This document shows, in pieces, positions 1 through 64,000 of a stretch of 64,000 nucleotides of DNA. The position numbers were made by a program, and so were the translations under genes. The notes under the pieces were generated by a model. It was given only the letters and a program-made list of their open reading frames with translations. It made no database searches and was not told the origin of the DNA. The DNA is taken from the sequence record OR780565.1. One strand, 5' to 3'. How positions within the stretch are numbered: the stretch's first letter is position 1; each line of letters begins with the position of its first letter. This DNA is from Escherichia phage DCP2.

Positions 1-19
1 CTGACATTTAAAATCCTTT

Positions 20-35
20 GGGGCCTTGCGGCCCC
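20..35 (-). terminator. GC-rich stem-loop (ggggcc-ttgc-ggcccc) just downstream of the wac stop; no strong T-run
   Basis: Perfect 6-bp stem with 4-nt loop read directly; sits after the minus-strand stop at 39-41. Confidence 0.3.
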
Positions 36-38
36 ATG

Positions 39-1496
39 TTATGCTGGTGATAAAAAGGTAGAAAGTAGTACCCATTCGCCGTCTTTACGAACGTAAGCTT
101 GGCCATCTTTTGGAGCTTCAGGAATATAACCCGCTTCTTGTAGAGCTTGAACGCTGCTCTGTAAAGAGGATATATTGTCTTTAGCTGTATTTACTTCATG
201 CGTGACTGCCGCAATGTTAGTTTCATTCGTTTTTATAGAATTAGTTAATCCTCGTTCTTCAACAGTTGATCCGTCAGGATTATTTCCATTTATAAGTGAA
301 GTAAGTTCAATAACTTGACCTTTAATTCCTGTTCTATTATTTCCTATTTCAACTTGTATATTTTGAACATTATTGTTTAAAACTGAAACTTCTCCTTCAA
401 GCACTGAAACTTTATTTAATAGAGATCCAGAAGGAGACGGTTGTCCTCCGCTGGAGTCAGTTCCAACAATTTGATTTAACCACGAAACATTCGCTCTTAA
501 ACCAGACGAAGTGTTTTCACCAACAATTCCGTTTAAAGACTCAATAGAAGTTGTGTGATTTTTAATTTTTCCTTTAATACTAGAAGGAATATCATCTGAA
601 CCTATAGAAGTTTCAATAGCCGTTAAGCGCTGTTTAACACCTTCACTCTGATTTAATTCATTATTAATAGATTCAATGCTACTTTTGTTATTATTAATTT
701 CTGTTATTATAGAAACATTTTCTGGGTATCCAATAGAAGATTTAATTTCTGCTATATCAGAATTTATTAAAGTTTGTTTATCATCTATAGTGTTTAATCT
801 ATTATAAATATTTGGTCCAAAATCTACTGGTTTATTACCAAGTTCATCGCGTAATTTACCAACTTCAACCGTCAATGATCCTACGTCAGATTCAGTAAAT
901 TTATTTTCTAATTCACTTAAACGAATGCCTTGTGAAGATAATAATGTACTATTTGTTATTATTCTATGTTTCATTCCTGTGCTAGCATTACCAACAACAG
1001 GAAGACCGTTAATGTCTTGGCCAGAATATTGTCCTAATTCCTGTTTAATCCACAATAAATCATTTCTAATTGTTCTATAAACAGAGTTTTCTTCATCATT
1101 AAATGGACCTATATCAGCAATAATTTTGTCAACTGTATTATTAGTTCCAGTTAATATATCAGTGTGTTCACTGGTAAGTGTCTTTAAATTCGATATGTCA
1201 TTTTTATTAACACTGATCTGCGATAGTGCTTCTATATCTCCTGATACATCTAAAACTCCTTGAATTGTTTTAATATCTTTCTGTGATGTTTCAATGGCAG
1301 TTTTAAGAATTCCCACATTTTCATCAAGAACTTCGACGTTTTTAAACACGGAAACAATTGGTCTATTCATTGATCCATCATTTCCATACTTAGTACTAGC
1401 TCCTAATATTTCTTCACCATTTTTAATCCATGAAATACGTTCCTGACCTTCGTCAGGAACGCTATCAACAAAAGGTAACTCTTTTAATTCAATCAT
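39..1496 (-). CDS. wac: Fibritin (whisker/neck protein)
   Basis: 485-aa ORF; C-terminal foldon-like [27 protein letters not shown]; follows gene 12 as in T4. Confidence 0.9.
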
Positions 1497-1505
1497 TTGT
1501 AATCC

Positions 1506-3056
1506 TTAGTAATGAACTTTAATAATATAGTTTAATGATATATTCCATGGTCTAGTTTCATAACCAATTAATCCTTCACGATTAAGTGTACCATGAGCAT
1601 CTCTCGGTCCACCTAATTCAAATCCATCATTAGTGAAGTATGAAGCATTATCCCAGTCGGAATATTTTCTAGTTCCAAGATATCCTTGATAAACTGACGC
1701 GCCAAATGGGCCTTCACTTCTGTTATATTCACCCCAACCACCAGCATGTTTATGGTATGACATTTGTTGTGCCTGAACACCACCAACATGCATTCCGTCA
1801 CATCCTACGCCCAGTCTATCCTTTCCATAGCCATCTTGTCCACGTTGATTTAAAATATGACCGCCTGTGCCGGCTCCTCTGACGAAAAGACCCCGCATAT
1901 CAGGAACGCCAGGATTATTCCAATCGCCACCAAATCTTGTTCCAACTACGTTTCTATAATCAGGAAATTGGTCACCTGACACGGTTCCGCCGTGGCACAT
2001 AATCCAACCTGGAGGTGCTGAATCACCTGCAAACATCATAATAGTCCCAACCGGAACTCTTTCTGATGCATAACGTTCTGTCGCAACAGGTTGATCACCA
2101 TTTTTCCACATTCCGCCGCGCGACCAAATTCCGTTTGCTGTAAGATGGTCTAAATTTAAAGAACCATTAATAGTTTGTCCACCACGAGTATTAATTACAT
2201 CTGCGTTCCATGCTAATGCTCCAGAGCTATCACCTTCAGGGGCAATACCGGCTTGCGTCGTTAATTTTACCACTCCACGCATAGAACCGGTAGCTCCTCG
2301 ACCATTTAGTGTTTCACCTGTTACTGCAACACCACCCAAATTATTATTAATTTCAGTCTGCGTTCCTAGGCGTATAACACCCTTATATTCATGTGTTGCA
2401 ACAGAATTCATAAAGGTATACGGGGAAATTGCATATCCTTCGCGGAGAGTTCCTTGACGAATTTGTGCAACAGTAGATAATTGAACTACTCCTCTCACCG
2501 ATTCTGTTGCAGTGTCTTCTGAAGGAGCTATTTGCGAAATTAATTTTATTGCAAGTTTTTGGGTTTTTAGCGGAGTCATCGCAGTAGTATCATCAACTCC
2601 AGCCAAAGCTGCAGGTGTAGATGATATTTTAATAACCCCGTTTGATGACTCAGACGAATATCTATTTTTGAACACATCGTCAGTGTGGTATTTCAGTTTT
2701 TGTGGTGTTATTGATGAATTATTATCTGAGCCTTTTAATGTTTCTTCATTTGTTGAATAACGCGTTAAACCATATTTAGTTTCAGTAGCATTTGGATACA
2801 ATAATCTTGTTGCTAATGTAGCTGGTGTAACGATTTTAGAATTATTAGTTCCATCTAAAACCTCTTGCTCTGACGCAATCATTGCTATTCCTTTAACTTC
2901 CATAGTTGCATCAGGAATACCATTTACGCCGATATTACTTATTTTTGATAATGCAGACTGTACTGTCGTAACAGTGCCAGGAAAATTCGATCCAGTAGGA
3001 TCGAATTTAACATATTTTGATTCATTTGATACGTGCTGATATGTATTGTTACTCAT
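1506..3056 (-). CDS. 12: Short tail fibre protein gp12
   Basis: 516-aa ORF; size and synteny (11-12-wac) match T4 gp12. Confidence 0.8.
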
Positions 3057-3712
3057 GCTACTCTCTCAAAATAATAAAATACTGTAGGTTGTGTGTGACT
3101 ATCTAGCGTAACAGTTTGCGCACCTAATAATTGCCAAGTTCCATACCCAGGTTTAGAAGGAGAAATTATTTCCTGTTTGAAAGTAATTCCTTTATCAGAG
3201 TATTGTTCTAAGATATGTTCTTGGTTATCTAAATACTTAACTTGTATTTTATTTCCTATGGTAGGATGGTCTTCAAATGAATCAATTGCAATAAATTTTA
3301 CAACCATTTCCTGTAGAGCTATTCTAACGGCACTAGTAAATTCAATTGAAGTCATTCCATTAGTAGCTTTAACTGGAATACCAAACATGTTAACAATAAC
3401 TGGGTCACCTGATTTGACTGAAGTATCAGTAACAGTTCCTTCAAATGACCAATAGTCGGTTTGTTGCACGCCAGTAGGAGATACGCCGCTTATATTAACT
3501 AATACAGCTCCAACCGGTTGCTCTGCCATATTTCTAACATCATTGATAGCAGATTCTACATTCGGGTCATAAAAACCTTTTGCTATTTGTGAAATTGTTA
3601 CAGCGCCTACTGGCTGATTATTCATAACCGAAATATCATTTTTCTTAGTTCTAAAACCAAGAAAATCTGCTAAGCGGGAAATAACTCCCGCTTTATTATT
3701 AAGTAAACTCAT
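3053..3712 (-). CDS. 11: Baseplate wedge protein gp11 (short tail fibre attachment)
   Basis: ORF 3053-3730; internal Met gives 219 aa as T4 gp11; start overlaps gene 10 stop. Confidence 0.75.
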
Positions 3713-5517
3713 TATGCAATCCTTATCCAACGGTATACAGTAATAGACGGTTGAATATTACTAATATTAGTAGGAGGAGTATGTGAAGAGTTTGTTGTTG
3801 CGTAGTCTTCACGATATTTTGTATATATAGGACCAGTTTCGTCTGGGTCATATTGACAACCTCCAATAATAACTGATCCGTTTTCATCTTCAATTAAAAC
3901 TTTTTCATCAGTTTTAGTCGCAGGAAGATTTGCGTTCTCAAGTGTCACCGATGTTGTTCCAACTGTTCCACCGGCAGTATGTGAAGGATTTCCGCTAGAA
4001 TCTAAATCATTATTGTTTAAAGCAAAGTTTGGATCCGTAACATCATCATTCCATCCTACTAAAACTTGTCCTTTACCAAATAATTTCCATGAACCAAATC
4101 CCATATAAGTCACCGGATTATTTGGATTTATAGCATTTTCATAAATTGAACCTACAGGATAAATGCTATCGAAAATAGATGATATTGAATTATACGTTCT
4201 AGTATAAGAATCAACTTTTTCAACATTTGGCCAACCGATTTTATCAAAATCTGTTAAGGCTACATCACCAGTAACTTCGGTAGATGATCCTTTACTAACA
4301 TAACGGTCATCCGTTAATTCAATGATGTCATCTTTTTCTAAAAGAGTTCCTAAATCATTATTGAACCACGTTATAACGATTATATCGCCTGATTCAAATT
4401 TTCTATCAAATAAAAGACTGGTAGGTTTTCCATCTTCATATTCTATAGAATAATCTGTGTTTGATTCTTTCCATTCGCCACCAAGAGATATACATCCTTC
4501 TTGCGTATCTGAATTAGCGCCTTCGCACAAAAACAGAGGATACCCAGCTGTTCCAGCCTGTTGCTGTAAAATTCCATTAAAACGAACCTCAAGAGAATTA
4601 GGATTAATGGGTTCGCCAGGAATTAATCCAAAAGCTGAAAATGGAATTGATTTCATCGCCGATAAATCAGTAACATAAATGCTTCCTTCTAAAGAAGTCT
4701 TTGATGTTAGTTTTGAATCTAGCACTTTTATTTGGCGTCTTGTATATGAACTTCTCCATTGTGATACACCATCCATAAACGTTTCAATTTGAACAGTGTC
4801 GCCAATATTACAAGGCTGTCTTAACCTAATATTAAATCCATCAAGAGGAATTAATTCTCCTTCATTTTCCCCCGGAGAGCCAAAGTCACTGTTTTCACTA
4901 AATACATCGCCGTAATATAATTCGTTACCGCGGTGTTTTACTCTGATGTTATTGACATTATAACTAGTTCCATGGAAAACATCTAAAAAGTCAGTTTGTC
5001 CTTGAACTTCTACTAAAAATTCTTTGCGAGCTACATTACTAATATCTGAACTAATAATTTTATCAATTTGTTTGTTTTTGACATACTCCCAACGTCCTGG
5101 AGCGCAATAAACGAGCTCTAAATCACTAAATTGAATATTAATTTCAACTGACGATGACGACCCTTTAATTGTATCCCCAGAAGCAGCTACTAAAGTAACT
5201 GGATTAATGTTCCATGTTGCAAATACATCCCTAGCTCTAATTACTTTATTATAATCATTAACAGTTCCTTTAGGAAGTTGTAAAGTTACTCTTCCAGAAG
5301 AGGTATTAATAGCGTATGATTTTCCCCACTTAGCTTTTAATGTTTGACCGGATGAAGCATTATAAGTTTTCCAGGCACCGGCTGAATATGGAACATCTCC
5401 ATCGCCAAGTTCATAATAAAGTTCATCAAAGTTTTCATTTATTTTTATACCACCTTTACGCAGGTAGTCACCGGTACCATCATCAACAACATTACCGATA
5501 TTAATATTTTGTTTCAT
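3712..5517 (-). CDS. 10: Baseplate wedge protein gp10
   Basis: 601-aa ORF; size and synteny match T4 gp10. Confidence 0.8.
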
Positions 5518-6383
5518 TATTGAGCCACCCCGATTTTCTGCGTAGCGATAACTTTAACTGCTGCTCTCATACCGACAGTTGAAGAACTTATAGTCGCTGT
5601 TACATAATTTGTTTTAATACTAAATGCAATATTAGCGATTTCGTCTTCTTCAGTTTCATTCCCAACTCGCATGACAGCATATTCAGAAGAAATGACCTCT
5701 GAATTAACATTATCCACAAGAATATTTATTTCTGCTGTTTTAATTTTTCTTCCATCTATCGATTGGCACGTAACTAACAATTTAGCCATGTTATATTCAG
5801 TACGGTGAAATAGTGGAATGTCAACTGATCCAGATGTAGAAATATTCCATGTACCTTCAGCTGGTGATTCCTTTTGTCCAAACATACTTTCAATAGAATA
5901 ATTCCAAACAGATGTAGAATTATCAGATGAAATACATCGTAAAGTAACTTTACTATATGGGCTAGTTACTACCAAATTACCCGAAACGCCTTTGATTGAA
6001 TCAATAGCCTGAATTGTTAAAGGATTAGTAACTGATATTGATCCATTTGAGTTAATAAATTCAACACAGTCGCCAAGTTCGCCTTTTTCAATGATAACTT
6101 TAACACCTACAGTAGAGGTATCAATATCATGTCTAGTGCCAACTTTTACTGGAGTTGCGTACTCTGCTATAGAGTGCTTTTGATAATATCCAGTAGCATG
6201 GATAATTTGGCCATTTGCTCCAGTGCCATTTGCTACTGCCATTTTGCGCTGATCGCCAAACGCATTATAAATTGCGTTAAAATCACTATTAATTTTATTA
6301 CCACCGTCGAATAAGATATCACCAGTAGAAGCGTTACCAATTTCGCCGGTATCAATCAATTTCTTTGGTTCTTGAATGAACAT
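5517..6383 (-). CDS. 9: Baseplate wedge protein gp9 (long tail fibre socket)
   Basis: 288-aa ORF, same length as T4 gp9; synteny. Confidence 0.8.
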   Translation of the reverse strand: MFIQEPKKLIDTGEIGNASTGDILFDGGNKINSDFNAIYNAFGDQRKMAVANGTGANGQIIHATGYYQKHSIAEYATPVKVGTRHDIDTSTVGVKVIIEKGELGDCVEFINSNGSISVTNPLTIQAIDSIKGVSGNLVVTSPYSKVTLRCISSDNSTSVWNYSIESMFGQKESPAEGTWNISTSGSVDIPLFHRTEYNMAKLLVTCQSIDGRKIKTAEINILVDNVNSEVISSEYAVMRVGNETEEDEIANIAFSIKTNYVTATISSSTVGMRAAVKVIATQKIGVAQ

Positions 6384-6407
6384 AGCGGTTTCCTTATGAG
6401 TTTATAG

Positions 6408-6415
6408 TATTTATA
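6408..6415 (-). promoter_or_regulatory. Late promoter TATAAATA (minus strand) upstream of gene 9
   Basis: Reverse complement of tatttata reads TATAAATA about 25 nt upstream of the gene 9 start. Confidence 0.5.
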
Positions 6416-6420
6416 AAGAA

Positions 6421-6441
6421 AAAGGGAGCCCATGGGCTCCC
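6421..6441 (-). terminator. Rho-independent terminator after gene 8
   Basis: Palindrome gggagcccatgggctccc followed on the minus strand by a T-run. Confidence 0.6.
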
Positions 6442-6446
6442 TTAAT

Positions 6447-7451
6447 TTAAAATGTAAACAGAATATTGATTTCTTCTGTCTGATCCATTGCCATGATAAT
6501 AGGTGGCCTATTTTCCATATAAATCATTTCGCCCGAATGCCTCATTAAATCTTCTGGATCATAATAATCCTTTTCAGCTTTAACGTTTGGGTCATTTGGA
6601 TGAACTTTAGCTTCAAGAGGATTGGTGATTATTGATATTTGTCTAAATCCTTTATTTCCCGGTAATGCAGCATCAGGAAAATAAACTGAATCTAAATATG
6701 CTTTAAAACGGATAGTATTTGCCTTAACACGGTAAATTAATCCAAAATCATCTTGTTGCCAAGTGAGATTATCTTCATACCCCCATCTAGTTGGGTCTTC
6801 TTTTAATTCCTCAGGCCAAGGAACTACGATATATTCATTTGTGCATCTATTTATAGATACATCAGGCGGAATCTCAAAAAGATATTCCCAAACATATCCG
6901 TCTCCAGGTTCGATTGTTCCTTCCGCGTCTCCTCGACCTTCAGGAGGAGTCATTGACCTAACAGAAGGAGTCCATTTTCCACCTAACTTAATACATTCAT
7001 CCTTGTCAGTCAAAGATGTTATTGAGCATGTTCCTGTGTCAGGAACATCTAAACAACGATATACTAGCCATCCTGCGCCTGATTCAGTAGCATTGTAAGG
7101 AGCTGAGTTACATACTACAATATCGTTAATTCTAAATGTGTATGGATCCGGATATCTAGTATCTCCCCAATCTCTACGAGGAATAACCGCATCAAGCATA
7201 GATGGAAGAACCTTTACGGTTCCCATCATATGAGTCCACATGTCAGTTACACCCAATACAGAATCAGTTGGATAAGGTGGAGCAAAGCCCACCTCATTTT
7301 CATTTGATGACCACGGTTCTGATCTTCCAAATGTGATAAAGATAGTGTTTTTATCCGGACCACTCCCAATTGAATTATAAAAATTCAACATTTTTTCTGT
7401 TCTAAATTTTGAAGTAACTATCGCACGATAGATAACACTTGAATCATTCAT
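6447..7451 (-). CDS. 8: Baseplate wedge protein gp8
   Basis: 334-aa ORF, same length as T4 gp8; synteny. Confidence 0.8.
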   Translation of the reverse strand: MNDSSVIYRAIVTSKFRTEKMLNFYNSIGSGPDKNTIFITFGRSEPWSSNENEVGFAPPYPTDSVLGVTDMWTHMMGTVKVLPSMLDAVIPRRDWGDTRYPDPYTFRINDIVVCNSAPYNATESGAGWLVYRCLDVPDTGTCSITSLTDKDECIKLGGKWTPSVRSMTPPEGRGDAEGTIEPGDGYVWEYLFEIPPDVSINRCTNEYIVVPWPEELKEDPTRWGYEDNLTWQQDDFGLIYRVKANTIRFKAYLDSVYFPDAALPGNKGFRQISIITNPLEAKVHPNDPNVKAEKDYYDPEDLMRHSGEMIYMENRPPIIMAMDQTEEINILFTF

Positions 7452-10400
7452 CTATTTTAACCTGTGTTGGATTTTCAGGGTCTCTTGGATTTCCTATATT
7501 ATCTTTTAGACGTTTATTAACTAAATCCCTAAACTGTGCAAATGTTGTTCCAGATGCGTCAAATAGAGGACTCATTAACTTGCGTCGTTCAGAAGGCAAT
7601 TGACCTTGAAATATTGAATTACTATTTTCAGCATTATAGTCATCAGGAAGAGGATATTTTACACCAGCCATTGGGCCAGGTTCATAAATTGCTTCTCCTG
7701 TCACTGAATCATGTTCAATTTCGCCAGTTGGAGTTAATTTAGCTACTCTATCAGCATATTCAGTAGGCAATCCAGAATCCCATTTGTAGTTTTTGTATTT
7801 ATTAATTATAGTCTCTGTGTGTTTAAGAGTTAAACCAACATTAATAAACATCGTTAAAAGGGTAATTGCTATAAATCCAAATCCTACTGGATGAACAAAA
7901 CGAATAACGTCAGATTTCCAGCGAGAAGAAGGTAAATTGGATTTAATTTTCATTACATAATATGATCGGCTTCTATTAATATAGTCTATATTATTTTGAA
8001 GCAAATCCTTTCCTTTAACACCACGAATAATTTCGCCTTCAAAACTCGGAAGTCTTTCTGCTTTAACTTCTTGACCAGCAATTAATCTTCCCAAAAGATT
8101 ATGAATAGTTACGGTCCATTGCAATTTACCATTAGAATAACTTCTTTCTATATAAGTAACATTACATCTTCCTGTGGCTGTATAAATCGTTTGTCCTACC
8201 AAATCTTCAGTTAAAGAATCAGATTGAACGATTATATCGTATTCAGTACCAGCACCAGATTCAATTTCAATTTCAACTTCTTCATTATAAAGAACTTTAA
8301 AAAGAAATTTGTATGATGCTTCAATTCCTTTAGTAGAATAAAAATCATAGCTACGTGATTCAAAAAATCTTGCAACAGCATCACGTTTGTCAGCATTTAA
8401 ATAAATGTTTCTTTTATATATCTCTGACCACAAATATTCCCATGCATGCTCTTCTCGTGGATATTTGTTACGAATTAAATTTCGTAAATTGTTATACTGA
8501 GTTCCATATCCATCAGAAAGATATTGAATATATGCTTCGCAAAATGCCTCAAAATTCGAATCTTGTAGTAAATAAGAATCAGGCATCATTGTGCCAATCA
8601 ATGGTCTTAAATCAGGGTCAGCTAATCCGTGCTCTTCTTCTGGTGACCAAGGAGTCTCATGCTCTTGGTTTTGTAAAAATGCTTTTAAAAATATTCCAGT
8701 TGGCTTCCAAATTATTTCAACCGTGTCTCTCACTCGATAGTTAAAATCATAATAAGAAATTATTTCACCAGAGGATTTATAAAAAAGCATCCCAGACGCA
8801 TATTTTTTAAATCCCGTGAATTTAACGTTTGGCATTACTATAGTGCAATCGCCGTCATCCCAGTATTCATGAACTAATCTATCTGGCGATGTTTCTGGAA
8901 AATTTTCAATAACTTTAGTATATTTTAAATCTGCATAAACTACCACAGCCCTATTAGAGTTGTTTATCCAGCACCGTGTATTAGACTTTTTAGACCAGTT
9001 AAAGAATGGTTCTGCATAGTATTTCATTGGCTGAGGCGTAAAAGTTTCCCAATCAGACTTTTCATCTGCTATAAATGCCATCATATGATAATGCTTATCA
9101 GCTAACCATTCACGAGGAAATTCATATTTAACGGCACCGATTAACTGATATTTTGCTACAGTTTCAGGGTCATTAACAACGTTATCATTTAAAAATTTAA
9201 AATTACTCGAAGATAGAGAAACTAATTTACCATCAGTTGACATATTCGCATACCCAGGTTGAATACGTCTTCTTTCTTCTTCAGTGTTGCCAAAAACTCT
9301 TTTCCACGTTTTTGTGTCATGATTTAAAACATATATTCCTTTATCAGTAGAATCAATTATTTTTGACGTTCTAGGATTAGCATTTAATGTTTCAACTTCA
9401 CCGATAATAAGAGCAAAAACTTTATCACCAATAGAATCCATTTTATAGCATACTGCTTTAGGATTTCCAGTTATAGTCATTGTATCAGGTTCAAATAGCC
9501 TTTCCGAATATGTTGGAGATAATGGATCAGAATCTATAGGTGCATTACTCGTTTTTATGTATCTAACTTTGTCTCTGGCGACAACGTAAATGTAATCATC
9601 GGTGCAAGTAATAGCTTCAGCTATACGATACACGTTTGCAGGTAATGTAGCATAAGTACCAAAGATTTCAACATCAAATCCCAAATGAAGTTGATCACCA
9701 AGTTTAGCGAATGTTATGTCCTGCGAACTAAATCTGACATCATCAGCTGACCATCTAACATCAGTAGATTTGCGGCCATAGAAAATCTTGTCGTATCCTA
9801 GAACGTATGTTGTGCTCGCAGATTGGTAATATACAGTCTTAGATAAAGGATATCCTACACGGTCATTGAAGAGCTTTACAGCTTTCCAGGTTTGACCTTT
9901 ATCATTGGATACTTTAACTACAGGTTGATAACGCTCAAAAAGATATAGAATCCCTTCTGATTCCATCAAATAAACTCGATTAATATCCTTACATACTTGC
10001 TGAATAGAACCTTGTATTTCATGATACTCATTTTCACCAATAATAAAATTACTTATTGATGAAACATCAGCATATGATGGGCTGAATTGGAATGATTCAT
10101 TCATCAATGCAGCCATTATAGTATCATTATTAAAATTAACATAGTCAGAATTATTAAGAGTAAATTTTTCCTGAATGAATTTATTAGCTAATTGCATTTC
10201 AATCATGTTTTGAAATGTATAAGCGTTTGTAGCAAAAGTTTCAAACTCTTCGGTATAAATCCAATCAGACTGCTCAAAATCCTGTGCAGCTGTAGCTACT
10301 CTAATAATGTACGATGTCAATGGATTAGCATTATCAAAAAAGAAGCTGTTATTTGCAGTATATCCTAAGTTAATCCATCGGTATTGATTGCTCGGGAGAT

Positions 10401-10542
10401 TTTCCCCCGAGTTTGTTTTTGTCTCAGCGATTTCTACAAAATAGTAGAAATTAGCACCAACGTCATCCCAGCGTACTTGCACCTGATTTGCGGATAACTT
10501 GGAAATTCTGAGACTAGTGACTGAAGGTGCTTTTACTGTCAT
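7444..10542 (-). CDS. 7: Baseplate wedge protein gp7
   Basis: 1032-aa ORF, same length as T4 gp7; synteny. Confidence 0.8.
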   Translation of the reverse strand: MTVKAPSVTSLRISKLSANQVQVRWDDVGANFYYFVEIAETKTNSGENLPSNQYRWINLGYTANNSFFFDNANPLTSYIIRVATAAQDFEQSDWIYTEEFETFATNAYTFQNMIEMQLANKFIQEKFTLNNSDYVNFNNDTIMAALMNESFQFSPSYADVSSISNFIIGENEYHEIQGSIQQVCKDINRVYLMESEGILYLFERYQPVVKVSNDKGQTWKAVKLFNDRVGYPLSKTVYYQSASTTYVLGYDKIFYGRKSTDVRWSADDVRFSSQDITFAKLGDQLHLGFDVEIFGTYATLPANVYRIAEAITCTDDYIYVVARDKVRYIKTSNAPIDSDPLSPTYSERLFEPDTMTITGNPKAVCYKMDSIGDKVFALIIGEVETLNANPRTSKIIDSTDKGIYVLNHDTKTWKRVFGNTEEERRRIQPGYANMSTDGKLVSLSSSNFKFLNDNVVNDPETVAKYQLIGAVKYEFPREWLADKHYHMMAFIADEKSDWETFTPQPMKYYAEPFFNWSKKSNTRCWINNSNRAVVVYADLKYTKVIENFPETSPDRLVHEYWDDGDCTIVMPNVKFTGFKKYASGMLFYKSSGEIISYYDFNYRVRDTVEIIWKPTGIFLKAFLQNQEHETPWSPEEEHGLADPDLRPLIGTMMPDSYLLQDSNFEAFCEAYIQYLSDGYGTQYNNLRNLIRNKYPREEHAWEYLWSEIYKRNIYLNADKRDAVARFFESRSYDFYSTKGIEASYKFLFKVLYNEEVEIEIESGAGTEYDIIVQSDSLTEDLVGQTIYTATGRCNVTYIERSYSNGKLQWTVTIHNLLGRLIAGQEVKAERLPSFEGEIIRGVKGKDLLQNNIDYINRSRSYYVMKIKSNLPSSRWKSDVIRFVHPVGFGFIAITLLTMFINVGLTLKHTETIINKYKNYKWDSGLPTEYADRVAKLTPTGEIEHDSVTGEAIYEPGPMAGVKYPLPDDYNAENSNSIFQGQLPSERRKLMSPLFDASGTTFAQFRDLVNKRLKDNIGNPRDPENPTQVKIDE

Positions 10543-12521
10543 TGTGATATAGGCTCCAAATCGATAGTTAAGTATTGCGGGCGTAAATCATTTTCAAATA
10601 CAATCAGTGAACCATCACGTGTGAAAATAACATCGTCTATTGGGTCAGAATATAGTTCAATAGTCTGAACCTCAAATTTATCGGATGTTAAATTAATTTT
10701 AGCGATATTCCAATAAATCATATCAGCTGGATAATTTATTTCACCGATAACATAGTATTTGTCGCGTCCATCAGAATTTGCTAATTTATTAAAATCATTG
10801 CCTGTATATGGCTGAATGTTTTCATTTTCTGTAACATCGCCAGAAGCAAATGGACCAATAATAACTTTACCAATTCCTTTAGAATCTCGGTCTGTTGATA
10901 CTATACGAACATCATATAATACATCTTCTTCTAAACCAGTATCAGGATTTACAACCTTTCGTCCAGAATTAAATGAAAACGTATTAGATTCCATAGAACG
11001 ATCTTTTATTTGATTATTGTATTTAATACCTGCTTCAGGTGTTTTATAGAAGTTTTGTACTTCACGAACCATTTGAATAGTCGCTGATGAACCAATGACA
11101 GAATGATCTGCATCATCTACATAAGTTAACATCTTAGATTTAGCGAAAGACGAGTTAAAAATTTCTACATCTTCGGTATAATAGCGATCAATTTTATCAA
11201 TTATTTGACCTTCTAGCCACTGTTCTGATTCTTGCAGCTTATTTAAAGCATATGTGACTTTTAAATTAGTCTTAACAAAAAGATAATTAGGAGAAATAAT
11301 TGATGGTGTAATAGGAGCTAAATTATAATCTTTGAGATAATTTTTAATATCTTCACGTTGTACAGTAGTTAAATATAGTCCTGATTTAGGTTTAGCAGCA
11401 ATAAATGCATAACCGGGTTTAGTAGAATCAGTGAAAGTCTGAACCGCTTGAATAATAGAACCGAATCTTTCTGAAACAAATGTATCATAGTCGGTCGCAG
11501 TTACGCAGCGTTGCTGGGTTTCGCGTTTAATAGTACCCAATTCGCGAATACGCTCAATATCTTCTGGATCGCCACCGCCATCTGCCCCAACAAAATCTGG
11601 GTCATCGTTTGGATTTTCATTAATGTTGATGACAGTTATATTTGTTAATGTATCTGCATATGAAAATCCGACTGCGCCATTCGCATCTGCACCGTTAGTA
11701 CTGATGTACTCAATAACAATCGTAGAGTTCTGGGTAGGTTTAAGACCTCCAATATAATTAGCGGTCAATGCTCCTTCTGCCGCATTAACGGAAATCTCAC
11801 CTTCACCAAAATAAAATTCAGTATTTCCATCAATAGTTTCACGCATGTAGTAAATTGTTGATGTAGAACCAGCATGAACCATTGACTTTCTTGTCCAGTT
11901 AATCCATTCTGCTCCATCAACATACAGCTTAACTTGGTTTCTATCTATATTTTTGTCATAAATGATAATAGGTGTTAATTTATCATAAATGATTTCAGTT
12001 CTTACTATACGTCCCTGGGCTAATTTTAAACGCGGAAAATATTGGTTATTTTTATCGCGAATAGCAATAACATCTTCGGTAGATACAAAGTTATAAGGAT
12101 TAACGGAAGTATCTTTTGCATATGCTAAAAAGCGAGTACCGCGAGGAATAGTAATGTAATTTCTATTCAATGCGTCGGTGCATGTTAACATAATTTCGGT
12201 CTGCGCAGCGGATTTTGAAGTAGGTAAATATCCGTTATCTTGTGCAGCTTGAACAACTGAACTTCGTAAGTTAGCAGTACGCATAAAGCTTTCATACACA
12301 GCAGCATTACCAAACTGTTGAATGTACAGCGTATTATAAGCCAAAAGGTCGCACAGAACGTTTAATCTTGAGCCTTCAAAATCATAATCCAAAAATTCAT
12401 TTTGGCCATTAAGCCATTCAATGAGGTTTTGTTTTATTTCAGCAAATGTACCCCCGACGAATATCTCGGGAATAGCATTTGCTGTTCTTGTTAATTGATA
12501 ATTTACAGGGGTATTTGCCAT
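10539..12521 (-). CDS. 6: Baseplate wedge protein gp6
   Basis: 660-aa ORF, same length as T4 gp6; synteny. Confidence 0.8.
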   Translation of the reverse strand: MANTPVNYQLTRTANAIPEIFVGGTFAEIKQNLIEWLNGQNEFLDYDFEGSRLNVLCDLLAYNTLYIQQFGNAAVYESFMRTANLRSSVVQAAQDNGYLPTSKSAAQTEIMLTCTDALNRNYITIPRGTRFLAYAKDTSVNPYNFVSTEDVIAIRDKNNQYFPRLKLAQGRIVRTEIIYDKLTPIIIYDKNIDRNQVKLYVDGAEWINWTRKSMVHAGSTSTIYYMRETIDGNTEFYFGEGEISVNAAEGALTANYIGGLKPTQNSTIVIEYISTNGADANGAVGFSYADTLTNITVININENPNDDPDFVGADGGGDPEDIERIRELGTIKRETQQRCVTATDYDTFVSERFGSIIQAVQTFTDSTKPGYAFIAAKPKSGLYLTTVQREDIKNYLKDYNLAPITPSIISPNYLFVKTNLKVTYALNKLQESEQWLEGQIIDKIDRYYTEDVEIFNSSFAKSKMLTYVDDADHSVIGSSATIQMVREVQNFYKTPEAGIKYNNQIKDRSMESNTFSFNSGRKVVNPDTGLEEDVLYDVRIVSTDRDSKGIGKVIIGPFASGDVTENENIQPYTGNDFNKLANSDGRDKYYVIGEINYPADMIYWNIAKINLTSDKFEVQTIELYSDPIDDVIFTRDGSLIVFENDLRPQYLTIDLEPISQ

Positions 12522-12529
12522 TTTAAATC

Positions 12530-12823
12530 CTATTTAATGAATACTTTAGATGATGCCTGAGCCACAGTATCACCGCATGATATTGGATCAGCCATTTGAA
12601 CCGCTTTCTTTCCAGTGACATATACCTTAGAAGTTCTAGGTTGTGTCACTCCGCCATGTGTTTCATATGGCTTTTTAATTTCTGTATGTTCTGTAATTGG
12701 ATCACCTGCTACGAGAACAGCAATTCCTCCAGTGAATACTTTACTTTGTGTGGCATTCACAACTGTTGGAGGCCATGCTTCATGGCCAGCAGTAACACAC
12801 TTATCATAACTTAATCCTGACAT
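12530..12823 (-). CDS. 5.4: PAAR-repeat spike tip protein gp5.4
   Basis: 97-aa ORF between 5 and 6; Gly/His-rich PAAR-like composition; size matches T4 gp5.4. Confidence 0.75.
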
Positions 12824-13381
12824 CTATGACCTCTCATACACATAGCTTCTTAATTTATTAGCCCAACGACTCCAATTTCCAACTATAGTTTTTGTGTAAT
12901 TTTTAACTAGAGTTTTTCTTACTGGAGCAGGAGGATCCGTCGGTTCAGTAGTATCAGAGGATGACCTAGAATTACTGCCAGAACCTCCAGATTCACTTTG
13001 TTCTTGGTAGTCATATATTAATGTTACTTCGTAAGTGAATGTCTTCTGGAGGTTTTGAGGAGCTTTCCATAAATACAACTGAGTATCAGAATCAGTAGGA
13101 AGTTCTTCCCATGAAGCAGCAGTTTTAAATTCATCGCCTAAACGATATTTCAACGCGTCATTTCCAAATCCAAACACAGATTCATATGTTCCGTATAAGC
13201 GATTTTCTTCTACTAAAACCCCAGGAGTTTCTTCGTAACTAGTTATATTTATAGATACTAACGTTTCACCTGTTTCTAATTGAGCGGTAAAGGTGACGTC
13301 GATAGAAGAACCTTCCATGGATTCTCCTAAATCAGCGCTCATTGGAAGTATATTAGCCAATGTCAATCCTCGATCCATCAA
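12824..13381 (-). CDS. Hypothetical protein in the gene 5.1 position
   Basis: 185-aa ORF between 5 and 5.4; synteny only. Confidence 0.55.
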
Positions 13382-15080
13382 TTGTGTATTGACCAGATGA
13401 AATAGAACTCATAGATGCCATTTTTTCTGTCCAATCACCACCAACGTCCCAATCAACTGTCCCAGCAACTTTCCAAGAAAGATTTCCATTTACTGTGTTA
13501 GTTTGATTTCCTTCAACTAAAGTGGTAGCATCTCCTTTAACTGTAATGTCAGCATTACCTTCAACTACAATAGTAACATTACCTTTAACTAGGATAGTTC
13601 CATTGCCTTCAACTGTCTTAGTTTCATCGCCACGTACAAATATTGTATTGCTTCCATCTATTTGGTGAAGACGATTATCCATGTTGTAATAAATTTCTGA
13701 TCCACCGACGTTAGTCTTTTTATCACCGGCTACCAAAAAATTACCATCAGCATTTGTTATATCATACAAATTATCAACAGTTTTTCTTGTTCTTCTTCCT
13801 GACGGTGATACTTCCTCATATGTTCCAGTCGGATGAACTAATCTGTATCGTTCTTGTCCCGGGGTATCGTCAAATTCCTGAATATGACCGCTTTCAGTTT
13901 CCATTGTGTGAACATACGGATATTCACCTTTATATGAAGAAACAGGTTCTTTGAATAAAATTCTTGAATCATTCGGAATAGGAGGATCGGCCGGGTCAGA
14001 AGACTTTACTACAGTAGCAGCCATTGCTGACAAAGACCTAGCTGGCGTTTTAACTTCAATACCGTATGATTCCAAATTCCCTGTAAGAATAATCATGGTA
14101 ACACGGGATGCACGGCCTTTTGTTTGTTGATACCACAATGAATCACGACCGGCTTTATATGCTTTTTCCCAATCTCCGGCTAACATAGCAGTTAACATTG
14201 TGTTAAATTTAGCTACGCCACCAACGCCCATTTGGAATGCCATATTTTCTAACGCCATTTGACGAGAACGATTAACTGCTTTCCAAACTGGGCCAACTTT
14301 AGAATGTGATTTAATGTCACGTTGCATATCAGCCAAATCGCGTTCAAATAAAGTTACCGCTTCTTCCATTGTAATAGAACCTGGATTTCCGGTAATTTCA
14401 CGACCAACTTGTTTTGATAAAACTTTATTAATTTGAGCCATATCACGAACTGGCTGCTTTATGATAAGATGACCAATACCAATTGTCGGATATCCTTCAG
14501 TATCCCAATAAACTTTTAGTCTTAATCCTTCATCACGGCGAAGCATGTCAGCCATTGACATATTTGGATTATCATCGGTTGGAATCTCTGATAGTGGTCT
14601 ATCATCGGGATTTATTGCAGTGTCTAAGTTACTATCTTGGATAATGTTAGAAGACGAATCATATCCTACTTCTCCGCCTTGGTTTAATACATTAGTATCA
14701 TTTCCTAGACGTCTAGGATACTGTCCAGTTGGGTCAGAAAATCCTTCAAGTCTATTAGGTTTTTCGCGAACTATTCCACCATACGTGCCAAGAACAATTC
14801 CGTTAGTTTTCCATTTGTCTAAAAAATGACCATAAACTCTAGTTCCTTCTACCGGACCAGTAACGGAGCCTCCAATTCCAGACATTGCTGCAGAAGTTAT
14901 AGGTTGAATAACTGACATCCATGGTAATTTATCAGTTGGAATACCCATTACATCGCCTTGTGCTCTTTGAGGTGGATGCAGACCAACTACACGAACACGA
15001 ACACGACCTAATTTTAATGGGTCCATTCTATCTTCAACAACACCAACAAACCAATTAAGGTTATTACTTATCATTTCCAT
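13353..15080 (-). CDS. 5: Baseplate central spike gp5 with tail lysozyme domain
   Basis: 575-aa ORF; lysozyme motif LRLKVYWDTEGYPTIGIGHLI; C-terminal VxGNxT beta-helix repeats. Confidence 0.9.
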   Translation of the reverse strand: MEMISNNLNWFVGVVEDRMDPLKLGRVRVRVVGLHPPQRAQGDVMGIPTDKLPWMSVIQPITSAAMSGIGGSVTGPVEGTRVYGHFLDKWKTNGIVLGTYGGIVREKPNRLEGFSDPTGQYPRRLGNDTNVLNQGGEVGYDSSSNIIQDSNLDTAINPDDRPLSEIPTDDNPNMSMADMLRRDEGLRLKVYWDTEGYPTIGIGHLIIKQPVRDMAQINKVLSKQVGREITGNPGSITMEEAVTLFERDLADMQRDIKSHSKVGPVWKAVNRSRQMALENMAFQMGVGGVAKFNTMLTAMLAGDWEKAYKAGRDSLWYQQTKGRASRVTMIILTGNLESYGIEVKTPARSLSAMAATVVKSSDPADPPIPNDSRILFKEPVSSYKGEYPYVHTMETESGHIQEFDDTPGQERYRLVHPTGTYEEVSPSGRRTRKTVDNLYDITNADGNFLVAGDKKTNVGGSEIYYNMDNRLHQIDGSNTIFVRGDETKTVEGNGTILVKGNVTIVVEGNADITVKGDATTLVEGNQTNTVNGNLSWKVAGTVDWDVGGDWTEKMASMSSISSGQYTIDGSRIDIG

Positions 15081-15654
15081 AAGATTTCTCCATTATACGT
15101 ATAAGGTCGTTCATAAATGAATTGATGTCTGATTTTGCTATTATTTTTATTTGACGAAGTTTTTCATTTTCAAGAACAGCAGCTTCATACGTATCGACCG
15201 CAGCAAGTGCTCCTTCATATTGAGGATATTTTCTAGCTTTATCGCCTTTGTCATACCAAACATATGGATTATCATCGTATGATATTAAATTATAAAATTT
15301 TTCACCATTCTCATTCACATGATATACTATTTGGTCTCCACCTACATTTTTGTATTTTTGTATAGATGCTTGATAAGCAGCTTCTTGCGAAGTAATCCAT
15401 CCATAATACGGATCATAATTATCATTACACATCAATAAAACCCAATACAACTGTGGATTTCCATATATAGCATTTGCTAATTCTTCCGGGCGTGGTGAAC
15501 CTTTAATATAATAAGTACGTAAACGGTATCCCGCAAGAGCGCGTTTGAAATAGTCTTTATAGTTTCTAAAAATATCTGTCATAGGAATAGTCGGCGCGTT
15601 TTTATTCACCGTTTTGGCCGCATATTCAATCGGATCAAAAAATGTAAAGAGCAT
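15064..15654 (-). CDS. 53: Baseplate wedge protein gp53
   Basis: 196-aa ORF, same length as T4 gp53; immediately upstream of gene 5. Confidence 0.75.
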   Translation of the reverse strand: MLFTFFDPIEYAAKTVNKNAPTIPMTDIFRNYKDYFKRALAGYRLRTYYIKGSPRPEELANAIYGNPQLYWVLLMCNDNYDPYYGWITSQEAAYQASIQKYKNVGGDQIVYHVNENGEKFYNLISYDDNPYVWYDKGDKARKYPQYEGALAAVDTYEAAVLENEKLRQIKIIAKSDINSFMNDLIRIMEKSYGNDK

Positions 15655-15667
15655 GGGCCCTCCTGTT

Positions 15668-15675
15668 TATAAATA
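15668..15675 (+). promoter_or_regulatory. Late promoter TATAAATA for gene 4
   Basis: Exact TATAAATA about 27 nt upstream of the gene 4 ATG. Confidence 0.55.
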
Positions 15676-15682
15676 TATTATC

Positions 15683-15690
15683 TATTTATA
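15683..15690 (-). promoter_or_regulatory. Late promoter TATAAATA (minus strand) for gene 53
   Basis: tatttata on plus strand is TATAAATA on minus, about 30 nt upstream of the gene 53 start. Confidence 0.5.
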
Positions 15691-15701
15691 AGGAGAATCC
15701 A

Positions 15702-16154
15702 ATGGCATATTCTGGAAAATGGGTTCCTAAAAATATATCAAAATATAGAGGTGACCCTAAAAAAATTACGTATAGATCAAATTGGGAAAAATTCTTTTTT
15801 GAATGGTTAGATAAAAATCCAGAAATTATTGCATGGGGTAGTGAAACAGCAGTAATTCCTTATTTTTGTAATGCAGAAGGGAAAAAACGTAGATACTTCA
15901 TGGATATTTGGATGAAAGATTCTTCTGGACAAGAATTTTTTATTGAAATAAAGCCTAAAAAAGAAACACAACCACCAATTAAACCAGCACATCTAACAAC
16001 CGCAGCGAAGAAAAGATTTATGAATGAAATTTATACATATTCCGTTAATACTGACAAATGGAAAGCAGCTCAAGCTTTAGCTGAAAAGCGTGGAATAAAA
16101 TTTAGAATTTTAACAGAAGATGGATTACGAGCTCTTGGCTTTAAGGGGGCATAA
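15702..16154 (+). CDS. 4: Head completion protein gp4
   Basis: 150-aa ORF; size and position match T4 gp4. Confidence 0.75.
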
Positions 16155-16981
16155 TGGCTATTTTTCAAATAATTAATGAAAGCACTCCCCAAGTTCCAAA
16201 GGTTAAGCAATCATTAAACGAAAAGAAATGGATTCAGATAGGTCTTGAATACAAAAAGGCCAAAGCAAAAGGAATGACAGGAAAGCAATTTGCTGAAGAA
16301 AGAGGAATCAAATACTCTACGTTTACTTCGGCAATGTCAAAATATGCTTCAGGAATTAAAACAGCTGAAAAGATTCAAAATCTTGAATCAAAACCAATGA
16401 ATAAACTCAATAAGCAAGAAAGACAACTGCTTATGATAAATTCATTCAGACAAACATTGCGTGATAAAATTCGTAATGAAGGCGCAGCAATTAATAATAA
16501 AACCAGAAAGTGGTTTGCTGAAACTATTAAGCAGGTAAAAGGACATAAAGTTGTTCGCCCGCAGCCGGGACGAATATATGCTTTTGCTTATGATGCTAAA
16601 CACAAGGAAACTCTTCCTTATTGGGATAAATTTCCTTTGATAATTTACCTTGGTTTAGGTAAACATAATTTAATGTACGGATTGAACTTGCACTATATTC
16701 CACCTAAAGCTCGTCAACAGTTTCTAGAAGAGCTTTTAAAGCAATATGCAAATACACCTACTATTACTAATAAAACGAAATTGAAAATTGATTGGAGTCA
16801 AGTGAAAGGATTTAGGGGTGCAGACCAAATGATTAAGGCATATATACCTGGTAATATTATGGGTAGCCTAGTTGAAATCGCCCCGAAAGACTGGGCGAAC
16901 GTTGTGTTAATGCCACTCCAAAGCTTCTACTCCAAAGGAAAACGTTTCTCTGCAAACAAAGTTTGGAGCAATGTACGATGA
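16154..16981 (+). CDS. 2: DNA end protector protein gp2
   Basis: 275-aa basic ORF; size and position match T4 gp2. Confidence 0.75.
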
Positions 16982-17637
16982 ATTATGAAAAAATTTATAA
17001 TTCACTAATTGATAGGGCTCGCAATAGAGCCCTTACTGGATATAAAGAAAGACATCATATTATTCCGAAATGTTTAGGCGGTAGTAATGATGCTTCTAAC
17101 TTGGTTGATTTAACTCCAGAAGAGCATTATGTTGCACATCAACTATTAGTAAAAATACACCCAAATTCTTTAAAATTATCTTATGCGGCCATAAAAATGA
17201 CGGTTTCAACTAAATATGTTAGGAGAAATAATAAAGTTTATGGTTGGTTAAAAAGAAAACATGCAAATAATATTTCAAATACACAAACTGGACGAAAATA
17301 TTATAATAATGGTAAAAGATGTATAAAATTGCATGATGGAGATATAATTCCTGAGGGATTTATTTTAGGAAGAGGATGGAGTCCGACACAAGGCACAACT
17401 CATTCTAGAAAAAATGATACATTTAAAAACAAAAAGCTTCAATCTGCTTTAGCTAATAAACGGTGGGAAAAAGAAAAGAAAATAATGTTAGATAACTTTG
17501 GAGTTAGCACTATTGATGAAGCAAAGAAAATTGTTCTTGATTTTAAATCAACTTGTCATCCAAGATATTGGCGAAAGCCAACTTTAGAAAAATTTCCATT
17601 TATGACTTCTGCTCGTTTAAGAAGTCTAATAAATTAA
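16963..17637 (+). mobile_element. Free-standing HNH homing endonuclease-like gene between genes 2 and 3
   Basis: HNH motif ERHHIIPKCLGGSNDASNLVDLTPEEHYVAH; overlaps the 3' end of gene 2. Confidence 0.7.
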
Positions 17638-17743
17638 TTCTATTATCTTCCATTCTTTTCTATTGTTTGTTCTAATTGGAATTGAATGGAAGGGACTTAG
17701 ACCCATTATACCACCAACATTTATAAAGCATTATGAGGAATAT

Positions 17744-18274
17744 ATGTCACAAGCTCTGCAACAAATTTTTAACCAAGCAAATACAACTAACTTTGTAGTA
17801 TCAATACCACATAGTAATACTACATCTGCTTTTACTTTAAATGCTCAGTCAGTTCCTATTCCGGGAATTAGGATACCTGTTACTGATACCGTGACTGGGC
17901 CGTTTGGACTAGGCCGAGCACAGCGTCCAGGAGTTACATTTGAATACGACCCACTCATCGTGAGATTTATAGTTGATGAAGAGCTTAAGTCGTGGATAGG
18001 AATGTATGAATGGATGCTAGGAACTAGTAACTATCTTACAGGCGAAAATACTGCCCAAAAAACAGGTCCTGAATACATTACGCTTTACATTTTAGATAAT
18101 AGTAAAACTGAAATCGTGATGTCAATAAATTTTTATAAGCCCTGGGTTTCTGACCTGTCTGAAGTAGAATTTAGCTACACAGAAGATTCAGACCCAGCCT
18201 TAGTATGCACAGCAACGATTCCTTATACGTATTTTCAAGTAGAAAAAGATGGCAAAATTATAGCAGAAGTTTAA
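17744..18274 (+). CDS. 3: Tail completion / sheath stabiliser protein gp3
   Basis: ORF 17663-18274; internal Met gives 176 aa as T4 gp3; synteny. Confidence 0.7.
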   Translation: MSQALQQIFNQANTTNFVVSIPHSNTTSAFTLNAQSVPIPGIRIPVTDTVTGPFGLGRAQRPGVTFEYDPLIVRFIVDEELKSWIGMYEWMLGTSNYLTGENTAQKTGPEYITLYILDNSKTEIVMSINFYKPWVSDLSEVEFSYTEDSDPALVCTATIPYTYFQVEKDGKIIAEV

Positions 18275-18323
18275 TGCTTCAGTTTCATGTGTTATAATCT
18301 TAACTAAATTTGAGGAGAAACAT

Positions 18324-19048
18324 ATGAAACTAATCTTTTTAAGTGGTGTAAAGCGTAGTGGAAAAGATACTACCGCAGATTTTATCATGAATAATTATTC
18401 TGCAGTTAAATATCAACTTGCTGGTCCTATTAAAGATGCATTGGCTTATGCATGGGGTGTATTTGCAGCAAACACTGACTATCCTTGCTTAACTCGTAGA
18501 GAGTTTGAAGGAATTGACTATGATCGTGAGACTAATTTGAATTTGACTAAATTAGAAGTAATTATGATTATGGAACAAGCATTTTGCTATCTTAATGGTA
18601 AAAGCCCAATTAAAGGTGTGTTTGTTTTTGATGACGAAGGAAAAGAATCAGTTAATTTCGTAGCATTTAACAAAATTACTGACGTTATAAATAATATTGA
18701 AGATCAATGGTCAGTCCGTCGTCTGATGCAAGCCCTAGGTACGGATTTGATTGTTAATAACTTCGACCGCATGTACTGGGTAAAATTATTTGCTTTAGAT
18801 TATCTTGATAAATTTAACTCAGGTTATGATTATTATATCGTTCCTGATACCCGTCAAGATCATGAAATGGATGCGGCTAGGGCGATGGGTGCTACAGTAA
18901 TTCATGTAGTTCGTCCTGGTCAAAAATCCAATGATACACATATTACAGAAGCTGGATTGCCAATTCGTGATGGCGATTTAGTAATTACAAACGATGGTTC
19001 TCTTGAAGAACTTTTTTCTAAAATTAAAAATACACTAAAGGTACTATA

Positions 19049-19049
<1 letters not shown>
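18324..19049 (+). CDS. 1: Deoxynucleoside monophosphate kinase gp1
   Basis: 241 aa; P-loop GVKRSGKDT; N-terminus matches my recollection of T4 gp1. Confidence 0.9.
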
Positions 19050-19734
<685 letters not shown>

Positions 19735-19746
19735 TTTCACAAAGTT

Positions 19747-19776
19747 GTTTACATAGGGTTTTAGTTGTGATACTAT
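19747..19776 (+). promoter_or_regulatory. T4-type early promoter
   Basis: gtttac -35 and tgtgatactat extended -10 with about 18-nt spacing. Confidence 0.6.
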
Positions 19777-19810
19777 TACCCTATCAAAACAAAACCAAAT
19801 GGAAATCAAA

Positions 19811-20044
19811 ATGAAAACTTACCAAGAATTTATTGCTGAAACTGCTGATGTAAAAGTTGAGTTTATTTACACTGGCAAGAAAGATAAAATGGGTGAAATG
19901 CCTCATGGAGTTCTTCGTGATGCATTAGATAATTTCGGTCAACTCGCCGCAGAAGATTACGGTGATAAAATTGTTGTTACTGGTCCTGCTGCAGTTATTG
20001 AAAAATGGGCAGCAGAAAATAAATCAATTTTTCGTAAAAAATAA
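19811..20044 (+). CDS. ipI: Internal protein I-like (capsid-targeted, injected)
   Basis: N-terminal MKTYQEFIAE capsid-targeting leader; position between 57B and the tRNA region. Confidence 0.75.
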   Translation: MKTYQEFIAETADVKVEFIYTGKKDKMGEMPHGVLRDALDNFGQLAAEDYGDKIVVTGPAAVIEKWAAENKSIFRKK

Positions 20045-20075
20045 GTTTACTTTTAGATAGGGTAGTGATACTATT
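20045..20075 (+). promoter_or_regulatory. T4-type early promoter
   Basis: gtttac -35 and gtgatactat -10; shares the tgatactattaccctatc block with the 19747 and 39724 promoters. Confidence 0.6.
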
Positions 20076-20102
20076 ACCCTATCTACTACTGAGGAGAATA
20101 AA

Positions 20103-20288
20103 ATGAAACGTTGTGAATTAATTCGAAATGTTGCTATTGCAATTTCTGCTTCCGCTTTTAGTTTTTCAATGTTTGTTGGATTTATATGTGGATTATTGAC
20201 TACAGCAGAAAATGTGTTTTCACTTGTAGTAGCATTTTTAATTGGTTTAATTGCTATTGTTATGGATAAAATTTCTAAAGGTGAATAA
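20103..20288 (+). CDS. Small membrane protein
   Basis: 61-aa ORF with two hydrophobic segments; SD gaggag upstream. Confidence 0.45.
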   Translation: MKRCELIRNVAIAISASAFSFSMFVGFICGLLTTAENVFSLVVAFLIGLIAIVMDKISKGE

Positions 20289-20686
20289 TGAACGTTGAAT
20301 ATTATGTATATGCGGATTACGAAAATAATCCGTCTAAAGATGAAGATAATCGTTTAGGTGTAGATGCTTTCGATTCCCCTGCGGCGGCATGGCAATGGGT
20401 TGAAAGAACCGATATTCCTTACCGTTATATTGAAGTGGTTGACCACGCAGGAAACAAGTATCCTAAGGAAGCATATGTTGCTTCCGGGAAGGTAAATTTC
20501 CTTTTGTTTGCAGGTGATAATTATTATCCCCGTGGTGGGTATACCGATTTAATTGCTAAAGCATTCTCTGAAGATGAACTCCGTGACATTATCAAAGAAA
20601 ATGAAAACAAACCGATGGATTCTAATCGCTTTGATTGGTGGCAAATCGTAAATGCTAATACTCACACTATTGTTGATGAAGGCTGA
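20288..20686 (+). CDS. Hypothetical protein
   Basis: 132-aa ORF, ATGA-coupled to the upstream ORF. Confidence 0.5.
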   Translation: MNVEYYVYADYENNPSKDEDNRLGVDAFDSPAAAWQWVERTDIPYRYIEVVDHAGNKYPKEAYVASGKVNFLLFAGDNYYPRGGYTDLIAKAFSEDELRDIIKENENKPMDSNRFDWWQIVNANTHTIVDEG

Positions 20687-20688
20687 TA

Positions 20689-20976
20689 ATGATTCTTTAT
20701 GCGAAAGTATCATCCATTGAAAATGGATATAAATATGATCAAGACGCGGCTAAAGCTTTGATTGATGATTATGGCATTTTAACATGTTTTGAAGTTGAAA
20801 AGGTTTACATTGACCGTTCATCTTCTCAAGTTAAATTAGTGAAGGAAGAACGTAAATTTAATACAGTAAATTTTGATTTCTTTATTGAAACGGAAAAAGG
20901 TCCTCTTGAATATGATATTTTCAAGAATCCTTTGGGTCTTGAATGCATCGTAAATATGTATTATCATAAATGGTAA
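20689..20976 (+). CDS. Hypothetical protein
   Basis: 95-aa ORF immediately following the previous one. Confidence 0.5.
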   Translation: MILYAKVSSIENGYKYDQDAAKALIDDYGILTCFEVEKVYIDRSSSQVKLVKEERKFNTVNFDFFIETEKGPLEYDIFKNPLGLECIVNMYYHKW

Positions 20977-21042
20977 ATATGCTTTAAGAATTATTTGTTA
21001 TTATTAACTTATATCGCACTGATTAATACCCTCTATCATCAA

Positions 21043-21068
21043 GGGCTCTTTCCTGAGAGCCTTTGTTA
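21043..21068 (+). terminator. Rho-independent terminator-like hairpin
   Basis: ggctct-ttcctg-agagcc stem-loop followed by tttgtt. Confidence 0.4.
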
Positions 21069-21086
21069 ATAATTGGGAATCATATT

Positions 21087-21695
21087 ATGGATACTAAATT
21101 AGCTGAAATTTTTGAAGGAAAACATCCAAATTTTAGTACAGGAAAGCTGAAAGACAAAATAATAAAAGAAAATATTTTTCCATATGAGTGTGCAATTTGT
21201 AAAATTTCAAAATGGCAAAATAAGCATATTGTTCTGCAATTAGACCATATTGATGGAAATAACAAAAATCATCTTAAATCAAATTTAAGATTATTATGTC
21301 CAAATTGCCATTCGCAAACTGATACTTTTGCTGGTAAAAATATTAAAAATAATAAAAAGCGTTATAATGTTAGTGATGAAGAAATTTTAAACGCATTATT
21401 AAATTCGGCTACTATATCATCTGCAATTACTTCATTAGGTTTAAGTAAAGGCGGAAACTATAAAAGATTCATTAAAATTGCTAATGATAATAAATTATAT
21501 CATTTACTGGTAAATATTAATGAAAAGATTTTAACTGATGAAATTTACGAAGAATTAGTTAAAATCGATTATTCTAAATTTGGATGGGTTAGTAAAGCTG
21601 CTAAAATAATAGGTATAAGCCCACAAAAAGCTAGAAAATGGATAGAACGAAAATGTCCAGAATTGATAGAACAATCTTTTTCACGTAATAAATAA
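21087..21695 (+). mobile_element. Free-standing HNH homing endonuclease-like gene next to the tRNA array
   Basis: Cys-box plus HNH motif: CAICKI...LDHIDGNNKNH...NLRLLCPNCH. Confidence 0.7.
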
Positions 21696-21701
21696 TATAG
21701 A

Positions 21702-21788
21702 GCGAGAATGGTCAAATTGGTAAAGGCACAGCACTTAAAATGCTGCGGAATGATTTCCTTGTGGGTTCGAGTCCCACTTCTCGCACCA
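21702..21788 (+). tRNA. tRNA-Leu (anticodon TAA), CCA encoded
   Basis: Acceptor GCGAGAA/TTCTCGC, anticodon loop CTTAAAA, long variable arm, T-arm GGTTCGAGTCC. Confidence 0.85.
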
Positions 21789-21793
21789 AATTT

Positions 21794-21867
<74 letters not shown>

Positions 21868-21876
21868 ATTTAATTT

Positions 21877-21950
21877 ACTCCGTGTAGCTCAGTTTGGTAG
21901 AGCGCCTGATTTGGGATCAGGAGGTCCAAGGTTCAAATCCTTGTATGGAG
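21877..21950 (+). tRNA. tRNA-Pro (anticodon TGG)
   Basis: Anticodon stem-loop CCTGA-TTTGGGA-TCAGG, T-arm GGTTCAAATCC. Confidence 0.8.
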
Positions 21951-21952
21951 AC

Positions 21953-22043
21953 TGGAGGCGTGGCAGAGTGGTTTAATGCACCGGTCTTGAAAACCGGCAG
22001 TCGCTCCGGCGACTCATAGGTTCAAATCCTATCGCCTCCGCCA
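21953..22043 (+). tRNA. tRNA-Ser (anticodon TGA), CCA encoded
   Basis: Anticodon stem-loop CCGGT-CTTGAAA-ACCGG, long variable arm, T-arm GGTTCAAATCC. Confidence 0.85.
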
Positions 22044-22048
22044 GTTTT

Positions 22049-22124
22049 GCTGATTTAGCTCAGTAGGTAGAGCAACTCACTTGTAATGAGAAGGTCGGCG
22101 GTTCGATTCCGTCAATCAGCACCA
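22049..22124 (+). tRNA. tRNA-Thr (anticodon TGT), CCA encoded
   Basis: Acceptor GCTGATT/AATCAGC, anticodon loop CTTGTAA, T-arm GGTTCGATTCC. Confidence 0.85.
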
Positions 22125-22125
22125 A

Positions 22126-22200
22126 GGCCCTGTAGCTGGAAGGTTCAAGCAAGCGACTCATAATCGCCAGATGGTGGTTCAATTCCACCCAGGGCCACCA
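22126..22200 (+). tRNA. tRNA with anticodon CAT (Ile by analogy with T4, or Met), CCA encoded
   Basis: Acceptor GGCCCTG/CAGGGCC, anticodon loop CTCATAA, T-arm GGTTCAATTCC. Confidence 0.8.
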
Positions 22201-22209
22201 AATTAATTT

Positions 22210-22296
22210 GGGGAGTTATCCCGTAGAGGTAGCGGTGTGGACTGTAAATCCATTGTCATTGCGACTCGGGTGGTTCGACTCCACCACTCCCCACCA
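22210..22296 (+). tRNA. tRNA-Tyr (anticodon GTA), CCA encoded
   Basis: Acceptor GGGGAGT/ACTCCCC, anticodon loop CTGTAAA, long variable arm, T-arm GGTTCGACTCC. Confidence 0.8.
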
Positions 22297-22300
22297 ATTT

Positions 22301-22375
22301 GGATGTGTAGCTCAATGGCAGAGCGATCGCCTGTTAAGCGATTGGTTATAGGTTCGAATCCTATCACGTCCGCCA
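22301..22375 (+). tRNA. tRNA-Asn (anticodon GTT), CCA encoded
   Basis: Anticodon stem-loop TCGC-CTGTTAA-GCGA, T-arm GGTTCGAATCC. Confidence 0.85.
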
Positions 22376-22489
22376 AATTTGTGACAACTGTCACATTAAT
22401 ATCTACTTGACGCGATTATAGGGGTTGAACTGATCACTCTTCTCTTAATTTCGTGTGAAGACATCTTGATTGTTGGAGTAGGTATTAAT

Positions 22490-22565
22490 GTGGCCGTAGT
22501 TCAGTTGGTAGAACTCGAGATTGTGATTCTCGTAGTCATGGGTTCGACTCCCATCGGTCACCCCA
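22490..22565 (+). tRNA. tRNA-His (anticodon GTG), CCA encoded
   Basis: Extra 5' G pairing with discriminator C, anticodon stem-loop CGAGA-TTGTGAT-TCTCG, T-arm GGTTCGACTCC. Confidence 0.8.
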
Positions 22566-22569
22566 ATTA

Positions 22570-22645
22570 CGGGGCATAGCTCAGAAGGAAGAGCAAGGAC
22601 CTTCTAAGTCCTAGGTCGTAGGTTCGATCCCTACTGCCTCGACCA
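22570..22645 (+). tRNA. tRNA-Arg (anticodon TCT), CCA encoded
   Basis: Anticodon stem-loop GGAC-CTTCTAA-GTCC, T-arm GGTTCGATCCC. Confidence 0.85.
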
Positions 22646-22663
22646 ATTATAAGTGAGGAAAAT

Positions 22664-23014
22664 ATGAAAGGTAATGTTTATTTAGTAGTTCATGATTTAA
22701 CATTCTATTTTAATCATAATGATACTGTTATTTCTGAACGTGTAATTAATTTGCTTTATCAGCATGCAGATTATGTTTATGTCGAAAACGAATATGGTCA
22801 TTGGCAATTTCTCAAAAATCGTTCATTTGGTTTAGATGGTTACGAATATTTTGATCGTAAAGACCTTTTAGATACAATTCCGTTATCTACACAATATCAA
22901 AATCATAAGTCTTTACATAAATGCCGGCTAATTCGAAATGCTGAATCCGCGTATGAAGCAATTGATTTGTGGCGTAAACGCCGTGAATATATTGATTCTT
23001 TAAAAGAATATTAA
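22664..23014 (+). CDS. Hypothetical protein
   Basis: 116-aa ORF with SD gaggaaaat upstream, directly after tRNA-Arg. Confidence 0.5.
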   Translation: MKGNVYLVVHDLTFYFNHNDTVISERVINLLYQHADYVYVENEYGHWQFLKNRSFGLDGYEYFDRKDLLDTIPLSTQYQNHKSLHKCRLIRNAESAYEAIDLWRKRREYIDSLKEY

Positions 23015-23178
23015 GAAACCGGGTCGCTACCGGTAAGTCGTCGGACTGATGTTCCCTGGAGTATAGTTTCCTCCCACAGTTTTACTGTGTTCTGGCTCTT
23101 TACTATCACAGCAGAAACGGCGCACCGAATTATCGATTCGAGGAAATATCTTTGCCGTAAGCCGAGTAGCGTTTTTGA

Positions 23179-23270
23179 CGGAACGTTCGGATATGGTCGA
23201 GATATGGCCTTTTAAAAATATTGAGTAGCGTCAACTACTTAATAACCGGGTTCGAATCCCGGCGTTTCGT
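23179..23270 (+). ncRNA. Candidate tRNA-like structured RNA in a GC-rich non-coding stretch
   Basis: Canonical T-arm CCGGG-TTCGAAT-CCCGG; flanks CGGAACG/CGTTTCG can form a 7-bp acceptor stem; no clean D or anticodon arm found. Confidence 0.25.
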
Positions 23271-23322
23271 ACAAACACTTGCCTTAGCAGGTGGAACCCC
23301 GACAAGGTTGCCGCAAGGCTTA

Positions 23323-23349
23323 GCCCCGACCGAAAGGTTGGGGCTTTTT
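23323..23349 (+). terminator. Rho-independent terminator
   Basis: gccccgacc-gaaa-ggttggggc hairpin followed by ttttt; identical copy at 23880-23906. Confidence 0.7.
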
Positions 23350-23351
23350 GG

Positions 23352-23359
23352 TATAAATA
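23352..23359 (+). promoter_or_regulatory. Late promoter TATAAATA upstream of an internal-protein-like gene
   Basis: Exact TATAAATA 39 nt upstream of the ATG at 23398. Confidence 0.5.
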
Positions 23360-23397
23360 TTAGTATATTAAATCTACAAATTAAAACAGGAAATAAG

Positions 23398-23871
23398 ATG
23401 AAATCATATACTCAATTTTTAAATGAAGCGGTGTTAAATGAAGCATCTAGCACCGAAATTCAAGCTGTTGCAAAAGCTGCCATTGCCGCGGGTAAATATT
23501 CCTATAAAGATGCTTCTGATGAATCGCGATTCCAGTTTGCACGCGACATGAAAGCGGAAGGATTTACGGGAAATGCAGTTAGTATGGCCTGGAAAAGTTT
23601 AGTTGCTACTGGCGCTGCTTTTGCAAAGGCTTCGGGTAAACCTGCTCCTAAAGCAGATCCTAAAGCGGCACAAGAAAAAAATATCGTTAAAGGAATTATC
23701 GCTAAATATGAAGCTATCCTTAAAGAGCTTTTAGTAATCAAAACCGAAGGCCAAAAGTTAGCCCGTGCTTATAGTTTCAAAGATAATCCACATGTTCACT
23801 CTCTTGAGTATGTTGAAGACATCCAAAAAATTATTAAAGACCGCATTTGGTCTGCTAAACAAATCAAATGA
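23398..23871 (+). CDS. Internal-protein-like capsid-targeted protein
   Basis: Starts MKSYTQFLNEA (capsid-targeting leader pattern); the ORF-track start at 23221 is rejected. Confidence 0.6.
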   Translation: MKSYTQFLNEAVLNEASSTEIQAVAKAAIAAGKYSYKDASDESRFQFARDMKAEGFTGNAVSMAWKSLVATGAAFAKASGKPAPKADPKAAQEKNIVKGIIAKYEAILKELLVIKTEGQKLARAYSFKDNPHVHSLEYVEDIQKIIKDRIWSAKQIK

Positions 23872-23879
23872 CATTCTTA

Positions 23880-23906
23880 GCCCCGACCGAAAGGTTGGGG
23901 CTTTTT
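23880..23906 (+). terminator. Rho-independent terminator (second copy)
   Basis: Same gccccgacc-gaaa-ggttggggc-ttttt element as at 23323. Confidence 0.7.
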
Positions 23907-23996
23907 AGTTTGAATCACTCGGATAACGCTGTTACGGATAGTAACAAAGTAATAAATAATTAATAACCAACCGATAAATTATTTCAAGGATTTTAA

Positions 23997-24560
23997 ATGA
24001 AAACCTATGCCGAATTTTTAACCGAAGCAGCAAAATTACCATCTGAAGCAGATCTTACTAAAGTATTCTTCCAATTGGACCCAAAAGACCGCGGCGATTT
24101 TCTTAAGTGGAAAGCTAAAGCTATTGAAATGTACAACATCGATAATAGTTCTTTTACAATGAGTCAAGAAAATAAATTCAATAAAGCATTTTTCAAAATT
24201 TCTAAGAAATTGGCATCTGGCGCTCAGGTTCCTAAATCTGTGTTAGCTACTCCTGAACGCGCACCTGTTAAAATTTCTAAGAATATGTTCGACACTAAAA
24301 AATACGTTAATGCTTTGAATAAAGCTCTTGATGCATTGGATGATGCAAAGAAGGCAGCCCGCGATCTTCAAGACGTGTACACCGATTTTGACCGCAAAAC
24401 TAAAGGTTCTATTTCAAATAGCGAACGCAATAGTGTAAGTGTTTATTCTGATAGCCTTGATGTTCTTGGCGATGCGTATACTGAAATTAAAAATCGTATT
24501 AACACTGCATCTAAGCTAAAAGCTGCTGCAGAAGCTATAATAAGTAAACTAGGTAAATAA
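23997..24560 (+). CDS. Internal-protein-like capsid-targeted protein
   Basis: Starts MKTYAEFLTEA; 187 aa, Lys/Ala-rich. Confidence 0.6.
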   Translation: MKTYAEFLTEAAKLPSEADLTKVFFQLDPKDRGDFLKWKAKAIEMYNIDNSSFTMSQENKFNKAFFKISKKLASGAQVPKSVLATPERAPVKISKNMFDTKKYVNALNKALDALDDAKKAARDLQDVYTDFDRKTKGSISNSERNSVSVYSDSLDVLGDAYTEIKNRINTASKLKAAAEAIISKLGK

Positions 24561-24568
24561 TTTTAAAT

Positions 24569-24594
24569 CCCTATCTAAATGATAGGGCTTTTTG
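24569..24594 (+). terminator. Rho-independent terminator
   Basis: ccctatc-taaat-gataggg hairpin followed by ctttttgg. Confidence 0.65.
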
Positions 24595-24716
24595 GTATCT
24601 AGGCCTTTCTGGACCTCTCTAGGCATCATTTAGTTTATACCCTTTATAATATATTATCCTATCCTTTAATTGCCCATCCCTGCCCTAGAATTCCCTAAAA
24701 ATTTTTTCACAAAACT

Positions 24717-24746
24717 GTTTACATCTCTGTTCTTCCATGGTACTAT
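24717..24746 (+). promoter_or_regulatory. T4-type early promoter
   Basis: gtttac -35 and tggtactatac extended -10. Confidence 0.6.
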
Positions 24747-24789
24747 ACAACTATCAACTACTGATACAGAAAACAACTTGGAGAATGAA

Positions 24790-25053
24790 ATGGATAATTA
24801 CGGCGAACTGTTCAACTTCTTTATGAAATGCGTTTCAGAAGATTTCGGTCGTACAGTGAATGATATTAAAGTTATCGGTCCTGATCATCCGATGTTTGAA
24901 ACTTACGCAGTAATGGGTAATGAAGACGGTCAGTGGTATACTGTAAAAGTTGTGATTAATATGTTCACAGCAGAAGGTTATGTTAAACTGTCTTCTAAAG
25001 TTTACCATGATAACGACGAAATCGCAGAAGAATATTTCAATAATATGAAATAA
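24790..25053 (+). CDS. Hypothetical protein
   Basis: 87-aa ORF from an internal Met downstream of the promoter; SD ggagaatgaa. Confidence 0.45.
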   Translation: MDNYGELFNFFMKCVSEDFGRTVNDIKVIGPDHPMFETYAVMGNEDGQWYTVKVVINMFTAEGYVKLSSKVYHDNDEIAEEYFNNMK

Positions 25054-25154
25054 GTTTACGCAGGCTCATGATTGAGATATTATGAGCCTATAATTTGACG
25101 ATAGAGTATTATACTCCTACGGATTTTAAATCTCAATTAACCTAAGGAAATACT

Positions 25155-25748
25155 ATGAACACACTGAAGAAAATTGTTGAGTTTATTCGCACTAAACTTG
25201 GTTCTGCTATGGCTAAAAATCTATCTGTCGAAGAACAGTATACTGCTGCAGCAGCAAAACTACTTGATAAAATTAAAGATCTAAAAACTGCTTCTGTTAA
25301 ATCTATTAACGAAGAAAAACGTATTCGTGAACTTGTTATCGAAAAGAATCGACAGGCCGAATCAAAAGAGCGTGAAATTCGTAAACTTCTTTCCGAAGGC
25401 CAAGATGTAACAATGCATGCTAAACTCGGTTTACTATATCGTCGAACAGCTGAGCAGTTGACTACTAAGGCTGACGGTTATGCTGAAATGCGAATTGAAA
25501 TCGCCAAGAAAGTAGTTGAGTTAGATGATGCTCGTCAAGAACTTGCGGTTAAATTGGAATATATCCGTGAAACTCGTGCAGCAAATGCCCTTGGAATTAG
25601 TACTGCCGATGATGTAGTTGAAATTGCAGCACTGACTAAGGTTGATATTGAAGATACCCTTGCTCGAGTTGAAACCTTTAACGGTAATATTTCTGGGGTT
25701 GAAACTACCTCTGCCGATGTTCAGGAATACATTAATTCTCTGAAATAA
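25155..25748 (+). CDS. Coiled-coil protein
   Basis: 197-aa ORF, largely heptad-like charged/Ala-rich sequence; SD aaggaaat upstream. Confidence 0.5.
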
Positions 25749-25752
25749 TGAT

Positions 25753-25770
25753 AAGGGGCTTCGGCCCCTT
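25753..25770 (+). terminator. C(UUCG)G tetraloop hairpin, weak U-tract
   Basis: aaggggc-ttcg-gcccctt read directly. Confidence 0.4.
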
Positions 25771-25789
25771 ATACTTGGAGTAAATAGGA

Positions 25790-26404
25790 ATGAAAATGAA
25801 AATGCAAAGTGATTTCAATTCAATGTTTGAAGAGTTCCAAAGACAGGTTGATGTTCCAGACCAATTACTAAATGCTCTTAAACGCATGGCAGAAGGACGT
25901 AATTACTATTGGGGGTCTTCATATGAAACTGATGAAAGCCTTTCCGGAAGATTTTCTAGAGGTAAAAAGTCTTTAATACGTCCTGGAATACTTATTAACA
26001 GTATTGAATCAATTCATTTATTAACATGTGATTTTGACGTTGAATTTACTGATTTTGTTTCTCCTGAATGGACGGTCTGTTATTTAAACGACGATTATGA
26101 TTATCTTGGCGTTTATAGTTTAAGTGATGCACGGTTTAAACGTAATTTACAAAAGTCAAATTTATTTTATATTGATACTACGGTAAAATTTCAGGGCAAG
26201 AAATATTTCTTTACTCTTATAGTTGATTCTGAAACGAAGCATGAGAATAAACGTATTCTTAGTAAAAAGAATATCTTAACTATTGTTGATGATCTTTTTG
26301 ATAAATTCGTAGAAAATCCCAATTTTGAAAGCGATTTATTACTAGAAAAATTTGTTAAGGAATGTAGAGAATATGTCAAAACCATCACTATACCTTCCAA
26401 GTAA
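25790..26404 (+). CDS. Hypothetical protein, first member of a C-terminal F-V-x-E-C-R motif family
   Basis: 204-aa ORF ending EKFVKECREYVK... Confidence 0.5.
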   Translation: MKMKMQSDFNSMFEEFQRQVDVPDQLLNALKRMAEGRNYYWGSSYETDESLSGRFSRGKKSLIRPGILINSIESIHLLTCDFDVEFTDFVSPEWTVCYLNDDYDYLGVYSLSDARFKRNLQKSNLFYIDTTVKFQGKKYFFTLIVDSETKHENKRILSKKNILTIVDDLFDKFVENPNFESDLLLEKFVKECREYVKTITIPSK

Positions 26405-26765
26405 ACCGTTGAAGTATGAATTAAAGCGCCAGCTAATTCCTACTGATGTATTAGTAGGTCCTGTGACAGCTGTATCATTTATAATCCTAATGATTATTGG
26501 AATAGTTATAGATGTTACTACTGATATTGAATCAGACGCAGTATTTCTGTTAGTATTAATTCTTCCATTAGTAGTTCCATTTTTATTAGTACCTGTAAAT
26601 TGGGTAGGATACTGGTATCAAGGAAGACATTATCGTAAACGCGTACGCGAATGGAAAGCTCAGTGTAAAAAGATTAAAAAGGAACATCAGCTTAAACTTG
26701 CTGCGTATGAATTTAATGAAATTATGAAATTTGTTAAGGAATCACGATGCAAAAGCCAAAACTAA
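26373..26765 (+). CDS. Small membrane protein (family member)
   Basis: Internal Met start; two hydrophobic helices; C-terminal KFVKESRCK. Confidence 0.5.
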   Translation: MSKPSLYLPSKPLKYELKRQLIPTDVLVGPVTAVSFIILMIIGIVIDVTTDIESDAVFLLVLILPLVVPFLLVPVNWVGYWYQGRHYRKRVREWKAQCKKIKKEHQLKLAAYEFNEIMKFVKESRCKSQN

Positions 26766-27109
26766 ATAAAGTCAAATATTCGTTTCCAGAGGCACTATTA
26801 ATTCTTGCCATATCAGCATTTGCAGCTCTTGCAGGTAGTCTTATTGGATTAATGATTGACTGTCTTATTTTAAACATCGACGGCACAGTAAATATAACAG
26901 AAGTTTGGAGTGAGCTTTGTTATACTAAAATTATTTCATTGTTTTCATTCTTTGGTATCATTTTATATTTTCATTATGATAATTTTAAAATAAATTGGCA
27001 AAGAAAAAAGGATTACAAAATACAATTAAAAGAATATAATAACTACATGTCTTATATTGAAAAAGAATCAATGGAAGAGTTTGTGAGTGATTGCAGGAAA
27101 ATTAAATGA
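26747..27109 (+). CDS. Small membrane protein (family member)
   Basis: 120 aa; two hydrophobic helices; C-terminal EFVSDCRKIK. Confidence 0.5.
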   Translation: MQKPKLNKVKYSFPEALLILAISAFAALAGSLIGLMIDCLILNIDGTVNITEVWSELCYTKIISLFSFFGIILYFHYDNFKINWQRKKDYKIQLKEYNNYMSYIEKESMEEFVSDCRKIK

Positions 27110-27594
27110 TTTTAAAAACTCGCTGGTATGATTTAGATGATGGAGATGATGGCATTCCAGTTGATAGAGTTGATTGGAATGGCTGTTCCGAAGATATGAA
27201 AAATTTGTTGATTAGGGAGTTTAGAATGGGATATCAAGTAGTTAAGCCATCTACTGTAACAGACGATAAATTCGTTTGTATTCAAAACGGTCGTGCTAAG
27301 TTAACGAACGCTGAATGGTTTACGGATAAGAATATGCTTCTGTGGTATATCATTAGTCTTCCTGCGTCATCATTCGTATTTTACTTCTTTGGAAAAAATC
27401 CAATGGACAGAATAGGAGATTGGGCTCTTTGTACTATATTTGTTAATATTTTTACTGCAGCAATATTATCCGGAATATGGTGTGTGTTCATTGAAATGCC
27501 ATGGCGGTTACGCAGACAACAAAAGATTTTTGATGAAAAGAAATATGCTCAAAATTTAAATAACTTTATCACTGAATGCAGGAAATTAAAATGA
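27106..27594 (+). CDS. Small membrane protein (family member)
   Basis: 162 aa; hydrophobic helices; C-terminal NFITECRKLK; ATGA coupling to nudE. Confidence 0.5.
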   Translation: MILKTRWYDLDDGDDGIPVDRVDWNGCSEDMKNLLIREFRMGYQVVKPSTVTDDKFVCIQNGRAKLTNAEWFTDKNMLLWYIISLPASSFVFYFFGKNPMDRIGDWALCTIFVNIFTAAILSGIWCVFIEMPWRLRRQQKIFDEKKYAQNLNNFITECRKLK

Positions 27595-28031
27595 AAACAT
27601 TATCAGCTGGTATTATCTTTATGACAGAAGATAAAGATTTATTTATGGGACGAGTTACCGGTTCTCGTAAACCTGGAATGATTGCACATCGCTGGGATAT
27701 TCCAAAGGGGCGTGTAGAAAGTTCTGATTTGAATGCACTGGAAGCTGCAAAAAGAGAATGCTCAGAAGAGACTGGTTTTATCGATTATAATCCAGACCTT
27801 CTAGAAGACTTAGGTGTATTTAAATATTCTAGTAATAAAGACTTACAGTTATTTTATTATACGATTCCAGTAGAGCATGAGATGTTTAGAAATTGCCATT
27901 GCGAGTCTTATTTTGAAAATAAAGATGGCGTTATGATTCCAGAGATGGATGCTTTTGCTCTTATTCCTCGTACTCAGTGGCAATATGTGATGGGTCCTTC
28001 ACTTTACCGAATAATGAACAGCCTCTTTTAA
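27591..28031 (+). CDS. nudE: Nudix hydrolase NudE
   Basis: Nudix box GRVESSDLNALEAAKRECSEETGF; position immediately upstream of e. Confidence 0.85.
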   Translation: MKTLSAGIIFMTEDKDLFMGRVTGSRKPGMIAHRWDIPKGRVESSDLNALEAAKRECSEETGFIDYNPDLLEDLGVFKYSSNKDLQLFYYTIPVEHEMFRNCHCESYFENKDGVMIPEMDAFALIPRTQWQYVMGPSLYRIMNSLF

Positions 28032-28834
<803 letters not shown>

Positions 28835-28835
28835 T

Positions 28836-28866
28836 GTTTACTTCCTCCAAGGACTTTGATACTATA
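28836..28866 (+). promoter_or_regulatory. T4-type early promoter upstream of denV
   Basis: gtttac -35 and tgatactatac -10. Confidence 0.55.
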
Positions 28867-28892
28867 CATTCATCAACTACTTGGAGGAAATT

Positions 28893-29309
28893 ATGACTCG
28901 TATCAATTTAACACTTGTTTCTGAACTGACCGATCAACATCTTATGGCTGAGTATCGTGAATTGCCACGTGTTTTTGGTATAGTTCGTAAGCATGTGGCA
29001 AACGGTAAGCGCGCTAAAGATTTTAAAATATCTTCTAAATTTATTTTAGGTTCTGGTCATGTTACTTTCTTTTACGATAAGTTAGAATTTTTGCGAAAGC
29101 GTCAATCGGACATTATAACGGAATGCTTAAAACGCGGGTTCAGTATAAAAGATACTGAAGTTCCTGACATCAGCGATATTCCAGTAGAATGGAAAAATGA
29201 TTATAATCCATGCAAATCAGCTATTAAGTTGAGTCAACAACGACTCGATGAAAAAATTTTAATGAAGCCACACTGGTATAAGTATTACGGCAAAAATATT
29301 TACATTTAA
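28893..29309 (+). CDS. denV: Endonuclease V (pyrimidine-dimer DNA glycosylase)
   Basis: 138 aa from [29 protein letters not shown]; matches my recollection of T4 endo V. Confidence 0.9.
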
Positions 29310-29454
29310 ATAACATGGGAATAACCTGGACCTCATGATTCTATGAGGGATTCCCGCCAACCTGTAATAAGGTCGAGCCCAAGTGCGGTAATGGGTAAAT
29401 ACAGAAATGGACAATTCATGCGCCATGGAATGGCCCAAATTTAGAGAGAATAAA

Positions 29455-29994
29455 ATGAGAACATTTTTAACTGGTCCTTATCTATCCCTGATGAATGCTT
29501 TTACACACCATTCTGATGCTAGAGTAGAAGAAATTTGTAAAAACGAATATATCCCACCATTTGAAGACTTACTTAAGCAGTATTGCACACTTCGACTAGA
29601 CGGTGGACGTCAATCCGGTAAATCAACTGCTGTGACTAACTTTGCTGCTAATTGGCTGTATGACGGTGGAACAGTTATTGTTCTTTCTAATACTTCAGCT
29701 TACGCTAAAATTTCTGCAGGCCACATTAAAAAAGAATTTTCTCGTTATTCTAGTGATGATATTCGATTCCGCTTATTTACTGATTCTGTCCGTAGTTTTA
29801 TCGGTAATAAAGGAAGCAAGTTCAGAGGTTTATCTCTTTCGCGAATTTTGTATATAATCGATGAGCCTGTTAAATCTCCTGATATGGATAAAATTTACGA
29901 TATTCATATTGAAACTGTGCAACACTGCTGTAATAGTAAATGCTGCATTGGCGGTATTACTCGTCCGCAGTTTTTCGTAATTGGAATGCAATGA
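29455..29994 (+). CDS. Small P-loop NTPase-like protein
   Basis: Walker A GGRQSGKST, Walker B-like LYIIDEP; internal Met with SD gagaga. Confidence 0.5.
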   Translation: MRTFLTGPYLSLMNAFTHHSDARVEEICKNEYIPPFEDLLKQYCTLRLDGGRQSGKSTAVTNFAANWLYDGGTVIVLSNTSAYAKISAGHIKKEFSRYSSDDIRFRLFTDSVRSFIGNKGSKFRGLSLSRILYIIDEPVKSPDMDKIYDIHIETVQHCCNSKCCIGGITRPQFFVIGMQ

Positions 29995-30320
29995 TGACAG
30001 ATACGCAACTTTTCGAATATCTTTATTTTTCGCCAAAAACTATTAAAAATAAATTGGTGAATCATTTTGAAATTTTGGCAAATAACAACGTCTTGAGCGA
30101 ATTTTATCCCAAGCAATACAAATTACAAAAAGGTGTATTCAAAGGATGCAGAGTTTTGTGCACTGCTCCTAATGCAAGATTAATGAATAAAATTCCATAT
30201 TTTACCATGGAATTTATTGATGGACCATTTAAAGGATTAATTACTCAAAGTTTAATGGCATATGATTCTGAGCCATTTTTAATTAAAGAACAGTCTTGGA
30301 TAAATTTATTTTCTAATTGA
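29991..30320 (+). CDS. Hypothetical protein
   Basis: About 109-aa ORF, ATGA-coupled to the upstream gene. Confidence 0.4.
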   Translation: MMTDTQLFEYLYFSPKTIKNKLVNHFEILANNNVLSEFYPKQYKLQKGVFKGCRVLCTAPNARLMNKIPYFTMEFIDGPFKGLITQSLMAYDSEPFLIKEQSWINLFSN

Positions 30321-30326
30321 GGTTAT

Positions 30327-30689
30327 ATGAAAGCATATCAAATTCTTGAAGGCACGCATAAAGGTACTATTTATTTTGAAGATGGTATTCAAGCACGAAT
30401 TATTGTCTCTAAAACCTTTAAAGAGGACTCTTTTGTAGACCCGGAAATTTTTTACGGTTTGCATGCCCGCGAAATTGAAATTGAAACACAACCTACAGTT
30501 AAAATTGAAGGTGGTCAGCACCTGAACGTTAACGTTCTGCGTCGCGAAACTCTGGAAGATGCAGTTAAGCATCCGGAAAAATATCCGCAGCTGACCATCC
30601 GTGTATCCGGTTATGCAGTTCGCTTTAACTCTCTGACTCCGGAACAGCAGCGCGACGTTATCGCTCGTACCTTTACTGAGAGCTTGTAA
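30327..30689 (+). CDS. Autonomous glycyl-radical cofactor (GrcA/YfiD-like)
   Basis: C-terminal [29 protein letters not shown] glycyl-radical motif; 3' half has host-like GC and codon usage. Confidence 0.8.
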
Positions 30690-30910
30690 TGGCAAAGATA
30701 ATTATTGAAGGTTCTGAAGATGTGCTAAATGCTTTCGCCGAATGGTTTAGTAATTCAGGCGAACAGCAATTTAATGAAGCATGGAACATGGGTGATATTA
30801 ATGGAATTTATCCTACGACAGAAATTTCTGTTCAGGGATATGGCATTCATGAACCTATTCGTTTAGTTGAATATGATTTGGGAACAGGTGAGGAAGTAAA
30901 ATATGATTGA
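30689..30910 (+). CDS. Hypothetical protein
   Basis: 73-aa acidic ORF, coupled to neighbours. Confidence 0.4.
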   Translation: MAKIIIEGSEDVLNAFAEWFSNSGEQQFNEAWNMGDINGIYPTTEISVQGYGIHEPIRLVEYDLGTGEEVKYD

Positions 30911-31169
30911 AGACATTAAAGGTTATAAGCCACATACTGAAGAGAAAATCGGTAAAGTGAATGCTATCAAAGACGCTGAAGTTCGTTTAGGACTTATCTT
31001 TGATGCTTTATACGATGAATTCTGGGAAGCACTAGATAATTGTGAAGACTGTGAATTCGCAAAGAATTATTCCGAAAGTCTCGATCAGTTAACTATTGCT
31101 AAAACGAAGCTTAAAGAAGCCAGTATGTGGGCTTGTCGTGCTGTGTTCCAACCAGAGGAAAAATATTAA
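30903..31169 (+). CDS. Hypothetical protein in the vs.4 position (possible Acb2-family candidate)
   Basis: 88-aa ORF, fifth ORF after denV and second before regB; assignment by position only. Confidence 0.4.
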
Positions 31170-31447
31170 TGGCTCAATTAAGCGCAGGGTTTGGTTATGA
31201 GTATTATACTGCCCCTCGTCGTGTATCTGTCGCTCCTAAGAAAATTCAAAGTCTTGATGACTTCCAAGAAGTAGTCCGTAAAGCTTTCCAGGACTACGCA
31301 CGTTATCTTAAAGAAGATTCACAGGACTGTCTCGAAGAAGATGAAATTGCTTACTATGAGCAGCGTCTTGAACAGCTTAAAAACCTACATGAGGTTCGTG
31401 CAGAAGTTACAAAGTCTATGAATAAATTGATTAGATTTAAAGAATAA
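31169..31447 (+). CDS. Hypothetical protein
   Basis: ORF from internal Met ([13 protein letters not shown]...), overlapping the upstream stop. Confidence 0.45.
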
Positions 31448-31449
31448 CT

Positions 31450-31479
31450 GTTTACTTTTCCTCTTGACTGTGGTATAAT
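31450..31479 (+). promoter_or_regulatory. T4-type early promoter upstream of regB
   Basis: gtttac -35 and tggtataat extended -10. Confidence 0.65.
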
Positions 31480-31506
31480 TTTTCTATCAGTTAAGAGGAG
31501 AATAAC

Positions 31507-31968
31507 ATGACTATCAACACAGAAGTTTTTATCCGTCGAAATAAGCTTCGTCGTCACTTTGAGTCGGAGTTTCGTCAAATTAACAATGAGATTCGTGAGG
31601 CATCAAAAGCAGCAGGGGTCTCATCGTTTCATCTAAAATATTCTCAGCATCTTCTTGATCGTGCAATTCAACGGGAGATTGATGAGACATATGTTTTTGA
31701 ATTATTCCATAAAATAAAAGACCATGTTTTAGAAGTTAATGAATTCCTGAGTATGCCTCCGCGTCCTGACATTGACGAGGATTTTATTGATGGGGTTGAA
31801 TATCGTCCTGGGCGTTTAGAAATCACCGATGGAAATCTTTGGCTTGGATTTACAGTTTGTAAACCTAATGCGAAGTTCAAAGACCCGTCACTTCAGTGCA
31901 GGATGGCAATTATCAATAGTCGTCGTTTACCAGGAAAGGCTTCTAAAGCAGTAATTAAAACTCAATGA
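31507..31968 (+). CDS. regB: Endoribonuclease RegB
   Basis: 153 aa, same length as T4 RegB; synteny vs-regB-vs.x. Confidence 0.8.
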   Translation: MTINTEVFIRRNKLRRHFESEFRQINNEIREASKAAGVSSFHLKYSQHLLDRAIQREIDETYVFELFHKIKDHVLEVNEFLSMPPRPDIDEDFIDGVEYRPGRLEITDGNLWLGFTVCKPNAKFKDPSLQCRMAIINSRRLPGKASKAVIKTQ

Positions 31969-31975
31969 GGTAAGC

Positions 31976-32521
31976 ATGAGAAAAGCACTACTCGCTGGTC
32001 TATTGGCCATTTCAATGATGGCACATAGCTCCGAGCATACTTTCAGTAATGTCCAACTCGATAACATGCGTTACGCGTATCAATTCGGGGAACAATTTTC
32101 TAAGGATGGAAAATATAAAACACACAAAAACATCCATAAGAGCGGATTGGGTCATATAATGGCTGCTATTTTGTGGCAAGAAAGCTCTGCCGGAGTTAAT
32201 TTAAAATCTAAACCAAAGCATCATGCCTATGGAATGTTCCAAAATTATTTGCCAACTATGCGAGCAAGAGTTAAGGAACTTGGTTATAATATGACCGATG
32301 CCGAAATAAAAAGAATGTTGAATAAACGGTCCAATTCAGCTTCCTGGGCGTACATTGAACTTTCTTATTGGTTAAATATACATAAGGGTGATATAAGAAA
32401 AGCAATATCATCTTATAATTCGGGATGGAATGTTAAAGCAGGTTCTAAATATGCTTCTGAAGTCCTAGAAAAGGCTAATTACCTTAAAAATAATAAACTT
32501 TTGGAAATAGTAAATGACTAA
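31976..32521 (+). CDS. Secreted lytic transglycosylase-like protein
   Basis: N-terminal signal peptide; ILWQESS and YGMFQ motifs resembling SLT-family catalytic E-S and GLMQ. Confidence 0.55.
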   Translation: MRKALLAGLLAISMMAHSSEHTFSNVQLDNMRYAYQFGEQFSKDGKYKTHKNIHKSGLGHIMAAILWQESSAGVNLKSKPKHHAYGMFQNYLPTMRARVKELGYNMTDAEIKRMLNKRSNSASWAYIELSYWLNIHKGDIRKAISSYNSGWNVKAGSKYASEVLEKANYLKNNKLLEIVND

Positions 32522-32855
32522 AATTTTGGTTTTATGTATAGGATTAATTTCATTTTCTGTGTTAGCAGATACATCATATACTGAAATTAGAGAGTATGTA
32601 AACCGTACTGCAGCGGATTATTGCGGGAAAAATAAAGCATGCCAAGCTGAATTTGCGCAGAAATTAATATATGCATATAAAGACGGAGAAAGAGATAAAT
32701 CAAGCAGATACAAAAACGATACATTATTAAAACGATATGCTAAAAAGTGGAATACCTTAGAATGTTCAGTTGCGGAGGAGAAAGATAAAGCCGCTTGTCA
32801 TTCAATGGTTGACCGTTTGGTAGATTCTTATAATCGAGGATTGAGTACTAGATGA
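32514..32855 (+). CDS. Secreted protein in the vs (valyl-tRNA synthetase modifier) position
   Basis: 113 aa with signal-peptide-like N-terminus; by position only. Confidence 0.45.
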   Translation: MTKILVLCIGLISFSVLADTSYTEIREYVNRTAADYCGKNKACQAEFAQKLIYAYKDGERDKSSRYKNDTLLKRYAKKWNTLECSVAEEKDKAACHSMVDRLVDSYNRGLSTR

Positions 32856-33319
32856 TTGTAAAATATATCAAGGGCGATATTGTCGCCCTTTTCGCTGAAG
32901 GTAAAAATATTGCGCATGGATGCAATTGTTTTCATACTATGGGTTCAGGCGTAGCGGGTCAATTAACCAAAGCTTTCCCTAAAATTTTGGAAGCTGATAA
33001 ATTACAGACTGAATGGGGTGATGTAACTAAACTCGGTTCTTACTCAGTCTATGAAAAATACTTTAGGACTCATAAAGCGTATTGCTTCAACCTTTATACT
33101 CAATTTCAACCAGGGCCAAATTTTGAGTATTCCGCTTTAATGAATTGTATGTTAGAATTAAATGAGTTTGGTGAAAATAAACTGATTAAACCTACAATCT
33201 ATATGCCTAGGATTGGTGCAGGCATAGGTAAAGGGAACTGGGATATTATTGAGGGGATTTTAGATACATATTCCTCTAAATTAGAAATTGTGATTGTTGA
33301 TTGGGAACCGTTATTATGA
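32852..33319 (+). CDS. Macro-domain protein (ADP-ribose binding/processing candidate)
   Basis: GDIVALFAEGKNIAHGCNCFHTMGSGVAGQL and PRIGAGIGKG resemble macro-domain signature motifs. Confidence 0.55.
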   Translation: MIVKYIKGDIVALFAEGKNIAHGCNCFHTMGSGVAGQLTKAFPKILEADKLQTEWGDVTKLGSYSVYEKYFRTHKAYCFNLYTQFQPGPNFEYSALMNCMLELNEFGENKLIKPTIYMPRIGAGIGKGNWDIIEGILDTYSSKLEIVIVDWEPLL

Positions 33320-33528
33320 ATATACATTATCCACATCCATATGACCCAAAGAATAAGGTAGTAATTATTCGTCAATGGGAACGCATTTGCCGTACTAAAT
33401 GTCCAATTAATAGTCCGCATGATGTAGATAAAGACTACATTGGAACATTCGTTGAATATACCTTTATTGATAAGAAAGGTCGTAAACAGCATGTAGAAGA
33501 ATACTGCTTAAAGGTTACATGGTTATGA
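33301..33528 (+). CDS. Hypothetical protein
   Basis: 75-aa ORF. Confidence 0.4.
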   Translation: MGTVIMNIHYPHPYDPKNKVVIIRQWERICRTKCPINSPHDVDKDYIGTFVEYTFIDKKGRKQHVEEYCLKVTWL

Positions 33529-33731
33529 GCCAAACTAGTATTCTTAAAAATGCCCATTGTGAAAAGTGTAAATGGCCAGTTGTTTTTGCTTTATGCAACG
33601 ATGAAATGGCTTGTGATTTCGATTATTGGTGCTATTGTTCTAATAAAGGATGCATCAATCATAAAGGTGAAGGATTTTATTCGGGATTTTATCCTTATCC
33701 AGATTTCGTTAAAGAAGGTAAACCGAAATGA
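33519..33731 (+). CDS. Cysteine-rich small protein
   Basis: 70 aa with C-x2-C and multiple Cys/His; probable zinc binding. Confidence 0.4.
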   Translation: MVMSQTSILKNAHCEKCKWPVVFALCNDEMACDFDYWCYCSNKGCINHKGEGFYSGFYPYPDFVKEGKPK

Positions 33732-33901
33732 ATAGTTTTGAGTTACAGTATGAAGTGTTACGTGAGCTTGATAATTTAATTGAACTCGCTGTCAATAAAG
33801 GTTTTGCCATTGGAATCGGTCAAAAAGATACTGGTCATTTAACTATGGAAATATTTAAGCAAAAGCGAATTATTTTAAAACTCCTGGAAATTAATATATG
33901 A
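33728..33901 (+). CDS. Small hypothetical protein (below ORF-track cutoff)
   Basis: 57-aa ORF with ATGA overlaps at both ends (found by reading the sequence). Confidence 0.35.
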   Translation: MNSFELQYEVLRELDNLIELAVNKGFAIGIGQKDTGHLTMEIFKQKRIILKLLEINI

Positions 33902-34083
33902 GTCTGAGTAAAGAACAAAAAGATAAATTGTTTGAGCTTATCCATGAACTTCTAGATGAGCATACAGAAGCAAACACCTTTTATGATGAATACGGCCCGC
34001 TATCTCCCGAACAGCAAGAAGAATTTGCTGATCGGTTTGATAAGAAAGAAAACGAATTAATAGCTTATGTGAATATGCTTTAA
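33898..34083 (+). CDS. Hypothetical acidic protein
   Basis: 61-aa ORF directly upstream of tk. Confidence 0.4.
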   Translation: MSLSKEQKDKLFELIHELLDEHTEANTFYDEYGPLSPEQQEEFADRFDKKENELIAYVNML

Positions 34084-34092
34084 GAAGGTGAT

Positions 34093-34674
34093 ATGGCGAG
34101 TTTAATTTTTACTTACGCAGCAATGAATGCTGGAAAATCTGCTTCTCTTTTGACTGCTGCACATAATTATAAAGAACGCGGAATGGGTGTATTAGTTCTT
34201 AAGCCTGCTATTGATACTCGCGATTCTGTCTGTGAAGTCGTTTCTCGCATTGGAATTAAGCAGGAAGCGAATATTATTACGGATGATATGGATATTTTTG
34301 AGTTCTATAAATGGGCTGAAGCACAAAAAGATATTCATTGTGTATTTGTAGATGAAGCTCAGTTTTTAAAAACTGAACAGGTGCATCAATTAAGTCGAAT
34401 TGTTGATACATATAATGTTCCTGTTATGGCTTATGGGCTAAGGACTGATTTCGCTGGAAAATTATTTGAAGGTTCTAAAGAACTTTTGGCGATTGCAGAT
34501 AAACTTATTGAACTAAAGGCAGTTTGTCATTGTGGTAAAAAAGCTATTATGACAGCTCGATTAATGGAAGATGGAACACCAGTTAAAGAAGGTAATCAAA
34601 TCTGTATTGGTGATGAAATTTATGTTTCTTTGTGTAGAAAACATTGGAACGAATTAACTAAAAAGCTCGGTTAG
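34093..34674 (+). CDS. tk: Thymidine kinase
   Basis: 193 aa; P-loop AMNAGKS; C-x2-C zinc motifs; size matches T4 Tk. Confidence 0.9.
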   Translation: MASLIFTYAAMNAGKSASLLTAAHNYKERGMGVLVLKPAIDTRDSVCEVVSRIGIKQEANIITDDMDIFEFYKWAEAQKDIHCVFVDEAQFLKTEQVHQLSRIVDTYNVPVMAYGLRTDFAGKLFEGSKELLAIADKLIELKAVCHCGKKAIMTARLMEDGTPVKEGNQICIGDEIYVSLCRKHWNELTKKLG

Positions 34675-34683
34675 TGCAAAAGT

Positions 34684-34691
34684 TATAAATA
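34684..34691 (+). promoter_or_regulatory. Late promoter TATAAATA
   Basis: Exact TATAAATA 26 nt upstream of the ATG at 34717. Confidence 0.4.
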
Positions 34692-34716
34692 GGTTTATCT
34701 AACTAAAGGGGTATAT

Positions 34717-34929
34717 ATGCTACAATTAACTGAAAAGCAACTTCGCAATCTTACTGTTCTTCAATTAGATGAAATTCGTAGGGAAGTTGGAAATATCATT
34801 TCAGCTTTGCGTCGAGAAGTATCACTCAACCAATCTCCGGCAGACTATACTAGATTGCGAAATTTTGAAAAATACCTTGATAAAGTTAAGGCCGTGCATC
34901 GGCATAAAGTAAATACAGGACAAAAATGA
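34717..34929 (+). CDS. Hypothetical protein in the rI.1 position
   Basis: 70-aa ORF between tk and rI. Confidence 0.4.
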
Positions 34930-34941
34930 TAGGAGGCCTTT

Positions 34942-35235
34942 ATGGCCTTAAAAGCAACGGCACTATTTGCCATGCTAGGATTAGCGTTTGCTTTATCTCC
35001 ACCAATTGAAGCGAATGTCGATCCTCATTTTGATAAATTTATGGAATCTGGTATTAGACACGTTTATATGCTTTTTGAAAATAAAAGCGTAGAATCATCT
35101 GAACAGTTCTATAGTTTTATGCGAACGACTTATAAAAATGACCCGTGCTCTTCCGATTTTGAATGTATAGAGCGAGGCGCGGAGATGGCACAATCATACG
35201 CTAGAATTATGAACATTAAATTGGAGACTGAATGA
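34942..35235 (+). CDS. rI: Lysis inhibition regulator rI
   Basis: 97 aa with N-terminal signal-anchor; sequence matches my recollection of T4 RI. Confidence 0.8.
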   Translation: MALKATALFAMLGLAFALSPPIEANVDPHFDKFMESGIRHVYMLFENKSVESSEQFYSFMRTTYKNDPCSSDFECIERGAEMAQSYARIMNIKLETE

Positions 35236-35618
35236 AATTCAGCGACTTTTCACAAAGTGGAAAACCTTCAAAGGCAGATGAATACTTAGGTTTATTAATG
35301 GCTGCACAAGCTTATTTTCATTCTGCGCATTTTGAAACTAAAAGTTATGCTAGACACAAAGCATACGATTTTATTTTCTCTGAGTTGCCAGATTTGATTG
35401 ATAAATTTGGTGAGCAATATTTGGGGTATTCTGGTAGAAAATACACGCCTTCTATTCCAGATGCCAGTAAACTTCCTACCGACACAATTAAAATGATTGA
35501 TCGCATACTAGACCAATCTAACAGCATTTATAAAGAAATGCCTCCAGCCATTCAAAGCACGATAGATGATATTACTGGGATGTTTTACCAGAGTAAATAT
35601 CTTCTTTCCCTCGAATAA
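35232..35618 (+). CDS. Hypothetical protein in the rI.-1 position
   Basis: 128-aa ORF, ATGA-coupled to rI. Confidence 0.5.
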
Positions 35619-35622
35619 CATT

Positions 35623-35646
35623 AGTCTCCTTCGGGAGACTTTTTTC
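35623..35646 (+). terminator. Rho-independent terminator
   Basis: agtctcc-ttcg-ggagact hairpin followed by tttttt. Confidence 0.7.
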
Positions 35647-35655
35647 ATTTTACCG

Positions 35656-35685
35656 GTTTACTTTCCATTTGAGCTGTGATACTAT
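35656..35685 (+). promoter_or_regulatory. T4-type early promoter
   Basis: gtttac -35 and gtgatactatac -10. Confidence 0.6.
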
Positions 35686-35713
35686 ACAACTATCGGATAA
35701 AGAGGAGAACATC

Positions 35714-35902
35714 ATGAAAATTGAAGCACTTAATCAAGAAGGAAATATCTACGTCATCATTAATGGTGATTTTTTCGTCGACATGGATGAAGTTACTAGT
35801 GAAGAACTTGTAGAACTTCTTAAGAAACGTTATGATATGTGTGATGAAGCTGCAACTCATATGGCGTGTGCAATATTCTCTCTTTCATATGTGGTGGAAT
35901 AA
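35714..35902 (+). CDS. Hypothetical protein
   Basis: 62-aa ORF from internal Met with SD aagaggag. Confidence 0.4.
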
Positions 35903-36105
35903 TGACTAGAATTGAACAAGCAGATAAAATTAAAGAATTGGTAGCTTTAATTCGCAAAGCAGATGAGGAACTTAGTGACTTTGCTTGGTTTTCGGCAGGC
36001 ATTGCAAATAAAGGTATTGAAAAATTTGAAGCTAAAGTTGATAATGCTTTAGAAGCGTTAGATATGTTTCTTGATGAAATTATCGATCATAATACGAGAG
36101 TTTAA
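35902..36105 (+). CDS. Hypothetical protein
   Basis: 67-aa ORF (MTRIEQADK...), start overlapping the upstream stop. Confidence 0.4.
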   Translation: MTRIEQADKIKELVALIRKADEELSDFAWFSAGIANKGIEKFEAKVDNALEALDMFLDEIIDHNTRV

Positions 36106-36107
36106 TT

Positions 36108-36302
36108 ATGCTAACACGTGAACAGTTTGAAAAAATTATTAAATTAGCACGTGATATTGAAATAGATTCATACCAATTAGCAGTTGAGCATTGTGAAGGA
36201 TATTCATACGACGGTATAGAAGCAGCTAAAAAGGATTTGGATAAATCCAAAGCTAAGTTAGTTCAATATCTTGAAATGATTAGGTGGAATAATGAAAACT
36301 GA
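36108..36302 (+). CDS. Hypothetical protein
   Basis: 64-aa ORF. Confidence 0.4.
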   Translation: MLTREQFEKIIKLARDIEIDSYQLAVEHCEGYSYDGIEAAKKDLDKSKAKLVQYLEMIRWNNEN

Positions 36303-36465
36303 AAAGCAGATGTTTTTAATGAAGCTAATTGAAGAATATGCTAATGCAGTTTCTGACTATGAGTATTCTGCTCGGGAAAGAGGTACAGCTTTCGCAAAGG
36401 AAGAAATGAAAATCATGGTTGATGCTCACACAAAGCTTCAGAATTTTATTGAAAACGTCATTTAA
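36292..36465 (+). CDS. Small hypothetical protein (below ORF-track cutoff)
   Basis: 57-aa ORF MKTEKQMFLMKLIEEYANAV... overlapping the upstream stop. Confidence 0.35.
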   Translation: MKTEKQMFLMKLIEEYANAVSDYEYSARERGTAFAKEEMKIMVDAHTKLQNFIENVI

Positions 36466-36467
36466 TG

Positions 36468-36497
36468 GTTTACAAGTTGGCAAGATTATGATATAGT
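36468..36497 (+). promoter_or_regulatory. T4-type early promoter overlapped by an inverted repeat
   Basis: gtttac -35 and tatagt -10; inverted repeat caagatta/taatcttg at 36481-36504 spans the -10. Confidence 0.55.
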
Positions 36498-36656
36498 AAT
36501 CTTGTCAACTGCCAAGGAGAAGAGAATGAAAGTTTTGTTTGTTGTGTATGTGATGATTCAATATAATTATCCAATGTTTACTTATAATCTGGTGAACAAC
36601 ATTATTGATATTATTCAAAGGAGTATGTAATTGTGGGTGAGTCGAAGAGAATCAAT

Positions 36657-37190
36657 ATGAAACGATTAGTATTAGAAGTTAGTCCGCTTTTTGGTGAATT
36701 AGCTATAGAAAAAGTAAATAATATGTATCGTTTGACACAAGAAGACGATATGCTATATTTTACGCCTAGTGAAATCATTCATTTAACCCAAATTGAATAT
36801 CCTTATACTGATAAAATAGTAAGCATCAATGATGAGCACAAAATTCATTTTTATTCTTCATGCCCAGGATTTAATATTAAAAGTGAGTCAATGTGTTTAT
36901 CAGTTATCCATTGGGATAGTTTTATAGATAAGATTAAATATTTTTATTATTCTAATGAAAGAAAACATAGTTTAAAATGGCTCAAAAATTGCAATGCTAT
37001 TATTACTAACGCTTGCAATCAGAATGATGAAACTGTTTTAAACGTATCAAAATGCTATGAAGATGGTGATGTCTTAACTATTCGTCAAATTGATGATTTT
37101 CGATCGTATATTGTCACATTTACCAAAGACGAAGCTATTGCGCTAAAGACTTATCTCGATTCTGTCATTCCAACTATGATTTCAAAGTGA
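36657..37190 (+). CDS. Hypothetical protein (paralogue A)
   Basis: About 177 aa from ATG with SD; C-terminus TIRQIDDFRSYIVTFTKDEAIALKTYLDSVIPTM is paralogous to the next ORF. Confidence 0.5.
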   Translation: MKRLVLEVSPLFGELAIEKVNNMYRLTQEDDMLYFTPSEIIHLTQIEYPYTDKIVSINDEHKIHFYSSCPGFNIKSESMCLSVIHWDSFIDKIKYFYYSNERKHSLKWLKNCNAIITNACNQNDETVLNVSKCYEDGDVLTIRQIDDFRSYIVTFTKDEAIALKTYLDSVIPTMISK

Positions 37191-37196
37191 GGAAAT

Positions 37197-37718
37197 ATGT
37201 TTATTTCAAGTGGAAGTGGTTTAATTCGTGTTGAATTTAAAAATGACATCTTCCTTATTCAAGGAGATGATATTATTAAAATGAGTTATGATGAAATTAA
37301 GAAAATTTGTAATGCTCTTGAAAGTCATGGAAAAGTGAACGCTGTTATTGATATTGGTGATTTATGGGTGACACTTTATGAAGTATCCGAAGGATTTAAT
37401 ATTGAAGATGAAAACAACATCTTAGCTATTGATAAAAGAAGCGATTTGTTTGATGTGTTAAAAGTTTATGAACAGTCAAACGGTGGAAGAAAAGCCGTAT
37501 TGATTTATCAAAAACCGCATTCATGTGGAACTGCTTCAATCATTTCAAATATTGAAGATGAAACTGATACTTATATGTGTGTTTTGAAAGCTGGCCGTGA
37601 CCGTCATCCGGATTTTATTTCTATTCGTCAAAACAATGAAGAAATTTCATTATCAAAATCAGAAGCTGAAGCTATGATTAAGTATTTAACAACTGTTACA
37701 CCTTCAATGAAAGGATAA
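37197..37718 (+). CDS. Hypothetical protein (paralogue B)
   Basis: 173 aa; C-terminus ISIRQNNEEISLSKSEAEAMIKYLTTVTPSM. Confidence 0.5.
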   Translation: MFISSGSGLIRVEFKNDIFLIQGDDIIKMSYDEIKKICNALESHGKVNAVIDIGDLWVTLYEVSEGFNIEDENNILAIDKRSDLFDVLKVYEQSNGGRKAVLIYQKPHSCGTASIISNIEDETDTYMCVLKAGRDRHPDFISIRQNNEEISLSKSEAEAMIKYLTTVTPSMKG

Positions 37719-37720
37719 TT

Positions 37721-38182
37721 ATGATTATTAATGAAAACTCTTGGCACTATAAATTATTCAAACTGTTTAACGACGAATGGAAACGACCTAAGACACTGTG
37801 TGCATACTTTTGGTCTATTGTTATCCCTACATTTTTCGTTTCTTTTTTCGGATGTACTATACTCGCAGGTCTAACTATCATCTGTGCAGAAATCATACAG
37901 AAATGGCTTATTTTTGGTAGTTTATGGACTCTTATTCCATCAGCATTTGTACTTGCCATTTTGCTTGTTTTACTTATTATCGGTTCATTTGTTATTCCTG
38001 CACAACTGCGTGAAAAATATAAAGATTATAAATGGAAAAAGGATTATGCTTTACACGTAGAAAATATTGATAGGGCGTATAAAGGTTTACCTCCTATTCA
38101 ACCCAAGAAATCTATTATCGTCGAATTTTTAAAAGCTCGTAAAGCTAAAGTATGTCCTGTTATTGAATATAAGGCTGAATGA
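37721..38182 (+). CDS. Polytopic small membrane protein
   Basis: 153 aa with about three hydrophobic helices; basic C-terminal tail. Confidence 0.5.
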   Translation: MIINENSWHYKLFKLFNDEWKRPKTLCAYFWSIVIPTFFVSFFGCTILAGLTIICAEIIQKWLIFGSLWTLIPSAFVLAILLVLLIIGSFVIPAQLREKYKDYKWKKDYALHVENIDRAYKGLPPIQPKKSIIVEFLKARKAKVCPVIEYKAE

Positions 38183-39192
38183 TGAAAACAGTAATGAAAA
38201 GCTATTTTGGTAGTCATCTTTATGGAACTTCTACTCCAGAATCTGATGTAGATTTTAAAGAAATCTTTGTTCCTCCTGCTCGCGATATTCTTATCGGAAA
38301 TGTTAAAGAGCATATGAGTAAAAACACTAACAACACATCATCTAAAAACACTAAAGATGATATTGACCACGAATTGTATAGTCTTAAATATTTCTTTAAA
38401 TTAGCAGCAGATGGTGAAACTGTAGCGTTAGATATGCTTCACACTCCACCTGAGTTAGTGGTTAAATCTGATTTGCCTGATGTGTGGAAGTTTATTCAAG
38501 ACAACCGTTCTCGTTTTTATACGACTAACATGAAATCCTATTTAGGATATGTCCGTAAGCAAGCTTCTAAATACGGCGTTAAGGGTTCTCGTTTGGCTGC
38601 ATTACGTGATGTATTGAAAGTAGTTAATCAAATCCCTGAGAAATGGGTTGATTACCAAGAAGATGGTTCTATTAAGCAGCGTCGTACTAAAGTTGAAGAT
38701 ATTAAGCATCGTCTTCCAGAAAACGAATTCTGTGAATGGGTGTTCCATAATCATGAGAAAACAGGCCCACAGACGTTCTACACAGTGTTGGGTCGTAAAT
38801 ATCAGACAACGCTTTCTCTTATTGAGCTTAAGCAGTCACTGAACAAATTAGATGCTGAATACGGTGAACGTGCTCGTAAGGCCGAAGCCAATGAAGGTAT
38901 TGACTGGAAAGCTCTGAGTCATGCTTGCCGTGGTGGACTCCAACTATTGGAAATTTACAAAACTGGTGACTTGGTTTATCCACTCCAAGATGCTCCATTT
39001 ATTCTCGACGTGAAGTTGGGTAAACATCCATTTAAAACGGTTCAAGAGTTTTTGGAAGATGTGGTCGATCAAGTAGAAGCAGCATCTACTGAAGCTTCTA
39101 AGAACGGTATGCAGCAAAAAGTAGACATGGGTTTTTGGGATGACTTCCTTGAGAGGGTTTATCTTGAAAACCACCGAAGTTATTATAAATGA
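38179..39192 (+). CDS. Pol-beta-superfamily nucleotidyltransferase-fold protein
   Basis: N-terminal F-G-S-x10-D-V-D-F fits hG[GS]x9-13Dh[DE]h; helical C-terminal region; ATGA overlap with the membrane ORF. Confidence 0.5.
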   Translation: MMKTVMKSYFGSHLYGTSTPESDVDFKEIFVPPARDILIGNVKEHMSKNTNNTSSKNTKDDIDHELYSLKYFFKLAADGETVALDMLHTPPELVVKSDLPDVWKFIQDNRSRFYTTNMKSYLGYVRKQASKYGVKGSRLAALRDVLKVVNQIPEKWVDYQEDGSIKQRRTKVEDIKHRLPENEFCEWVFHNHEKTGPQTFYTVLGRKYQTTLSLIELKQSLNKLDAEYGERARKAEANEGIDWKALSHACRGGLQLLEIYKTGDLVYPLQDAPFILDVKLGKHPFKTVQEFLEDVVDQVEAASTEASKNGMQQKVDMGFWDDFLERVYLENHRSYYK

Positions 39193-39194
39193 TA

Positions 39195-39220
39195 GGGAGC
39201 CTTCGGGCTCCCTTTTTTTA
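39195..39220 (+). terminator. Rho-independent terminator
   Basis: gggagc-cttc-gggctccc hairpin followed by ttttttt. Confidence 0.75.
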
Positions 39221-39243
39221 TTTCAAAAATTTTTCACAAAATT

Positions 39244-39273
39244 GTTTACAAGCATAAAGCTTTATGGTACTAT
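39244..39273 (+). promoter_or_regulatory. T4-type early promoter
   Basis: gtttac -35 and tggtactatac -10. Confidence 0.6.
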
Positions 39274-39310
39274 ACAACTATCAAAACAAACACTTAAACG
39301 GAAAAACAAA

Positions 39311-39460
39311 ATGAAAATTACACCAATTGAAGTAAAAAAGTTGATTGACACAGAAGAAATTTCAGAGTGTTTTGAAAGTTTCTTAGAAGATGCAACTGAA
39401 GATAATGCAGTTTATCTCGCTCAGAAAATTATCGAAACTTATTTGGAGAAGAATCAATGA
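39311..39460 (+). CDS. Small acidic hypothetical protein
   Basis: 49-aa ORF downstream of the promoter, coupled to the next ORF. Confidence 0.35.
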   Translation: MKITPIEVKKLIDTEEISECFESFLEDATEDNAVYLAQKIIETYLEKNQ

Positions 39461-39720
39461 CAGTTTACGTAGATGTTTTAATGAATCATGGATGGAAACT
39501 TCGCGGTCATCCAACTAAAAATTGTCATATGTTCACTGATGGAGATATTGAAGAGCTTCATGAAATGGCAGAAGCAATAGGAATGAAACGTTCTTGGTTT
39601 CAAGATAAACGCATTAAACATTATGACTTACACGCTCGCCGACGCCAAAAAGCTGTAGAACTTGGAGCTGTAGAAGTATCTCGCCGTGAAGCAGTAAAAA
39701 TTTGGCGAACGTTAAAATAA
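39457..39720 (+). CDS. Hypothetical basic protein
   Basis: 87-aa ORF MTVYVDVLMNHGWKLRGHPTKNCHMFTDGDIEELHEMAEAIGMKRSWFQ...; no CxxC, so not the thioredoxin. Confidence 0.45.
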   Translation: MTVYVDVLMNHGWKLRGHPTKNCHMFTDGDIEELHEMAEAIGMKRSWFQDKRIKHYDLHARRRQKAVELGAVEVSRREAVKIWRTLK

Positions 39721-39723
39721 ATT

Positions 39724-39753
39724 GTTTACAGAAGGGTAGTAGTGTGATACTAT
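39724..39753 (+). promoter_or_regulatory. T4-type early promoter
   Basis: gtttac -35 and gtgatactat -10. Confidence 0.6.
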
Positions 39754-39789
39754 TACCCTATCAAAACAAATGTGAGATTGGAGAATAAA

Positions 39790-40758
39790 ATGAAAACTGT
39801 AACTATCAATAAGGGTATCTACTTCGGTAAAGAAATCTCTGGAACTTTTGAGCTCTTAGGTGAATGGTTCCCAGATAATGCTCCGGTAGATGCACAAGGA
39901 GATGGTAAAGTTTTTGTTGAAATTGACGGTAAGCGTCGCGGTGTTTGGGTTTACAAATCAGACATTTCATATGATGGTGTAAAAGTTGAAGAAGTTAAAG
40001 AATCATATGAAGATATGAAAACCCGCATTAATAAAAGATTTAATGTTATGGGAATGATGACGAATGGTATTATTAATGGAAATATTCGTTCATTAATTAT
40101 CTCTGGCGCAGCAGGTATTGGTAAAACGTATTCTTTAGATAAAGCTTTAAATAAAGCAAATGATATTGGATACATTGAATATAAAAGCATTAATGGTAAA
40201 ATCTCTGGTATTGGTCTTTATGAGCAGCTTTGGAATAATCGTGAAGAGAATTCTGTCCTTTTGATTGATGATGTGGATGTTTTCTCTGATATGGACATTC
40301 TTAATCTTCTGAAAGCTGCTCTGGACACTGGAGAGACCCGTAAAGTCTGCTGGAGCACCGCATCTTCTTACTTAGAAGAAAAAGGCATTGAGCGTGAGTT
40401 TGAATTTAAAGGAACGATTGTTTTTATCACAAACGTTGACATTGACCGCGAATTAGACCGTGGTACTAAACTTGCTCCACATTTACAAGCATTAGTGTCC
40501 CGCTCGGTTTATTTGGATTTGGGTGTTCACACTAATGAAGAAATTATGGTCAGGGTTGAAGATGTTATTCTTTCAACTGACATGATGCAAAAGCGCGGTC
40601 TTTCTGATGAAGAAACTTATAAAGCATTATCATGGATGAAAGTTAATGTTAATCGTTTACGCAATGTTTCACTGCGTACTGCTCTTTATCTTGCTGACTT
40701 TATTATGACCGACAAAAACGGTTGGGAAGAAATTGCTGAGGTTACTCTTCTGAAATAA
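39790..40758 (+). CDS. P-loop ATPase
   Basis: Walker A GAAGIGKT, Walker B VLLIDDVD; about 322 aa. Confidence 0.55.
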   Translation: MKTVTINKGIYFGKEISGTFELLGEWFPDNAPVDAQGDGKVFVEIDGKRRGVWVYKSDISYDGVKVEEVKESYEDMKTRINKRFNVMGMMTNGIINGNIRSLIISGAAGIGKTYSLDKALNKANDIGYIEYKSINGKISGIGLYEQLWNNREENSVLLIDDVDVFSDMDILNLLKAALDTGETRKVCWSTASSYLEEKGIEREFEFKGTIVFITNVDIDRELDRGTKLAPHLQALVSRSVYLDLGVHTNEEIMVRVEDVILSTDMMQKRGLSDEETYKALSWMKVNVNRLRNVSLRTALYLADFIMTDKNGWEEIAEVTLLK

Positions 40759-40847
40759 TTCATAAGAGGACTTCTATGACAAAAAGGCAGTTCAGAAATA
40801 GATTATATGGACTGCCATTAAAAAGATAACTAGAATTAAACTGGTGA

Positions 40848-41162
40848 ATGGAGGTAATGATGTTATACTCAAAGGCTCGTGAAATTTACGAAACTAAAAT
40901 TAAAGAAGCAGTATTTCAATTCGCAACGACAATGCGATGGACAAATGACTGGGAGTATTCAAAAAATCATAAGAAGCCCATGGTGACAAGAAAGGCTCAT
41001 ATGTTAGTGTTAATAGACCGTGAGCAGATTAAAGCCCGAGAAGCCCTCCAGAATCACAAAAAGGCTGCCTTTGAATGGTTTATGGATAACACTGCTCCTG
41101 AGACCAAGAAAGCGGTAAGTGCATGGTTCAGTGGAAAAAATTGTGAAAGAAGTTTCTTTTAG
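40848..41162 (+). CDS. Hypothetical protein
   Basis: About 100-aa ORF; exact start uncertain. Confidence 0.4.
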   Translation: MEVMMLYSKAREIYETKIKEAVFQFATTMRWTNDWEYSKNHKKPMVTRKAHMLVLIDREQIKAREALQNHKKAAFEWFMDNTAPETKKAVSAWFSGKNCERSFF

Positions 41163-41164
41163 TG

Positions 41165-41194
41165 GTTTACAAGACTGTTCCTCTGTGGTATTAT
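41165..41194 (+). promoter_or_regulatory. T4-type early promoter
   Basis: gtttac -35 and tggtattat -10; SD ggagg downstream. Confidence 0.6.
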
Positions 41195-41222
41195 TACCCT
41201 ATCAACTACGGAGGAACAGAAA

Positions 41223-41750
41223 ATGAACGCTAAAGATATTTTCAACTTAGTAAATTATAACGATGGTAAATTTAAATCTGAAGCACAAAGCAAGTTCTTT
41301 AATGACATCTCAATCGGAGGTGAAATCACGGTTGATGGAGGACAAATTTACAAATCCCGTTGGAATTGGATCGTTATTATCGATGAGATTGGTATTGTAG
41401 AAATTTACAAGAATACGAATAAAAATCGTACATTACACTGGTCTCGTGATACTAATGAACAGTACAAAAAGGATAAAGCATCTAAATTATCTCGTGTAAC
41501 TCAAGAAGATATTGAGTTCATCAAGAAAGATATTTTGATGTATGATAACTTAATTGCTGAAGAGCAAGCTGTTATTGATAAATTTGATGAGATTAAAGCT
41601 TCTCGTGAAATTCCTGATTTTATGAAAGAATCAGTAAATGAACGATACACTCTCATTTCAGAGCGTATTGAAACTTACAAAAAGCAAAGAGCTGAACGCC
41701 AAAATACTCTTCGGAAGTTTGAAGAACGGTTAAAGACGGTACTCGCATAA
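41223..41750 (+). CDS. Hypothetical protein
   Basis: 175-aa ORF with charged C-terminal helical region. Confidence 0.45.
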   Translation: MNAKDIFNLVNYNDGKFKSEAQSKFFNDISIGGEITVDGGQIYKSRWNWIVIIDEIGIVEIYKNTNKNRTLHWSRDTNEQYKKDKASKLSRVTQEDIEFIKKDILMYDNLIAEEQAVIDKFDEIKASREIPDFMKESVNERYTLISERIETYKKQRAERQNTLRKFEERLKTVLA

Positions 41751-41754
41751 CCGC

Positions 41755-41784
41755 TTTATACCAAGGATGGTATAATGGTTCTAA
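41755..41784 (+). promoter_or_regulatory. Possible early promoter (weaker match)
   Basis: gcttta -35-like and aaggatggtataat extended -10. Confidence 0.35.
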
Positions 41785-41805
41785 GCCCTTTTAATTGAGA
41801 TTATT

Positions 41806-42210
41806 ATGAAACAGTTGATAATTAAAAGATTGAATTTATTGATATGTTGTTTATGTATAATAATTGCATATGGTTATTATGCTATTAATGATTATATGCA
41901 TTATAAAGATTATGATGTTACTGTAGTTAATACCTTTACAGGAACTCAAGGAAAGGGGTCTAGTTTATCGTTTATTGCTGTATATGAACTCAAAGACGGT
42001 TATAGATTTAGTGAATATATTTCCCCAGAGATGTATTCTTCAATAGAAAAAGGTGATAATATTACTGTAAGTTTACGTCCTTTCGACGTAAAACAGACAT
42101 TGTTTGATAATATTGTTTGGTTCTTTGGAATGGTATTAGTTCAATCTGTGTGTGGTGCTTATATAGTCTGTTCCATCTTATTCTGTATATTTAGTAAAAT
42201 TGAAAATTGA
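41806..42210 (+). CDS. Small membrane protein
   Basis: 134 aa with N- and C-terminal hydrophobic helices. Confidence 0.45.
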   Translation: MKQLIIKRLNLLICCLCIIIAYGYYAINDYMHYKDYDVTVVNTFTGTQGKGSSLSFIAVYELKDGYRFSEYISPEMYSSIEKGDNITVSLRPFDVKQTLFDNIVWFFGMVLVQSVCGAYIVCSILFCIFSKIEN

Positions 42211-43109
42211 GTGAGGAAAATATGTCAGTAGTAATTAATAATGTCAATGCAGTAATTAAATCTTTAGTTAATAAAAAATTAAATGAATGGACTGTACTTC
42301 GTCGTGGAGAGCCAGATAAATTTTTTCATAGATTTAACCCAACTTTGGATTTGAATGTTATTGACAGAGATGTTCATGCTGAAATTTTAGATAAATTTAA
42401 AGTTGATATTGGGTTTGGATTAGATAAACATTTGCAACGAACAAACGGATCTGGAATGGGTTTATCTAATCGCATCATGAAAGCCCTTAATAAAATTGGA
42501 GCGTTGTCTCGTATTAATGCGAGTGAAATCCTTCGCAATTATAATAAAGGATATGACCTTTATGGTCGACTAATGCCGAAATTATCATTTGACCAAATGA
42601 TTGCGGATTTGTGGGAAAATCAACGACGATTATTAGCATTAGGCGCTCGATTAGCTAAAGGTCTAGATAAACAAATGATTTTTAAGACCAATAATACAGA
42701 AGACCTTAAATGCTTTAAATTTAGTACTCGTGGAGATGATTATTACATCAGAGCTCGCTCTACAGATTATGTTAATATGGGGCATCATCTCTGTTTAGCT
42801 TTTGAAGTTTTAAAAGAAGCCGGAACATTAGAATATGTGTCTGGTGCTAAATGTCCGATTGGTTCAAATTGCATTTTAATTTATCGCCCAGATGAATCCA
42901 GTTCAACTAAATTACCTACAAAACCTGTACCAGTTCGCAGTAATGAAAAACATTCTGAACAAATTGCTTATTTTAATAAGCAGATTGAAGAGCTAAATAT
43001 TTCTATTCAGCAATATGATGATGAAATTTTCAGACTATCTGGATTGAGTAGTAAAGCTAAATCTGAGCGTGAAAAATTAATTAAAATCGTTGATTTACTT
43101 AAATCTTAA
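42207..43109 (+). CDS. Hypothetical protein with C-terminal coiled coil (family member 1)
   Basis: 300-aa ORF; C-terminal about 45 aa heptad-like. Confidence 0.45.
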   Translation: MSEENMSVVINNVNAVIKSLVNKKLNEWTVLRRGEPDKFFHRFNPTLDLNVIDRDVHAEILDKFKVDIGFGLDKHLQRTNGSGMGLSNRIMKALNKIGALSRINASEILRNYNKGYDLYGRLMPKLSFDQMIADLWENQRRLLALGARLAKGLDKQMIFKTNNTEDLKCFKFSTRGDDYYIRARSTDYVNMGHHLCLAFEVLKEAGTLEYVSGAKCPIGSNCILIYRPDESSSTKLPTKPVPVRSNEKHSEQIAYFNKQIEELNISIQQYDDEIFRLSGLSSKAKSEREKLIKIVDLLKS

Positions 43110-43117
43110 GGAACACC

Positions 43118-44146
43118 ATGAAAACTCGTTCTCAAATTGAAGATATGGTTCGTAATGCCAGCTATACTCGTGATGTTATGACATTTTTGTGTGAAAATAA
43201 TTTAGACCCTGATAAAGTTAATCGTGTTATTCATCACTTTAAGTATACGAATAGCAGTGAATGGGTGCGTAATTTTAGTAAAGCAGGGTATATTACGCAA
43301 ATGACGGCTCGTGAGCAGCTCACCGATTTCTGTAAAACTATTGATTATAAAAATCCTTTGATTGTTCAAGGCGTTGGTCAAAGTAAGGTCGATTTATCAT
43401 CTGGATTTTTCAATCCAAATCATTATCGTATTGAATGGAGATTTATTGCTCTGTTCCGTAGACAATTAAAGCAAATTTTATCAACTGCGAGTCGATTAAA
43501 AGGTTCTGATATTAACTTAAAGAATCTGAAATTTGATGGTTATACTCTTCAGATGGAAGTAAGACCGTTAAAAGAAAATAATAGAACTGCACGAATTAGC
43601 TTTAAGCCTAATACTAAAAATTCTCTTTCAATTTGTGAATGTCTTAAATCACAGCTGACAGAAGCATTTAAGTATATGGATGTTGTTGCTGCTGTTCAAT
43701 CTAAGATTTTACCTCGTTTTGAGCGAAATTGGGAACATACAACAACATATGAACTTGATATGATCGTTTCATTTAAATATGAATTTTTGAGAAAGGATGA
43801 AATTGTTCAAGAGAAAAAGCAGGAAGTGCAAGATACCTTAAATTTAAATTTATCCAATTACTTATCAAACGATCCTAAATGTTGGATGTACAGTTCAAGT
43901 AACATAGATGCATGTAAACTTAATAAAGTGAGTTTTCTTCCTACTGAAAATTCAAATTTTAAACCTGTAGAAAAATGGCACGCTGATGCGATTGAAAAGT
44001 CTCTTAAGGCAGTAGATGATGAACTCGTTAAAGCGACCAATGAAATGCTAGAAGCTGAAAAGGCGTTAGAACAAGCTCAGTCAAGGGTTCAAAATCTGAC
44101 AAAGCAACGTTCTAAACTGAACAATGCACTAAATGCACTGAACTAG
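43118..44146 (+). CDS. Hypothetical protein with C-terminal coiled coil (family member 2)
   Basis: 342 aa, begins MKTR; C-terminal coiled coil ending NALNALN. Confidence 0.45.
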   Translation: MKTRSQIEDMVRNASYTRDVMTFLCENNLDPDKVNRVIHHFKYTNSSEWVRNFSKAGYITQMTAREQLTDFCKTIDYKNPLIVQGVGQSKVDLSSGFFNPNHYRIEWRFIALFRRQLKQILSTASRLKGSDINLKNLKFDGYTLQMEVRPLKENNRTARISFKPNTKNSLSICECLKSQLTEAFKYMDVVAAVQSKILPRFERNWEHTTTYELDMIVSFKYEFLRKDEIVQEKKQEVQDTLNLNLSNYLSNDPKCWMYSSSNIDACKLNKVSFLPTENSNFKPVEKWHADAIEKSLKAVDDELVKATNEMLEAEKALEQAQSRVQNLTKQRSKLNNALNALN

Positions 44147-44175
44147 TTTACTTTACCACAAGGATGTGGTATAAT
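44146..44175 (+). promoter_or_regulatory. T4-type early promoter
   Basis: gtttac -35 and tgtggtataat extended -10. Confidence 0.65.
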
Positions 44176-44203
44176 GTTCTTACTTTCTACTGAGGAGATT
44201 AAT

Positions 44204-45205
44204 ATGACTCGTAACGAATATATCAAATCATTCAATAGTGTTATTGATGATAAAGTTAAACCTATGTCTAGTCAGAATAGCGTTATTTCCATTATCAATC
44301 AATGGCTCAATAATATTGATGTAAGCATTGTTTCTTCCAGCAAATTTATTCATGAAGTTCATAAAATTTCTAGTCGCGAAGATAAAGATGATATTAAGGA
44401 AACCTTTAAAGGTTCTCGTCTTCTTTCATATTTAGTTAATCAGGATATTCTTGGTAAATTTGGGAAAGAAATTAAACGAACTAAAGATGTAGTAGGATAT
44501 AATTGGTTCGGTGATGTTAATTCTTATCATCTTAATAATAAAGAAGACCCTGAGAATATTTTTACTCGTCGTTGGATTAGTAATTTCAGACTTTTCAAAG
44601 GACAGATTCTAAAATCAGCTTCTAAATTATGTTATGGCGATTATCGTCAAATTCATCCTTTGGCTTCTGATATGATTATCATAAAAGAATATGAACTTGA
44701 TAAAAATAAAGTATCTATTTTTGTGAATTATGGATTTTTTACACCAGAAACTAACCAAAAGAATATTAATAAATTTTTCTCAATTGCTAGCACTATAACT
44801 CGTCAATTAGAGACCGCATTACTTTGTATGGAAACAGTAGAAAATATTCATACATATCCTTTTAAGAATATATGCGGTTGGGAAGGATATAAACTCGTAA
44901 TTAGCCTTCGTGAAGTGAAATGTGCTTATTCACCTACTGATAAAGAAATTTACCAACAAAAATGTGATGAAATTGTGAATACTCCTAAAGAAGAAACTAC
45001 CCTTGAGGAACTAATGGAATGTCTTGATGATTCACCTGAACCGATAGAAATTCGTCCAGAAGTTATTGCATTAGAAAAAGCTTATAAAGAAGCTCTAGAA
45101 ATTTCTAATAAAGCGCAGAAAGAATATGAACAGGCTAAAAGGATTTGGGAAGAATCTGTTAATCGCCTGGATCGTCTTGAACAAGCTTTACAGTTAATTA
45201 AGTAA
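44204..45205 (+). CDS. Hypothetical protein with C-terminal coiled coil (family member 3)
   Basis: Internal Met start with SD gaggag; C-terminal coiled coil ending LEQALQLIK. Confidence 0.45.
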   Translation: MTRNEYIKSFNSVIDDKVKPMSSQNSVISIINQWLNNIDVSIVSSSKFIHEVHKISSREDKDDIKETFKGSRLLSYLVNQDILGKFGKEIKRTKDVVGYNWFGDVNSYHLNNKEDPENIFTRRWISNFRLFKGQILKSASKLCYGDYRQIHPLASDMIIIKEYELDKNKVSIFVNYGFFTPETNQKNINKFFSIASTITRQLETALLCMETVENIHTYPFKNICGWEGYKLVISLREVKCAYSPTDKEIYQQKCDEIVNTPKEETTLEELMECLDDSPEPIEIRPEVIALEKAYKEALEISNKAQKEYEQAKRIWEESVNRLDRLEQALQLIK

Positions 45206-45257
45206 TTTAAAGCCAAGGATGGCTCGGAGTATAAATCATTAACCAAGTGAGAAGAAC

Positions 45258-46187
45258 ATGAAAACTCGTAAACATTATATTGATTATTTTGATAGTCTTA
45301 TTACTAAACACCGTAATTATCAGATTGGGCACAGAGCAGTAATCAATAATATTCTTCGTGATTTCTTTCAATATGTTGGCCAGGAAAATCATATCTGTAA
45401 AGATACTCAAAACGCTTATTCTCATTCGTTAGGCAATTTGCTTCAATGGTTTAAACGTTCTCGTCTGTTATCTTCTACTGTAGCTAGTGATAACATTAAA
45501 AACTTTATGAAGCCGAGCTTCATTAAATCTGCGACATCTATAACCGATTTGGTTGAATTTACTATTGTTAACGATGTTAAAAAGACCCATTTGGCTGATT
45601 GGTTATCTACCATTCCTGAAACTAAATTTGCTGATAAATTCGCTTGTCAATTCAATGACCAAGTGAATATGCTTTTTAAGCATGCTCGTAAACTATTTAC
45701 CGCGGGCGATGACCGTACAAATACAGTTCATGTTAAGGACTGGGTTATTGCTGATGAAGTAACACACAAGCCAGGTGGTTCATCAGTATTAATTAATATC
45801 CAGGTTCCTTATTATTACTCACGTAATCTCGGCACCATGACAGCTAGAGAAATTAATAAGCATAACAAAACTATTCGTTCGTTGTCTTATAAACTCTGCA
45901 CGATGGTGGAGATGATGGACGTAGTGGAAATGTATGACGAAACCGAAGATAATGGTTCAATGTTATACAGTTCACGCATTCTAATTAAACTGAAGAACCC
46001 TAATACATATAAGCCAGTTGTAAAAGAACCTAAAGTAGAAAAGATTGATAACTTGCGCGAAGAACGTGAATATCTCAATGCTCGTTTGATTGAAGTTGAA
46101 GTCCAGATTGCCGAACATACCAAATTGTTAAAAGCTCTTAATGCAAAAGCAAATGGTTTACGTAATGCTATTGAGGTATTGAAATGA
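45258..46187 (+). CDS. Hypothetical protein with C-terminal coiled coil (family member 4)
   Basis: 309 aa, begins MKTR; C-terminal coiled coil ending LRNAIEVLK. Confidence 0.45.
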   Translation: MKTRKHYIDYFDSLITKHRNYQIGHRAVINNILRDFFQYVGQENHICKDTQNAYSHSLGNLLQWFKRSRLLSSTVASDNIKNFMKPSFIKSATSITDLVEFTIVNDVKKTHLADWLSTIPETKFADKFACQFNDQVNMLFKHARKLFTAGDDRTNTVHVKDWVIADEVTHKPGGSSVLINIQVPYYYSRNLGTMTAREINKHNKTIRSLSYKLCTMVEMMDVVEMYDETEDNGSMLYSSRILIKLKNPNTYKPVVKEPKVEKIDNLREEREYLNARLIEVEVQIAEHTKLLKALNAKANGLRNAIEVLK

Positions 46188-46501
46188 AAAAGCGTCTATT
46201 AGAAGATATTGCAGCTTCAAGTAATTCCAGTCTAATTAAAATCATTATGGCTGGTGAAGAAGACGATCTGGAAATGCGTGGAAAGATTCATGGCTGTGAC
46301 GATCTAGACTTTAAACCTCCTGCTTGGGATGCCATTATGGTTATGGTTGAACGCCGCGAAAGGGCTTCTAAGAATGTTCCGAACTGCCCAAAATGTGGTA
46401 CTGAACAGGTCCAATTGATTAACTGGCGTAAACCAGAGCTTGAATATAAATGTCGTCATTGCAAACACCGATTTAACCGAGAAGAAAATGACCAAGCGTA
46501 A
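46184..46501 (+). CDS. Zinc-ribbon protein
   Basis: 105 aa; C-terminal CPKCG...CRHCKH motif. Confidence 0.4.
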
Positions 46502-46730
46502 AGAATATATGGAGGCTGCTGAAAAGGCAGTCCGTGAATTAGCAATAGCTTATTATAATGAACATGGTAAATTTCCTGATAGATACAGCGTGCTTAAATC
46601 TGCTTTAACTCGTTCATATAAAAATATGCTATCAGAAGTAAGTGATATTATATACAAACATAAAGAACAAACGGGCCAAAGTCTTGATTACGACGAGACT
46701 TTTAAACAAGTACTAGGAATTAAGGAATAA
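46488..46730 (+). CDS. Hypothetical protein
   Basis: About 80-aa ORF from an internal Met. Confidence 0.4.
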
Positions 46731-46731
46731 T

Positions 46732-46995
46732 ATGTTTAAAGTATATGGTTATGATAGCAACATCCACAAATGTGTGTATTGCGATAATGCAAAACGTCTT
46801 TTGACTGTGAAGAAACAGCCGTTTGAATTTATCAACATTATGCCGGAAAAAGGTGTTTTTGATGATGAGAAAATCGCTGAGCTTCTGACTAAACTGGGTC
46901 GTGATACTCAAATCGGATTGACGATGCCTCAGGTATTTGCTCCTGACGGAAGTCATATTGGTGGATTTGACCAATTGCGGGAATACTTTAAATGA
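46732..46995 (+). CDS. nrdC: Thioredoxin/glutaredoxin NrdC
   Basis: 87 aa; CVYC redox motif; matches my recollection of T4 NrdC. Confidence 0.9.
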   Translation: MFKVYGYDSNIHKCVYCDNAKRLLTVKKQPFEFINIMPEKGVFDDEKIAELLTKLGRDTQIGLTMPQVFAPDGSHIGGFDQLREYFK

Positions 46996-47207
46996 TGCTT
47001 GAAGGAACTGATTATATCCATGACTACCGCGGAAGCGCGGTATATGTAGGTGATGAGGTTGCAGTTTATTATGGATATGGAACTTTGATGACAGCAAAGG
47101 TTATTCAAATTAAAAATAATCGTGCTAAACTCGAAGTTTATTATTCTAATGGTGAAAAGTCTATTTCTAAGTGGAAATACGGCGATTGTATGGTCAAACT
47201 GGGGTAA
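46992..47207 (+). CDS. Hypothetical protein in the 49.3 position
   Basis: 71-aa ORF coupled to nrdC. Confidence 0.4.
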   Translation: MMLEGTDYIHDYRGSAVYVGDEVAVYYGYGTLMTAKVIQIKNNRAKLEVYYSNGEKSISKWKYGDCMVKLG

Positions 47208-47209
47208 AT

Positions 47210-47380
47210 ATGATTTACGATATTAATGTAGCAAGAACTCCATCAATGGTTACTATTCCAGCTGAAGAATTAGATCGTCTTCATAAAATTGAAGAACTTC
47301 TTTGGGAAATTGAATCTGATTTGCCATCAGGACTAGAATCCTGGATTGATTATGAAGAACTTAATAAGCTTCGGGGTTAA
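47210..47380 (+). CDS. Hypothetical protein in the 49.2 position
   Basis: 56-aa ORF from an internal Met. Confidence 0.35.
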   Translation: MIYDINVARTPSMVTIPAEELDRLHKIEELLWEIESDLPSGLESWIDYEELNKLRG

Positions 47381-47502
47381 ACCTTGGTGGGCGGTTAGAT
47401 GGGAAACTGTAGAGCCAGAGCCGGAAGAACCGGTTTACACTGATGAAGAAACAGTATATAATGAACCTACAATAAATGACTTAATTGATATGGAGATGGG
47501 AC

Positions 47503-47988
47503 ATGATTACAGTAGATAAGTGGTTTAGAATTAATCGTGTTGATACAGGGCTATGTAATTACTGGCCGGAACTTAGTGCAGGTACTGTCTTTAAAGTTCG
47601 TGAACTTGCAAAAGAATGCGAAGATGATATAGAACCTGATACTGGAATTATTGAAATTGAACTTTCCGACGGAAAGATTATTAACATCTATGATAAGCCA
47701 ATTACATACTGGTGTTTGTGGAATACTGAATCCGTTGAAAATGGCGAAATTGAAGAAGTTGTAGAGAGAACTAGCCAAGATGTTCAGAAGCCTAAAGCCG
47801 CTTTTCAAGGTGAACGTATTTCATACGCATTAGCTAAATTAGCTGCGCAAGAAAATAACGATGGCTATGAAGGTAACCTGATGCAAGCTGCCGCAGAGTA
47901 CATTGAATGGCTTGAAACTCAAATTTCTTTTTCTGACCAAAAGATTCGGCAATATAAGCGATTGCATCAAATGTTTTACAATACTTGA
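47503..47988 (+). CDS. pin: Probable host-protease inhibitor Pin
   Basis: 161 aa from internal Met, same length as T4 Pin; position between nrdC and 49. Confidence 0.5.
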   Translation: MITVDKWFRINRVDTGLCNYWPELSAGTVFKVRELAKECEDDIEPDTGIIEIELSDGKIINIYDKPITYWCLWNTESVENGEIEEVVERTSQDVQKPKAAFQGERISYALAKLAAQENNDGYEGNLMQAAAEYIEWLETQISFSDQKIRQYKRLHQMFYNT

Positions 47989-48199
47989 AAAAACTCAAAA
48001 TTCTTTTTCTGACAGGACATTTTAATGAAAACCGAATTGGTTTATACTGAAAAGTTAAATGGCGGTAAGGTTTGGAAACTTTTTATTAAAGGACATTCTA
48101 CGGACCCTCATATGACCACTTGCGTAGGAACCTATTCTCGTCCTACTAAAAAGATGATTCGACAGTATAAACGATTGCATCGAATGTTTTACAATACTT
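47914..48199 (+). repeat. Direct duplication of the pin 3' end flanking an inserted segment
   Basis: R1 47914-47937 vs 47989-48012; R2 47941-47986 vs 48151-48199 (about 85-95 percent identical). Confidence 0.7.
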
Positions 48200-48201
48200 A
48201 A
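48025..48201 (+). CDS. Small protein with duplicated Pin C-terminus (49.1 position)
   Basis: 58-aa ORF; C-terminal IRQYKRLHRMFYNT duplicates the Pin C-terminus. Confidence 0.4.
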   Translation: MKTELVYTEKLNGGKVWKLFIKGHSTDPHMTTCVGTYSRPTKKMIRQYKRLHRMFYNT

Positions 48202-48243
48202 AAATAATAAATACCCTTATCTATTTAAGGTAAGGGTTTTATT

Positions 48244-48717
48244 ATGTTATTGACTGGCAAATTATATAAAGAAGAAAAACAGAAATTTTATGATGCGCAA
48301 AACGGTAAATGCTTAATTTGCCAACGAGAACTAAATCCTGATGTTCAAGCTAATCATCTTGATCATGACCATGAATTAAATGGACCAAAAGCAGGAAAGG
48401 TACGTGGATTGCTTTGTAATCTATGCAATGCCGCAGAAGGTCAAATGAAGCATAAATTTAATCGTTCTGGCTTAAAGGGACAAGGTGTTGATTATCTTGA
48501 ATGGTTAGAAAATTTACTTACTTATTTAAAATCCGATTACACCCAAAATAATATTCACCCTAACTTTGTTGGAGATAAATCAAAGGAATTTTCTCGTTTA
48601 GGAAAAGAGGAAATGATGGCCGAGATGCTTCAAAGAGGATTTGAATATAATGAATCTGACACTAAAACACAATTAATAGCTTCATTTAAGAAGCAGCTTA
48701 GAAAGAGTTTAAAATGA
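48244..48717 (+). CDS. 49: Endonuclease VII (Holliday junction resolvase)
   Basis: 157 aa; MLLTGKLYKEEKQKFYDAQNGKCLICQREL... matches my recollection of T4 endo VII. Confidence 0.9.
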   Translation: MLLTGKLYKEEKQKFYDAQNGKCLICQRELNPDVQANHLDHDHELNGPKAGKVRGLLCNLCNAAEGQMKHKFNRSGLKGQGVDYLEWLENLLTYLKSDYTQNNIHPNFVGDKSKEFSRLGKEEMMAEMLQRGFEYNESDTKTQLIASFKKQLRKSLK

Positions 48718-50531
48718 CAATTGAAAAAGAAATTGAAGGATTGATTCATAAAACTAATAAAGACCTTTTGAACGAGAATGCTAATAAAGATTCTCGTGTT
48801 TTTCCAACTCAACGGGACCTTATGGCTGGTATTGTGTCTAAACACATTGCCAAAAATATGGTCCCGTCTTTTATTATGAAAGCGCATGAAAGCGGAATTA
48901 TTCATTTTCATGATATTGATTATTCCCCTGCTCTTCCATTTACTAATTGCTGTTTAGTAGATTTAAAAGGAATGCTTGAGAACGGATTTAAGCTTGGTAA
49001 TGCGCAGATTGAAACTCCTAAATCAATTGGCGTTGCTACTGCAATTATGGCACAAATTACTGCGCAAGTTGCTTCCCATCAATATGGCGGAACGACTTTT
49101 GCTAATGTAGATAAAGTACTTTCTCCTTATGTTAAACGCACCTATGCAAAACATATTGAGGATGCAGAAAAATGGCAAATCGCTGATGCGTTGAATTACG
49201 CCCAGTCTAAAACAGAAAAAGACGTATACGATGCATTTCAAGCTTATGAATATGAAGTAAACACTCTCTTTAGTTCAAACGGACAAACGCCTTTTGTAAC
49301 AATTACATTTGGTACGGGAACTGACTGGACTGAACGAATGATTCAGAAAGCAATTCTGAAAAATCGTATTAAAGGTCTTGGTCGTGATGGGATAACTCCT
49401 ATTTTCCCTAAGCTTGTTATGTTCGTTGAAGAAGGTGTTAATCTTTATAAAGACGATCCGAACTATGATATTAAGCAGCTTGCTCTAGAGTGTGCAAGCA
49501 AAAGGATGTATCCTGATATTATTTCAGCTAAGAACAATAAAGCTATCACCGGCTCATCTATTCCTGTTTCTCCAATGGGTTGCCGCAGTTTCTTGAGCGC
49601 GTGGAAAGATTCAACCGGTAATGAAATTCTTGATGGACGTAATAATCTTGGTGTTGTAACACTGAATCTTCCTCGTATTGCGTTGGATTCTTATATTGGA
49701 ACACAGTTCAATGAACAGAAATTTACTGAATTGTTCAATGAGCGAATGGATTTATGTTTTGAAGCTTTGATGTGTAGAATTAGTTCCTTAAAAGGAGTTA
49801 AAGCGACTGTTGCTCCTATTCTTTACCAAGAAGGTGCATTCGGGGTTCGTCTTAAACCTGATGACGACATAATTGAGTTATTTAAAAACGGTAGAAGTTC
49901 AGTGTCTTTAGGATACATTGGTATTCATGAATTGAATATTCTTGTCGGTCGTGATATTGGACAAGAAATTTTAACTAAAATGAATGCTCGTCTTAAACAG
50001 TGGGCTGAAAGAACTGGGTTTGCTTTTAGTTTGTATTCGACTCCTGCTGAAAACCTTTGTTATCGCTTCTGTAAACTTGATACAAAAAAATATGGAAGTG
50101 TAAAAGATGTTACCGATAAAGGATGGTACACTAACAGTTTCCATGTTTCAGTAGAAGAAAATATTACTCCGTTTGAAAAGATTTCTCGCGAAGCCCCATA
50201 TCATTTCATTGCGACAGGTGGTCACATTTCTTATGTTGAACTTCCTGATATGAAAAATAACCTAAAAGGTCTTGAGGCTGTCTGGGATTATGCTGCACAA
50301 CATTTAGATTATTTTGGTGTTAACATGCCAGTAGATAAATGTTTTACGTGTGGAAGTACCCATGAAATGACTCCTACTGAAAACGGGTTTGTTTGTTCTA
50401 TTTGTGGAGAAACTGATCCTAAAAAGATGAACACAATAAGAAGAACTTGTGGTTATTTGGGAAATCCGAACGAACGTGGATTTAATCTCGGCAAAAATAA
50501 AGAAATCATGCATAGGGTTAAACACCAATGA
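48714..50531 (+). CDS. nrdD: Anaerobic ribonucleotide reductase large subunit (uninterrupted)
   Basis: 605 aa; C-terminal Cys cluster and glycyl-radical region RRTCGYLG; no intron. Confidence 0.9.
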   Translation: MTIEKEIEGLIHKTNKDLLNENANKDSRVFPTQRDLMAGIVSKHIAKNMVPSFIMKAHESGIIHFHDIDYSPALPFTNCCLVDLKGMLENGFKLGNAQIETPKSIGVATAIMAQITAQVASHQYGGTTFANVDKVLSPYVKRTYAKHIEDAEKWQIADALNYAQSKTEKDVYDAFQAYEYEVNTLFSSNGQTPFVTITFGTGTDWTERMIQKAILKNRIKGLGRDGITPIFPKLVMFVEEGVNLYKDDPNYDIKQLALECASKRMYPDIISAKNNKAITGSSIPVSPMGCRSFLSAWKDSTGNEILDGRNNLGVVTLNLPRIALDSYIGTQFNEQKFTELFNERMDLCFEALMCRISSLKGVKATVAPILYQEGAFGVRLKPDDDIIELFKNGRSSVSLGYIGIHELNILVGRDIGQEILTKMNARLKQWAERTGFAFSLYSTPAENLCYRFCKLDTKKYGSVKDVTDKGWYTNSFHVSVEENITPFEKISREAPYHFIATGGHISYVELPDMKNNLKGLEAVWDYAAQHLDYFGVNMPVDKCFTCGSTHEMTPTENGFVCSICGETDPKKMNTIRRTCGYLGNPNERGFNLGKNKEIMHRVKHQ

Positions 50532-50998
50532 ATTATGATAGATTTTATCCTTGCGATTTTGTGAATGGCCCTGGATGCAGGGTCGTTCTTTTCGTTACAG
50601 GTTGTTTGCATAAATGTGAAGGGTGTTATAATAAATCAACATGGAACGCTAGAAATGGCGTTCCATTCACTGGTGAAACGCTAGAACAATTAATTGAATG
50701 TTTGAATAATGATTATATAGAAGGATTAACTATAACTGGAGGAGACCCTCTTTATCCTGATAACCGAGATGTTGTTCATTGCATTGTTCAAACAGTAAAA
50801 AATCTTTATCCAAATAAAAGCATTTGGTTGTGGACAGGGTACAAGTTTGAAGATATTAAACAACTAGAAATGCTTAAATATGTTGATGTTATTATTGATG
50901 GGAAGTATGAGAAAAATCTTCCGACCAAAAAGCTGTGGCGAGGTTCAGATAATCAGCGACTTTGGTCAAATACCGATGGGGTGTGGAAACATGATTAA
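50528..50998 (+). CDS. nrdG: Anaerobic RNR activase (radical SAM)
   Basis: 156 aa; Cys cluster CLHKCEGC; ATGA-coupled to nrdD. Confidence 0.85.
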   Translation: MNYDRFYPCDFVNGPGCRVVLFVTGCLHKCEGCYNKSTWNARNGVPFTGETLEQLIECLNNDYIEGLTITGGDPLYPDNRDVVHCIVQTVKNLYPNKSIWLWTGYKFEDIKQLEMLKYVDVIIDGKYEKNLPTKKLWRGSDNQRLWSNTDGVWKHD

Positions 50999-51116
50999 AC
51001 TGAATTATATTATTGATACTATAAATGATATGATTTTTCATTTTGGTCCAGAATTTTATTCACAGTATAGTTTAGTACTTATCAATGCTTGGTTAATCAA
51101 TTAAAGGTAAAGGTAA

Positions 51117-51329
51117 ATGTATAAATTTCGTAAAGGTTTAGCTGATTTTCTTACAACTGTAACGTTCTTTTTGTTTATGGCAGTTGGTGCTATTTTTCTT
51201 ATTCCTTTTATTGCTATATTTTTCGTGATTAGTTTGATTTCTCCAGAAAAAGGCTTATCTTCTAGCGAGTTCAATGAGCGTCTGGATAAAATTACTAACA
51301 AGCTGAATGCTGCTCTTAGTAAGGAATAG
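51117..51329 (+). CDS. Small membrane protein
   Basis: 70-aa ORF with two hydrophobic helices. Confidence 0.4.
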   Translation: MYKFRKGLADFLTTVTFFLFMAVGAIFLIPFIAIFFVISLISPEKGLSSSEFNERLDKITNKLNAALSKE

Positions 51330-51331
51330 TT

Positions 51332-51640
51332 GTGAAACAAAACAAGATTGAAGTCTATGGAATTCCAGATGAAGTAGGTCGTTGTCCTGGATGTCAATCA
51401 GTTACAAAACTTCTAAAGGAGCTCAATGCTCCTTTTACTTTCTATAAAGTTCTTACAAATAATGGTAAGATTGAGTATGATCGTCCGCTGATTGTATCTC
51501 TTGCTAAACGCGCTGGATTCACATCTCTTAACATTCGTTATCCAGTCATTTTCATCAATGATTCTAGACAAAAGAACATTAAACACTTCAAAGAAACTCT
51601 CATTTCACTTGGATATGATAGAGATATCATAGAAGACTAA
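51332..51640 (+). CDS. nrdH: Glutaredoxin-like protein NrdH
   Basis: 102 aa; CPGC redox motif; apparent GTG start. Confidence 0.7.
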   Translation: MKQNKIEVYGIPDEVGRCPGCQSVTKLLKELNAPFTFYKVLTNNGKIEYDRPLIVSLAKRAGFTSLNIRYPVIFINDSRQKNIKHFKETLISLGYDRDIIED

Positions 51641-51644
51641 GACG

Positions 51645-51668
51645 GGCCCTCTGGGCCTTTCTTTCTCA
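51645..51668 (+). terminator. Rho-independent terminator
   Basis: ggccc-tct-gggcc hairpin followed by tttctttct. Confidence 0.5.
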
Positions 51669-51737
51669 CATTCTGTATATTAACCATTCTAACTATCATT
51701 CACTTCTTATCATTCCCTAAAATAATTTTCACAAAGT

Positions 51738-51767
51738 TGTTTACAACAAGTTCAAACTGTGGTATTA
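51738..51767 (+). promoter_or_regulatory. T4-type early promoter
   Basis: gtttac -35 and tgtggtattat -10. Confidence 0.6.
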
Positions 51768-51798
51768 TTAACATATGAATTGCCTTTGAGGAATTGAT

Positions 51799-51981
51799 AT
51801 GGTTGTGGTTGATAAAGAAATTAAAAAGGGACAATATTATTTTATTAATGGTAATGTTGTTCGTGTTACTTACGTAAACGGTTTTGAAGTTTATTATCTT
51901 ATACTTAAGTTACATAAACAGATGATTTGTGACCGTGCTGTATTTAGTTCAGTTGCTAAGGAAATTAAACTCCATGGGTAA
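51799..51981 (+). CDS. Hypothetical protein
   Basis: 60-aa ORF with SD gaggaa. Confidence 0.35.
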   Translation: MVVVDKEIKKGQYYFINGNVVRVTYVNGFEVYYLILKLHKQMICDRAVFSSVAKEIKLHG

Positions 51982-52267
51982 AACGTATCGTCGTAAAGAC
52001 TTGAAAGTTCGTGATTATGACTATTTCGGAAAGCGTAAAGCTCCTGATGGTGTAAGTCATAAAGATATGGTCGAAAACATTTTTCGCTCAGATAAATGGC
52101 GTAGAATGAAAGGCATTGATTCAGAAGTTAAAGATGAGCTAAATCGCCAATTACGTGGTGAAGTAAGAAAGTTGAAAAAATCAGTTTACATTGACGATGA
52201 TTTTGATTATAATATTTCTCAACGAGTTGCTAAACGTAAATCAAACGAGTGCTATCGTTACAGCTGA
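51974..52267 (+). CDS. Hypothetical basic protein
   Basis: About 97-aa ORF from internal Met. Confidence 0.4.
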   Translation: MGKTYRRKDLKVRDYDYFGKRKAPDGVSHKDMVENIFRSDKWRRMKGIDSEVKDELNRQLRGEVRKLKKSVYIDDDFDYNISQRVAKRKSNECYRYS

Positions 52268-52274
52268 GGAAAAT

Positions 52275-52406
52275 ATGAATATCAAACGAATGCTTTTTAA
52301 GCAAGGGCTATATACTTTAAATGCTACTCCAAAAGGCGATACAACTAAGTGGTCAGTAAATGACTGGATTAAATTTATTGATGAAAATGGTAATTGGGAA
52401 ATTTAA
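52275..52406 (+). CDS. Small hypothetical protein
   Basis: 43-aa ORF with SD gaggaaaat. Confidence 0.3.
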   Translation: MNIKRMLFKQGLYTLNATPKGDTTKWSVNDWIKFIDENGNWEI

Positions 52407-52607
52407 ATGAATCCTGAATCTAAATTATCGCAGCGAATTGCTGAAGAACGCGCCAAATTTTTCCAGAACATGAAACACAATGGTATTGAGGATGAAGTTT
52501 TTCTAAATTGGTTCTGGAATAATAAGTATGCAGCATGTGAAGGAGCTTTGTCATTGTCAGTCGCAATGATGTACGAAGGCTGGAAGGGTGCCAAAAAGTT
52601 TAGCTAA
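52407..52607 (+). CDS. Hypothetical protein
   Basis: 66-aa ORF ending at a terminator hairpin. Confidence 0.4.
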   Translation: MNPESKLSQRIAEERAKFFQNMKHNGIEDEVFLNWFWNNKYAACEGALSLSVAMMYEGWKGAKKFS

Positions 52608-52625
52608 GGGCTTCGGCCCTTTTTG
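52607..52625 (+). terminator. Rho-independent terminator with UUCG tetraloop
   Basis: agggc-ttcg-gccct followed by ttttt. Confidence 0.7.
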
Positions 52626-52659
52626 GATAATAAAATTTTAATGTAATTGAGGATAATGT

Positions 52660-52986
52660 ATGACTATTCAAATTAAAAACGCCATCAATTCTTATGCATA
52701 TGATAAAGTAGTTTCTTTGCTAGAAAAAGGCGATATTGTAACTCCTCAAATTTTGGATAAATGGGAAAAAGAGCTTCATCAGACGATGAAACAGAATGAT
52801 CAGAAAATTGGACGAAATACTATCCGTGAATTGTTGGTTCAATATATCTTGTCTGAATTTGACGTTAAAGCTTTTGGTGTAGAATCTAAAGCTTATCAAA
52901 AGCATGAAATTTCTGATAAAACTATTCGTCGTATGAAAAATCAACGCAAGAAAAAATTTGCTGATCTGAAAATTGCTAAGGTATGA
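52660..52986 (+). CDS. Hypothetical protein
   Basis: 108-aa ORF with SD gaggataat. Confidence 0.45.
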   Translation: MTIQIKNAINSYAYDKVVSLLEKGDIVTPQILDKWEKELHQTMKQNDQKIGRNTIRELLVQYILSEFDVKAFGVESKAYQKHEISDKTIRRMKNQRKKKFADLKIAKV

Positions 52987-53204
52987 ATATGAACGAAGCT
53001 CTTATTAACGATTTGCGTCTTTCCGGATATGAAGTAAATACAAACGGCATTGGTTTAACTCAAATTGAAGGAAACGGATTCATCCTTGAGTATGAATTTA
53101 GCCAATGGTGGTTGTATGCTAATTACGGCAAACTGATTGAATATGTCGATCAATTTGATTCACTAGATGCAGCTCTTGAAGCGGCTAACTTAATGAATGC
53201 GTGA
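52983..53204 (+). CDS. Hypothetical protein
   Basis: 73-aa acidic ORF, ATGA-coupled. Confidence 0.4.
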   Translation: MNMNEALINDLRLSGYEVNTNGIGLTQIEGNGFILEYEFSQWWLYANYGKLIEYVDQFDSLDAALEAANLMNA

Positions 53205-53286
53205 AATTGATTCATCCTCTATGCTTTAAGATAGATCTTCAAATATTATGATATAATAGATCTATGAATTGAGCTAAGAGGTGAAA

Positions 53287-53844
53287 ATGTCAGAAACTAA
53301 GCCTAAATATAATTACGTAAACAATAAAGAGCTTTTACAAGCTATTATTGATTGGAAAACAGAATTAGCAAATAATAAAGACCCAAATAAAGTAGTTCGT
53401 CAGAATGATACTATCGGATTAGCCATTATGCTTATTGCAGAAGGCTTATCTAAACGTTTCAACTTTTCAGGATACACCCAGTCTTGGAAACAAGAAATGA
53501 TTGCAGATGGTATAGAAGCTTCTATTAAGGGGCTTCATAATTTTGATGAAACGAAATATAAAAACCCACATGCATATATAACTCAAGCTTGTTTTAATGC
53601 ATTCGTCCAACGTATTAAAAAAGAACGTAAGGAAGTTGCAAAGAAATATAGTTACTTCGTTCACAATGTCTATGACAGTCGTGACGACGATATGGTTGCG
53701 TTAGTAGATGAAACTTTTATTCAAGACATCTACGATAAAATGACGCATTACGAAGAATCAACCTATAGAACACCAGGGGCTGAAAAGAAAAGTGTTGTAG
53801 ACGATTCTCCTAGTTTGGATTTTTTATATGAGGCTAACGATTAA
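53287..53844 (+). CDS. 55: Late-transcription sigma factor gp55
   Basis: 185 aa from [23 protein letters not shown]; matches my recollection of T4 gp55. Confidence 0.9.
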
Positions 53845-54046
53845 CCTCTCCGGATTCTTGGAAGAAATACCTGAAGTTGAAGCTATTCCCTATTTACTTA
53901 AAATGTATCTCAGGGAAGTTTTAGCTCTTGACATTGATATTGATCCAGAAAATCCGTATGATACCGCTTTTAAATCTAATGGTGTAGAATTAAACTATCG
54001 GTATCATTTAACAGATGATGATTTTTATTTTATATTAGAGAAATAA
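53828..54046 (+). CDS. Hypothetical protein
   Basis: 72-aa ORF. Confidence 0.4.
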
Positions 54047-54047
54047 T

Positions 54048-54365
54048 ATGACTGATAAACCCGAAATTAATGATGAAGTGGAAAAGCTTATTTCTTCTAT
54101 TGAAGAAAAGAACCGTCTTGAAGCAGAAAGAAAAGCAAATAAGTTATTGTCTAAAAACAAACGCGAACTGAATCGTCTTTATAAGCACGCTCAGATCGCA
54201 GCTGAAAATAATAATTTTGCTCAATACGAATATGCTATCAAGAAAAGTCGGGATATTCTAAAACAGCCATATAACGATGAACTCATTAGTATTCTTTGGA
54301 AGACTACTAGATCGCAGATTGAGGATATGATTGATGCTTACACACGTAAAATTCAAGCGTCTTAA
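54048..54365 (+). CDS. Hypothetical coiled-coil protein
   Basis: 105-aa ORF. Confidence 0.4.
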   Translation: MTDKPEINDEVEKLISSIEEKNRLEAERKANKLLSKNKRELNRLYKHAQIAAENNNFAQYEYAIKKSRDILKQPYNDELISILWKTTRSQIEDMIDAYTRKIQAS

Positions 54366-54780
54366 AATTAATGCAGGATTTACTGAATCTCTGAATGGTC
54401 ATCTTTGTGTGAAAATTTCTGAAAAAGAATACCATGATAGTTCAATTAAAGAAGTTAATCCTCCTATTGTAAGAGCAGACCCTAATATGAAAGTGTGGGT
54501 TGATTCTTATCAAGTCAAAAAATGGTGGCAACTGTGAAAGATGAACACCCAGACTTCTGAAATAGATTATAATAAAATTCGTTCCTCTAAAGAGGAAATG
54601 ATGAGACGCTTTAAAGAGTCTCATGATAAAGCTAAAGCAGAAGGAACTATAAAATATAAGCGCATAAAATTTAAAAGTTCTAACGAGCCTCTGTATGGCG
54701 TATTATGTGGATAGGAGCTTCGGCTCCTATATTGCTTTATAAATTTTTGGTAAAATAAACCAAAACAAAGAGGATATTAA

Positions 54781-55983
54781 ATGAAAGTATGTATTTTTAT
54801 GGCTCGAGGTCTTGAAGGTTGCGGTGTAACTAAATTTTCTCTTGAGCAGCGTGATTGGTTTATTAAAAATGGTCATGAAGTAACTTTGGTTTATGCTAAA
54901 GATAAATCATTTACCCGTAATTGCGCGCATGATTATAAGTCATTTTCAATTCCAGTTTTATTGGCAAAAGAATACGATAAAACACTTAAGCTGGTAAATG
55001 ATTGTGATATTCTAATTATCAATTCAGTTCCTGCTACTTCAGTAGAAGAAGACACAATTAATAACTATAAAAAAATTATTGATAACATTAAACCTTCGGT
55101 TCGTGTTGTAGTTTATCAACATGACCATTCTTCTCTTTCTTTACGTCGAAATTTGGGATTAGAAGAAACTGTTCGTCGAGCTGATGTTATTTTTAGCCAT
55201 TCTGATAATGGTGATTTTAATAAAGTTTTAATGAAAGAATGGTATCCGGAAACTGTTTCTTTGTTTGATGATATTGAAGAAGCACCGACCGTATATAACT
55301 TTCAGCCTCCTATGGATATTGCGAAGGTTCGATCAACCTACTGGAAAGATGTTTCTGAAATTAACATGAATATCAACCGTTGGATTGGTCGTACTACTAC
55401 ATGGAAAGGCTTTTATCAGATGTTTGATTTTCATGAAAAACATCTTAAACCTGCGGGATTGAGTACTATTATGGAAGGTCTGGAACGTTCTCCAGCGTTC
55501 ATTCCTATTAAAGAAAAAGGAATTCCATACGAGTATTATCGTCTTCATCAAGTAGACCAAATTAAAATTGCTCCTAATTTGCCAACGCAAATTCTCGATC
55601 GTTATGTAAATAGCGAAATGCTTGAACGCATGAGTAAATCCGGATTTGGTTATCAGCTGAGTAAATTAGATAAAAAATATCTACAACGTTCTTTAGAATA
55701 TACTCATCTCGAGCTTGGTGCATGTGGAACAATTCCGGTATTTTGGAAATCTACGGGCGAAAATTTAAAATTCCGTGTTGATAACACTCCATTAATTTCT
55801 CATGATAGCGGTATCGTTTGGTTTGATGAAAATGACATGGAATCAACATTTGAACGTATTAAAGAACTGTCATCTGATCGAGCTCTTTATGACCGTGAAC
55901 GTGAAAAAGCTTATGAATTTTTGTATCAGCATCAAGATTCAAGCTTCTGCTTTAAAGAACAGTTTGACATTATTACAAAATAA
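54781..55983 (+). CDS. a-gt: DNA alpha-glucosyltransferase
   Basis: 400 aa, same length as T4 alpha-GT; N-terminus CIFMARGLEGCGVTKFSLEQRDWF. Confidence 0.9.
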   Translation: MKVCIFMARGLEGCGVTKFSLEQRDWFIKNGHEVTLVYAKDKSFTRNCAHDYKSFSIPVLLAKEYDKTLKLVNDCDILIINSVPATSVEEDTINNYKKIIDNIKPSVRVVVYQHDHSSLSLRRNLGLEETVRRADVIFSHSDNGDFNKVLMKEWYPETVSLFDDIEEAPTVYNFQPPMDIAKVRSTYWKDVSEINMNINRWIGRTTTWKGFYQMFDFHEKHLKPAGLSTIMEGLERSPAFIPIKEKGIPYEYYRLHQVDQIKIAPNLPTQILDRYVNSEMLERMSKSGFGYQLSKLDKKYLQRSLEYTHLELGACGTIPVFWKSTGENLKFRVDNTPLISHDSGIVWFDENDMESTFERIKELSSDRALYDREREKAYEFLYQHQDSSFCFKEQFDIITK

Positions 55984-56000
55984 AGGGCTTCGGCCCTTTA
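55982..56000 (+). terminator. UUCG-tetraloop hairpin, weak U-tract
   Basis: aaagggc-ttcg-gcccttt. Confidence 0.45.
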
Positions 56001-56159
56001 GCTTTATACGGAGTTTGATATAATGATATTTCTTGGATATGTGATACTTTTTCTTGCATTTTATCTATTTGCTAGAGCATGTTGGATTGGGTTCTTTAGC
56101 ACTCCAGATGGATTTATTTCAATAATTTTATTTTGCATTTCAATGACGGTTCTTGATAT

Positions 56160-57179
56160 ATGAAAATTTTAAATTTAGGTGATTGGCATTTAGGCGTTAA
56201 AGCTGATGATGAGTGGATTCAATCAATCCAGTTGGATGGAATTAAGCAAGCGATAGAATATTCTAAGAAAAACGGAATTACTACATGGATTCAATACGGC
56301 GATATTTTTGATGTGCGAAAAGCAATCACACATAAAACTATGGAGTTCGCCCGTGAAATAGTTCAAATGCTTGATGATGCTGGTATTACCCTGCATACTG
56401 TTGTAGGAAACCATGATATGCACTTTAAAAATACTTTAACTCCAAATGCTTCTACTGAGCTTTTGGCTAAATATCCTAATGTTAAAGTATATGATAAGCC
56501 TACTACAGTAGATTTTGACGGATGTTTGATTGATTTAATTCCTTGGATGTGCGAAGAAAATACTGGTGAAATTCTTGAACACATCAAAACTTCATCTGCT
56601 TCTTTTTGTGTTGGTCACTGGGAACTGAATGGATTTTATTTTTATAAAGGAATGAAATCTCACGGCCTTGAACCTGATTTCCTTAAGACTTATAAAGAAG
56701 TGTGGTCTGGTCACTTCCATACTATCTCTGAGGCTGCTAACGTCAGATATATTGGGACACCATGGACACTAACTGCAGGTGACGAGAATGACCCTCGCGG
56801 GTTCTGGATGTTTGATACAGAAACAGAACGAATGGAATTTATTCCAAACAACACTACCTGGCATCGTCGAATTCATTATCCATTTAAGGGAAAAATTGAC
56901 TATAAAGATTTTACAAATCTGTCAGTACGTGTTATAGTAACTGAGGTAGACAAAAATCTGACAAAGTTCGAATCTGAACTAGAAAAAGTTGTGCATTCAT
57001 TACGAGTTGTGTCAAAGATTGATAACTCTGTCGAGTCAGATGATAGTGAAGAAGTTGAAGTTCAATCTCTTCAGACGTTGATGGAAGAATACATTAATGC
57101 AATTCCAGACATCACTGATTCTGACCGTGAAGCACTTATTCAATATGCAAATCAGTTATATGTAGAGGCAACACAATGA
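56160..57179 (+). CDS. 47: Recombination endonuclease subunit gp47 (Mre11-like)
   Basis: 339 aa; phosphoesterase motifs GDWH and GNHD; size as T4 gp47. Confidence 0.9.
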   Translation: MKILNLGDWHLGVKADDEWIQSIQLDGIKQAIEYSKKNGITTWIQYGDIFDVRKAITHKTMEFAREIVQMLDDAGITLHTVVGNHDMHFKNTLTPNASTELLAKYPNVKVYDKPTTVDFDGCLIDLIPWMCEENTGEILEHIKTSSASFCVGHWELNGFYFYKGMKSHGLEPDFLKTYKEVWSGHFHTISEAANVRYIGTPWTLTAGDENDPRGFWMFDTETERMEFIPNNTTWHRRIHYPFKGKIDYKDFTNLSVRVIVTEVDKNLTKFESELEKVVHSLRVVSKIDNSVESDDSEEVEVQSLQTLMEEYINAIPDITDSDREALIQYANQLYVEATQ

Positions 57180-57439
57180 CTTTTGATGAATTTAAAAATG
57201 TTATGATGAGTCAGCATTTTGAATGCGAAGTAAAAGATGATATTGGGCATAAAGAAATTATTGAATACTGGTTTGAACCACTAGAGGTTGAAGATAATTG
57301 TATTAAAAAGGTCACGGTCTGCACTGACTGGGCTGTATCTTTTAACTTCAACATTTTAGATAATGACACACCTAAATCATTACAAGATATGGCTGTATCT
57401 TGTATTAAGGATGCATACTGTGAAGTTTTCGACATTTGA
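57176..57439 (+). CDS. Hypothetical protein in the 46.2 position
   Basis: 87-aa ORF, ATGA-coupled to gene 47. Confidence 0.4.
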   Translation: MTFDEFKNVMMSQHFECEVKDDIGHKEIIEYWFEPLEVEDNCIKKVTVCTDWAVSFNFNILDNDTPKSLQDMAVSCIKDAYCEVFDI

Positions 57440-57626
57440 CATTAACGATGAATTCATAGCAAATATTGATTACACCGAAGAAGATTCTAGATATGTTGGA
57501 ATAATTTATATCACATCAAAAGCAGCACAAGGTGTTGTTTGCATGGCTGAATTTGATGAATACTTTTTAGATTATGATGATATGATAGAATGGTCTAAAA
57601 GATACATTAAAAGGAATCTTTTGTGA
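57411..57626 (+). CDS. Hypothetical protein in the 46.1 position
   Basis: About 71-aa ORF from internal Met; coupled to gene 46. Confidence 0.35.
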   Translation: MHTVKFSTFDINDEFIANIDYTEEDSRYVGIIYITSKAAQGVVCMAEFDEYFLDYDDMIEWSKRYIKRNLL

Positions 57627-59305
57627 AGAATTTTAAACTAAACCGAGTTAGGTATCAAAATATAATGTCAGTAGGCGGAAATCCTATTGACATTCAACTA
57701 GATAAGGTTCAAAAAACTCTTATCACTGGACGAAATGGCGGTGGTAAGTCTACTATGTTAGAAGCCATCACATTTGGGCTTTTTGGCAAGCCATTTCGTG
57801 ATGTAAAGAAAGGTCAATTAATAAACAGCACAAATAAGAAAGAACTTTTAGTTGAACTGTGGATGGAATATGATGAGAAAAAGTACTATATCAAAAGAGG
57901 ACAAAAACCAAACGTTTTCGAAATCACCGTTAACGGTACACGTCTTAATGAATCTGCCAGCAGTAAAGATTTCCAAGCAGAATTTGAACAGCTTATCGGA
58001 ATGTCATACGCCAGTTTCAAACAGATCGTCGTACTCGGCACGGCTGGATATACCCCTTTTATGGGCCTATCCACTCCTGCAAGAAGAAAACTTGTCGAAG
58101 ACCTGCTCGAGGTAGGAACATTAGCTGAAATGGATAAGCTTAATAAAGCACTAATACGTGAATTAAATTCACAAAACCAAGTGCTTGATGTTAAAAAAGA
58201 TAGTATTATCCAACAAATTAAAATATATAACGATAATGTTGAACGACAGAAAAAATTGTCTGGTGACAACCTTACTCGTCTACAGAATATGTATGACGAT
58301 TTGGCAAAGGAAGCTAGAACGCTAAAATCGGAAATAGAAGAAGCTAATGAAAGATTAGTTAATATTGTTTTGGATGAAGACCCGACTGATGCATTTAATA
58401 AAATCGGCCAAGAAGCATTTTTAATTAAATCAAAAATTGACTCGTATAATAAAGTCATTAATATGTATCACGAAGGTGGATTATGTCCAACCTGTTTGTC
58501 ACAATTAAGTTCCGGTGATAAAGTTGTTTCTAAAATTAAAGATAAAGTTTCTGAATGCACGCATTCGTTTGAACAGCTTTCAACACACCGTGATAATTTA
58601 AAAGTTCTTGTTGACGAATACCGAGACAATATTAAAACCCAGCAGACGCTGGCAAATGATATTCGCAATAAAAAGCAATCCTTAATCACGACGGTAGATA
58701 AAGCTAAAAAAGTTAAAGCGGCTATAGAAAAAGCATCATCTGAGTTTATTGACCATGCTGATGAAATAGCACTGCTTCAAGAAGAACTTGATAAAATTGT
58801 TAAGACAAAAACTAATTTAGTAATGGAAAAATACCACAGAGGAATTTTGACTGACATGCTCAAAGATTCTGGTATTAAAGGTGCTATTATTAAAAAGTAC
58901 ATTCCATTATTTAATAAGCAGATTAACCATTATCTTAAAATAATGGAAGCGGATTATGTGTTTACATTAGATGAAGAATTTAATGAGACAATTAAATCCC
59001 GTGGTCGTGAAGATTTTAGTTATGCTTCATTTAGTCAAGGCGAAAAAGCACGAATTGATATTGCTCTTTTATTTACTTGGCGTGATATTGCTGAAAAAGT
59101 TTCAGGTGTTAAAATAAACACATTAATTCTTGATGAAGTTTTTGATTCAGCAACTGATGTTGAAGGTGTAAAAGCTATTTCAACTATTTTAGATAGTTTA
59201 AAAAATACTAATGTTTTTGTTATTTCGCATAGAGACCATGATCCGCAAGCATATGGTCAGCATCTTCAAATGAAGAAAGTTGGTCGGTTTACTGTAATGG
59301 TTTAA
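57623..59305 (+). CDS. 46: Recombination endonuclease subunit gp46 (Rad50/SbcC-like ATPase)
   Basis: 560 aa; Walker A GRNGGGKST, central coiled coil with CPTC zinc hook, C-terminal signature/D-loop. Confidence 0.9.
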   Translation: MKNFKLNRVRYQNIMSVGGNPIDIQLDKVQKTLITGRNGGGKSTMLEAITFGLFGKPFRDVKKGQLINSTNKKELLVELWMEYDEKKYYIKRGQKPNVFEITVNGTRLNESASSKDFQAEFEQLIGMSYASFKQIVVLGTAGYTPFMGLSTPARRKLVEDLLEVGTLAEMDKLNKALIRELNSQNQVLDVKKDSIIQQIKIYNDNVERQKKLSGDNLTRLQNMYDDLAKEARTLKSEIEEANERLVNIVLDEDPTDAFNKIGQEAFLIKSKIDSYNKVINMYHEGGLCPTCLSQLSSGDKVVSKIKDKVSECTHSFEQLSTHRDNLKVLVDEYRDNIKTQQTLANDIRNKKQSLITTVDKAKKVKAAIEKASSEFIDHADEIALLQEELDKIVKTKTNLVMEKYHRGILTDMLKDSGIKGAIIKKYIPLFNKQINHYLKIMEADYVFTLDEEFNETIKSRGREDFSYASFSQGEKARIDIALLFTWRDIAEKVSGVKINTLILDEVFDSATDVEGVKAISTILDSLKNTNVFVISHRDHDPQAYGQHLQMKKVGRFTVMV

Positions 59306-59360
59306 TTTATAAGAGATTATGCTTTAATTTATTAGAGTATAATCTCTATGGAGGAAAAAC

Positions 59361-59549
59361 ATGGAATATTCAACTGGACAGCATCTATTAACTATTCCTG
59401 AAATAAAACGATATATTCTGAGAAATAATTTTTCTAATGAAGAGCATATAGTTACTGAATCTATGCTTAAGAATGCATTTAAATCAGAATATACGAAAAT
59501 AATGTCCAACAGAAATGAAGCTTGGACTGTTACTGATTATTATGACTAA
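59361..59549 (+). CDS. Hypothetical protein in the 45.2 position
   Basis: 62-aa ORF with SD ggagga. Confidence 0.4.
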   Translation: MEYSTGQHLLTIPEIKRYILRNNFSNEEHIVTESMLKNAFKSEYTKIMSNRNEAWTVTDYYD

Positions 59550-59558
59550 AGGTGTATT

Positions 59559-59948
59559 ATGACTAAAATTACTGTGAATTATACTGTTGATGTAAAAGAT
59601 ATTCAGCCAAAACACGTGCGTTCTGAATCAAATCCGCAAAACCAAAATAAAATTCGTCGAGCATGGGTTTTGTCTCTTTCTGATAACGCGATGGAAGTTA
59701 TTCAGAATAAAATTAAATCTGCACCTGCTCGTCATGCGTATTATGAAGCTATCGATCGTGAAGTGAGTGATAAATGGATTGAACTAATGCGCAAACATAC
59801 GACAGAATCTCTAAATGCTGGTGCTAAATTTATTATGACTTCATGTGGTGAACGCCTTGAAGACGATTATTGTGGTAATGCAGATGAACGTCTAATTGTT
59901 GCTGCTCAAATTGTTGCTGAAACAATTGCTGCTGATTTTAATCGTTAA
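59559..59948 (+). CDS. rpbA: RNA polymerase binding protein RpbA
   Basis: 129-aa ORF; size and position immediately upstream of gene 45. Confidence 0.6.
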
Positions 59949-60003
59949 TTGCTTTATTAAATTAGTTATAAAATTAAATCTCATTTGAATTGAAGGAAAT
60001 TAC

Positions 60004-60690
60004 ATGAAACTGTCTAAAGATACTACTGCTCTGCTTAAAAATTTCGCTACTATTAACTCCGGTATTATGCTTAAATCCGGTCAATTTATTATGACTCGCG
60101 CGGTTAATGGTACTACTTATGCGGAAGCAAATATTTCTGACACTATTGATTTTGATGTAGCAATTTACGATTTGAACGGTTTTCTCGGTATTCTGTCCCT
60201 AGTTAATGATGATGCAGAAATTTCCCAGTCAGAAGATGGAAATATTAAAATTGCTGATGCTCGTTCAACAATTTTTTGGCCAGCAGCTGATCCGAGTACA
60301 GTAGTTGCTCCTAATAAACCAATTCCATTCCCAGTAGCATCTGTTGTTACTGAAATTAAAGCTGAAGACCTTCAACAGCTGTTGCGTGTATCTCGCGGTC
60401 TGCAGATTGATACAATTGCTATCACAGTAAAAGAAGGTAAAATCGTAATTAACGGTTTTAATAAAGTAGAAGATTCTGCTTTGACCCGTGTTAAATATTC
60501 TTTGACTCTTGGTGATTATGATGGTGAAAATACATTTAATTTCATTATCAATATGGCAAATATGAAAATGCAACCAGGAAATTATAAACTTCTGCTCTGG
60601 GCAAAAGGTAAACAAGGTGCTGCTAAATTTGAAGGTGAACATGCGAATTATGTAGTAGCTCTTGAAGCTGATTCTACCCACGACTTTTAA
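60004..60690 (+). CDS. 45: Sliding clamp gp45
   Basis: 228 aa, same length as T4 gp45; matches my recollection of the T4 sequence. Confidence 0.9.
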   Translation: MKLSKDTTALLKNFATINSGIMLKSGQFIMTRAVNGTTYAEANISDTIDFDVAIYDLNGFLGILSLVNDDAEISQSEDGNIKIADARSTIFWPAADPSTVVAPNKPIPFPVASVVTEIKAEDLQQLLRVSRGLQIDTIAITVKEGKIVINGFNKVEDSALTRVKYSLTLGDYDGENTFNFIINMANMKMQPGNYKLLLWAKGKQGAAKFEGEHANYVVALEADSTHDF

Positions 60691-60692
60691 TA

Positions 60693-60712
60693 GAGGGCTT
60701 CGGCCCTTTATA
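60693..60712 (+). terminator. UUCG-tetraloop hairpin terminator
   Basis: agggc-ttcg-gccct followed by ttataattt. Confidence 0.55.
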
Positions 60713-60741
60713 ATTTACACTAAAACTTGAATGAGGAAATT

Positions 60742-61701
60742 ATGATTACTGTAAATGAAAAAGAACACATTCTTGAACAGAAATATCGTCCATCTACTAT
60801 CGATGAATGTATTCTTCCCGCCTTTGATAAAGAAACCTTTAAATCTATTACAAGTAAAGGTAAGATTCCACATATTATTCTTCATTCTCCTTCTCCAGGA
60901 ACAGGTAAAACAACCGTAGCAAAAGCATTGTGTCATGATGTAAATGCTGATATGATGTTTGTGAATGGGTCAGATTGTAAAATTGATTTCGTTCGCGGTC
61001 CTTTGACCAATTTTGCTAGTGCAGCTTCATTTGATGGTCGTCAAAAAGTAATTGTTATTGATGAATTTGACCGCTCAGGGTTAGCAGAGTCTCAGCGACA
61101 TCTTCGTTCCTTTATGGAAGCTTATAGTTCAAACTGTAGTATTATTATTACTGCTAACAATATTGATGGTATTATTAAACCGCTTCAGTCACGCTGCCGA
61201 GTTATTACGTTCGGTCAACCGACCGATGAAGATAAAATTGAAATGATGAAGCAGATGATTCGTCGATTGACTGAAATCTGTAAGCATGAAGGAATTGCTA
61301 TAGCTGATATGAAAGTTGTAGCAGCTTTGGTTAAAAAGAATTTTCCTGATTTTCGTAAAACTATTGGTGAGCTCGATAGTTATTCATCTAAAGGTGTTTT
61401 GGATGCTGGTATTTTATCACTGGTTACTAACGATCGTGGTGCTATTGATGATGTTCTTGAATCTCTCAAAAATAAAGATGTTAAACAGCTCAGAGCTTTA
61501 GCACCAAAATATGCAGCTGATTATTCGTGGTTCGTAGGTAAACTTGCCGAAGAAATTTATACACGCGTAACTCCGCAAAGTATTATTCGTATGTATGAAA
61601 TTGTTGGTGAAAATAACCAGTATCATGGAATTGCGGCTAATACGGAATTACATTTAGCATATCTTTTCATTCAATTGGCATGCGAAATGCAGTGGAAGTG
61701 A
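60742..61701 (+). CDS. 44: Clamp loader large subunit gp44
   Basis: 319 aa from [17 protein letters not shown]; Walker [11 protein letters not shown]. Confidence 0.9.
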
Positions 61702-61702
61702 T

Positions 61703-62266
61703 ATGAGCTTATTTGAAGATGATATTCAATTAAACGAGCATCAAGTTGCTTGGTATTCAAAAGATTGGACAGCTGTCCAATCTGCTGCTGATTCTTTTAA
61801 AGAAAAAGCTGAAAATGAGTTTTTTGAAATAATTGGAGCTATTAATAATAAAACTAAATGCTCTATTGCTCAAAAAGATTATTCAAAATACATGGTTGAG
61901 AATGCATTATCACAATTTCCTGAGTGCATGCCAGCTGTATATGCTATGAATTTAATTGGATCAGGTTTAAGCGATGAAGCCCATTTTAATTATCTGATGG
62001 CTGCTGTTCCTCGTGGTAAAAGATATGGTAAATGGGCAAAACTGGTTGAAGATTCTACCGAAGTATTGATTATTAAGTTACTTGCTAAGCGGTATCAAGT
62101 TAATACAAATGATGCAATTAACTATAAATCAATTCTTACTAAAAATGGAAAACTTCCTTTAGTATTAAAAGAACTAAAAGGTTTAGTCACGGATGATTTT
62201 TTGAAAGAAGTGACTAAGAACGTAAAAGAACAGAAACAACTCAAAAAACTAGCATTGGAATGGTAA
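61703..62266 (+). CDS. 62: Clamp loader small subunit gp62
   Basis: 187 aa, same length as T4 gp62; synteny 44-62-regA. Confidence 0.85.
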
Positions 62267-62267
62267 A

Positions 62268-62636
62268 ATGATTGAAATTACTCTTAAAAAACCTGAAGAT
62301 TTTCTGAAAGTAAAAGAAACCTTGACTCGTATGGGAATTGCTAATAATAAAGATAAAGTTCTGTATCAGTCCTGCCACATTCTTCAGAAAAAAGGACTAT
62401 ACTATATCGTTCATTTTAAAGAAATGCTTCGTATGGATGGTCGCCAAGTTGAAATGACAGAAGAAGATGAAGTTCGTCGTGATTCAATTGCATGGCTGTT
62501 AGAAGATTGGGGACTGATTGAAATCGCTCCCGGTCAAAGAACTTTTATGAAAGATTTAACTAATAACTTCCGAGTTATTTCTTTTAAACAAAAACATGAA
62601 TGGAAACTCGTTCCTAAATATACGATTGGTAATTAA
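62268..62636 (+). CDS. regA: Translational repressor RegA
   Basis: 122 aa; matches my recollection of T4 RegA. Confidence 0.9.
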   Translation: MIEITLKKPEDFLKVKETLTRMGIANNKDKVLYQSCHILQKKGLYYIVHFKEMLRMDGRQVEMTEEDEVRRDSIAWLLEDWGLIEIAPGQRTFMKDLTNNFRVISFKQKHEWKLVPKYTIGN

Positions 62637-62638
62637 GC

Positions 62639-62660
62639 AAGGGGCTTCGGCCCCTTATTT
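62639..62660 (+). terminator. UUCG-tetraloop hairpin terminator
   Basis: aaggggc-ttcg-gcccctt followed by atttgg. Confidence 0.55.
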
Positions 62661-62714
62661 GGAGTATAATATATCAAGAGCCTAATAACTCGGGCTATAA
62701 ACTAAGGAATATCT

Positions 62715-64000
62715 ATGAAAGAATTTTATATCTCTATTGAAACAGTCGGAAATAGCATTGTTGAACGTTATATTGATGAAAATGGAAAGGAACGTACTCG
62801 CGAAGTAGAATATCTTCCGACTATGTTTAGACATTGTAAGGAAGAATCAAAATACAAAGACATTTACGGTAAAAACTGCGCTCCTCAAAAATTTCCATCA
62901 ATGAAAGATGCACGAGATTGGATGAAGCGAATGGAAGACATCGGTCTCGAAGCTCTTGGTATGAACGATTTTAAACTCGCTTATATCAGTGATACATATG
63001 GTTCAGAAATTGTTTATGACCGAAAATTTGTTCGTGTAGCTAACTGTGACATTGAGGTTACTGGCGATAAATTTCCTGACCCAATGAAAGCAGAATATGA
63101 AATTGATGCTATCACTCATTATGATTCAATTGACGACCGTTTTTACGTATTTGATTTGTTGAATTCAATGTACGGTTCAGTATCAAAATGGGATGCAAAG
63201 TTAGCTGCTAAGCTTGACTGTGAAGGTGGTGATGAAGTTCCTCAAGAAATTCTTGACCGAGTAATTTATATGCCATTCGATAATGAGCGTGATATGCTCA
63301 TGGAATATATTAATCTCTGGGAACAGAAACGACCTGCTATTTTTACTGGTTGGAATATTGAGGGATTTGACGTTCCGTATATCATGAATCGTGTTAAAAT
63401 GGTTCTCGGTGAACGTAGTATGAAACGCTTCTCTCCAATCGGTCGAGTAAAATCTAAACTAATTCAAAATATGTACGGTAGCAAAGAAATTTATTCTATT
63501 GATGGCGTATCTATTCTTGATTATTTAGATTTGTACAAAAAATTCGCATTTACTAATTTGCCATCATTCTCTTTGGAATCAGTTGCTCAGCACGAAACCA
63601 AAAAAGGTAAATTGCCGTACGATGGTCCTATTAATAAACTTCGTGAGACTAATCATCAACGATACATTAGTTATAACATCATTGACGTAGAATCAGTTCA
63701 AGCAATTGATAAAATTCGTGGGTTTATCGATCTAGTTTTAAGTATGTCTTATTACGCTAAAATGCCTTTTTCTGGTGTAATGAGTCCTATTAAAACTTGG
63801 GATGCTATTATTTTTAACTCACTGAAAGGTGAACATAAGGTTATTCCTCAACAAGGTTCGCACGTTAAACAGAGTTTTCCAGGTGCATTTGTATTTGAAC
63901 CTAAACCGATTGCTCGTCGATACATTATGAGTTTTGACTTGACGTCTCTGTATCCTAGCATTATTCGTCAGGTTAACATTAGTCCTGAGACTATTCGTGG
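62715..64000 (+). CDS. 43: DNA polymerase gp43, N-terminal part (truncated by window end)
   Basis: ORF starts MKEFYISIETVGNSIVERYIDENGKERTRE and includes the exonuclease FDIE motif region; runs off the window. Confidence 0.9.
   Translation, partial: MKEFYISIETVGNSIVERYIDENGKERTREVEYLPTMFRHCKEESKYKDIYGKNCAPQKFPSMKDARDWMKRMEDIGLEALGMNDFKLAYISDTYGSEIVYDRKFVRVANCDIEVTGDKFPDPMKAEYEIDAITHYDSIDDRFYVFDLLNSMYGSVSKWDAKLAAKLDCEGGDEVPQEILDRVIYMPFDNERDMLMEYINLWEQKRPAIFTGWNIEGFDVPYIMNRVKMVLGERSMKRFSPIGRVKSKLIQNMYGSKEIYSIDGVSILDYLDLYKKFAFTNLPSFSLESVAQHETKKGKLPYDGPINKLRETNHQRYISYNIIDVESVQAIDKIRGFIDLVLSMSYYAKMPFSGVMSPIKTWDAIIFNSLKGEHKVIPQQGSHVKQSFPGAFVFEPKPIARRYIMSFDLTSLYPSIIRQVNISPETIR

Follow-up and report, generated by a model that had tools for sequence, protein, structure and literature searches.

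Four consecutive open reading frames on the + strand occupy positions 25790–27594 of the window, the 64,000-nucleotide stretch of phage DNA analyzed here, and their ends are exactly those first described, in that each protein closes with a related C-terminal tail. Judged by sequence, they are the orthologues of T4 e.5, e.4, e.3 and e.2. The window matches Escherichia phage D5505 (Tequatrovirus) at 100%, and all whole-genome counts use the 168-kb D5505 genome. The gene order e.6 > e.5 > e.4 > e.3 > e.2 > nudE > e is common to T4 (NC_000866) and D5505, and the T4 genes (msp4–msp7 in L13089; PHROGs 2607, 2604, 2330 and 2203) agree with these in order, size and overlaps and likewise precede nudE and e. 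The features of the locus are as follows.

25155..25748, + strand: e.6 orthologue by T4 synteny, 197 aa, helical/coiled-coil; the context gene preceding every array, outside the tail family
25751..25772, + strand: G+C-rich stem-loop with a GGGGCTTCGGCCCC core between e.6 and e.5, from a terminator-like scan
25790..26404, + strand: e.5 orthologue, 204 aa, predicted soluble, head of the array; phrog_2607, E = 9e-109; Pfam Phage_T4_Y06P on orthologues
26348..26363, + strand: 16-nt exact repeat, copy 1, AAATTTGTTAAGGAAT, the K-F-V-K-E codons of the e.5 tail; its AAGGA is the likely Shine-Dalgarno (SD) sequence of e.4
26373..26765, + strand: e.4 orthologue, 130 aa, predicted TM segments at about aa 28–46 and 57–75, basic and probably cytoplasmic tail ending KFVKESRCKSQN; phrog_2604, E = 6e-70
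26727..26742, + strand: 16-nt exact repeat, copy 2, coding for K-F-V-K-E in the e.4 tail; AAGGA precedes the e.3 ATG by 6 nt
26747..27109, + strand: e.3 orthologue, 120 aa, predicted TM segments at about aa 17–35 and 57–75, tail ending MEEFVSDCRKIK; phrog_2330, E = 1e-57
27080..27109, + strand: 30-nt junction repeat, copy 1, with the F-V-S-D-C-R-K-I-K codons, an AGGAAA SD and an ATGA stop/start overlap with e.2; left crossover partner in the e.2 deletion
27106..27594, + strand: e.2 orthologue, 162 aa, acidic N-terminal domain of about 75 aa, predicted TM segments at about aa 77–95 and 103–121, tail NNFITECRKLK; phrog_2203, E = 6e-76
27565..27594, + strand: 30-nt junction repeat, copy 2, with the F-I-T-E-C-R-K-L-K codons, an AGGAAA SD and an ATGA overlap with nudE; right crossover partner in the e.2 deletion
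27591..28031, + strand: nudE (Nudix hydrolase), by Pfam NUDIX (E = 4e-13) and T4 synteny; last coupled cistron, outside the tail family

The PHROG matches of e.2, e.3, e.4 and e.5 are all near full length, and Pfam families are recorded for e.5 (Phage_T4_Y06P), e.4 (Phage_T4_Y06O) and the e.2 orthologues (Phage_T4_Y06M), with none recorded for e.3. In the databases, T4 e.2–e.5 stand as four unrelated, functionally uncharacterised families, and none of the annotations examined records the tail they share, the paralogy of e.4 and e.3 or the spread of the tail across arrays. Pfam, PHROG, NCBIfam and the PDB provided no named functional family, solved relative or informative fold match for e.2–e.5, and among the papers in the library searched none was found that discusses these T4 genes. 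The stem-loop preceding e.5 appears as a putative terminator in the MK327929 annotation and as a stem_loop in the T4 record L13089, with no annotated promoter between it and e.5; L13089 places sigma-70-type −35/−10 signals upstream of e.8, e.7 and e.6 and none directly before e.5. The neighboring e.6 is 88% identical to its Mosigvirus copy and 55–75% identical to the copies in four other genera, and has no relative in Pfam, NCBIfam or the PDB. It was considered as a PspA/IM30-like partner and rejected, as a six-orthologue profile matched neither a PspA/Vipp1 chain in the PDB nor Pfam PspA_IM30.

The last three proteins had been described as small membrane proteins, which agrees with hydropathy analysis: e.4, e.3 and e.2 each have two predicted TM segments, and e.5 has none. 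The loop between the two segments holds no Lys or Arg in e.4 and e.3 and two in e.2, while the tails of the three proteins carry 9–15 such residues and the N-terminus is also rich in them; this charge distribution fits two-helix inner-membrane hairpins of N-in/C-in topology, with predicted cytoplasmic C-termini. The first protein, e.5, is modeled as a soluble α/β protein that shares the tail alone with the other three. Its AF2 model is poor from a single sequence (pLDDT 45) and reaches pLDDT 64 with an 11-sequence alignment, where the tail motif lies inside a helix at residues 183–198 with pLDDT of about 80. Comparison of this model with the PDB by Foldseek gave no fold match (the best hit, RelP, at E = 0.019 and TM 0.17, was disregarded), and its matches in BFVD are all uncharacterised T4-like phage proteins. 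The tail region also gave a weak PDB hit, to the VASP tetramerisation domain, which was likewise set aside as insignificant (E = 0.6).

The four tails end in EKFVKECREYVKTITIPSK (e.5), KFVKESRCKSQN (e.4), EFVSDCRKIK (e.3) and NFITECRKLK (e.2), and have in common the pattern Φ-x-x-F-[IV]-x-[ED]-C-R, with an array-wide consensus of [LI]-[EN]-x-F-[IV]-K-E-C-R-K; in e.5 the FVKECR motif is followed by an 11-residue extension, and e.4 has the variant FVKESRC. The sequence QNLNNFITECRKLK is an example of the tail peptide. A six-frame translation of the whole D5505 genome gives 1283 ORFs of 30 aa or more; the strict pattern [FY][VIL].[ED]CR matched three times among them, at the C-termini of e.5, e.3 and e.2. 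In related phages, for which a comparison of copy number had been proposed, the interval from e.6 to nudE contains an array of one to five genes with the tail in seven Tevenvirinae genera (Tequatro-, Mosig-, Dhaka-, Gapriver-, Jiaoda-, Karam- and Winklervirus). Eight phages from these genera contributed 31 tail-bearing proteins, 30 of which are encoded between e.6 and nudE; the sole exception, KP179 8455–8763, lies between nudE and e. One phage each of Slopekvirus and Pseudotevenvirus was examined, and in neither was a tail-bearing gene seen upstream of nudE. In other genera a 78-aa protein is encoded ahead of nudE.

Within the 31 tails, F is present in 29, I/V in 30, C in 24 and R in 29, counts that cover positions already demanded by the search pattern; at positions outside the pattern, L/I occurs at −3 in 18, E/N at −2 in 21 and E at +3 in 18. 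Position +4 is C or otherwise V, I, M or S, and is therefore probably a packing residue and not a reactive cysteine. The tails are weakly amphipathic, with a hydrophobic moment that is significant for e.5 alone (0.66, reached by 0.5% of shuffles) and insignificant for the ten other tails tested. An exhaustive HMM search with the e.4/e.3/e.2 profile gave eight representatives, all from T-even phages, and distant members were therefore located by synteny; the deep relationships proposed here are accordingly drawn from a short motif and synteny, not from statistics. Orthologues of e.2 in Dhaka- and Gaprivervirus retain the tail at 31–45% identity.

Tandem duplication and divergence had been proposed for all four genes, and the comparisons divide them. 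The proteins e.4 and e.3 are full-length paralogues, with a Smith-Waterman z of 5.1 and an hhalign profile-profile E of 5e-5 for 110 columns that extend from residue 1 to the tail; e.3 also weakly matches the e.4 family phrog_2604 (E = 0.0019). The profile comparisons e.3/e.2, e.4/e.2 and e.5/e.3 gave nothing alignable beyond the last ~13 residues. A failure to align outside the tail had been named as grounds for refuting the first description; it does not apply to e.4 and e.3, but does in part to e.5 and, by sequence, to e.2. Duplication is nevertheless plausible for e.2, as it has the same architecture of two TM segments plus tail, TM1-loop-TM2-basic helix-tail being the common layout in an alignment of seven membrane proteins, and as a hybrid joining e.4 to e.2 in frame (e.4::e.2) occurs naturally, with its crossover inside TM1. 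The proposal does not extend to e.5, which is soluble and has the tail alone in common with the others. By the profile comparisons, e.2 and e.5 belong to the “family” by architecture and position only. As tail-bearing arrays occur in seven genera, the array is no recent local duplication, and the family is likely old.

Each ORF, first described as overlapping or abutting the next, overlaps it by 32 nt (e.5/e.4), 19 nt (e.4/e.3), 4 nt (e.3/e.2) and 4 nt (e.2/nudE, at 27591), and every junction has an SD-like AAGGA, AGGAAA or GAGGA 6–11 nt 5′ of the next ATG, within the motif codons; e.5-e.4-e.3-e.2-nudE is thus read as a string of translationally coupled cistrons. The candidate SD is AAGGAA, from the K-E codons, at junctions with a CRK* tail end or an early start, and AGGAAA, from the R-K codons, at those with a CRKxK* end; in JK45 gp130 it is GAGGAAAA. 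Depending on the junction, the F codon lies 17 to 28 nt before the next ATG. In an e.3 orthologue pair with 36% overall identity, F-[IV]-x-[DE]-C-R-K is retained with tgc>tgt and agg>aga changes, and e.2 retains its tail against Bp7 (36% identity) and MX01 (45%) with agg>cgt and atc>att. The codons for Cys (tgc/tgt, polymorphic even within Tequatrovirus), Arg (agg/aga/cgt/cga), Ile (atc/att) and Phe (ttt/ttc) vary while the residues stay, which argues for selection on the protein. Nucleotide-level constraints from gene overlap and the SD probably contribute too, as the e.5 and e.4 tails show less synonymous variation than the gene body (same-codon fraction 0.83–0.85 against 0.50–0.59) and AGG-AAA, with its rare Arg codon AGG, is invariant in the e.3 and e.2 tails within Tequatrovirus.

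The junction nucleotides had also been called near-repeats, and they resemble one another beyond chance. Positions 27080–27109 and 27565–27594 are identical at 24 of 30 nt, which was reached in 3 of 200 first-order Markov simulations, and AAATTTGTTAAGGAAT occurs exactly at 26348 and 26727, a 16-nt repeat that none of 200 simulations reached (maximum 15) and in which the e.5 and e.4 tails agree in all five K-F-V-K-E codons. This identity is lost in Mosigvirus (ttt att atg gaa vs ttc gtt aag gaa). In L005 and PP01-like phages nudE lies directly 3′ of e.3 and e.2 is precisely deleted; the joint is of e.3 type to the left of TGCAGGAAA and of e.2/nudE type to its right, and so lies inside the TGCAGGAAA core of the 30-nt junction repeat. 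The deletion is common among related phages (PP01-like). With tblastn, 498 records have a match to e.3 at ≥60% identity and 447 have one to e.2. The Mosigvirus e.3 gene closes at a tail junction of this kind, beyond which lies a different gene block. A second candidate junction recombinant, Ec_YwIITB1, proved to be merely an e.3 frameshift. Four 75-nt windows at the junctions fold no better than shuffles (z −0.44 to +1.5).

These observations are probably best accounted for, with considerable room for doubt, by a tail conserved at the protein level on the coupled e.5–e.2 proteins, the membrane members having been duplicated and the SD and recombination roles being secondary. The array would encode one soluble protein (e.5) and three inner-membrane hairpins (e.4, e.3 and e.2) with a common cytoplasmic tail; the membrane members would derive from tandem duplication and divergence, which the alignment establishes for e.4 and e.3 and which is plausible for e.2, and e.5, soluble and of an unrelated lineage, bears this tail too. 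Under selection at the protein level, the tail may form a short helical docking or assembly element, whose common partner could be the tail-bearing proteins themselves or a cytoplasmic protein of the phage or host. The purine-rich K-E or R-K codons would double as the SD of the next cistron. Because the gene ends are nearly identical over 20–30 nt, the junctions can act as short direct repeats, and recombination between them would remove, or could add, a whole gene with the reading frame and coupling intact. Coding, an embedded ribosome-binding site and recombination had each been offered as the constraint on the tail, and all three have some support in unequal measure, with coding as the main one.

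The part played by the ribosome-binding site bears on a rival account, in which conservation of the tail is chiefly a matter of RNA: the stretch would be the translation-initiation region of the next cistron, with SD, spacer, start and stop/start overlap, and the peptide would come as a by-product. The SD-like sequences inside the motif codons at every junction, the invariant AGG of the Tequatrovirus e.3/e.2 tails and the greater same-codon fractions in tails than in bodies would all be expected from it. However, the F-to-ATG distance is variable, the SD falls on K-E or R-K codons according to the junction, the most conserved positions, F and I/V, sit 5′ of any SD, and C and R survive the tgc/tgt and agg/aga/cgt/cga changes. 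In addition, more than 270 other D5505 genes need a ribosome-binding site and lack the motif, and RNA structure at the junctions is insignificant. The embedded sites are thus present as claimed, but they have no power to explain the uniqueness of the motif to the array or its F, I/V and C positions, making a purely RNA-level origin unlikely. Chance or compositional resemblance among AT-rich gene ends can be discarded; although the genome is AT-rich and K/E/N-rich C-termini are frequent, it is already refuted by the specificity of the strict motif, all three of whose matches lie in the array, by junction repeats that exceed simulations, and by recurrence in 31 proteins of seven genera, all but one in the same genomic interval.

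The junction similarity might instead exist for recombination, as gene-conversion-homogenised cassette boundaries, a coding analogue of the PeSL cassettes discussed below, with a functionless peptide. Such boundaries would suit the precise e.2 deletion with its joint in the TGCAGGAAA core, the 16-nt exact e.5/e.4 repeat with its five identical codons, the Mosigvirus e.3 junction leading into a different gene block, and the presence of the tail on e.5 despite an unrelated body. The repeats are short (9–16 nt exact) and diverged, however, and the peptide persists across genera while the nucleotides differ, which is opposite to conversion-driven homogenisation; the 16-nt identity is lost in Mosigvirus, and the e.4::e.2 recombinant was joined in TM1, away from the junctions. 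In T4, deletion between short direct repeats is commonplace and requires no dedicated element. Recombination at the repeats stands as a real event in these phages but not as the main constraint on the tail, and a functionless peptide is quite improbable. A similarly low probability is given to the tail being a lipid-binding amphipathic helix, which would target e.5 to the membrane and lie at the interface in the membrane members. Hydrophobic residues at −3, 0, +1 and +4 followed by R/K, the significant moment of the e.5 tail and the fact that the other carriers are all predicted membrane proteins with a cytoplasmic tail are compatible with this; against it are the insignificant moments of the ten other tails, a negative mean hydrophobicity (−0.3 to −0.8), the conserved acidic +3 and the E/N at −2 and −1, which are atypical for lipid-binding helices, and the e.5 model, which places the helix within a folded domain with moderate confidence.

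A bolder form of the protein-level reading, possible but distinctly tentative, takes the tail as a dedicated C-terminal “address” peptide by which a changing range of T-even accessory proteins, one of them soluble and several anchored in the membrane, would plug into a common cytoplasmic partner or assemble with one another at the inner membrane, giving a plug-and-play array. As the address, the next ribosome-binding site and the recombination joint would be the same 20–30 nt, gene gain, loss or fusion would leave frame, coupling and targeting intact. One close parallel is found in the PeSLs, the promoter-early stem-loops through which modules are shuffled in the hyperplastic regions of T4-type phages (Arbiol et al. 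2010, PMC2839356; Comeau et al. 2014, PMC4122927). Both consist of short repeats at gene boundaries in a variable T4-type region, where exchange or deletion takes place between genes that are otherwise unrelated. PeSLs, however, are an intergenic promoter plus terminator, whereas the e.5–e.2 junctions are overlapping coding sequence with no stable hairpin, and promoter-like sites in the region are not above background (23 against 18.3 ± 4.6 in shuffled controls). The junctions thus lack the intergenic promoter and stem-loop and have the role of an indel joint, as seen in the e.2 deletion, which makes the parallel a working likeness and not membership. Since the junction repeat lies in coding sequence and encodes both the peptide and the next SD, recombination at it would, unlike that at PeSLs, keep frame and translational coupling.

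Two further comparisons may be drawn. The array, with its 4–32 nt overlaps and the SD within the upstream coding sequence, resembles coupled phage cistrons of the ATGA type, but ordinary coupling imposes no common 9–10-residue peptide on successive divergent proteins, unlike what is seen in e.5–e.2. The membrane members also resemble class II holins in their two TM segments, predicted N-in/C-in topology and basic C-terminal tails, and they are encoded a short way 5′ of the endolysin gene e. No holin family among the Pfam, PHROG and NCBIfam models matched them, and at 120–162 aa they exceed the typical class II holin length; tandem runs of three to five copies are not holin-like, and T4-type phages already possess holin T.

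T4 is among the best-studied viruses, and its e.2–e.6 still appear in current databases as unrelated families. The conserved, predicted cytoplasmic tail offers an experimental handle on the function of e.2–e.5, and groups about 30 “hypothetical” proteins of seven genera, several unannotated ORFs among them. A single short sequence that appears to be constrained as peptide, Shine-Dalgarno sequence and recombination joint may explain how gene number changes cleanly in a coupled array between related phages. If the proteins prove to be ordinary accessory membrane proteins, what remains is a useful improvement in annotation and no more. In the T4 reference sequence itself, e.2 is shortened by two frameshifts.

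Across positions 25100-28100, the window matches Escherichia phage D5505 (MK327929, Tequatrovirus) at 100% identity and about 500 other T4-like phages at 90-98%. Gene names were assigned through synteny with T4 (NC_000866), and e.5-e.2 belong to the T4 e.2-e.5 orthologous groups.

Genes of the region, named through synteny with T4
25155-25748, + strand: e.6, 197 aa
25790-26404, + strand: e.5, 204 aa
26373-26765, + strand: e.4, 130 aa
26747-27109, + strand: e.3, 120 aa
27106-27594, + strand: e.2, 162 aa
27591-28031, + strand: nudE, 146 aa
28068-28556: e (T4 lysozyme), 162 aa

The e.5-e.2 genes were named msp4-msp7 in the old T4 GenBank entry L13089, and are labelled throughout public records as 'hypothetical protein', 'membrane protein' or with evidently spurious names. 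PHROGs splits them among four separate families, none with an assigned function, and the Pfam entries recorded on orthologues (Phage_T4_Y06P, Y06O and Y06M) are recent.

The original prediction described a tandem family sharing a C-terminal F-V-x-E-C-R-K motif, with near-repeats at the gene junctions. The four translations terminate exactly as it had written them, and the stop/start overlaps it reported between each ORF and the next start measure 32, 19, 4 and 4 nt. The pattern [FY][VIL].[ED]CR occurs three times in 1283 six-frame ORFs of the whole D5505 genome, always at a C-terminus (e.5, e.3 and e.2); the e.4 tail is a shifted variant, FVKESRC. The top families returned by a repeat finder are the two junction repeats: 27080-27109 matches 27565-27594 at 24/30 nt, and AAATTTGTTAAGGAAT has exact copies at 26348 and 26727. 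The region was simulated 200 times with a first-order Markov model: no exact repeat exceeded 15 nt and a 24/30 match arose in 3 runs, placing the near-repeats beyond chance. As endings, overlaps, repeat simulations and the genome-wide motif count agree, the tail and junction repeats are confirmed as far from chance, and the feature is real and non-random.

Hydropathy predicts no TM segments in e.5 and two each in e.4, e.3 and e.2, consistent with the last three having been called small membrane proteins. Their inter-helix loops are poor in K/R (0 in e.4 and e.3, 2 in e.2), and their N-termini and 41-55-residue C-terminal regions are rich in K/R; this distribution indicates predicted N-in/C-in hairpins with cytoplasmic tails.

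Kinship among the four proteins is uneven. In Smith-Waterman comparisons with shuffling, e.4 and e.3 align from Met1 (MSKP/MQKP) to the tail (z = 5.1), e.3 and e.2 in their C-terminal part only (z = 3.1), and e.5 matches the other three nowhere outside the motif. Profile-profile comparison likewise joins e.4 to e.3 over 110 columns (E = 5e-5), limits e.3/e.2 (E = 3e-4) and e.5/e.3 (E = 5e-3) to 13 tail residues, and returns no alignment of e.4 with e.2. By sequence, e.4 and e.3 are therefore true paralogues. The e.2 protein shares their TM1-loop-TM2-basic helix-tail architecture, preceded by an extra N-terminal domain. An AF2 model of e.5 (11-sequence alignment, pLDDT 64) places its tail on helix 183-198, and e.5 is predicted to be a different, soluble alpha/beta protein with the same tail on its last helix. 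The original interpretation is largely right; the proposed tandem duplication and divergence holds for the full-length paralogues e.4 and e.3, but does not extend to e.5, which is no duplicate of the membrane genes.

A local, recent duplication is not supported either, as the array is subfamily-wide, with tail-bearing arrays in several genera. In JK45 (Mosigvirus, RB69-like), e.3 is 36% identical to D5505 e.3 and tails are retained on e.5, e.4 and e.3. The tail also ends two more two-TM proteins of JK45, gp130 (...ENFIKECRGK) and gp128 (...ERFITECRNLR), which are conserved in about 150 RB69-like records, mostly Mosigvirus. The e.2 orthologues of Dhakavirus (Bp7 and MX01; 31-45% identity) end in ...SFIKECRK and ...EFIEECRK. 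In four further genera, the region upstream of nudE was read with nudE as the anchor.

Tails in four further genera
Gaprivervirus VR26: ...RFITECREYAKE..., ...EEFIKEVRNGTA, ...ETFIKECKS, ...SFIEECRK
Jiaodavirus KP179: ...EFIKYCRERVQK, ...EFVKEVRRK, ...AWIRSCRK, ...SWIKEMK, ...LFIAKCRAK
Karamvirus UFV01: ...NFIRMCRKNRLQ..., ...GFINDCRKARK, ...EFIAECRGKK, ...NFISRCRIKR, ...NFIQGIRGTR
Winklervirus Vettismorki: ...EFVKMCRTKH..., ...YFIKECR, ...DFIKGCRNEH, ...NFIKGCRK, ...DFIRGIRS

One Slopekvirus and one Pseudotevenvirus had no tail-bearing ORF upstream of nudE. The arrays are headed by soluble 'e.5-position' proteins with an extension beyond the motif (...ECREYVK...); homology of the VR26 one to e.5 extends across 98 columns (E = 7e-5), and the KP179 match is confined to the tail. 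The consensus of 31 tails is [LI]-[EN]-x-F-[IV]-K-E-C-R-K, with bias outside the search pattern at -3 (L/I, 18/31), -2 (E/N, 21/31) and +3 (E, 18/31). As position +4 is Cys in 24/31 and otherwise I, V, M or S, it behaves as a packing residue, not a reactive cysteine. An exhaustive HMM search with an e.4/e.3/e.2 profile of 1.8 billion representatives returned 8 proteins, all T-even; the deep relationships thus rest on motif and synteny, not statistics.

Three tail-bearing ORFs of 98-112 aa are absent from the deposited annotations and occupy annotation gaps: L018 7149-7445 and 8455-8763 in KP179 (...AWIRSCRK and ...LFIAKCRAK) and L019 6760-7098 in UFV01 (...NFISRCRIKR). The two lying within arrays (7149-7445 and 6760-7098) overlap the stops and starts of their neighbours. 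Mosig-, Dhaka-, Gapriver-, Jiaoda- and Karamvirus share a conserved acidic protein of 76-78 aa (MSIAIYIKSE...), encoded after the last tail-bearing gene and before nudE (L010 8935-9171, JK45 gp127; L015 4492-4728; L017 7754-7990; L018 7768-8004; L019 7762-7992). D5505, T4 and the remaining Tequatrovirus loci that were read lack it. A second tandem family, absent from the window, comprises 2-4 small acidic proteins ending in a W-[VIF]-[ST]-S-S-x-x-C-type sequence or ...PSSC (L004 4357-5151, JK45; L015 32-1070, Bp7; L017 from 3271, VR26; L020 5013-5572, Vettismorki). Its genes come directly after the e.3-like one in Mosig-, Gapriver- and Winklervirus; those of Dhakavirus occupy the equivalent region, ahead of the e.2 homologue.

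Coding, the ribosome-binding site (RBS) and recombination had each been proposed to maintain the tail. In e.3, F-[VI]-x-[DE]-C-R-K is shared by D5505 and JK45 despite the codon changes tgc>tgt and agg>aga; in e.2, F-I-x-E-C-R-K is shared by D5505 and Dhakavirus despite atc>att and agg>cgt. The codons ttc, tgt and cga are found in JK45 gp130, and within Tequatrovirus the Cys of e.3 is encoded by either tgc or tgt. Across junctions, the gap separating the F codon and the following ATG ranges over 17-28 nt. As codons and spacing vary under constant residues, the peptide, not a fixed nucleotide string, is likely what is kept and the dominant constraint. The same nucleotides also carry the RBS and recombination roles; constraints at the nucleotide level are real but secondary. 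A Shine-Dalgarno (SD)-like element lies within the motif at every junction. Where the tail ends CRK* or the next start is early, it is AAGGAA in the K-E codons; tails ending CRKxK* have AGGAAA, with the rare AGG, in the R-K codons, and the gp130 junction has GAGGAAAA. Where residues are identical, e.5 and e.4 keep the same codon more often in their last 22 codons (fractions 0.85 and 0.83) than in the gene body (0.50 and 0.59), as expected from their dual-coding overlaps of 32 and 19 nt. Junction RNAs showed no structure above shuffled controls.

Natural rearrangements are found at these repeats and elsewhere in the array. In an IMG/VR genome (L005) and PP01-like phages, e.2 is absent and nudE directly follows e.3 with the usual ATGA overlap; protein P0007 of the PP01-like phages has 163 member sequences, with genomic context read for four. 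The joint is e.3-type until ...GAT TGCAGGAAA, then e.2/nudE-type (...TTAAAATGAAAACA). The deletion is the product of a crossover in the core of the 30-nt junction repeat, where 9-10 nt are identical; this accounts for the CRKLK ending of e.3 proteins in e.2-less phages. With e.3 in 498 phage records and e.2 in 447 (tblastn, at least 60% identity), the three-gene form is not rare. A second rearrangement is an in-frame e.4::e.2 hybrid of 106 aa lacking e.3 (L014 3001-3321, phage OP555981; P0131), present on 5 contigs and joined within TM1 of both genes, where tcctg(t/c)g(a/t)ca forms an imperfect 10-nt match. Its existence in nature shows that the hairpins are interchangeable enough for a chimera to persist. 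Loss of sequence between short direct repeats is commonplace in T4; special to the array repeat is that ORF, tail and RBS are all guaranteed intact after the event. In phage Ec_YwIITB1 (L023 1695-2067), a frameshift interrupts e.3, either a pseudogene or a sequencing error.

The array between e.6 and nudE, as compared across genomes, is ancient and variable in copy number and is predicted to be translationally coupled. Its products are predicted inner-membrane hairpins and a soluble protein with a common cytoplasmic C-terminal peptide, whose codons double as the next gene's SD and as recombination joints. We infer that the tail would be a short helical docking or assembly element binding one common partner, which may be the array proteins themselves or a cytoplasmic phage or host protein. 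It could otherwise be a lipid-binding helix, as the e.5 tail is significantly amphipathic; however, the tails are hydrophilic overall, only that of e.5 shows such amphipathicity, and the conserved E(+3) and R(+5) suggest specific contacts, so docking or assembly is preferred. In predicted topology and location near the endolysin gene, the e.4, e.3 and e.2 proteins recall class II holins, but several copies are present and no holin family gives a match. No match to a known activity was found for the array proteins in Pfam, NCBIfam, PHROG, PDB or by fold comparison. The junctions were also ruled out as promoter-early stem-loops, having no promoter, terminator or intergenic space. Novelty is modest, the genes and kinds of mechanism being known; the tail motif and family relationship are unrecorded in the annotations and literature searched, where no paper discussing e.2-e.5 was found.

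Conservation is much higher in the upstream neighbour e.6 (25155-25748) than in the adjacent genes: the Mosigvirus copy is 88% identical and those of four other genera 55-75%, where e.5-e.3 reach 36-58%. In 6/6 genera whose upstream region was read, e.6 lies ahead of the array, and the hydrophobic residues of its C-terminus are spaced as in the family tail. Searches turned up no e.6 relative with a known function, and its sequence did not support a PspA-like protein.

At the other end, e.2 is 162 aa in D5505 and most relatives vs 102 aa in the T4 reference (L001 4491-4961, minus strand, equivalent to window 27106-27594), where it is cut by a -1 then a +1 frameshift; in the T4T record, e.2a and e.2b are annotated. 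Downstream of the shortened gene, tail codons and nudE RBS persist as unannotated sequence, and laboratory T4 may be a natural e.2 mutant. An ATG inside the E-C codons of the e.2 tail (gaATGc; 27576-27593) is in frame with nudE and is the start used by T4 RefSeq (151 aa); the D5505 record uses 27591 (146 aa). With an AGGAAA SD 7 nt upstream and the ATGA overlap, 27591 looks like the real nudE start.

Follow-up and report, generated by a model that had tools for sequence, protein, structure and literature searches.

In Escherichia phage DCP2, the counterpart of the T4 gene vs.6 very probably encodes a stand-alone glycyl-radical "spare part" and is itself a mosaic, in which part of a phage gene was overwritten in frame by grcA of Escherichia coli. 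We analyzed a window of 64,000 nucleotides (sequence record OR780565.1; one strand, 5′ to 3′), which is a genome segment of a T4-type phage (Tequatrovirus). Judged from the alignments described below, the host-like DNA forms a 175-nt patch inside the gene, in frame, and is not an exchanged 3′ end. Its near-identity to grcA far exceeds chance, because phage-type versions of this region that encode nearly the same protein reach just 66 to 77% identity to grcA.

The vs.6 locus and its product

The gene lies on the plus strand between vs.7 and vs.5, and the features of the locus are as follows.

28068-28556, plus strand: lysozyme gene e
28881-29309, plus strand: denV
between denV and vs.7, plus strand: vs.8
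29991-30320, plus strand: vs.7
30319..30322, plus strand: Shine-Dalgarno-like GAGG, 4 nt 5′ of the vs.6 ATG and overlapping the vs.7 stop codon (read from the sequence)
30327..30689, plus strand: vs.6 (Y06I) ortholog, predicted autonomous glycyl-radical cofactor of 120 aa, stop codon included in the span (open reading frame and similarity to T4 Vs.6)
30609..30611, plus strand: GGT codon for Gly95 of RVSG95YA, corresponding to Gly102, which bears the radical in E. coli GrcA, and to Gly734 of PflB (sequence; 6OWR and PflB alignments; numbering from PMC12338860)
30689-30910, plus strand: vs.5, whose ATG (30689) overlaps the vs.6 TAA
between vs.5 and regB, plus strand: vs.4, then vs.3
31507-31968, plus strand: regB
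31976-32521, plus strand: vs.1

The genes denV, vs.8, vs.7, vs.6, vs.5, vs.4, vs.3, regB, and vs.1 follow one another in identical order in the window, in Yersinia phage ZN18, and in T4, which by position and sequence identifies the open reading frame at 30327-30689 as the ortholog of T4 vs.6 (Y06I). At the nucleotide level, the gene is 99.2% identical to that of ZN18 and 96% identical to that of T4, and its product agrees with T4 Vs.6 at 118 of 120 residues. The first-pass annotation of this DNA, which was made from the letters alone, had named the gene a GrcA/YfiD homologue and noted that T4 encodes one, and both statements hold. The NCBI label for T4 vs.6 is already "GrcA". A scan for promoters and terminators around vs.6 gave counts that were not above those in shuffled sequence.

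The vs.6 product is a small stand-alone glycyl-radical protein with the RVSGYA motif at residues 92-97 of its 120 residues, and this is the feature by which members of the GrcA/YfiD class (class size about 14 kDa) are recognized. Its glycyl-radical domain is at the C terminus, with a Pfam Gly_radical (PF01228) match at residues 60-101 (E = 2e-18; 67 bits versus a cutoff of 22.2), and the protein matches PflB residues 697-759 (PDB 1H16) at E = 5e-26. Homology to the structure of E. coli YfiD (PDB 6OWR; E = 4.6e-42; query residues 22-120 versus chain residues 28-127) begins at query residue 22 and extends well beyond the radical domain, as in a whole-length GrcA. With the NCBIfam equivalog profile for GrcA (TIGR04365), whose alignment starts at residue 20, the protein scores 154.6 bits and falls under the 170-bit cutoff because its N-terminal half has diverged; E. 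coli GrcA scores 234 bits. By that cutoff, the vs.6 product is classed from its sequence as a phage subfamily and not as a strict GrcA equivalog.

The grcA-like patch within vs.6

We refer to the 5′ part of vs.6 (178 nt) as the head and to the 3′ part, which holds the patch, as the tail. The gene is divided as follows.

30327..30504, plus strand: phage-type 5′ part, comprising codons 1-59 and base 1 of codon 60; an AT-rich, diverged homolog of the GrcA N-terminal region (composition and identity)
30505..30679, plus strand: very probable host-derived conversion patch of 175 nt, in frame, residues 60-118 (glycyl-radical domain), protein 100% identical to E. coli GrcA (174/175 nt)
30518..30518, plus strand: lone mismatch to E. 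coli within the patch, CAA to CAG, synonymous and common to phage ZN18 (list of variable columns)
30545..30545, plus strand: site of the CGC/CGT polymorphism that segregates at nt 240 of E. coli grcA, at which the window has C (K-12/O157 allele)
30680..30689, plus strand: final 10 nt of vs.6 (GAGCTTGTAA), containing the right junction of the patch; 30680 and 30684 hold synonymous bases peculiar to the phage

Over 30505-30679, the patch is identical to the K-12-type allele of E. coli grcA at 174 of 175 nt, and the C-terminal 60 residues of the protein are those of E. coli GrcA (60/60), where the first-pass annotation had stated that they are identical or nearly so. The alignment to grcA that it proposed for 30500-30689 yielded 182 matches in 185 positions from 30505 onward (98.4%), a level that is the maximum in each of the 5,426 complete E. 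coli genomes searched. In contrast, the 178 nt of the head are only about 45% identical to grcA, so the two halves of the gene are far from equal in their likeness to the host. The left junction is abrupt, with AAAA at 30501-30504 where grcA has CGCG and with identity starting at 30505, precisely the left edge that had been estimated earlier. That earlier estimate had also carried the host-like DNA through to the stop codon, but the near-perfect tract ends at 30679. The right junction is therefore placed at about 30679/30680, and phage-type sequence flanks the patch on both sides.

The terminal bases of the gene are clearly phage-type in Mosigvirus (…GAGAGTCTATAA) and in Jiaodavirus (…GAGGCACTATAA), and we found no similarity to the E. 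coli grcA region 3′ of the vs.6 stop codon. The two junctions fall where nucleotide-level homology between the phage and host genes starts and stops (GAAGGTGG... to ...CGTACCTTTAC). When window positions 20001-45000 were searched by megablast, the grcA tract was the top match in every one of the 5,426 E. coli genomes, and positions 1-20000 and 45001-64000 (39 kb) gave no match in the same genomes. On these searches, the tract is the sole part of the 64 kb that megablast detects in E. coli. An assembly artefact was rejected, since the patch is found in more than 630 independent genomes as well as in metagenome contigs.

The T4 gene (NP_049730) occupies the same slot between vs.7 and vs.5, is likewise 363 nt long, and shares the E. 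coli-type patch along with both of its junctions. It differs from the gene in the window by two residues (T54P and R73H in T4), by the other E. coli allele at the position corresponding to 30545, and by the absence of the synonymous change found at 30518 in the window.

Composition and codon usage in the patch are of the donor type rather than the phage type. Its GC content is 0.50 and its GC3 is 0.45, versus 0.345 and 0.22 for the 5′ part, and equal-sized gene windows drawn from within the window (n = 1,332) have means of 0.35 and 0.23. The GC level of the patch was reached in just 1 of these 1,332 gene windows, and that lone outlier comes from gp12, the Gly-rich short tail fibre gene (1506-3056, minus strand), and not from host DNA. 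Leu is encoded five times in the patch, always by CTG, whereas CTG accounts for 7% of Leu codons across the genes of the window. These measurements bear out the earlier description of a GC-rich stretch with host-like codons, beginning at about 30505 and set against an AT-rich 5′ half.

The codons of the tract are those preferred by E. coli (CTG, CGT, CCG, and AAC), as would be the case if selection at the nucleotide level, whether for host-optimal codons that give high expression or for an RNA element, kept the tract host-like with no recombination involved. We consider this explanation vanishingly improbable. It does not account for a match to the exact species allele at 174 of 175 positions, including non-optimal codons and a segregating polymorphism, nor for the K. 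pneumoniae-specific version that is carried by Klebsiella phages (described below). Moreover, enterobacterial grcA tails differ at 34 to 59% of synonymous sites, and RNA-level constraint is therefore not visible. Convergent codon optimisation was ruled out by the same exact allele match and the same Klebsiella-specific counterpart.

Divergence was measured as pS, the proportion of synonymous sites that differ. Between the phage patch and E. coli, pS is 0.02-0.07 (0.023 for the patch in the window). For comparison, the tails of E. coli and the cryptic Escherichia lineage differ at a pS of 0.07, and the corresponding values for E. coli versus Citrobacter, K. pneumoniae, and Salmonella tails are 0.34, 0.40, and 0.59; versus phage-type tails (Pseudotevenvirus, Slopekvirus, and Karamvirus), the range is 0.62-0.76. 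Synonymous sites are evidently free to change in bacterial grcA tails, and constraint on the protein or on the RNA therefore does not explain the identity of the patch to the E. coli gene. Over 180 nt, the patch is 98.3% identical to E. coli, 96.7% identical to the cryptic Escherichia lineage, and 91.7% identical to Citrobacter. On these comparisons, the direction of transfer is from host to phage. Transfer from phage to host was rejected on the grounds that the patch is nearest to E. coli proper and that E. coli grcA resides in its usual chromosomal context, ung-grcA-eamB.

The head is a real but old GrcA homolog with orthologs among the heads of other T4-like genera (60-72% nucleotide identity). 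The head in the window is 90% identical to Mosigvirus heads and 71-72% identical to those of Jiaodavirus and Karamvirus. The simplest history consistent with these sequences is that a phage homolog was already present and that its conserved block was overwritten by host DNA via homologous recombination. It is less likely that a piece of the host gene was captured by illegitimate recombination.

The distant relationship of the N-terminal half to GrcA (detected by TIGR04365 from residue 20 and by 6OWR from residue 22) would also be expected if the entire gene had been captured from E. coli, with the 5′ half then diverging fast while selection held the 3′ half in place. We find this history scarcely credible. 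Similarity changes in a single step within 4 nt (30501-30504) with no gradient, and the synonymous sites of the tail are untouched (pS 0.02) where those of the head are saturated. These synonymous sites are beyond the reach of protein-level selection, and an identical or almost identical tail is specified by other codons in Karamvirus, Pseudotevenvirus, and further phages. The head, in addition, has its orthologs in T4-like genera that possess phage-type tails. Whole-gene capture followed by 5′ divergence was thus rejected as contradicted by head orthology, by the step junction, and by pS.

If overwriting of an existing gene is correct, an old AT-rich phage grcA homolog would have contributed codons 1-59 and the final few bases, and 30505-30679 would have been replaced in frame by the matching stretch of the E. 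coli chromosomal grcA. The route was probably homologous (at first homeologous) recombination or gene conversion during infection. T-even phages, whose own DNA contains modified cytosine, break down cytosine-containing host DNA, and recombination between host and phage must therefore be rare. The tail protein of Pseudotevenvirus is 100% identical to E. coli GrcA and is encoded by quite different codons. Since phage-type and host-type tails give almost the same protein, the conversion was probably close to neutral and arose incidentally from strong conservation, not as an adaptation.

The first-pass annotation had interpreted the 3′ half as a recent recombination with host grcA. Host derivation agrees with our results (98-99% versus about 45% identity; pS 0.02-0.07), but the exchanged segment is an internal patch rather than the 3′ end of the gene, and the event is not this phage's own, as T4 and 632 phage records make clear.

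Distribution and age of the patch

With E. coli grcA as the query, we recovered those 632 phage records at 95-99% identity, including T4, RB69, and many Tequatrovirus and Mosigvirus isolates. Among the matches listed, all start at grcA nt 199-202, the same left junction, and none covers the 5′ half. Identity to grcA over the full 185 nt stays below 100% in every one of the matches listed, with 98.9% as the highest value. Tequatrovirus phages isolated on Yersinia still have the E. coli-type tail. From these sequences, the patch is common to all Tequatrovirus and Mosigvirus phages, and the event is not private to DCP2.

Tails of a different kind are present elsewhere. In the orthologs from Karamvirus, Krischvirus, Asteriusvirus, T5-like phages, and Aeromonas phages, tails are 66-80% identical to any grcA in our panel of 83 bacterial grcA genes, and head GC is about equal to tail GC. 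An AT-rich, phage-type tail is retained in Karamvirus, Krischvirus, T5-like, and jumbo-phage orthologs. The first-pass annotation had stated that the same compositional pattern in all T-even orthologues would speak against its proposal. Such a pattern does extend throughout Tequatrovirus and Mosigvirus, but it is not seen in Karamvirus, Krischvirus, Slopekvirus, Pseudotevenvirus, T5-like, or Aeromonas phages.

Phages of the genus Jiaodavirus, which infect Klebsiella, exhibit a second type of patch. Their vs.6 orthologs (KP17, JD18, Nispero, and others) resemble the gene in the window in identity, length, junction positions, and the presence of a host-derived patch, with a GC content of 0.58 in the tail versus 0.37 in the head. 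However, the donor differs: the tails share about 97% identity with K. pneumoniae grcA, 92% with K. aerogenes, and 88% with E. coli, and they are mosaic and more variable than the heads. The junctions are at the same two places as those of the E. coli-type patch, and the K. pneumoniae-type patch is present in 106 phage records. No phage match at 95% identity or above was obtained with Salmonella grcA or Enterobacter grcA. Among 80 IMG/VR loci, near-identity to a host was confined to the Tequatrovirus, Mosigvirus, and Jiaodavirus types. A K. pneumoniae-type patch in some phages and an E. coli-type patch in others imply at least two independent host-specific conversions. On this comparison, in-frame overwriting by host DNA happened separately at least twice at the same block, with E. 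coli as donor and, at the same position in Klebsiella Jiaodavirus, with K. pneumoniae grcA as donor.

We next consider the age of the E. coli-type patch. When the window is compared with Mosigvirus, pS is 0.56 for vs.7, 0.31-0.34 for the vs.6 head, 0.045-0.068 for the vs.6 patch, and 0.65 for vs.5. The difference between head and patch in the Tequatrovirus-Mosigvirus comparison has Fisher p values of 1e-5 to 0.04 (18 pairs). The nearest allele to the patch is the host species' own, and its pS is far under that of the head and of the flanking genes. By this measure, the patch is much younger than the split between Tequatrovirus and Mosigvirus.

A single E. coli conversion in one ancestor might be enough to produce this distribution, if later recombination between phages carried the patch, possibly along with the entire gene, across Tequatrovirus and Mosigvirus. 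Host exchange would in that case not be continuing, and the Klebsiella patch would be one more isolated event. We regard this history as quite possible, although short of probable. The identical left junction and the want of a perfect match over 185 nt (both among the matches listed) favor it, as do the E. coli-type tails of Yersinia-isolated phages. The same is true of the pS of 0.33 between the heads of the two genera, which is lower than the values of 0.56-0.65 for the flanking genes, as if the gene had moved between phages. The left junction shared by Tequatrovirus and Mosigvirus could thus reflect a single event and subsequent phage-phage recombination. Against it, the pS of the tail between genera (0-0.09) is about 5-fold under that of the head. 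Furthermore, in each of two independent events, one per host type, the junctions lie where phage-host homology ends, as many overlapping patches would yield.

Allelic variation at grcA nt 240 (30545) also bears on the question, because both E. coli alleles are found among the phages. The window and ZN18 have C, the K-12/O157 base. T, the base of strain SK1144, is present in T4, in three metagenomic Tequatrovirus contigs, and in two of the three Mosigvirus sequences examined (mogra and L100), and the Mosigvirus contig L099 has G. The cores of phage contigs L097 and L100 are 100% identical to the extant SK1144 allele. Note that a C/T site shared with E. coli alleles could arise by recurrent transition.

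Variation in Jiaodavirus is greater in the tails than in the heads, which speaks against a single isolated event. Five phages have heads that are 97-100% identical and tails that are just 92-99% identical, and the pair KP179 and Roth19 has 0 differences in 177 head positions and 9 in 171 tail positions (p = 0.0015). All four gametes occur at 8 of 21 informative site pairs in these tails. The tail of phage 15882-3-3 is 100% of the K. pneumoniae type over nt 1-114 and not over the rest, which places a junction inside the tail. The odd 3′ block of some Jiaodavirus tails had no match above 95% among the 83 bacterial grcA genes, and exact-pattern scans of metagenome contigs for this block likewise gave no match.

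Together, the sharing of alleles with E. coli and the mosaic Jiaodavirus tails are suggestive of repeated conversion. Repeated and continuing exchange between host and phage at the vs.6 block is accordingly a reading that we put forward only tentatively. Similarly open to doubt, yet worth stating, is the idea that the 175-nt block serves as a standing recombination target that is recopied again and again from the chromosome of the current host, and that reinforces itself. The first conversion would have established 175 nt of near-identity, and further exchange would then have been easier. A near-uniform pool of E. coli alleles would homogenise phage tails, and a diverse Klebsiella pool would diversify them.

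Predicted client and relation to known systems

By analogy with published work on T4 Y06I, the client of the vs.6 protein is expected to be pyruvate formate-lyase (PFL). T4 Y06I rescues oxygen-cleaved PFL in vitro, with PFL activase as the activating enzyme (Wagner et al. 2001, as cited in PMC8683613), and PMC12338860, from which our residue numbering is taken, likewise covers this rescue. The C-terminal domain of PflB is described in PMC8683613 as the part that the spare part replaces after oxygen cleavage. If the protein in the window acts as does T4 Y06I, to which it is identical at 118 of 120 residues, host PflA would place the radical on Gly95. The protein would dock on host PFL that lacks its oxygen-cut radical domain, and activity would be restored. 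Rescued PFL would maintain the fermentative supply of acetyl-CoA and ATP in an infected cell that is unable to make GrcA. By our own reasoning, a phage copy would make sense because T4-type infection halts host gene expression.

The first-pass annotation had instead suggested the anaerobic reductase genes nrdD/nrdG as a possible source of a client, and the window does contain intact NrdD (48714-50531) and NrdG. A grcA-like gene is located directly after nrdG in Aeromonas phage ZPAH1, and a role in nucleotide metabolism was speculated upon in a 2006 comparative paper (PMC1524935). Nevertheless, it is very unlikely that the vs.6 protein is a spare glycyl-radical domain for the phage's own NrdD. 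BLASTP revealed no detectable similarity between Vs.6 and the NrdD of the window (best E = 11), whereas the C terminus of PflB (residues 697-759) is a close match at E = 5e-26. No class III reductase or NrdD chain was present among 33 PDB hits at E ≤ 0.001, and the tail is identical to host GrcA at 60 of 60 residues. The rescue reported in PMC8683613 is that of PFL, activated by PFL activase. We therefore did not retain the suggestion, and PFL is kept as the predicted client.

E. coli GrcA (YfiD; 6OWR; TIGR04365) is similarly a small stand-alone protein with the RVSGYA motif and an identical C-terminal 60 residues. However, the N-terminal half of the phage protein is only about 30% identical to it and is 7 residues shorter, and the phage gene belongs to a lytic early-gene cluster, whereas grcA lies between ung and eamB. 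The C-terminal glycyl-radical domain of PflB (1H16, residues 697-759) has the same fold element and motif. Unlike PflB, the vs.6 protein is without the catalytic barrel of about 700 residues and, by analogy, would work just in complex with damaged PflB.

The acquisition of host-derived metabolic genes by phages is a known kind of event. Intragenic recombination between host and phage has reportedly been described for cyanophage psbA and psbD (Zeidner 2005; Sullivan 2006). As with vs.6, these are host-derived metabolic genes of lytic T4-like phages in which host-exchanged patches are visible by sequence and composition. In contrast to these genes, vs.6 has a patch that is 98-99% identical to a named host species, and its edges are fixed at the boundaries of a conserved domain. 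Its phages have modified cytosine and destroy host DNA, and the exchange recurs with another host species in a sister genus.

Earlier work had already established this gene, the family to which it belongs, and what its product does biochemically, and our analysis adds nothing new on protein function. Its value lies in the evolutionary pattern, in that the T4 genome includes a 175-base near-perfect copy of host DNA and a sister genus has a Klebsiella version of it. In the literature, we found no account of the E. coli patch in vs.6, of its Jiaodavirus counterpart, or of signs of repeated exchange, and an earlier mention is possible in the Miller 2003 T4 genome review or in Wagner 2001. The pattern may surprise some T4 specialists because T4-type phages destroy host DNA. 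As far as the sequences can tell, virulent phages that degrade host DNA still swap sequence with their hosts by homologous recombination in nature.

Were the vs.6 block indeed a standing target, the tract would record the recent host species and even the allele (K-12-type, SK1144-type, or K. pneumoniae), and it would represent direct natural evidence that T4-type phages recombine with the host chromosome despite its destruction. As a natural marker, the vs.6 patch gives simple access to the host history of T4-like phages, and vs.6/grcA is a ready assay locus for host-to-phage recombination. Annotation and contamination filters should be applied to such genomes with caution, as the tract is genuine phage DNA of bacterial appearance.

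Vs.6 tails in other phage genera

The tail, or 3′ part, of the GrcA-like gene vs.6 (gene nt 178–363) was compared with bacterial grcA in Miro, a Slopekvirus (L007), and in the Pseudotevenvirus phages EC-F2 and leB (L008/L009). The Miro tail protein is 100% identical to the enterobacterial GrcA tail and is of the Klebsiella type (LLDAVEH), and those of EC-F2 and leB are 100% identical to enterobacterial GrcA of the E. coli type (LEDAVKH). At the nucleotide level, identity of these tails to any host in a panel of 83 bacterial grcA genes is only 84–86%, and their GC content exceeds that of the phage-type 5′ part of the gene, the head, by 0.06–0.10. These tails may be older host conversions that are now drifting to phage composition.

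Five closely related Jiaodavirus phages of Klebsiella (L005 and L178–L181) carry K. pneumoniae-type tails that are 92–99% identical to one another, whereas their phage-type heads are 97–100% identical. A four-gamete pattern was evident in 8 of the 21 informative site pairs in these tails. In the tail of one Jiaodavirus phage, 15882-3-3, 114 nt match K. pneumoniae perfectly, and an internal junction follows. No donor for the odd blocks in the Jiaodavirus tails was found among the 83 panel genes or in metagenome contigs.

The neighborhood of the grcA-like gene in Aeromonas phage ZPAH1 (L010, 256–642) is unlike that in T4-type phages: here the gene has nrdG as its immediate neighbor on one side and a thioredoxin gene on the other. 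Its product carries a 9-residue C-terminal extension.

The vs.6 head and a host polymorphism

Between the Tequatrovirus head (window 30327–30503) and the heads of three Mosigvirus loci (L004, L099, and L100), the proportion of synonymous sites that differ (pS) is 0.31–0.34. Both flanking genes yield higher values for the same pair of genera (0.56 for vs.7 and 0.65 for vs.5), and the whole vs.6 gene may have moved between Tequatrovirus and Mosigvirus after the genera split.

E. coli grcA carries a common synonymous C/T polymorphism at nt 240, which corresponds to window position 30545 (loci L001 and L177). The nucleotide is C in K-12 and O157 strains and T in SK1144, and T is present in about 5 of 11 grcA matches sampled down the ranking. 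Both states also occur at the equivalent site in T4-like phages.

tRNAs and other features of the window

21702–22645, +, cluster of 10 tRNA genes: Leu-TAA, Gly-TCC, Pro-TGG, Ser-TGA, Thr-TGT, a CAT-anticodon tRNA, Tyr, Asn, His, and Arg-TCT
28538–28834, +, single ORF of about 94–98 aa between lysozyme e and denV
1506–3056, −, Gly-rich C-terminal part of gp12 (short tail fiber)

T4 has eight tRNA genes. The dominant codons of the patch, the vs.6 tract nearly identical to E. coli grcA (30505–30679), are CTG, CCG, and CGT/CGC, and none of the 10 tRNAs in the window cluster has an anticodon cognate to any of these. Where the window has one ORF between e and denV, T4 has two internal-protein genes, ipIII and ipII. 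Among the gene regions of the window, only this part of gp12 has a GC content as high as that of the patch. Megablast returned no E. coli match to this region, and its high GC content is an effect of amino acid composition.

Bacterial genes in viral and plasmid collections

In several "viral" contigs of IMG/VR, the genes are of bacterial type and not phage vs.6 homologs: one (L123, IMGVR_UViG_2706794630_000006) has a full-length grcA with 91% identity to a Yersinia allele, and others (L164–L174) have pflB C-termini. Such contigs probably represent bacterial DNA that either flanks a prophage or was misbinned. In the plasmid collection, a K. pneumoniae "plasmid" of 5.37 Mb (L175, CP125156.1) is evidently a chromosome despite its label. 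The same collection holds a K. aerogenes record (L176, LR134122.1) in which grcA is frameshifted, probably owing to a homopolymer error at AAAAAA within GAAAAAATAC.

Follow-up and report, generated by a model that had tools for sequence, protein, structure and literature searches.

The 88-codon open reading frame (ORF) at 30903-31169 on the plus strand of the window, which denotes the whole 64,000-nucleotide stretch of Escherichia phage DCP2 DNA that was analysed (sequence record OR780565.1), is identified from its sequence as vs.4/acb2 of a Tequatrovirus, a T4-like phage. The encoded protein is most likely a hexameric sponge that would hold three cyclic dinucleotides (CDNs) and blunt CBASS. 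The explanation as a whole, namely vs.4/acb2 of a T4-like phage encoding a hexameric, CDN-only, anti-CBASS sponge, is judged very probable; within it we infer the hexamer, the binding, the expression and the phenotype. The Vs.4 finding is already known and does not depart from published work. Its value lies mainly in correct annotation: naming the gene as acb2 is useful because most deposited T4-like genomes label it 'hypothetical protein'.

A phmmer comparison of the ORF product with all PDB chains identified entry 7UQ2, 'Vs.4', as a match with 87 of 88 residues identical and an E value of 4.7e-57. The entries 8H2J and 8IXZ, which contain the Acb2 protein of phage PaMx33, gave weaker full-length matches (E about 0.05). 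The T4 reference Vs.4 (NP_049728) likewise comprises 88 amino acids, and alignment with the window product revealed A57S as the sole change. The product scores 71.3 bits against the Pfam family PF24729 (Acb2_Tad1_hairpin), for which the gathering cutoff is 27 bits, and matches phrog_717 with an E value of 5.1e-32. Jenson et al. assigned the Vs.4 homologues to PHROG 717 (PMC10097602). At the nucleotide level the window gene and T4 vs.4 differ at 14 positions over 267 nt; 12 of these are synonymous third-position changes and the remaining two both fall in codon 57. The occurrence of 12 synonymous codon changes and a single non-synonymous one indicates that vs.4 is translated and under purifying selection. 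Homologues of vs.4 are present in 1231 phage records, one of which, that of Shigella phage sb1, encodes the identical protein; sb1 is outside the 12 best records listed for a 25-kb nucleotide query with the window.

The neighbouring genes were mapped onto the annotated T4 reference by pairwise alignment (Table 1), and each of them best-matches the T4 protein of its slot. The order denV, vs.8, vs.7, vs.6, vs.5, vs.4, vs.3, regB matches that of T4, and the same layout occurs in Yersinia phage ZN18. The genes vs.1, vs and tk.4 lie 3' of regB. A 3.2-kb query around the ORF matched 899 phage records, the best of which was ZN18 with 98.2% identity, and the 25-kb query yielded best identities of 97.7-98.5% with Tequatrovirus genomes, none of them identical to the window. 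The preliminary description had placed the ORF in the vs.4 slot by gene order and had proposed, without verification, that it encodes the Acb2 homologue. Both the slot and the assignment are borne out, the former by the neighbours and the latter by the near-identity to 7UQ2, the PF24729 and PHROG 717 matches and the fold match given below. The same description had suggested an alignment with T4 Vs.4/Acb2 and an inspection of the ligand-binding residues; the alignment is the one reported above, similarity to Vs.4/Acb2 being readily detected, and the residues are all present. Its count of exactly six ORFs between denV and regB holds for genes with T4 counterparts but not for all ORFs, as many more short ones occur in other frames and on the minus strand.

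Table 1 Features of the vs.4/acb2 region of the window and their T4 counterparts.
Feature	Position	Strand	Observation
nudE	27576-28031		140/151 identical to T4
e (lysozyme)	28068-28556		151/161 identical to T4
denV	28881-29309		106/137 identical to T4
vs.8	29407-29994	+	173/194 identical to T4
vs.7	29991-30320	+	107/109 identical to T4
vs.6	30327-30689	+	GrcA-like, Pfam Gly_radical; 118/120 identical to T4
vs.5	30689-30910	+	T4 match confined to the first 17 aa
GAGG, Shine-Dalgarno-like	30890-30893	+	9 nt 5' of the vs.4 ATG; sequence read directly: ggtGAGGaagtaaaatATG
vs.4/acb2 CDS	30903-31169	+	ATG...TAA ORF, 88 codons plus TAA stop
vs.5/vs.4 overlap, 8 nt	30903-30910	+	TGA stop of vs.5 at 30908-30910
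Codon Y8, pi-stacking on cGAMP bases	30924-30926	+	Present, invariant in 114/114; role from PMC10097602
Codon K23	30969-30971	+	Present, invariant; aligns with K26 of PaMx33 Acb2 (8H2J)
Codon 57	31071-31073	+	TCC (Ser), T4 GCT (Ala); within helix 2 of the model
Codons 74-82 (S74, A77, R79, F82)	31122-31148	+	C-terminal portion of the ligand pocket and hexamer interface; all present
TAATG junction	31167-31171	+	vs.4 stop 31167-31169 shares one base with vs.3 start 31169-31171
vs.3	31169-31447	+	89/92 identical to T4
regB	31507-31968		152/153 identical to T4

The T4 reference vs.5 encodes 58 amino acids and ends 36 nt before vs.4, whereas vs.5 of the window is an intact 73-amino acid ORF that runs into vs.4 by 8 nt. 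The window vs.5 product matches phrog_1986 over its full length and has no Pfam match. The two vs.5 proteins share only their first 17 amino acids, as a 1-nt indel follows codon 17 (GCCGAATGG here, G-CGAGTGG in T4), and it is the T4 reference copy that looks like the frameshifted one. The vs.8 product, 195 amino acids long in the window, aligns with the 219-amino acid T4 Vs.8 from T4 residue 26 only, its N-terminus being shorter and different, and it has a weak terminase-large-subunit-like PHROG match (phrog_2, E 5e-6). The denV and vs.8 genes are separated by 97 nt in the window and by 26 nt in T4. Numerous related phages match the segment 28800-32000 in two pieces, with an indel of about 490 bp relative to the window. 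The gap between e and denV is occupied by a single plus-strand ORF at 28538-28834 (98 amino acids, or 93 from its ATG) in the slot of T4 ipIII/ipII. At its N-terminus the product is similar to T4 internal proteins, and the ZN18 equivalent is annotated 'internal head protein'; the ORF product has no real similarity to T4 IPII/IPIII and no Pfam match. The locus looks like a variable cassette for internal head proteins.

The residues that mediate ligand binding and assembly in T4 Vs.4 are known from Jenson et al. (2023, PMC10097602). The T4 protein has a Kd of about 30 nM for 3',3'-cGAMP, which it does not cleave, and it inhibits the activation of CBASS effectors. Its hexamer carries three ligand molecules, each enclosed by a pair of protomers. 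Base stacking is provided by Y8 and F82, and hydrogen bonds or salt bridges by Y8, H11, K23 and R79, the K23 contact being a salt bridge with the cGAMP phosphate. Binding is abolished by Y8A, and S74N disturbs ligand contacts. T12 is a helix cap, and L29, F33, A66, A73 and A77 contribute to the hexamer interface (PMC10097602). The window protein has all 13 residues to which the T4 work gives a part in hexamer assembly, helix capping or ligand contact, namely Y8, H11, T12, K23, L29, F33, L60, A66, A73, S74, A77, R79 and F82. Their conservation was assessed across 114 aligned cluster representatives retrieved by a search of 5.8 billion proteins. The ligand-contact set Y8, H11, K23, S74, R79 and F82 is invariant across all 114 homologues, as is A66. 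T12, L29, A73 and A77 are conserved in at least 90% of them (A77 in 112/114), and F33 is replaced by Leu or Ile in a third of the family members. Conservation is poor towards the middle of the protein, and position 57, which falls there, ranks with the least conserved sites: it has Leu in 35 homologues, His in 35, Met in 11, Tyr in 8, Ser, Pro and Asn in 4 each and Ala in 3. Because the position varies so widely across the family, A57S is expected to be neutral. T4 Vs.4 and the window protein differ at this one residue, in a variable stretch of helix 2; their ligand-contact and hexamer-interface residues, their length, the slot between vs.5 and vs.3 and the TAATG junction are the same.

In the mechanism that we propose, the product would be made in infection and would fold as a helical hairpin that bears a short extension at either terminus. 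Protomers would then assemble into an interlocked hexamer with three pockets, each located between two protomers and accommodating one cyclic dinucleotide. The expected ligands are 3',3'-cGAMP and related CDNs produced by CD-NTases; Y8 and F82 would stack on the bases whereas H11, K23, S74 and R79 would touch the phosphate-ribose ring. Sequestration of the signal without degradation would leave CBASS effectors such as CapV inactive, and the phage would complete replication in hosts whose CBASS output lacks the boost from Cap2 conjugation. Cap2-mediated cGAS conjugation, which raises cGAMP output, is a host counter to the sponge (PMC10097602).

The sponge can also become a liability to the phage. 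The Panoptes system senses the sponge through depletion of the decoy 2',3'-c-di-AMP, and T4 escapes Panoptes via acb2 loss-of-function mutations, which include frameshifts, stops, deletions and binding-site changes such as F82C. The window allele is intact, and therefore sensitivity to sponge-sensing defences such as Panoptes is predicted. The existence of this escape route, together with the scarcity of the S57 allele (the identical protein in a single record), could be taken to mean that the allele is impaired or drifting, the sponge having been inactivated by A57S or by loss of expression, for example through selection to escape Panoptes. We consider this very unlikely. The reading frame is intact and the binding and interface residues are all present, unlike in the reported Panoptes escapers; position 57 tolerates the eight different residues listed above, Ser included; and the codon changes, 12 synonymous to one non-synonymous, indicate purifying selection. 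A subtler effect, in which A57S or the intact overlapping vs.5 alters the ligand range, hexamer stability or dosage of Acb2, and hence its detectability by Panoptes, is a similarly long shot. If true, the window would carry a natural allele in the arms race between sponge and decoy.

The functional sponge that we favour is consistent with the predicted structure. An AlphaFold2 model of the window Vs.4, built on the 114 homologues, has a mean pLDDT of 87.4 and two long helices spanning residues 13-45 and 50-81. In this prediction the protein adopts the protomer fold of the family, a pair of long antiparallel helices flanked by short extensions at both termini. A Foldseek search of the PDB with the model returned chains of 7UQ2 as the best matches (E 1e-11, TM 0.79), followed by the Acb2 entries 8H2X and 8H2J. 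The N-terminus of the model is of low confidence, with pLDDT below 50 for residues 1-4. It contains no strand as long as three residues; position 8 alone is assigned, as an isolated bridge.

A known relative with a different ligand range is PaMx33 Acb2 (p26; 8H2J, 8H2X, 8IXZ; Huiting et al. 2023; Cao et al., PMC10312549). It belongs to the same Pfam family and shares the helical-hairpin fold (TM about 0.73-0.76), its Y11 and K26 align with Y8 and K23 of the window protein, and published work on it describes the hexamer with three CDNs that is predicted for the window protein. The two sequences are only about 21-24% identical. A second pocket of PaMx33 Acb2, which depends on R67 and T74, binds two cyclic trinucleotides (Cao et al., PMC10312549). 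T4 Acb2, in which D61 and T68 correspond to these two residues, binds dinucleotides; neither cA3 nor cAAG is bound, and the D61R mutant still does not bind cA3 (PMC10312549). The window Vs.4 carries D61 and T68 as does T4 Acb2 and is thus predicted to bind dinucleotides only, and not cA3 or cAAG. Cyclic trinucleotide binding is probably absent. As the Arg at the R67-equivalent position is missing, the dual-pocket PaMx33/JBD67 subtype was discarded and the window protein was filed with the CDN-only T4 subtype.

Thoeris signals are sequestered by Tad1, Tad2 and Acb2_43, which have the sponge logic in common with Acb2, and Tad1 contains the hairpin domain that gave PF24729 its name. However, the ligands of these proteins (gcADPR, 3'cADPR) differ from those predicted for the window Vs.4, and their pocket residues are different. 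An extra N-terminal β strand (β1) and different contacts underlie the Thoeris-type specificity of Acb2_43. The diversity of the Acb2 family, in which some members bind 3'cADPR and not cGAMP and others bind cA3 in a second pocket, is what would commend a sponge for another ligand, either 3'cADPR as for Acb2_43 or trinucleotides as for PaMx33 Acb2, in place of cGAMP and other CDNs. This is most improbable for a protein that is 99% identical to T4 Acb2, whose measured spectrum comprises CDNs and not cA3 or cAAG, and in which the CDN-binding residues are preserved. At the R67-equivalent position it has the Asp found in T4, where even the change to Arg did not confer cA3 binding, and the model, with its low-confidence N-terminus, gives no support for a β1 strand of the Acb2_43 type. 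Both the trinucleotide-binding and the Thoeris-sponge readings were rejected on these residue and structural grounds, in favour of the CDN-only sponge.

The gene is compactly embedded between its neighbours, and its 1-nt overlap with vs.3 is also annotated in T4 (the end of vs.3 and the beginning of vs.4 are both at position 63078). The GAGG motif upstream of the start codon is the putative ribosome-binding site of vs.4. A mechanically generated ORF list contains no minus-strand ORF of at least 30 amino acids overlapping 30903-31169. Two other plus-strand readings that overlap vs.4 were set aside: a 34-amino acid out-of-frame ORF at 31096-31200 and a GTG-extended version of vs.3 at 31127-31447, the T4 counterpart of which begins at the ATG at 31169. 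Apart from its short length nothing suggests that vs.4 itself is a chance or untranslated ORF, a notion of negligible probability given the near-identity to a crystallised and genetically validated protein, the codon-position-biased substitutions, the conservation of the gene in more than 1200 phage genomes and the Shine-Dalgarno-like GAGG 9 nt before the start.

As for the vs.4/acb2 gene proper, we can only infer the timing and level of its expression. A scan of the region for sigma-70-like consensus sequences found 12 sites, with 11.5 expected from shuffled sequences, and revealed no promoter specifically upstream of vs.4. The late-promoter motif TATAAATA is absent from 28800-31600, and a search for MotA boxes yielded no strict match and two relaxed TGCTTNA matches, both inside coding sequence. 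Co-transcription of vs.4 with its neighbours, and translational coupling to them, are probable from its place in the vs.8-vs.3 block and its overlaps on either side. The best sigma-70-like site of the region and the only strong one, at 31451-31479 on the plus strand (TTTACT, a 17-nt spacer and TATAAT with an extended -10 TG), is directly upstream of regB and is assigned to that gene. The ribosome-binding region of regB contains GGAG at 31497, which fits the GGAG cleavage specificity of RegB given in the T4 annotation note.

The window also contains the gene for Acb1 (T4 gp57B), which acts on the same target pathway. This gene, 57B, is located at 19276-19734 on the plus strand, and its product is identical to T4 57B in 152 of 152 residues, with a score of 202.7 bits for Pfam PF23474 and an E value of 4e-62 for the match to PDB entry 7T26. 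As an enzyme of the 2H-phosphodiesterase type, Acb1 degrades cyclic nucleotides; its fold and mechanism are unrelated to those of the Acb2 sponge. The Acb1 and Acb2 genes are about 11 kb apart and, both being present as in T4, constitute the full known anti-CBASS pair of T4. With Acb1 and Acb2 together, the phage is therefore predicted to resist cGAMP/CDN-based CBASS as T4 does.

An Rfam scan of the whole window at gathering thresholds identified a tRNA cluster as the only structured RNAs. The cluster comprises ten tRNA genes on the plus strand at 21702-22645, in the order Leu-taa, Gly-tcc, Pro-tgg, Ser-tga, Thr-tgt, Met/Ile-cat, Tyr-gta, Asn-gtt, His-gtg and Arg-tct. Of these, Tyr-gta is barely above the Rfam threshold (30.3 bits vs 29). 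Two plus-strand ORFs, at 16963-17637 (224 amino acids) and 21063-21695 (210 amino acids), exhibit weak HNH-endonuclease matches below the Pfam cutoff and could be homing endonucleases that have inserted between conserved genes. The second of these HNH-like ORFs lies directly upstream of the tRNA cluster.

What the first reader, a model, noticed from the sequence alone, without database searches (positions are those of the whole stretch)
32852..33319. Macro-domain protein encoded between vs and tk
Seen: the 155-aa product contains GDIVALF...IAHGCNCFHTMGSGVAGQL and IYMPRIGAGIGKGNW. Established knowledge: these resemble the two signature segments of macro domains, which bind or hydrolyse ADP-ribose derivatives; T-even phages ADP-ribosylate host proteins, and some host defences act through NAD-derived or ADP-ribosyl signals. 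Inference: an ADP-ribose-processing enzyme with a possible regulatory or counter-defence role.
Basis: partly seen in the sequence, partly recalled or inferred. Interest (0 to 1): 0.5.

Follow-up and report, generated by a model that had tools for sequence, protein, structure and literature searches.

The report
Phage T4 tk.4/adfM macrodomain gene

Summary
The ORF is real: window 32852-33319 (+), 155 aa, with the quoted motifs. It is 100% identical to phage T4 Tk.4 (NP_049723.1), which RefSeq labels "phosphatase; A1pp motif" and many phage records label "macro domain protein".

A 2025 preprint (HIDEN-SEQ) found tk.4 to be the only T4 gene conditionally essential on a DarTG2 host. A clean knockout sensitised T4, and the gene was renamed adfM.

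One point I did not see in the papers I read: Tk.4 lacks the catalytic lysine of DarG and TARG1. That position holds a glutamine (Q84), present in all 339 other family members that align there. The same arrangement occurs in Streptomyces SCO6735, a proven thymidine-ADP-ribose DNA hydrolase whose Q85A mutant is inactive.

Tk.4 is only remotely related to the lysine-type PhiKZ "AdfM". Its bacterial relatives are stand-alone genes with no DarT beside them. No biochemical test of T4 Tk.4 turned up.

The parts
32852..33319 (+). tk.4 / adfM coding sequence (155 aa, stop included): a stand-alone macrodomain protein
   Evidence: ORF list. 100% identical to T4 NP_049723.1. Pfam Macro above threshold. 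AlphaFold2 model pLDDT 95.6. TARG1-like fold neighbours.
32852..32855 (+). ATGA overlap: the tk.4 start codon overlaps the vs stop codon, suggesting translational coupling within one early transcript
   Evidence: Read directly from the sequence. The same arrangement is annotated in PYps5T and T4. The coupling itself is inferred.
33316..33319 (+). ATGA overlap: the tk.3 (DUF7202) start codon overlaps the tk.4 stop codon
   Evidence: Sequence. Annotated CDS boundaries in PYps5T. Pfam DUF7202 for 33316-33525.
32915..32956 (+). Loop 1 of the ADP-ribose pocket, residues H22-G-C-N25-C-F-H-T-M-G-S-G-V-A35. N25 aligns with DarG N22 and SCO6735 N27, and H22 with SCO6735 H24 and Poa1p H23.
   Evidence: Family alignment: N25, G23, C26, G33 and A35 invariant. 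N25 in 259/260 and H22 in 248/260, and both 80/80 in bacterial loci. Alignments to DarG and SCO6735.
32996..32998 (+). Codon for D49, an invariant residue specific to this family. It is Tyr in SCO6735, BT1257 and Poa1p, and a gap in TARG1. Its role is unknown.
   Evidence: 259/260 and 80/80 conservation. Alignments.
33089..33103 (+). N80-L-Y82-T83-Q84 strand. Q84 occupies the position of the catalytic Lys84 of TARG1 and Lys80 of DarG, and matches Gln85 of SCO6735.
   Evidence: hhalign to TARG1 and Thermus DarG. HMM alignment to SCO6735 and BT1257. Q84 in 259/260 sequences with one gap, and never Lys; 80/80 in bacterial loci. The SCO6735 Q85A mutant is inactive (PMC9411070).
33206..33241 (+). 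Loop 2, the diphosphate-binding loop: P119-R-I-G-A-G-I-G126-K-G-N-W130. G126 sits where TARG1 has the catalytic Asp125.
   Evidence: P119, I121, G122 and G124 invariant. hhalign to TARG1.

Best explanation
The ORF is phage T4 gene tk.4, recently renamed adfM. It encodes a 155-aa stand-alone macrodomain of the TARG1-like (ALC1-like) class. It is expressed as part of the early regB-vs-tk gene string.

Its most likely job is counter-defence. The host DarT2 toxin attaches ADP-ribose to thymidines in single-stranded phage DNA and blocks replication. Tk.4 binds the ADP-ribose in its macrodomain cleft, hydrolyses the ribose-thymine N-glycosidic bond, and releases free ADP-ribose and intact DNA.

It does not use the catalytic lysine of the DarG antitoxin and human TARG1. 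The equivalent position carries an invariant glutamine (Q84), alongside H22 and N25, as in Streptomyces SCO6735. In SCO6735 the glutamine is essential, and a water-mediated mechanism has been proposed for it.

What is shown: gene identity, macro fold, class membership and active-site composition (here), and the anti-DarTG2 phenotype of tk.4 mutants (preprint).

What is inferred: that protection works through enzymatic removal of thymidine-linked ADP-ribose, and that Q84 is the key residue.
For: Identity. The protein is 100% identical to T4 Tk.4.

Fold and class.
- Pfam Macro scores above its cut-off.
- The AlphaFold2 model has pLDDT 95.6 and pTM 0.91.
- Foldseek gives the same set, plus SCO6735.

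Genetics (preprint). tk.4 was the single significant hit in a T4 transposon library on a DarTG2 host, and a clean knockout became sensitive. T4 lacking adfA and adfN stays DarTG2-resistant, so another factor was already expected (PMC11825919).

Class-function correlation. Only TARG1-like macrodomains (TARG1, DarG, SCO6735) cleave thymine- or uracil-linked ADP-ribose. MacroD, PARG, ARH and NADAR enzymes do not (PMC12879935; PMC13036486).

Active site.
- Q84 aligns with TARG1 K84, DarG K80 and SCO6735 Q85.
- SCO6735 Q85A is inactive. The wild-type enzyme removes thymidine-ADPr from DNA and protects cells from DarT (PMC9411070).
- Q84, N25, Y82 and D49 are each conserved in 259/260 family members and in 80/80 bacterial loci.

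Domain fusion. One family member fuses this macro type to a NADAR domain, the enzyme type that reverses guanine ADP-ribosylation, and to DUF4326.
Against: I found no biochemical assay of T4 Tk.4 in the library. The preprint itself writes only that 'it seems likely' the protein removes ADP-ribose from DNA.

The passages I read describe no complementation and no catalytic-site mutant, and the work is not yet peer-reviewed.

Tk.4 lacks the Lys that DarG and TARG1 need. It also lacks the extended lysine-bearing mobile loop that SCO6735 uses for DNA binding; the alignment shows SCO6735 with 5 extra residues there.

The protein is mildly acidic (pI 5.9), unlike the basic DarG, TARG1 and SCO6735. However, the biochemically proven PhiKZ AdfM is also acidic, at pI 5.05.

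SCO6735 Q85A, DarG K80A and TARG1 K84A all still inhibit DarT without catalysis. A non-enzymatic contribution therefore remains possible.
Confidence: 0.75

Rival explanations
1. Tk.4 protects mainly without catalysis. It would bind or occlude DarT2, or sequester its NAD-derived or ADP-ribosylated substrate, acting as an inhibitor rather than an eraser.
For: Catalytically dead SCO6735 Q85A, DarG K80A and TARG1 K84A all inhibit DarT in vitro, and SCO6735 does so most strongly (PMC9411070). [quoted passage not shown] Tk.4 lacks the catalytic Lys.
Against: The putative catalytic residues (N25, Q84, H22) and the ADP-ribose-binding loops are almost perfectly conserved across 260 + 80 sequences, including bacterial members that have no DarT nearby. 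That pattern fits an enzyme better than a toxin-specific binder. Tk.4 also has no counterpart of the DarG C-terminal DarT-binding domain; the match covers only 2-146 of 338 profile positions.
Confidence: 0.1
2. Tk.4 is a small-molecule ADP-ribose metabolite enzyme, as the RefSeq and PHROG label 'phosphatase' implies. It would be an ADP-ribose-1''-phosphate phosphatase or an O-acetyl-ADP-ribose deacetylase, like yeast Poa1p.
For: The H-x-C-N-C motif matches Poa1p (HSCNC), and Poa1p is the second-best structural neighbour. T4 RefSeq says 'contains A1pp phosphatase motif'. PHROG 335 is named 'phosphatase'. In one T4-like contig the gene sits beside RNA ligase 1 and close to polynucleotide kinase.
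Against: From established knowledge, Appr-1''-p arises from Tpt1/KptA 2'-phosphotransferase action. The T4 Pnkp/Rnl1 tRNA repair route leaves no 2'-phosphate, so no source of this substrate is evident. Poa1p has Ser where Tk.4 has its invariant Gln. This activity would not explain the DarTG2-specific phenotype. The 'phosphatase' names were transferred by homology and never tested.
Confidence: 0.06
3. Tk.4 reverses or tunes the ADP-ribosylation (or RNAylation) that T4's own Alt, ModA and ModB enzymes place on host proteins.
For: T4 encodes three ADP-ribosyltransferases (established knowledge; cited). A phage-encoded eraser would be a logical partner. SCO6735 and TARG1 also act on protein substrates.
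Against: From established knowledge, Alt, ModA and ModB modify arginine, and TARG1-like macrodomains are known for Glu/Asp esters and pyrimidine bases rather than arginine N-glycosides. tk.4 was dispensable on plain E. coli K-12 and needed only with DarTG2. The family is common in bacteria and in phages regardless of Alt/Mod-type genes.
Confidence: 0.04
4. Tk.4 degrades or sequesters NAD-derived immune signals, such as the cyclic ADP-ribose isomers of Thoeris.
Confidence: 0.03

Closest known systems
T4 Tk.4 / AdfM (NP_049723.1; bioRxiv 10.1101/2025.11.20.689424)
   Same: Identical protein, 155/155 residues, in the same position downstream of vs. It is the reported anti-DarTG2 factor.
   Different: No difference at the protein level. 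The window itself is not the T4 reference genome: its best DNA match is Yersinia phage PYps5T at 99.5%, vs is 113 aa rather than 115 aa, and there are four rather than three small ORFs before tk.
Streptomyces coelicolor SCO6735 (PDB 5e3b), and the related Bacteroides BT1257 (2fg1/2afc)
   Different: Sequence identity is only about 20-29%. Tk.4 has N-x-Y-T-Q where they have N-M-I-G-Q. It has an invariant Asp49 where they have Tyr. Its loop after the Gln is about 5 residues shorter and lacks SCO6735 Lys89/Lys94. It is acidic rather than basic.
DarG antitoxin macrodomain (Thermus aquaticus 5m31/5m3e, M. tuberculosis 5m3i)
   Different: DarG uses Lys80; Tk.4 has Gln84. DarG has a C-terminal DarT-binding domain and sits in an operon with darT; Tk.4 has neither. 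Tk.4 scores 30 bits against a cut-off of 250 on the NCBIfam DarG model.
PhiKZ gp104 'AdfM' (Cell Rep 2026, PMC13309987)
   Same: A phage-encoded stand-alone macrodomain that counters DarTG2, given the same name. Removal of ADP-ribose from DarT2-modified DNA has been shown biochemically for it.
   Different: PhiKZ gp104 is DarG-like. It matches M. tuberculosis DarG at E=9e-25 and keeps the P-T-K lysine motif. BLASTP against Tk.4 aligns only 23 residues (21 bits), and hhalign gives 96.6% probability. The two 'AdfM' proteins therefore come from different subfamilies and were probably recruited independently.
Human TARG1/OARD1 (4j5q-s)
   Same: Top Foldseek hit, with TM about 0.74-0.82 and E=1e-9. 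It cleaves thymine- and uracil-linked ADP-ribose.
   Different: The TARG1 catalytic dyad Lys84/Asp125 is replaced by Gln84/Gly126 in Tk.4.
Yeast Poa1p (6lfq-u), ADP-ribose-1''-phosphate phosphatase
   Different: Poa1p has Thr-Ser where Tk.4 has Thr-Gln, and it carries a long insertion before loop 2. The biological contexts differ: tRNA-splicing by-product against phage counter-defence.

Membership tests
Macro domain superfamily (Pfam PF01661) | Profile score above the curated gathering threshold | tested here: met
   27.7 bits against a cut-off of 22, E=2.9e-6, covering residues 22-132 and profile positions 2-113 of 118.
Macro domain superfamily (Pfam PF01661) | Three-layer alpha/beta/alpha fold with a mixed central sheet | tested here: met
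Macro domain superfamily (Pfam PF01661) | ADP-ribose-binding loops: loop 1 with Asn and a G-x-G, and loop 2 with a glycine-rich diphosphate loop | tested here: met
   H22-G-C-N25...M-G-S-G33 and P119-R-I-G-A-G-I-G-K-G128 align with the corresponding loops of TARG1, DarG, SCO6735 and BT1257. They are near-invariant in the family.
Macro domain superfamily (Pfam PF01661) | Actual binding or hydrolysis of ADP-ribose derivatives | not testable with these tools
   This needs purified protein. No assay of T4 Tk.4 was found in the literature searches.
TARG1-like / ALC1-like macrodomain class | Closest structural and sequence neighbours are class members (TARG1, DarG, SCO6735, Poa1p, BT1257), clearly separated from the MacroD, viral, PARG and macroH2A classes | tested here: met
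DarG antitoxin (NCBIfam NF048014; PADLOC DarG) | Equivalog-level profile score | tested here: not met
   30.3 bits against a cut-off of 250, matching only profile positions 2-146 of 338. The PADLOC DarG model gives 36 bits over positions 2-145 of 329.
DarG antitoxin (NCBIfam NF048014; PADLOC DarG) | Catalytic lysine (Lys80 in Thermus and M. tuberculosis DarG) | tested here: not met
   hhalign places Tk.4 Q84 opposite DarG K80, in the context F-N-L-Y-T-Q against F-N-F-P-T-K. Lys is never found at this position in 260 + 80 family members.
DarG antitoxin (NCBIfam NF048014; PADLOC DarG) | C-terminal DarT-binding domain and an adjacent darT gene | tested here: not met
   The protein is 155 aa and consists of the macro domain only. 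Its neighbours are vs and tk.3. None of 80 bacterial loci with this macro type has a DarT2 homologue within 5 kb. That test used a single DarT2 query with tblastn at E<=1e-3, so its sensitivity is limited.
TARG1/OARD1 | Lys84/Asp125 catalytic dyad | tested here: not met
   The aligned residues are Gln84 and Gly126. The TARG1 sequence used was verified against PDB 2lgr.
SCO6735/BT1257-type Gln macrodomains | Gln at the catalytic-lysine position, with His and Asn in loop 1 (SCO6735 H24, N27, Q85) | tested here: met
   I-A-H22-G-C-N25 aligns with I-A-H24-V-C-N27, and N-L-Y-T-Q84 aligns with N-M-I-G-Q85. The functional importance of Q85 comes from PMC9411070.
SCO6735/BT1257-type Gln macrodomains | Extended, lysine-bearing mobile loop after the Gln (K89/K94), implicated in DNA binding | tested here: not met
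   SCO6735 and BT1257 carry a 5-6 residue insertion relative to the Tk.4-family profile at this loop. Tk.4 has Q-F-Q-P-G-P-N there, with no Lys.
Poa1p-like ADP-ribose-1''-phosphate phosphatases | Residues probed by the deposited Poa1p mutants H23A and S30A, and a substrate-producing pathway | tested here: inconclusive
   H22 matches H23 and T29 matches S30. However, T29 varies within the family, and Poa1p has Ser where Tk.4 has Q84. I did not search the window for a Tpt1/KptA-type source of Appr-1''-p.
AdfM (functional name: anti-DarT factor, macrodomain) | Loss of the gene sensitises the phage to DarTG2 | not testable with these tools
   This is reported for T4 tk.4 in a preprint. The protein here is identical to it.

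The most novel reading that the evidence does not exclude
T4 Tk.4 would represent a second, mechanistically distinct kind of phage anti-DarT2 eraser. It would be a lysine-less, glutamine-type (SCO6735-like, probably water-activating) thymidine-ADP-ribose glycohydrolase. It would have been recruited from the widespread orphan bacterial macrodomains rather than from the DarG antitoxin, and so be non-orthologous to the DarG-like PhiKZ 'AdfM'. Family-specific invariant residues (D49, Y82) would have an unknown catalytic or DNA-recognition role. The substrate range might be broader, for example uracil-ADP-ribose on RNA.
Probability: 0.5. Interest if true: 0.35.

Novelty: already known. Interest (0 to 1): 0.2.

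Why it matters
This gene matters as one layer of the T-even phages' stacked defences against DNA ADP-ribosylation. AdfA and AdfN act against DarTG1, and Tk.4/AdfM acts against DarTG2. That role has already been published as a preprint, so the finding opens no new question.

What remains useful is mechanistic. The T4 protein lacks the lysine on which DarG and TARG1 depend and instead has the glutamine-type site of SCO6735. The family holds at least 1,270 clusters at 50% identity and occurs in 2,750 phage records and at least 519 bacterial genome loci. It could therefore serve as a compact model for lysine-independent reversal of base-linked ADP-ribosylation.

It also shows that the single name 'AdfM' currently covers two non-orthologous proteins.

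Tried and rejected
1. Promoter and terminator scan of 30500-35500. There were 17 promoter-like sites against 17.7 expected, so no enrichment. Only the site at 31451-31479 upstream of regB looks strong (10 of 12 matches, with TG). I made no claim from it.

2. NCBIfam and PADLOC returned only sub-threshold DarG matches over the macro half. I used these as a negative membership test, not as an annotation.

3. Direct hhalign of the family against PhiKZ gp104 puts the catalytic strand 2 residues out of register. I relied instead on the chain PhiKZ to DarG and DarG to Tk.4.

4. Net charge as a proxy for DNA binding. I rejected it because the proven DNA eraser PhiKZ gp104 is even more acidic than Tk.4.

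5. A search for DarT next to bacterial Tk.4-type genes found none in 80 loci. The neighbours are lineage-specific housekeeping genes with no conserved partner, so gene context gives no functional clue beyond one adjacent NADAR gene.

6. I could not place D49 and Y82 in three dimensions, because the tools do not expose the model's coordinates.

7. The Iyer et al. 2022 survey (PMC9503650) does not mention Tk.4 specifically. The CmdTAC paper has nothing on a T4 macrodomain.

8. Two literature calls failed on terms that were too short.

Full report
**Observation**

The window holds an ATG-initiated ORF at 32852-33319 on the + strand that encodes 155 aa (DNA).

The start codon overlaps the stop codon of the upstream 113-aa gene in an ATGA. 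The stop codon overlaps the start of the next small gene the same way.

The neighbouring genes are:
- RegB endoribonuclease, 31507-31968
- an SLT-domain protein (vs.1), 31976-32521
- vs, 32514-32855
- the ORF in question
- DUF7202 (tk.3), a small zinc-binding protein, and two more small ORFs
- thymidine kinase, 34093-34674

The region is 99.5% identical to Yersinia phage PYps5T and more than 99% identical to many Tequatrovirus genomes. The protein is 155/155 identical to phage T4 Tk.4, NP_049723.1.

**Is it a macrodomain?**

Yes.
- Pfam Macro scores 27.7 bits against a gathering cut-off of 22.
- PDB sequence searches find Bacteroides BT1257, yeast Poa1p, Streptomyces SCO6735, human TARG1 and the DarG macrodomains. 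The single sequence gives E values as low as 1.3e-9, and a 53-sequence family profile gives 1.9e-18.
- An AlphaFold2 model built on that alignment has mean pLDDT 95.6 and pTM 0.91.

The protein therefore belongs to the TARG1-like (ALC1-like) class.

**What is already known**

Many phage records call the gene 'macro domain protein' or 'Poa1p-like'.

The bioRxiv preprint 10.1101/2025.11.20.689424 (HIDEN-SEQ, November 2025) screened a T4 transposon library on E. coli carrying DarTG2. It found tk.4 as the single significant hit and showed that a clean knockout is sensitised. It renamed the gene adfM (anti-DarT factor, macrodomain). The authors state only that enzymatic removal of ADP-ribose from DNA 'seems likely'.

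This fits earlier work showing that T4 lacking adfA and adfN stays DarTG2-resistant (PMC11825919). I found no biochemical study of T4 Tk.4 in the library.

That interpretation is supported, and the finding is already known.

**What the sequence adds**

A 53-member alignment reaching down to 34% identity has these invariant residues: G23, N25, C26, G33, A35, D49, N80, Y82, T83, Q84, P119, I121, G122 and G124.

Profile-profile alignment puts Q84 exactly opposite the catalytic Lys84 of TARG1 and Lys80 of Thermus DarG. G126 sits opposite TARG1 Asp125. The TARG1 sequence was verified against PDB 2lgr.

Position 84 is Gln in 259 of 260 sequences and a gap in the other. It is also Gln in 80 of 80 bacterial genome loci. 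It is never Lys.

The HMM alignment to SCO6735 matches I-A-H22-G-C-N25 with I-A-H24-V-C-N27, and N-L-Y-T-Q84 with N-M-I-G-Q85.

PMC9411070 reports several things about SCO6735:
- It lacks the TARG1 and DarG catalytic residues.
- Its Q85A mutant is completely inactive.
- It removes thymidine-linked ADP-ribose from DNA and protects cells from DarT.
- A water-mediated mechanism was proposed for it.

Two 2026 papers show that only TARG1-like macrodomains (TARG1, DarG, SCO6735) cleave thymine- or uracil-linked ADP-ribose. MacroD, PARG, ARH and NADAR enzymes do not (PMC12879935; PMC13036486).

Tk.4 thus has the right fold class and a precedented lysine-free active site for the inferred reaction. It differs from SCO6735 in three ways:
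- The loop after the Gln is shorter and has no lysines.
- D49 and Y82 are invariant in the Tk.4 family but not shared with SCO6735.
- Its pI is acidic, 5.9.

**Relation to the other 'AdfM'**

A Cell Reports 2026 paper (PMC13309987) gave the same name to PhiKZ gp104. It showed biochemically that gp104 removes DarT2-made ADP-ribose from DNA, and that an N23A mutant is impaired.

Translating the published construct shows that gp104 is DarG-like. It matches M. tuberculosis DarG at E=9e-25 and keeps the P-T-K lysine motif.

Against Tk.4, BLASTP aligns only 23 residues, and hhalign gives 96.6% probability. The two proteins share a class and a role but belong to different subfamilies, which suggests independent recruitment.

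**Distribution and context**

- tblastn finds the family in 2,750 of 50,697 phage records, across many host genera.
- A profile search of 1.84 billion cluster representatives gives 1,270 hits at E<=1e-30 and 9,183 at E<=1e-10.
- A scan of species-representative bacterial genomes found at least 519 loci, many inside megabase-size chromosomes of diverse phyla.
- In the best 80 loci, no DarT2 homologue lies within 5 kb. The neighbours are lineage-specific housekeeping genes, and one locus has a NADAR gene immediately upstream.
- One metagenomic family member fuses this macro type to NADAR and DUF4326. That combines the enzyme types that reverse thymine- and guanine-linked ADP-ribosylation.

Tk.4-type proteins are therefore orphan stand-alone macrodomains, not truncated DarG antitoxins. 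NCBIfam DarG gives 30 bits against a cut-off of 250, and PADLOC DarG matches only the macro half.

**Mechanism and rivals**

Best explanation (confidence about 0.75): this is an early-expressed eraser that hydrolyses thymidine-linked ADP-ribose placed on phage single-stranded DNA by DarT2, using the N25/Q84 site.

- Shown here: identity, fold, class and active-site composition.
- Shown in the preprint: the DarTG2 phenotype.
- Inferred: the substrate and the chemistry.

Rival explanations:
- Non-catalytic DarT2 inhibition (0.10). This is plausible because dead SCO6735, DarG and TARG1 mutants all inhibit DarT.
- A small-molecule Appr-1''-p phosphatase or O-acetyl-ADP-ribose deacetylase role, as the 'phosphatase' labels imply (0.06).
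- Reversal of T4's own Alt/ModA/ModB marks (0.04).
- Interference with Thoeris-type signals (0.03).

None of these explains the DarTG2-specific phenotype as directly as the best explanation does.

**Verdict**

This is a correct reading of a gene whose identity and role are already published. Interest is low.

The remaining value is mechanistic. The glutamine-for-lysine active site, the non-orthology with PhiKZ AdfM and the family-specific invariant residues are all cheap to test in vitro.

Noticed in passing
window 32870-32890 (inside the 5' end of tk.4): There is a perfect 8-bp GC-rich hairpin, AAGGGCGA-TATTG-TCGCCCTT, spanning codons 7-13 (KGDIVAL). It uses C-ending codons that are unusual for this AT-rich genome. 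On the minus strand it scores as terminator-like. It is nucleotide-invariant in four Tequatrovirus genomes, including two whose Tk.4 is only 58% identical. Serratia phage LC53 keeps an 8-bp stem built from different bases, and Enterobacter phage EnA02 has lost it. The fold of the surrounding 81 nt is not significant (z = -1.09), and a recombination boundary could also explain the identity..
   Followed up: partly
P0173 (472 aa) and P0224 (302 aa), metagenomic family members: P0173 is a Tk.4-type macro fused to NADAR and DUF4326 in one polypeptide. P0224 is DUF4326 fused to the macro. The macro-NADAR fusion joins the two enzyme types that reverse thymine- and guanine-linked DNA ADP-ribosylation. 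Fusions of this general kind were described by Iyer et al. 2022.
   Followed up: partly
L003 / L009 (contig JBOFGC010000414.1, labelled 'MAG: Bacilli bacterium'): This 44-kb contig is evidently a T4-like phage fragment binned into a bacterial MAG. It carries Rnl1, a Dda-like helicase, PNKP, a T4 spanin, dCMP deaminase and DNA ligase. Here the macro gene lies just downstream of DUF4326 and RNA ligase 1, separated from them by one small ORF, rather than next to vs.
   Followed up: no
window 27576-28031 (+): A Nudix hydrolase gene (Pfam NUDIX, E=4e-13) lies immediately upstream of the lysozyme gene at 28068-28556. It corresponds in position to T4 nudE/e.1, which from my own knowledge hydrolyses ADP-ribose among other substrates. 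It could dispose of the free ADP-ribose released by Tk.4, but this link is speculative.
   Followed up: no
window 32514-34083 compared with T4 NC_000866 60346-61733 (L002): The window is not the T4 reference genome. Its vs is 113 aa rather than 115 aa, and it has four small ORFs between tk.4 and tk where T4 RefSeq annotates three. The closest genome is Yersinia phage PYps5T.
   Followed up: partly
Public annotations of this gene and its neighbours: Labels for the same protein are inconsistent: 'phosphatase', 'Poa1p-like', 'macro domain protein', 'hypothetical protein', and even 'DNA binding protein' in a Bacillus phage. Neighbouring genes are also mislabelled. vs is called 'valyl-tRNA synthetase', T4 tk.3 is called 'Tk.2', and mobD.4 is called a molybdopterin-guanine dinucleotide biosynthesis protein.
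   Followed up: no
Tk.4 residues D49 and Y82 (window 32996-32998 and 33095-33097): These two residues are invariant across 260 + 80 family members. The corresponding positions are not conserved in the relatives: D49 aligns with Tyr in SCO6735, BT1257 and Poa1p and with a gap in TARG1, and Y82 aligns with Ile, Pro or Phe in SCO6735, BT1257, TARG1, DarG and Poa1p. They mark the Tk.4 subfamily, and their role is unknown.
   Followed up: partly
window 32514-32855 (vs), translationally coupled to tk.4: The HIDEN-SEQ preprint reports vs as the most strongly depleted T4 gene in minimal medium. Its DarTG2 experiments were run in that same medium at 30 degrees C. Because vs and tk.4 overlap in an ATGA, polar or coupling effects between them deserve a control. 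The DarTG2 comparison did use an empty-vector control in the same medium.
   Followed up: no
L077 4544-4990 (Bacteroidales MAG): A NADAR-domain gene ends 10 bp upstream of a Tk.4-type macro gene in a bacterial contig. It is the only one of the 80 bacterial loci with an ADP-ribose-related neighbour.
   Followed up: no
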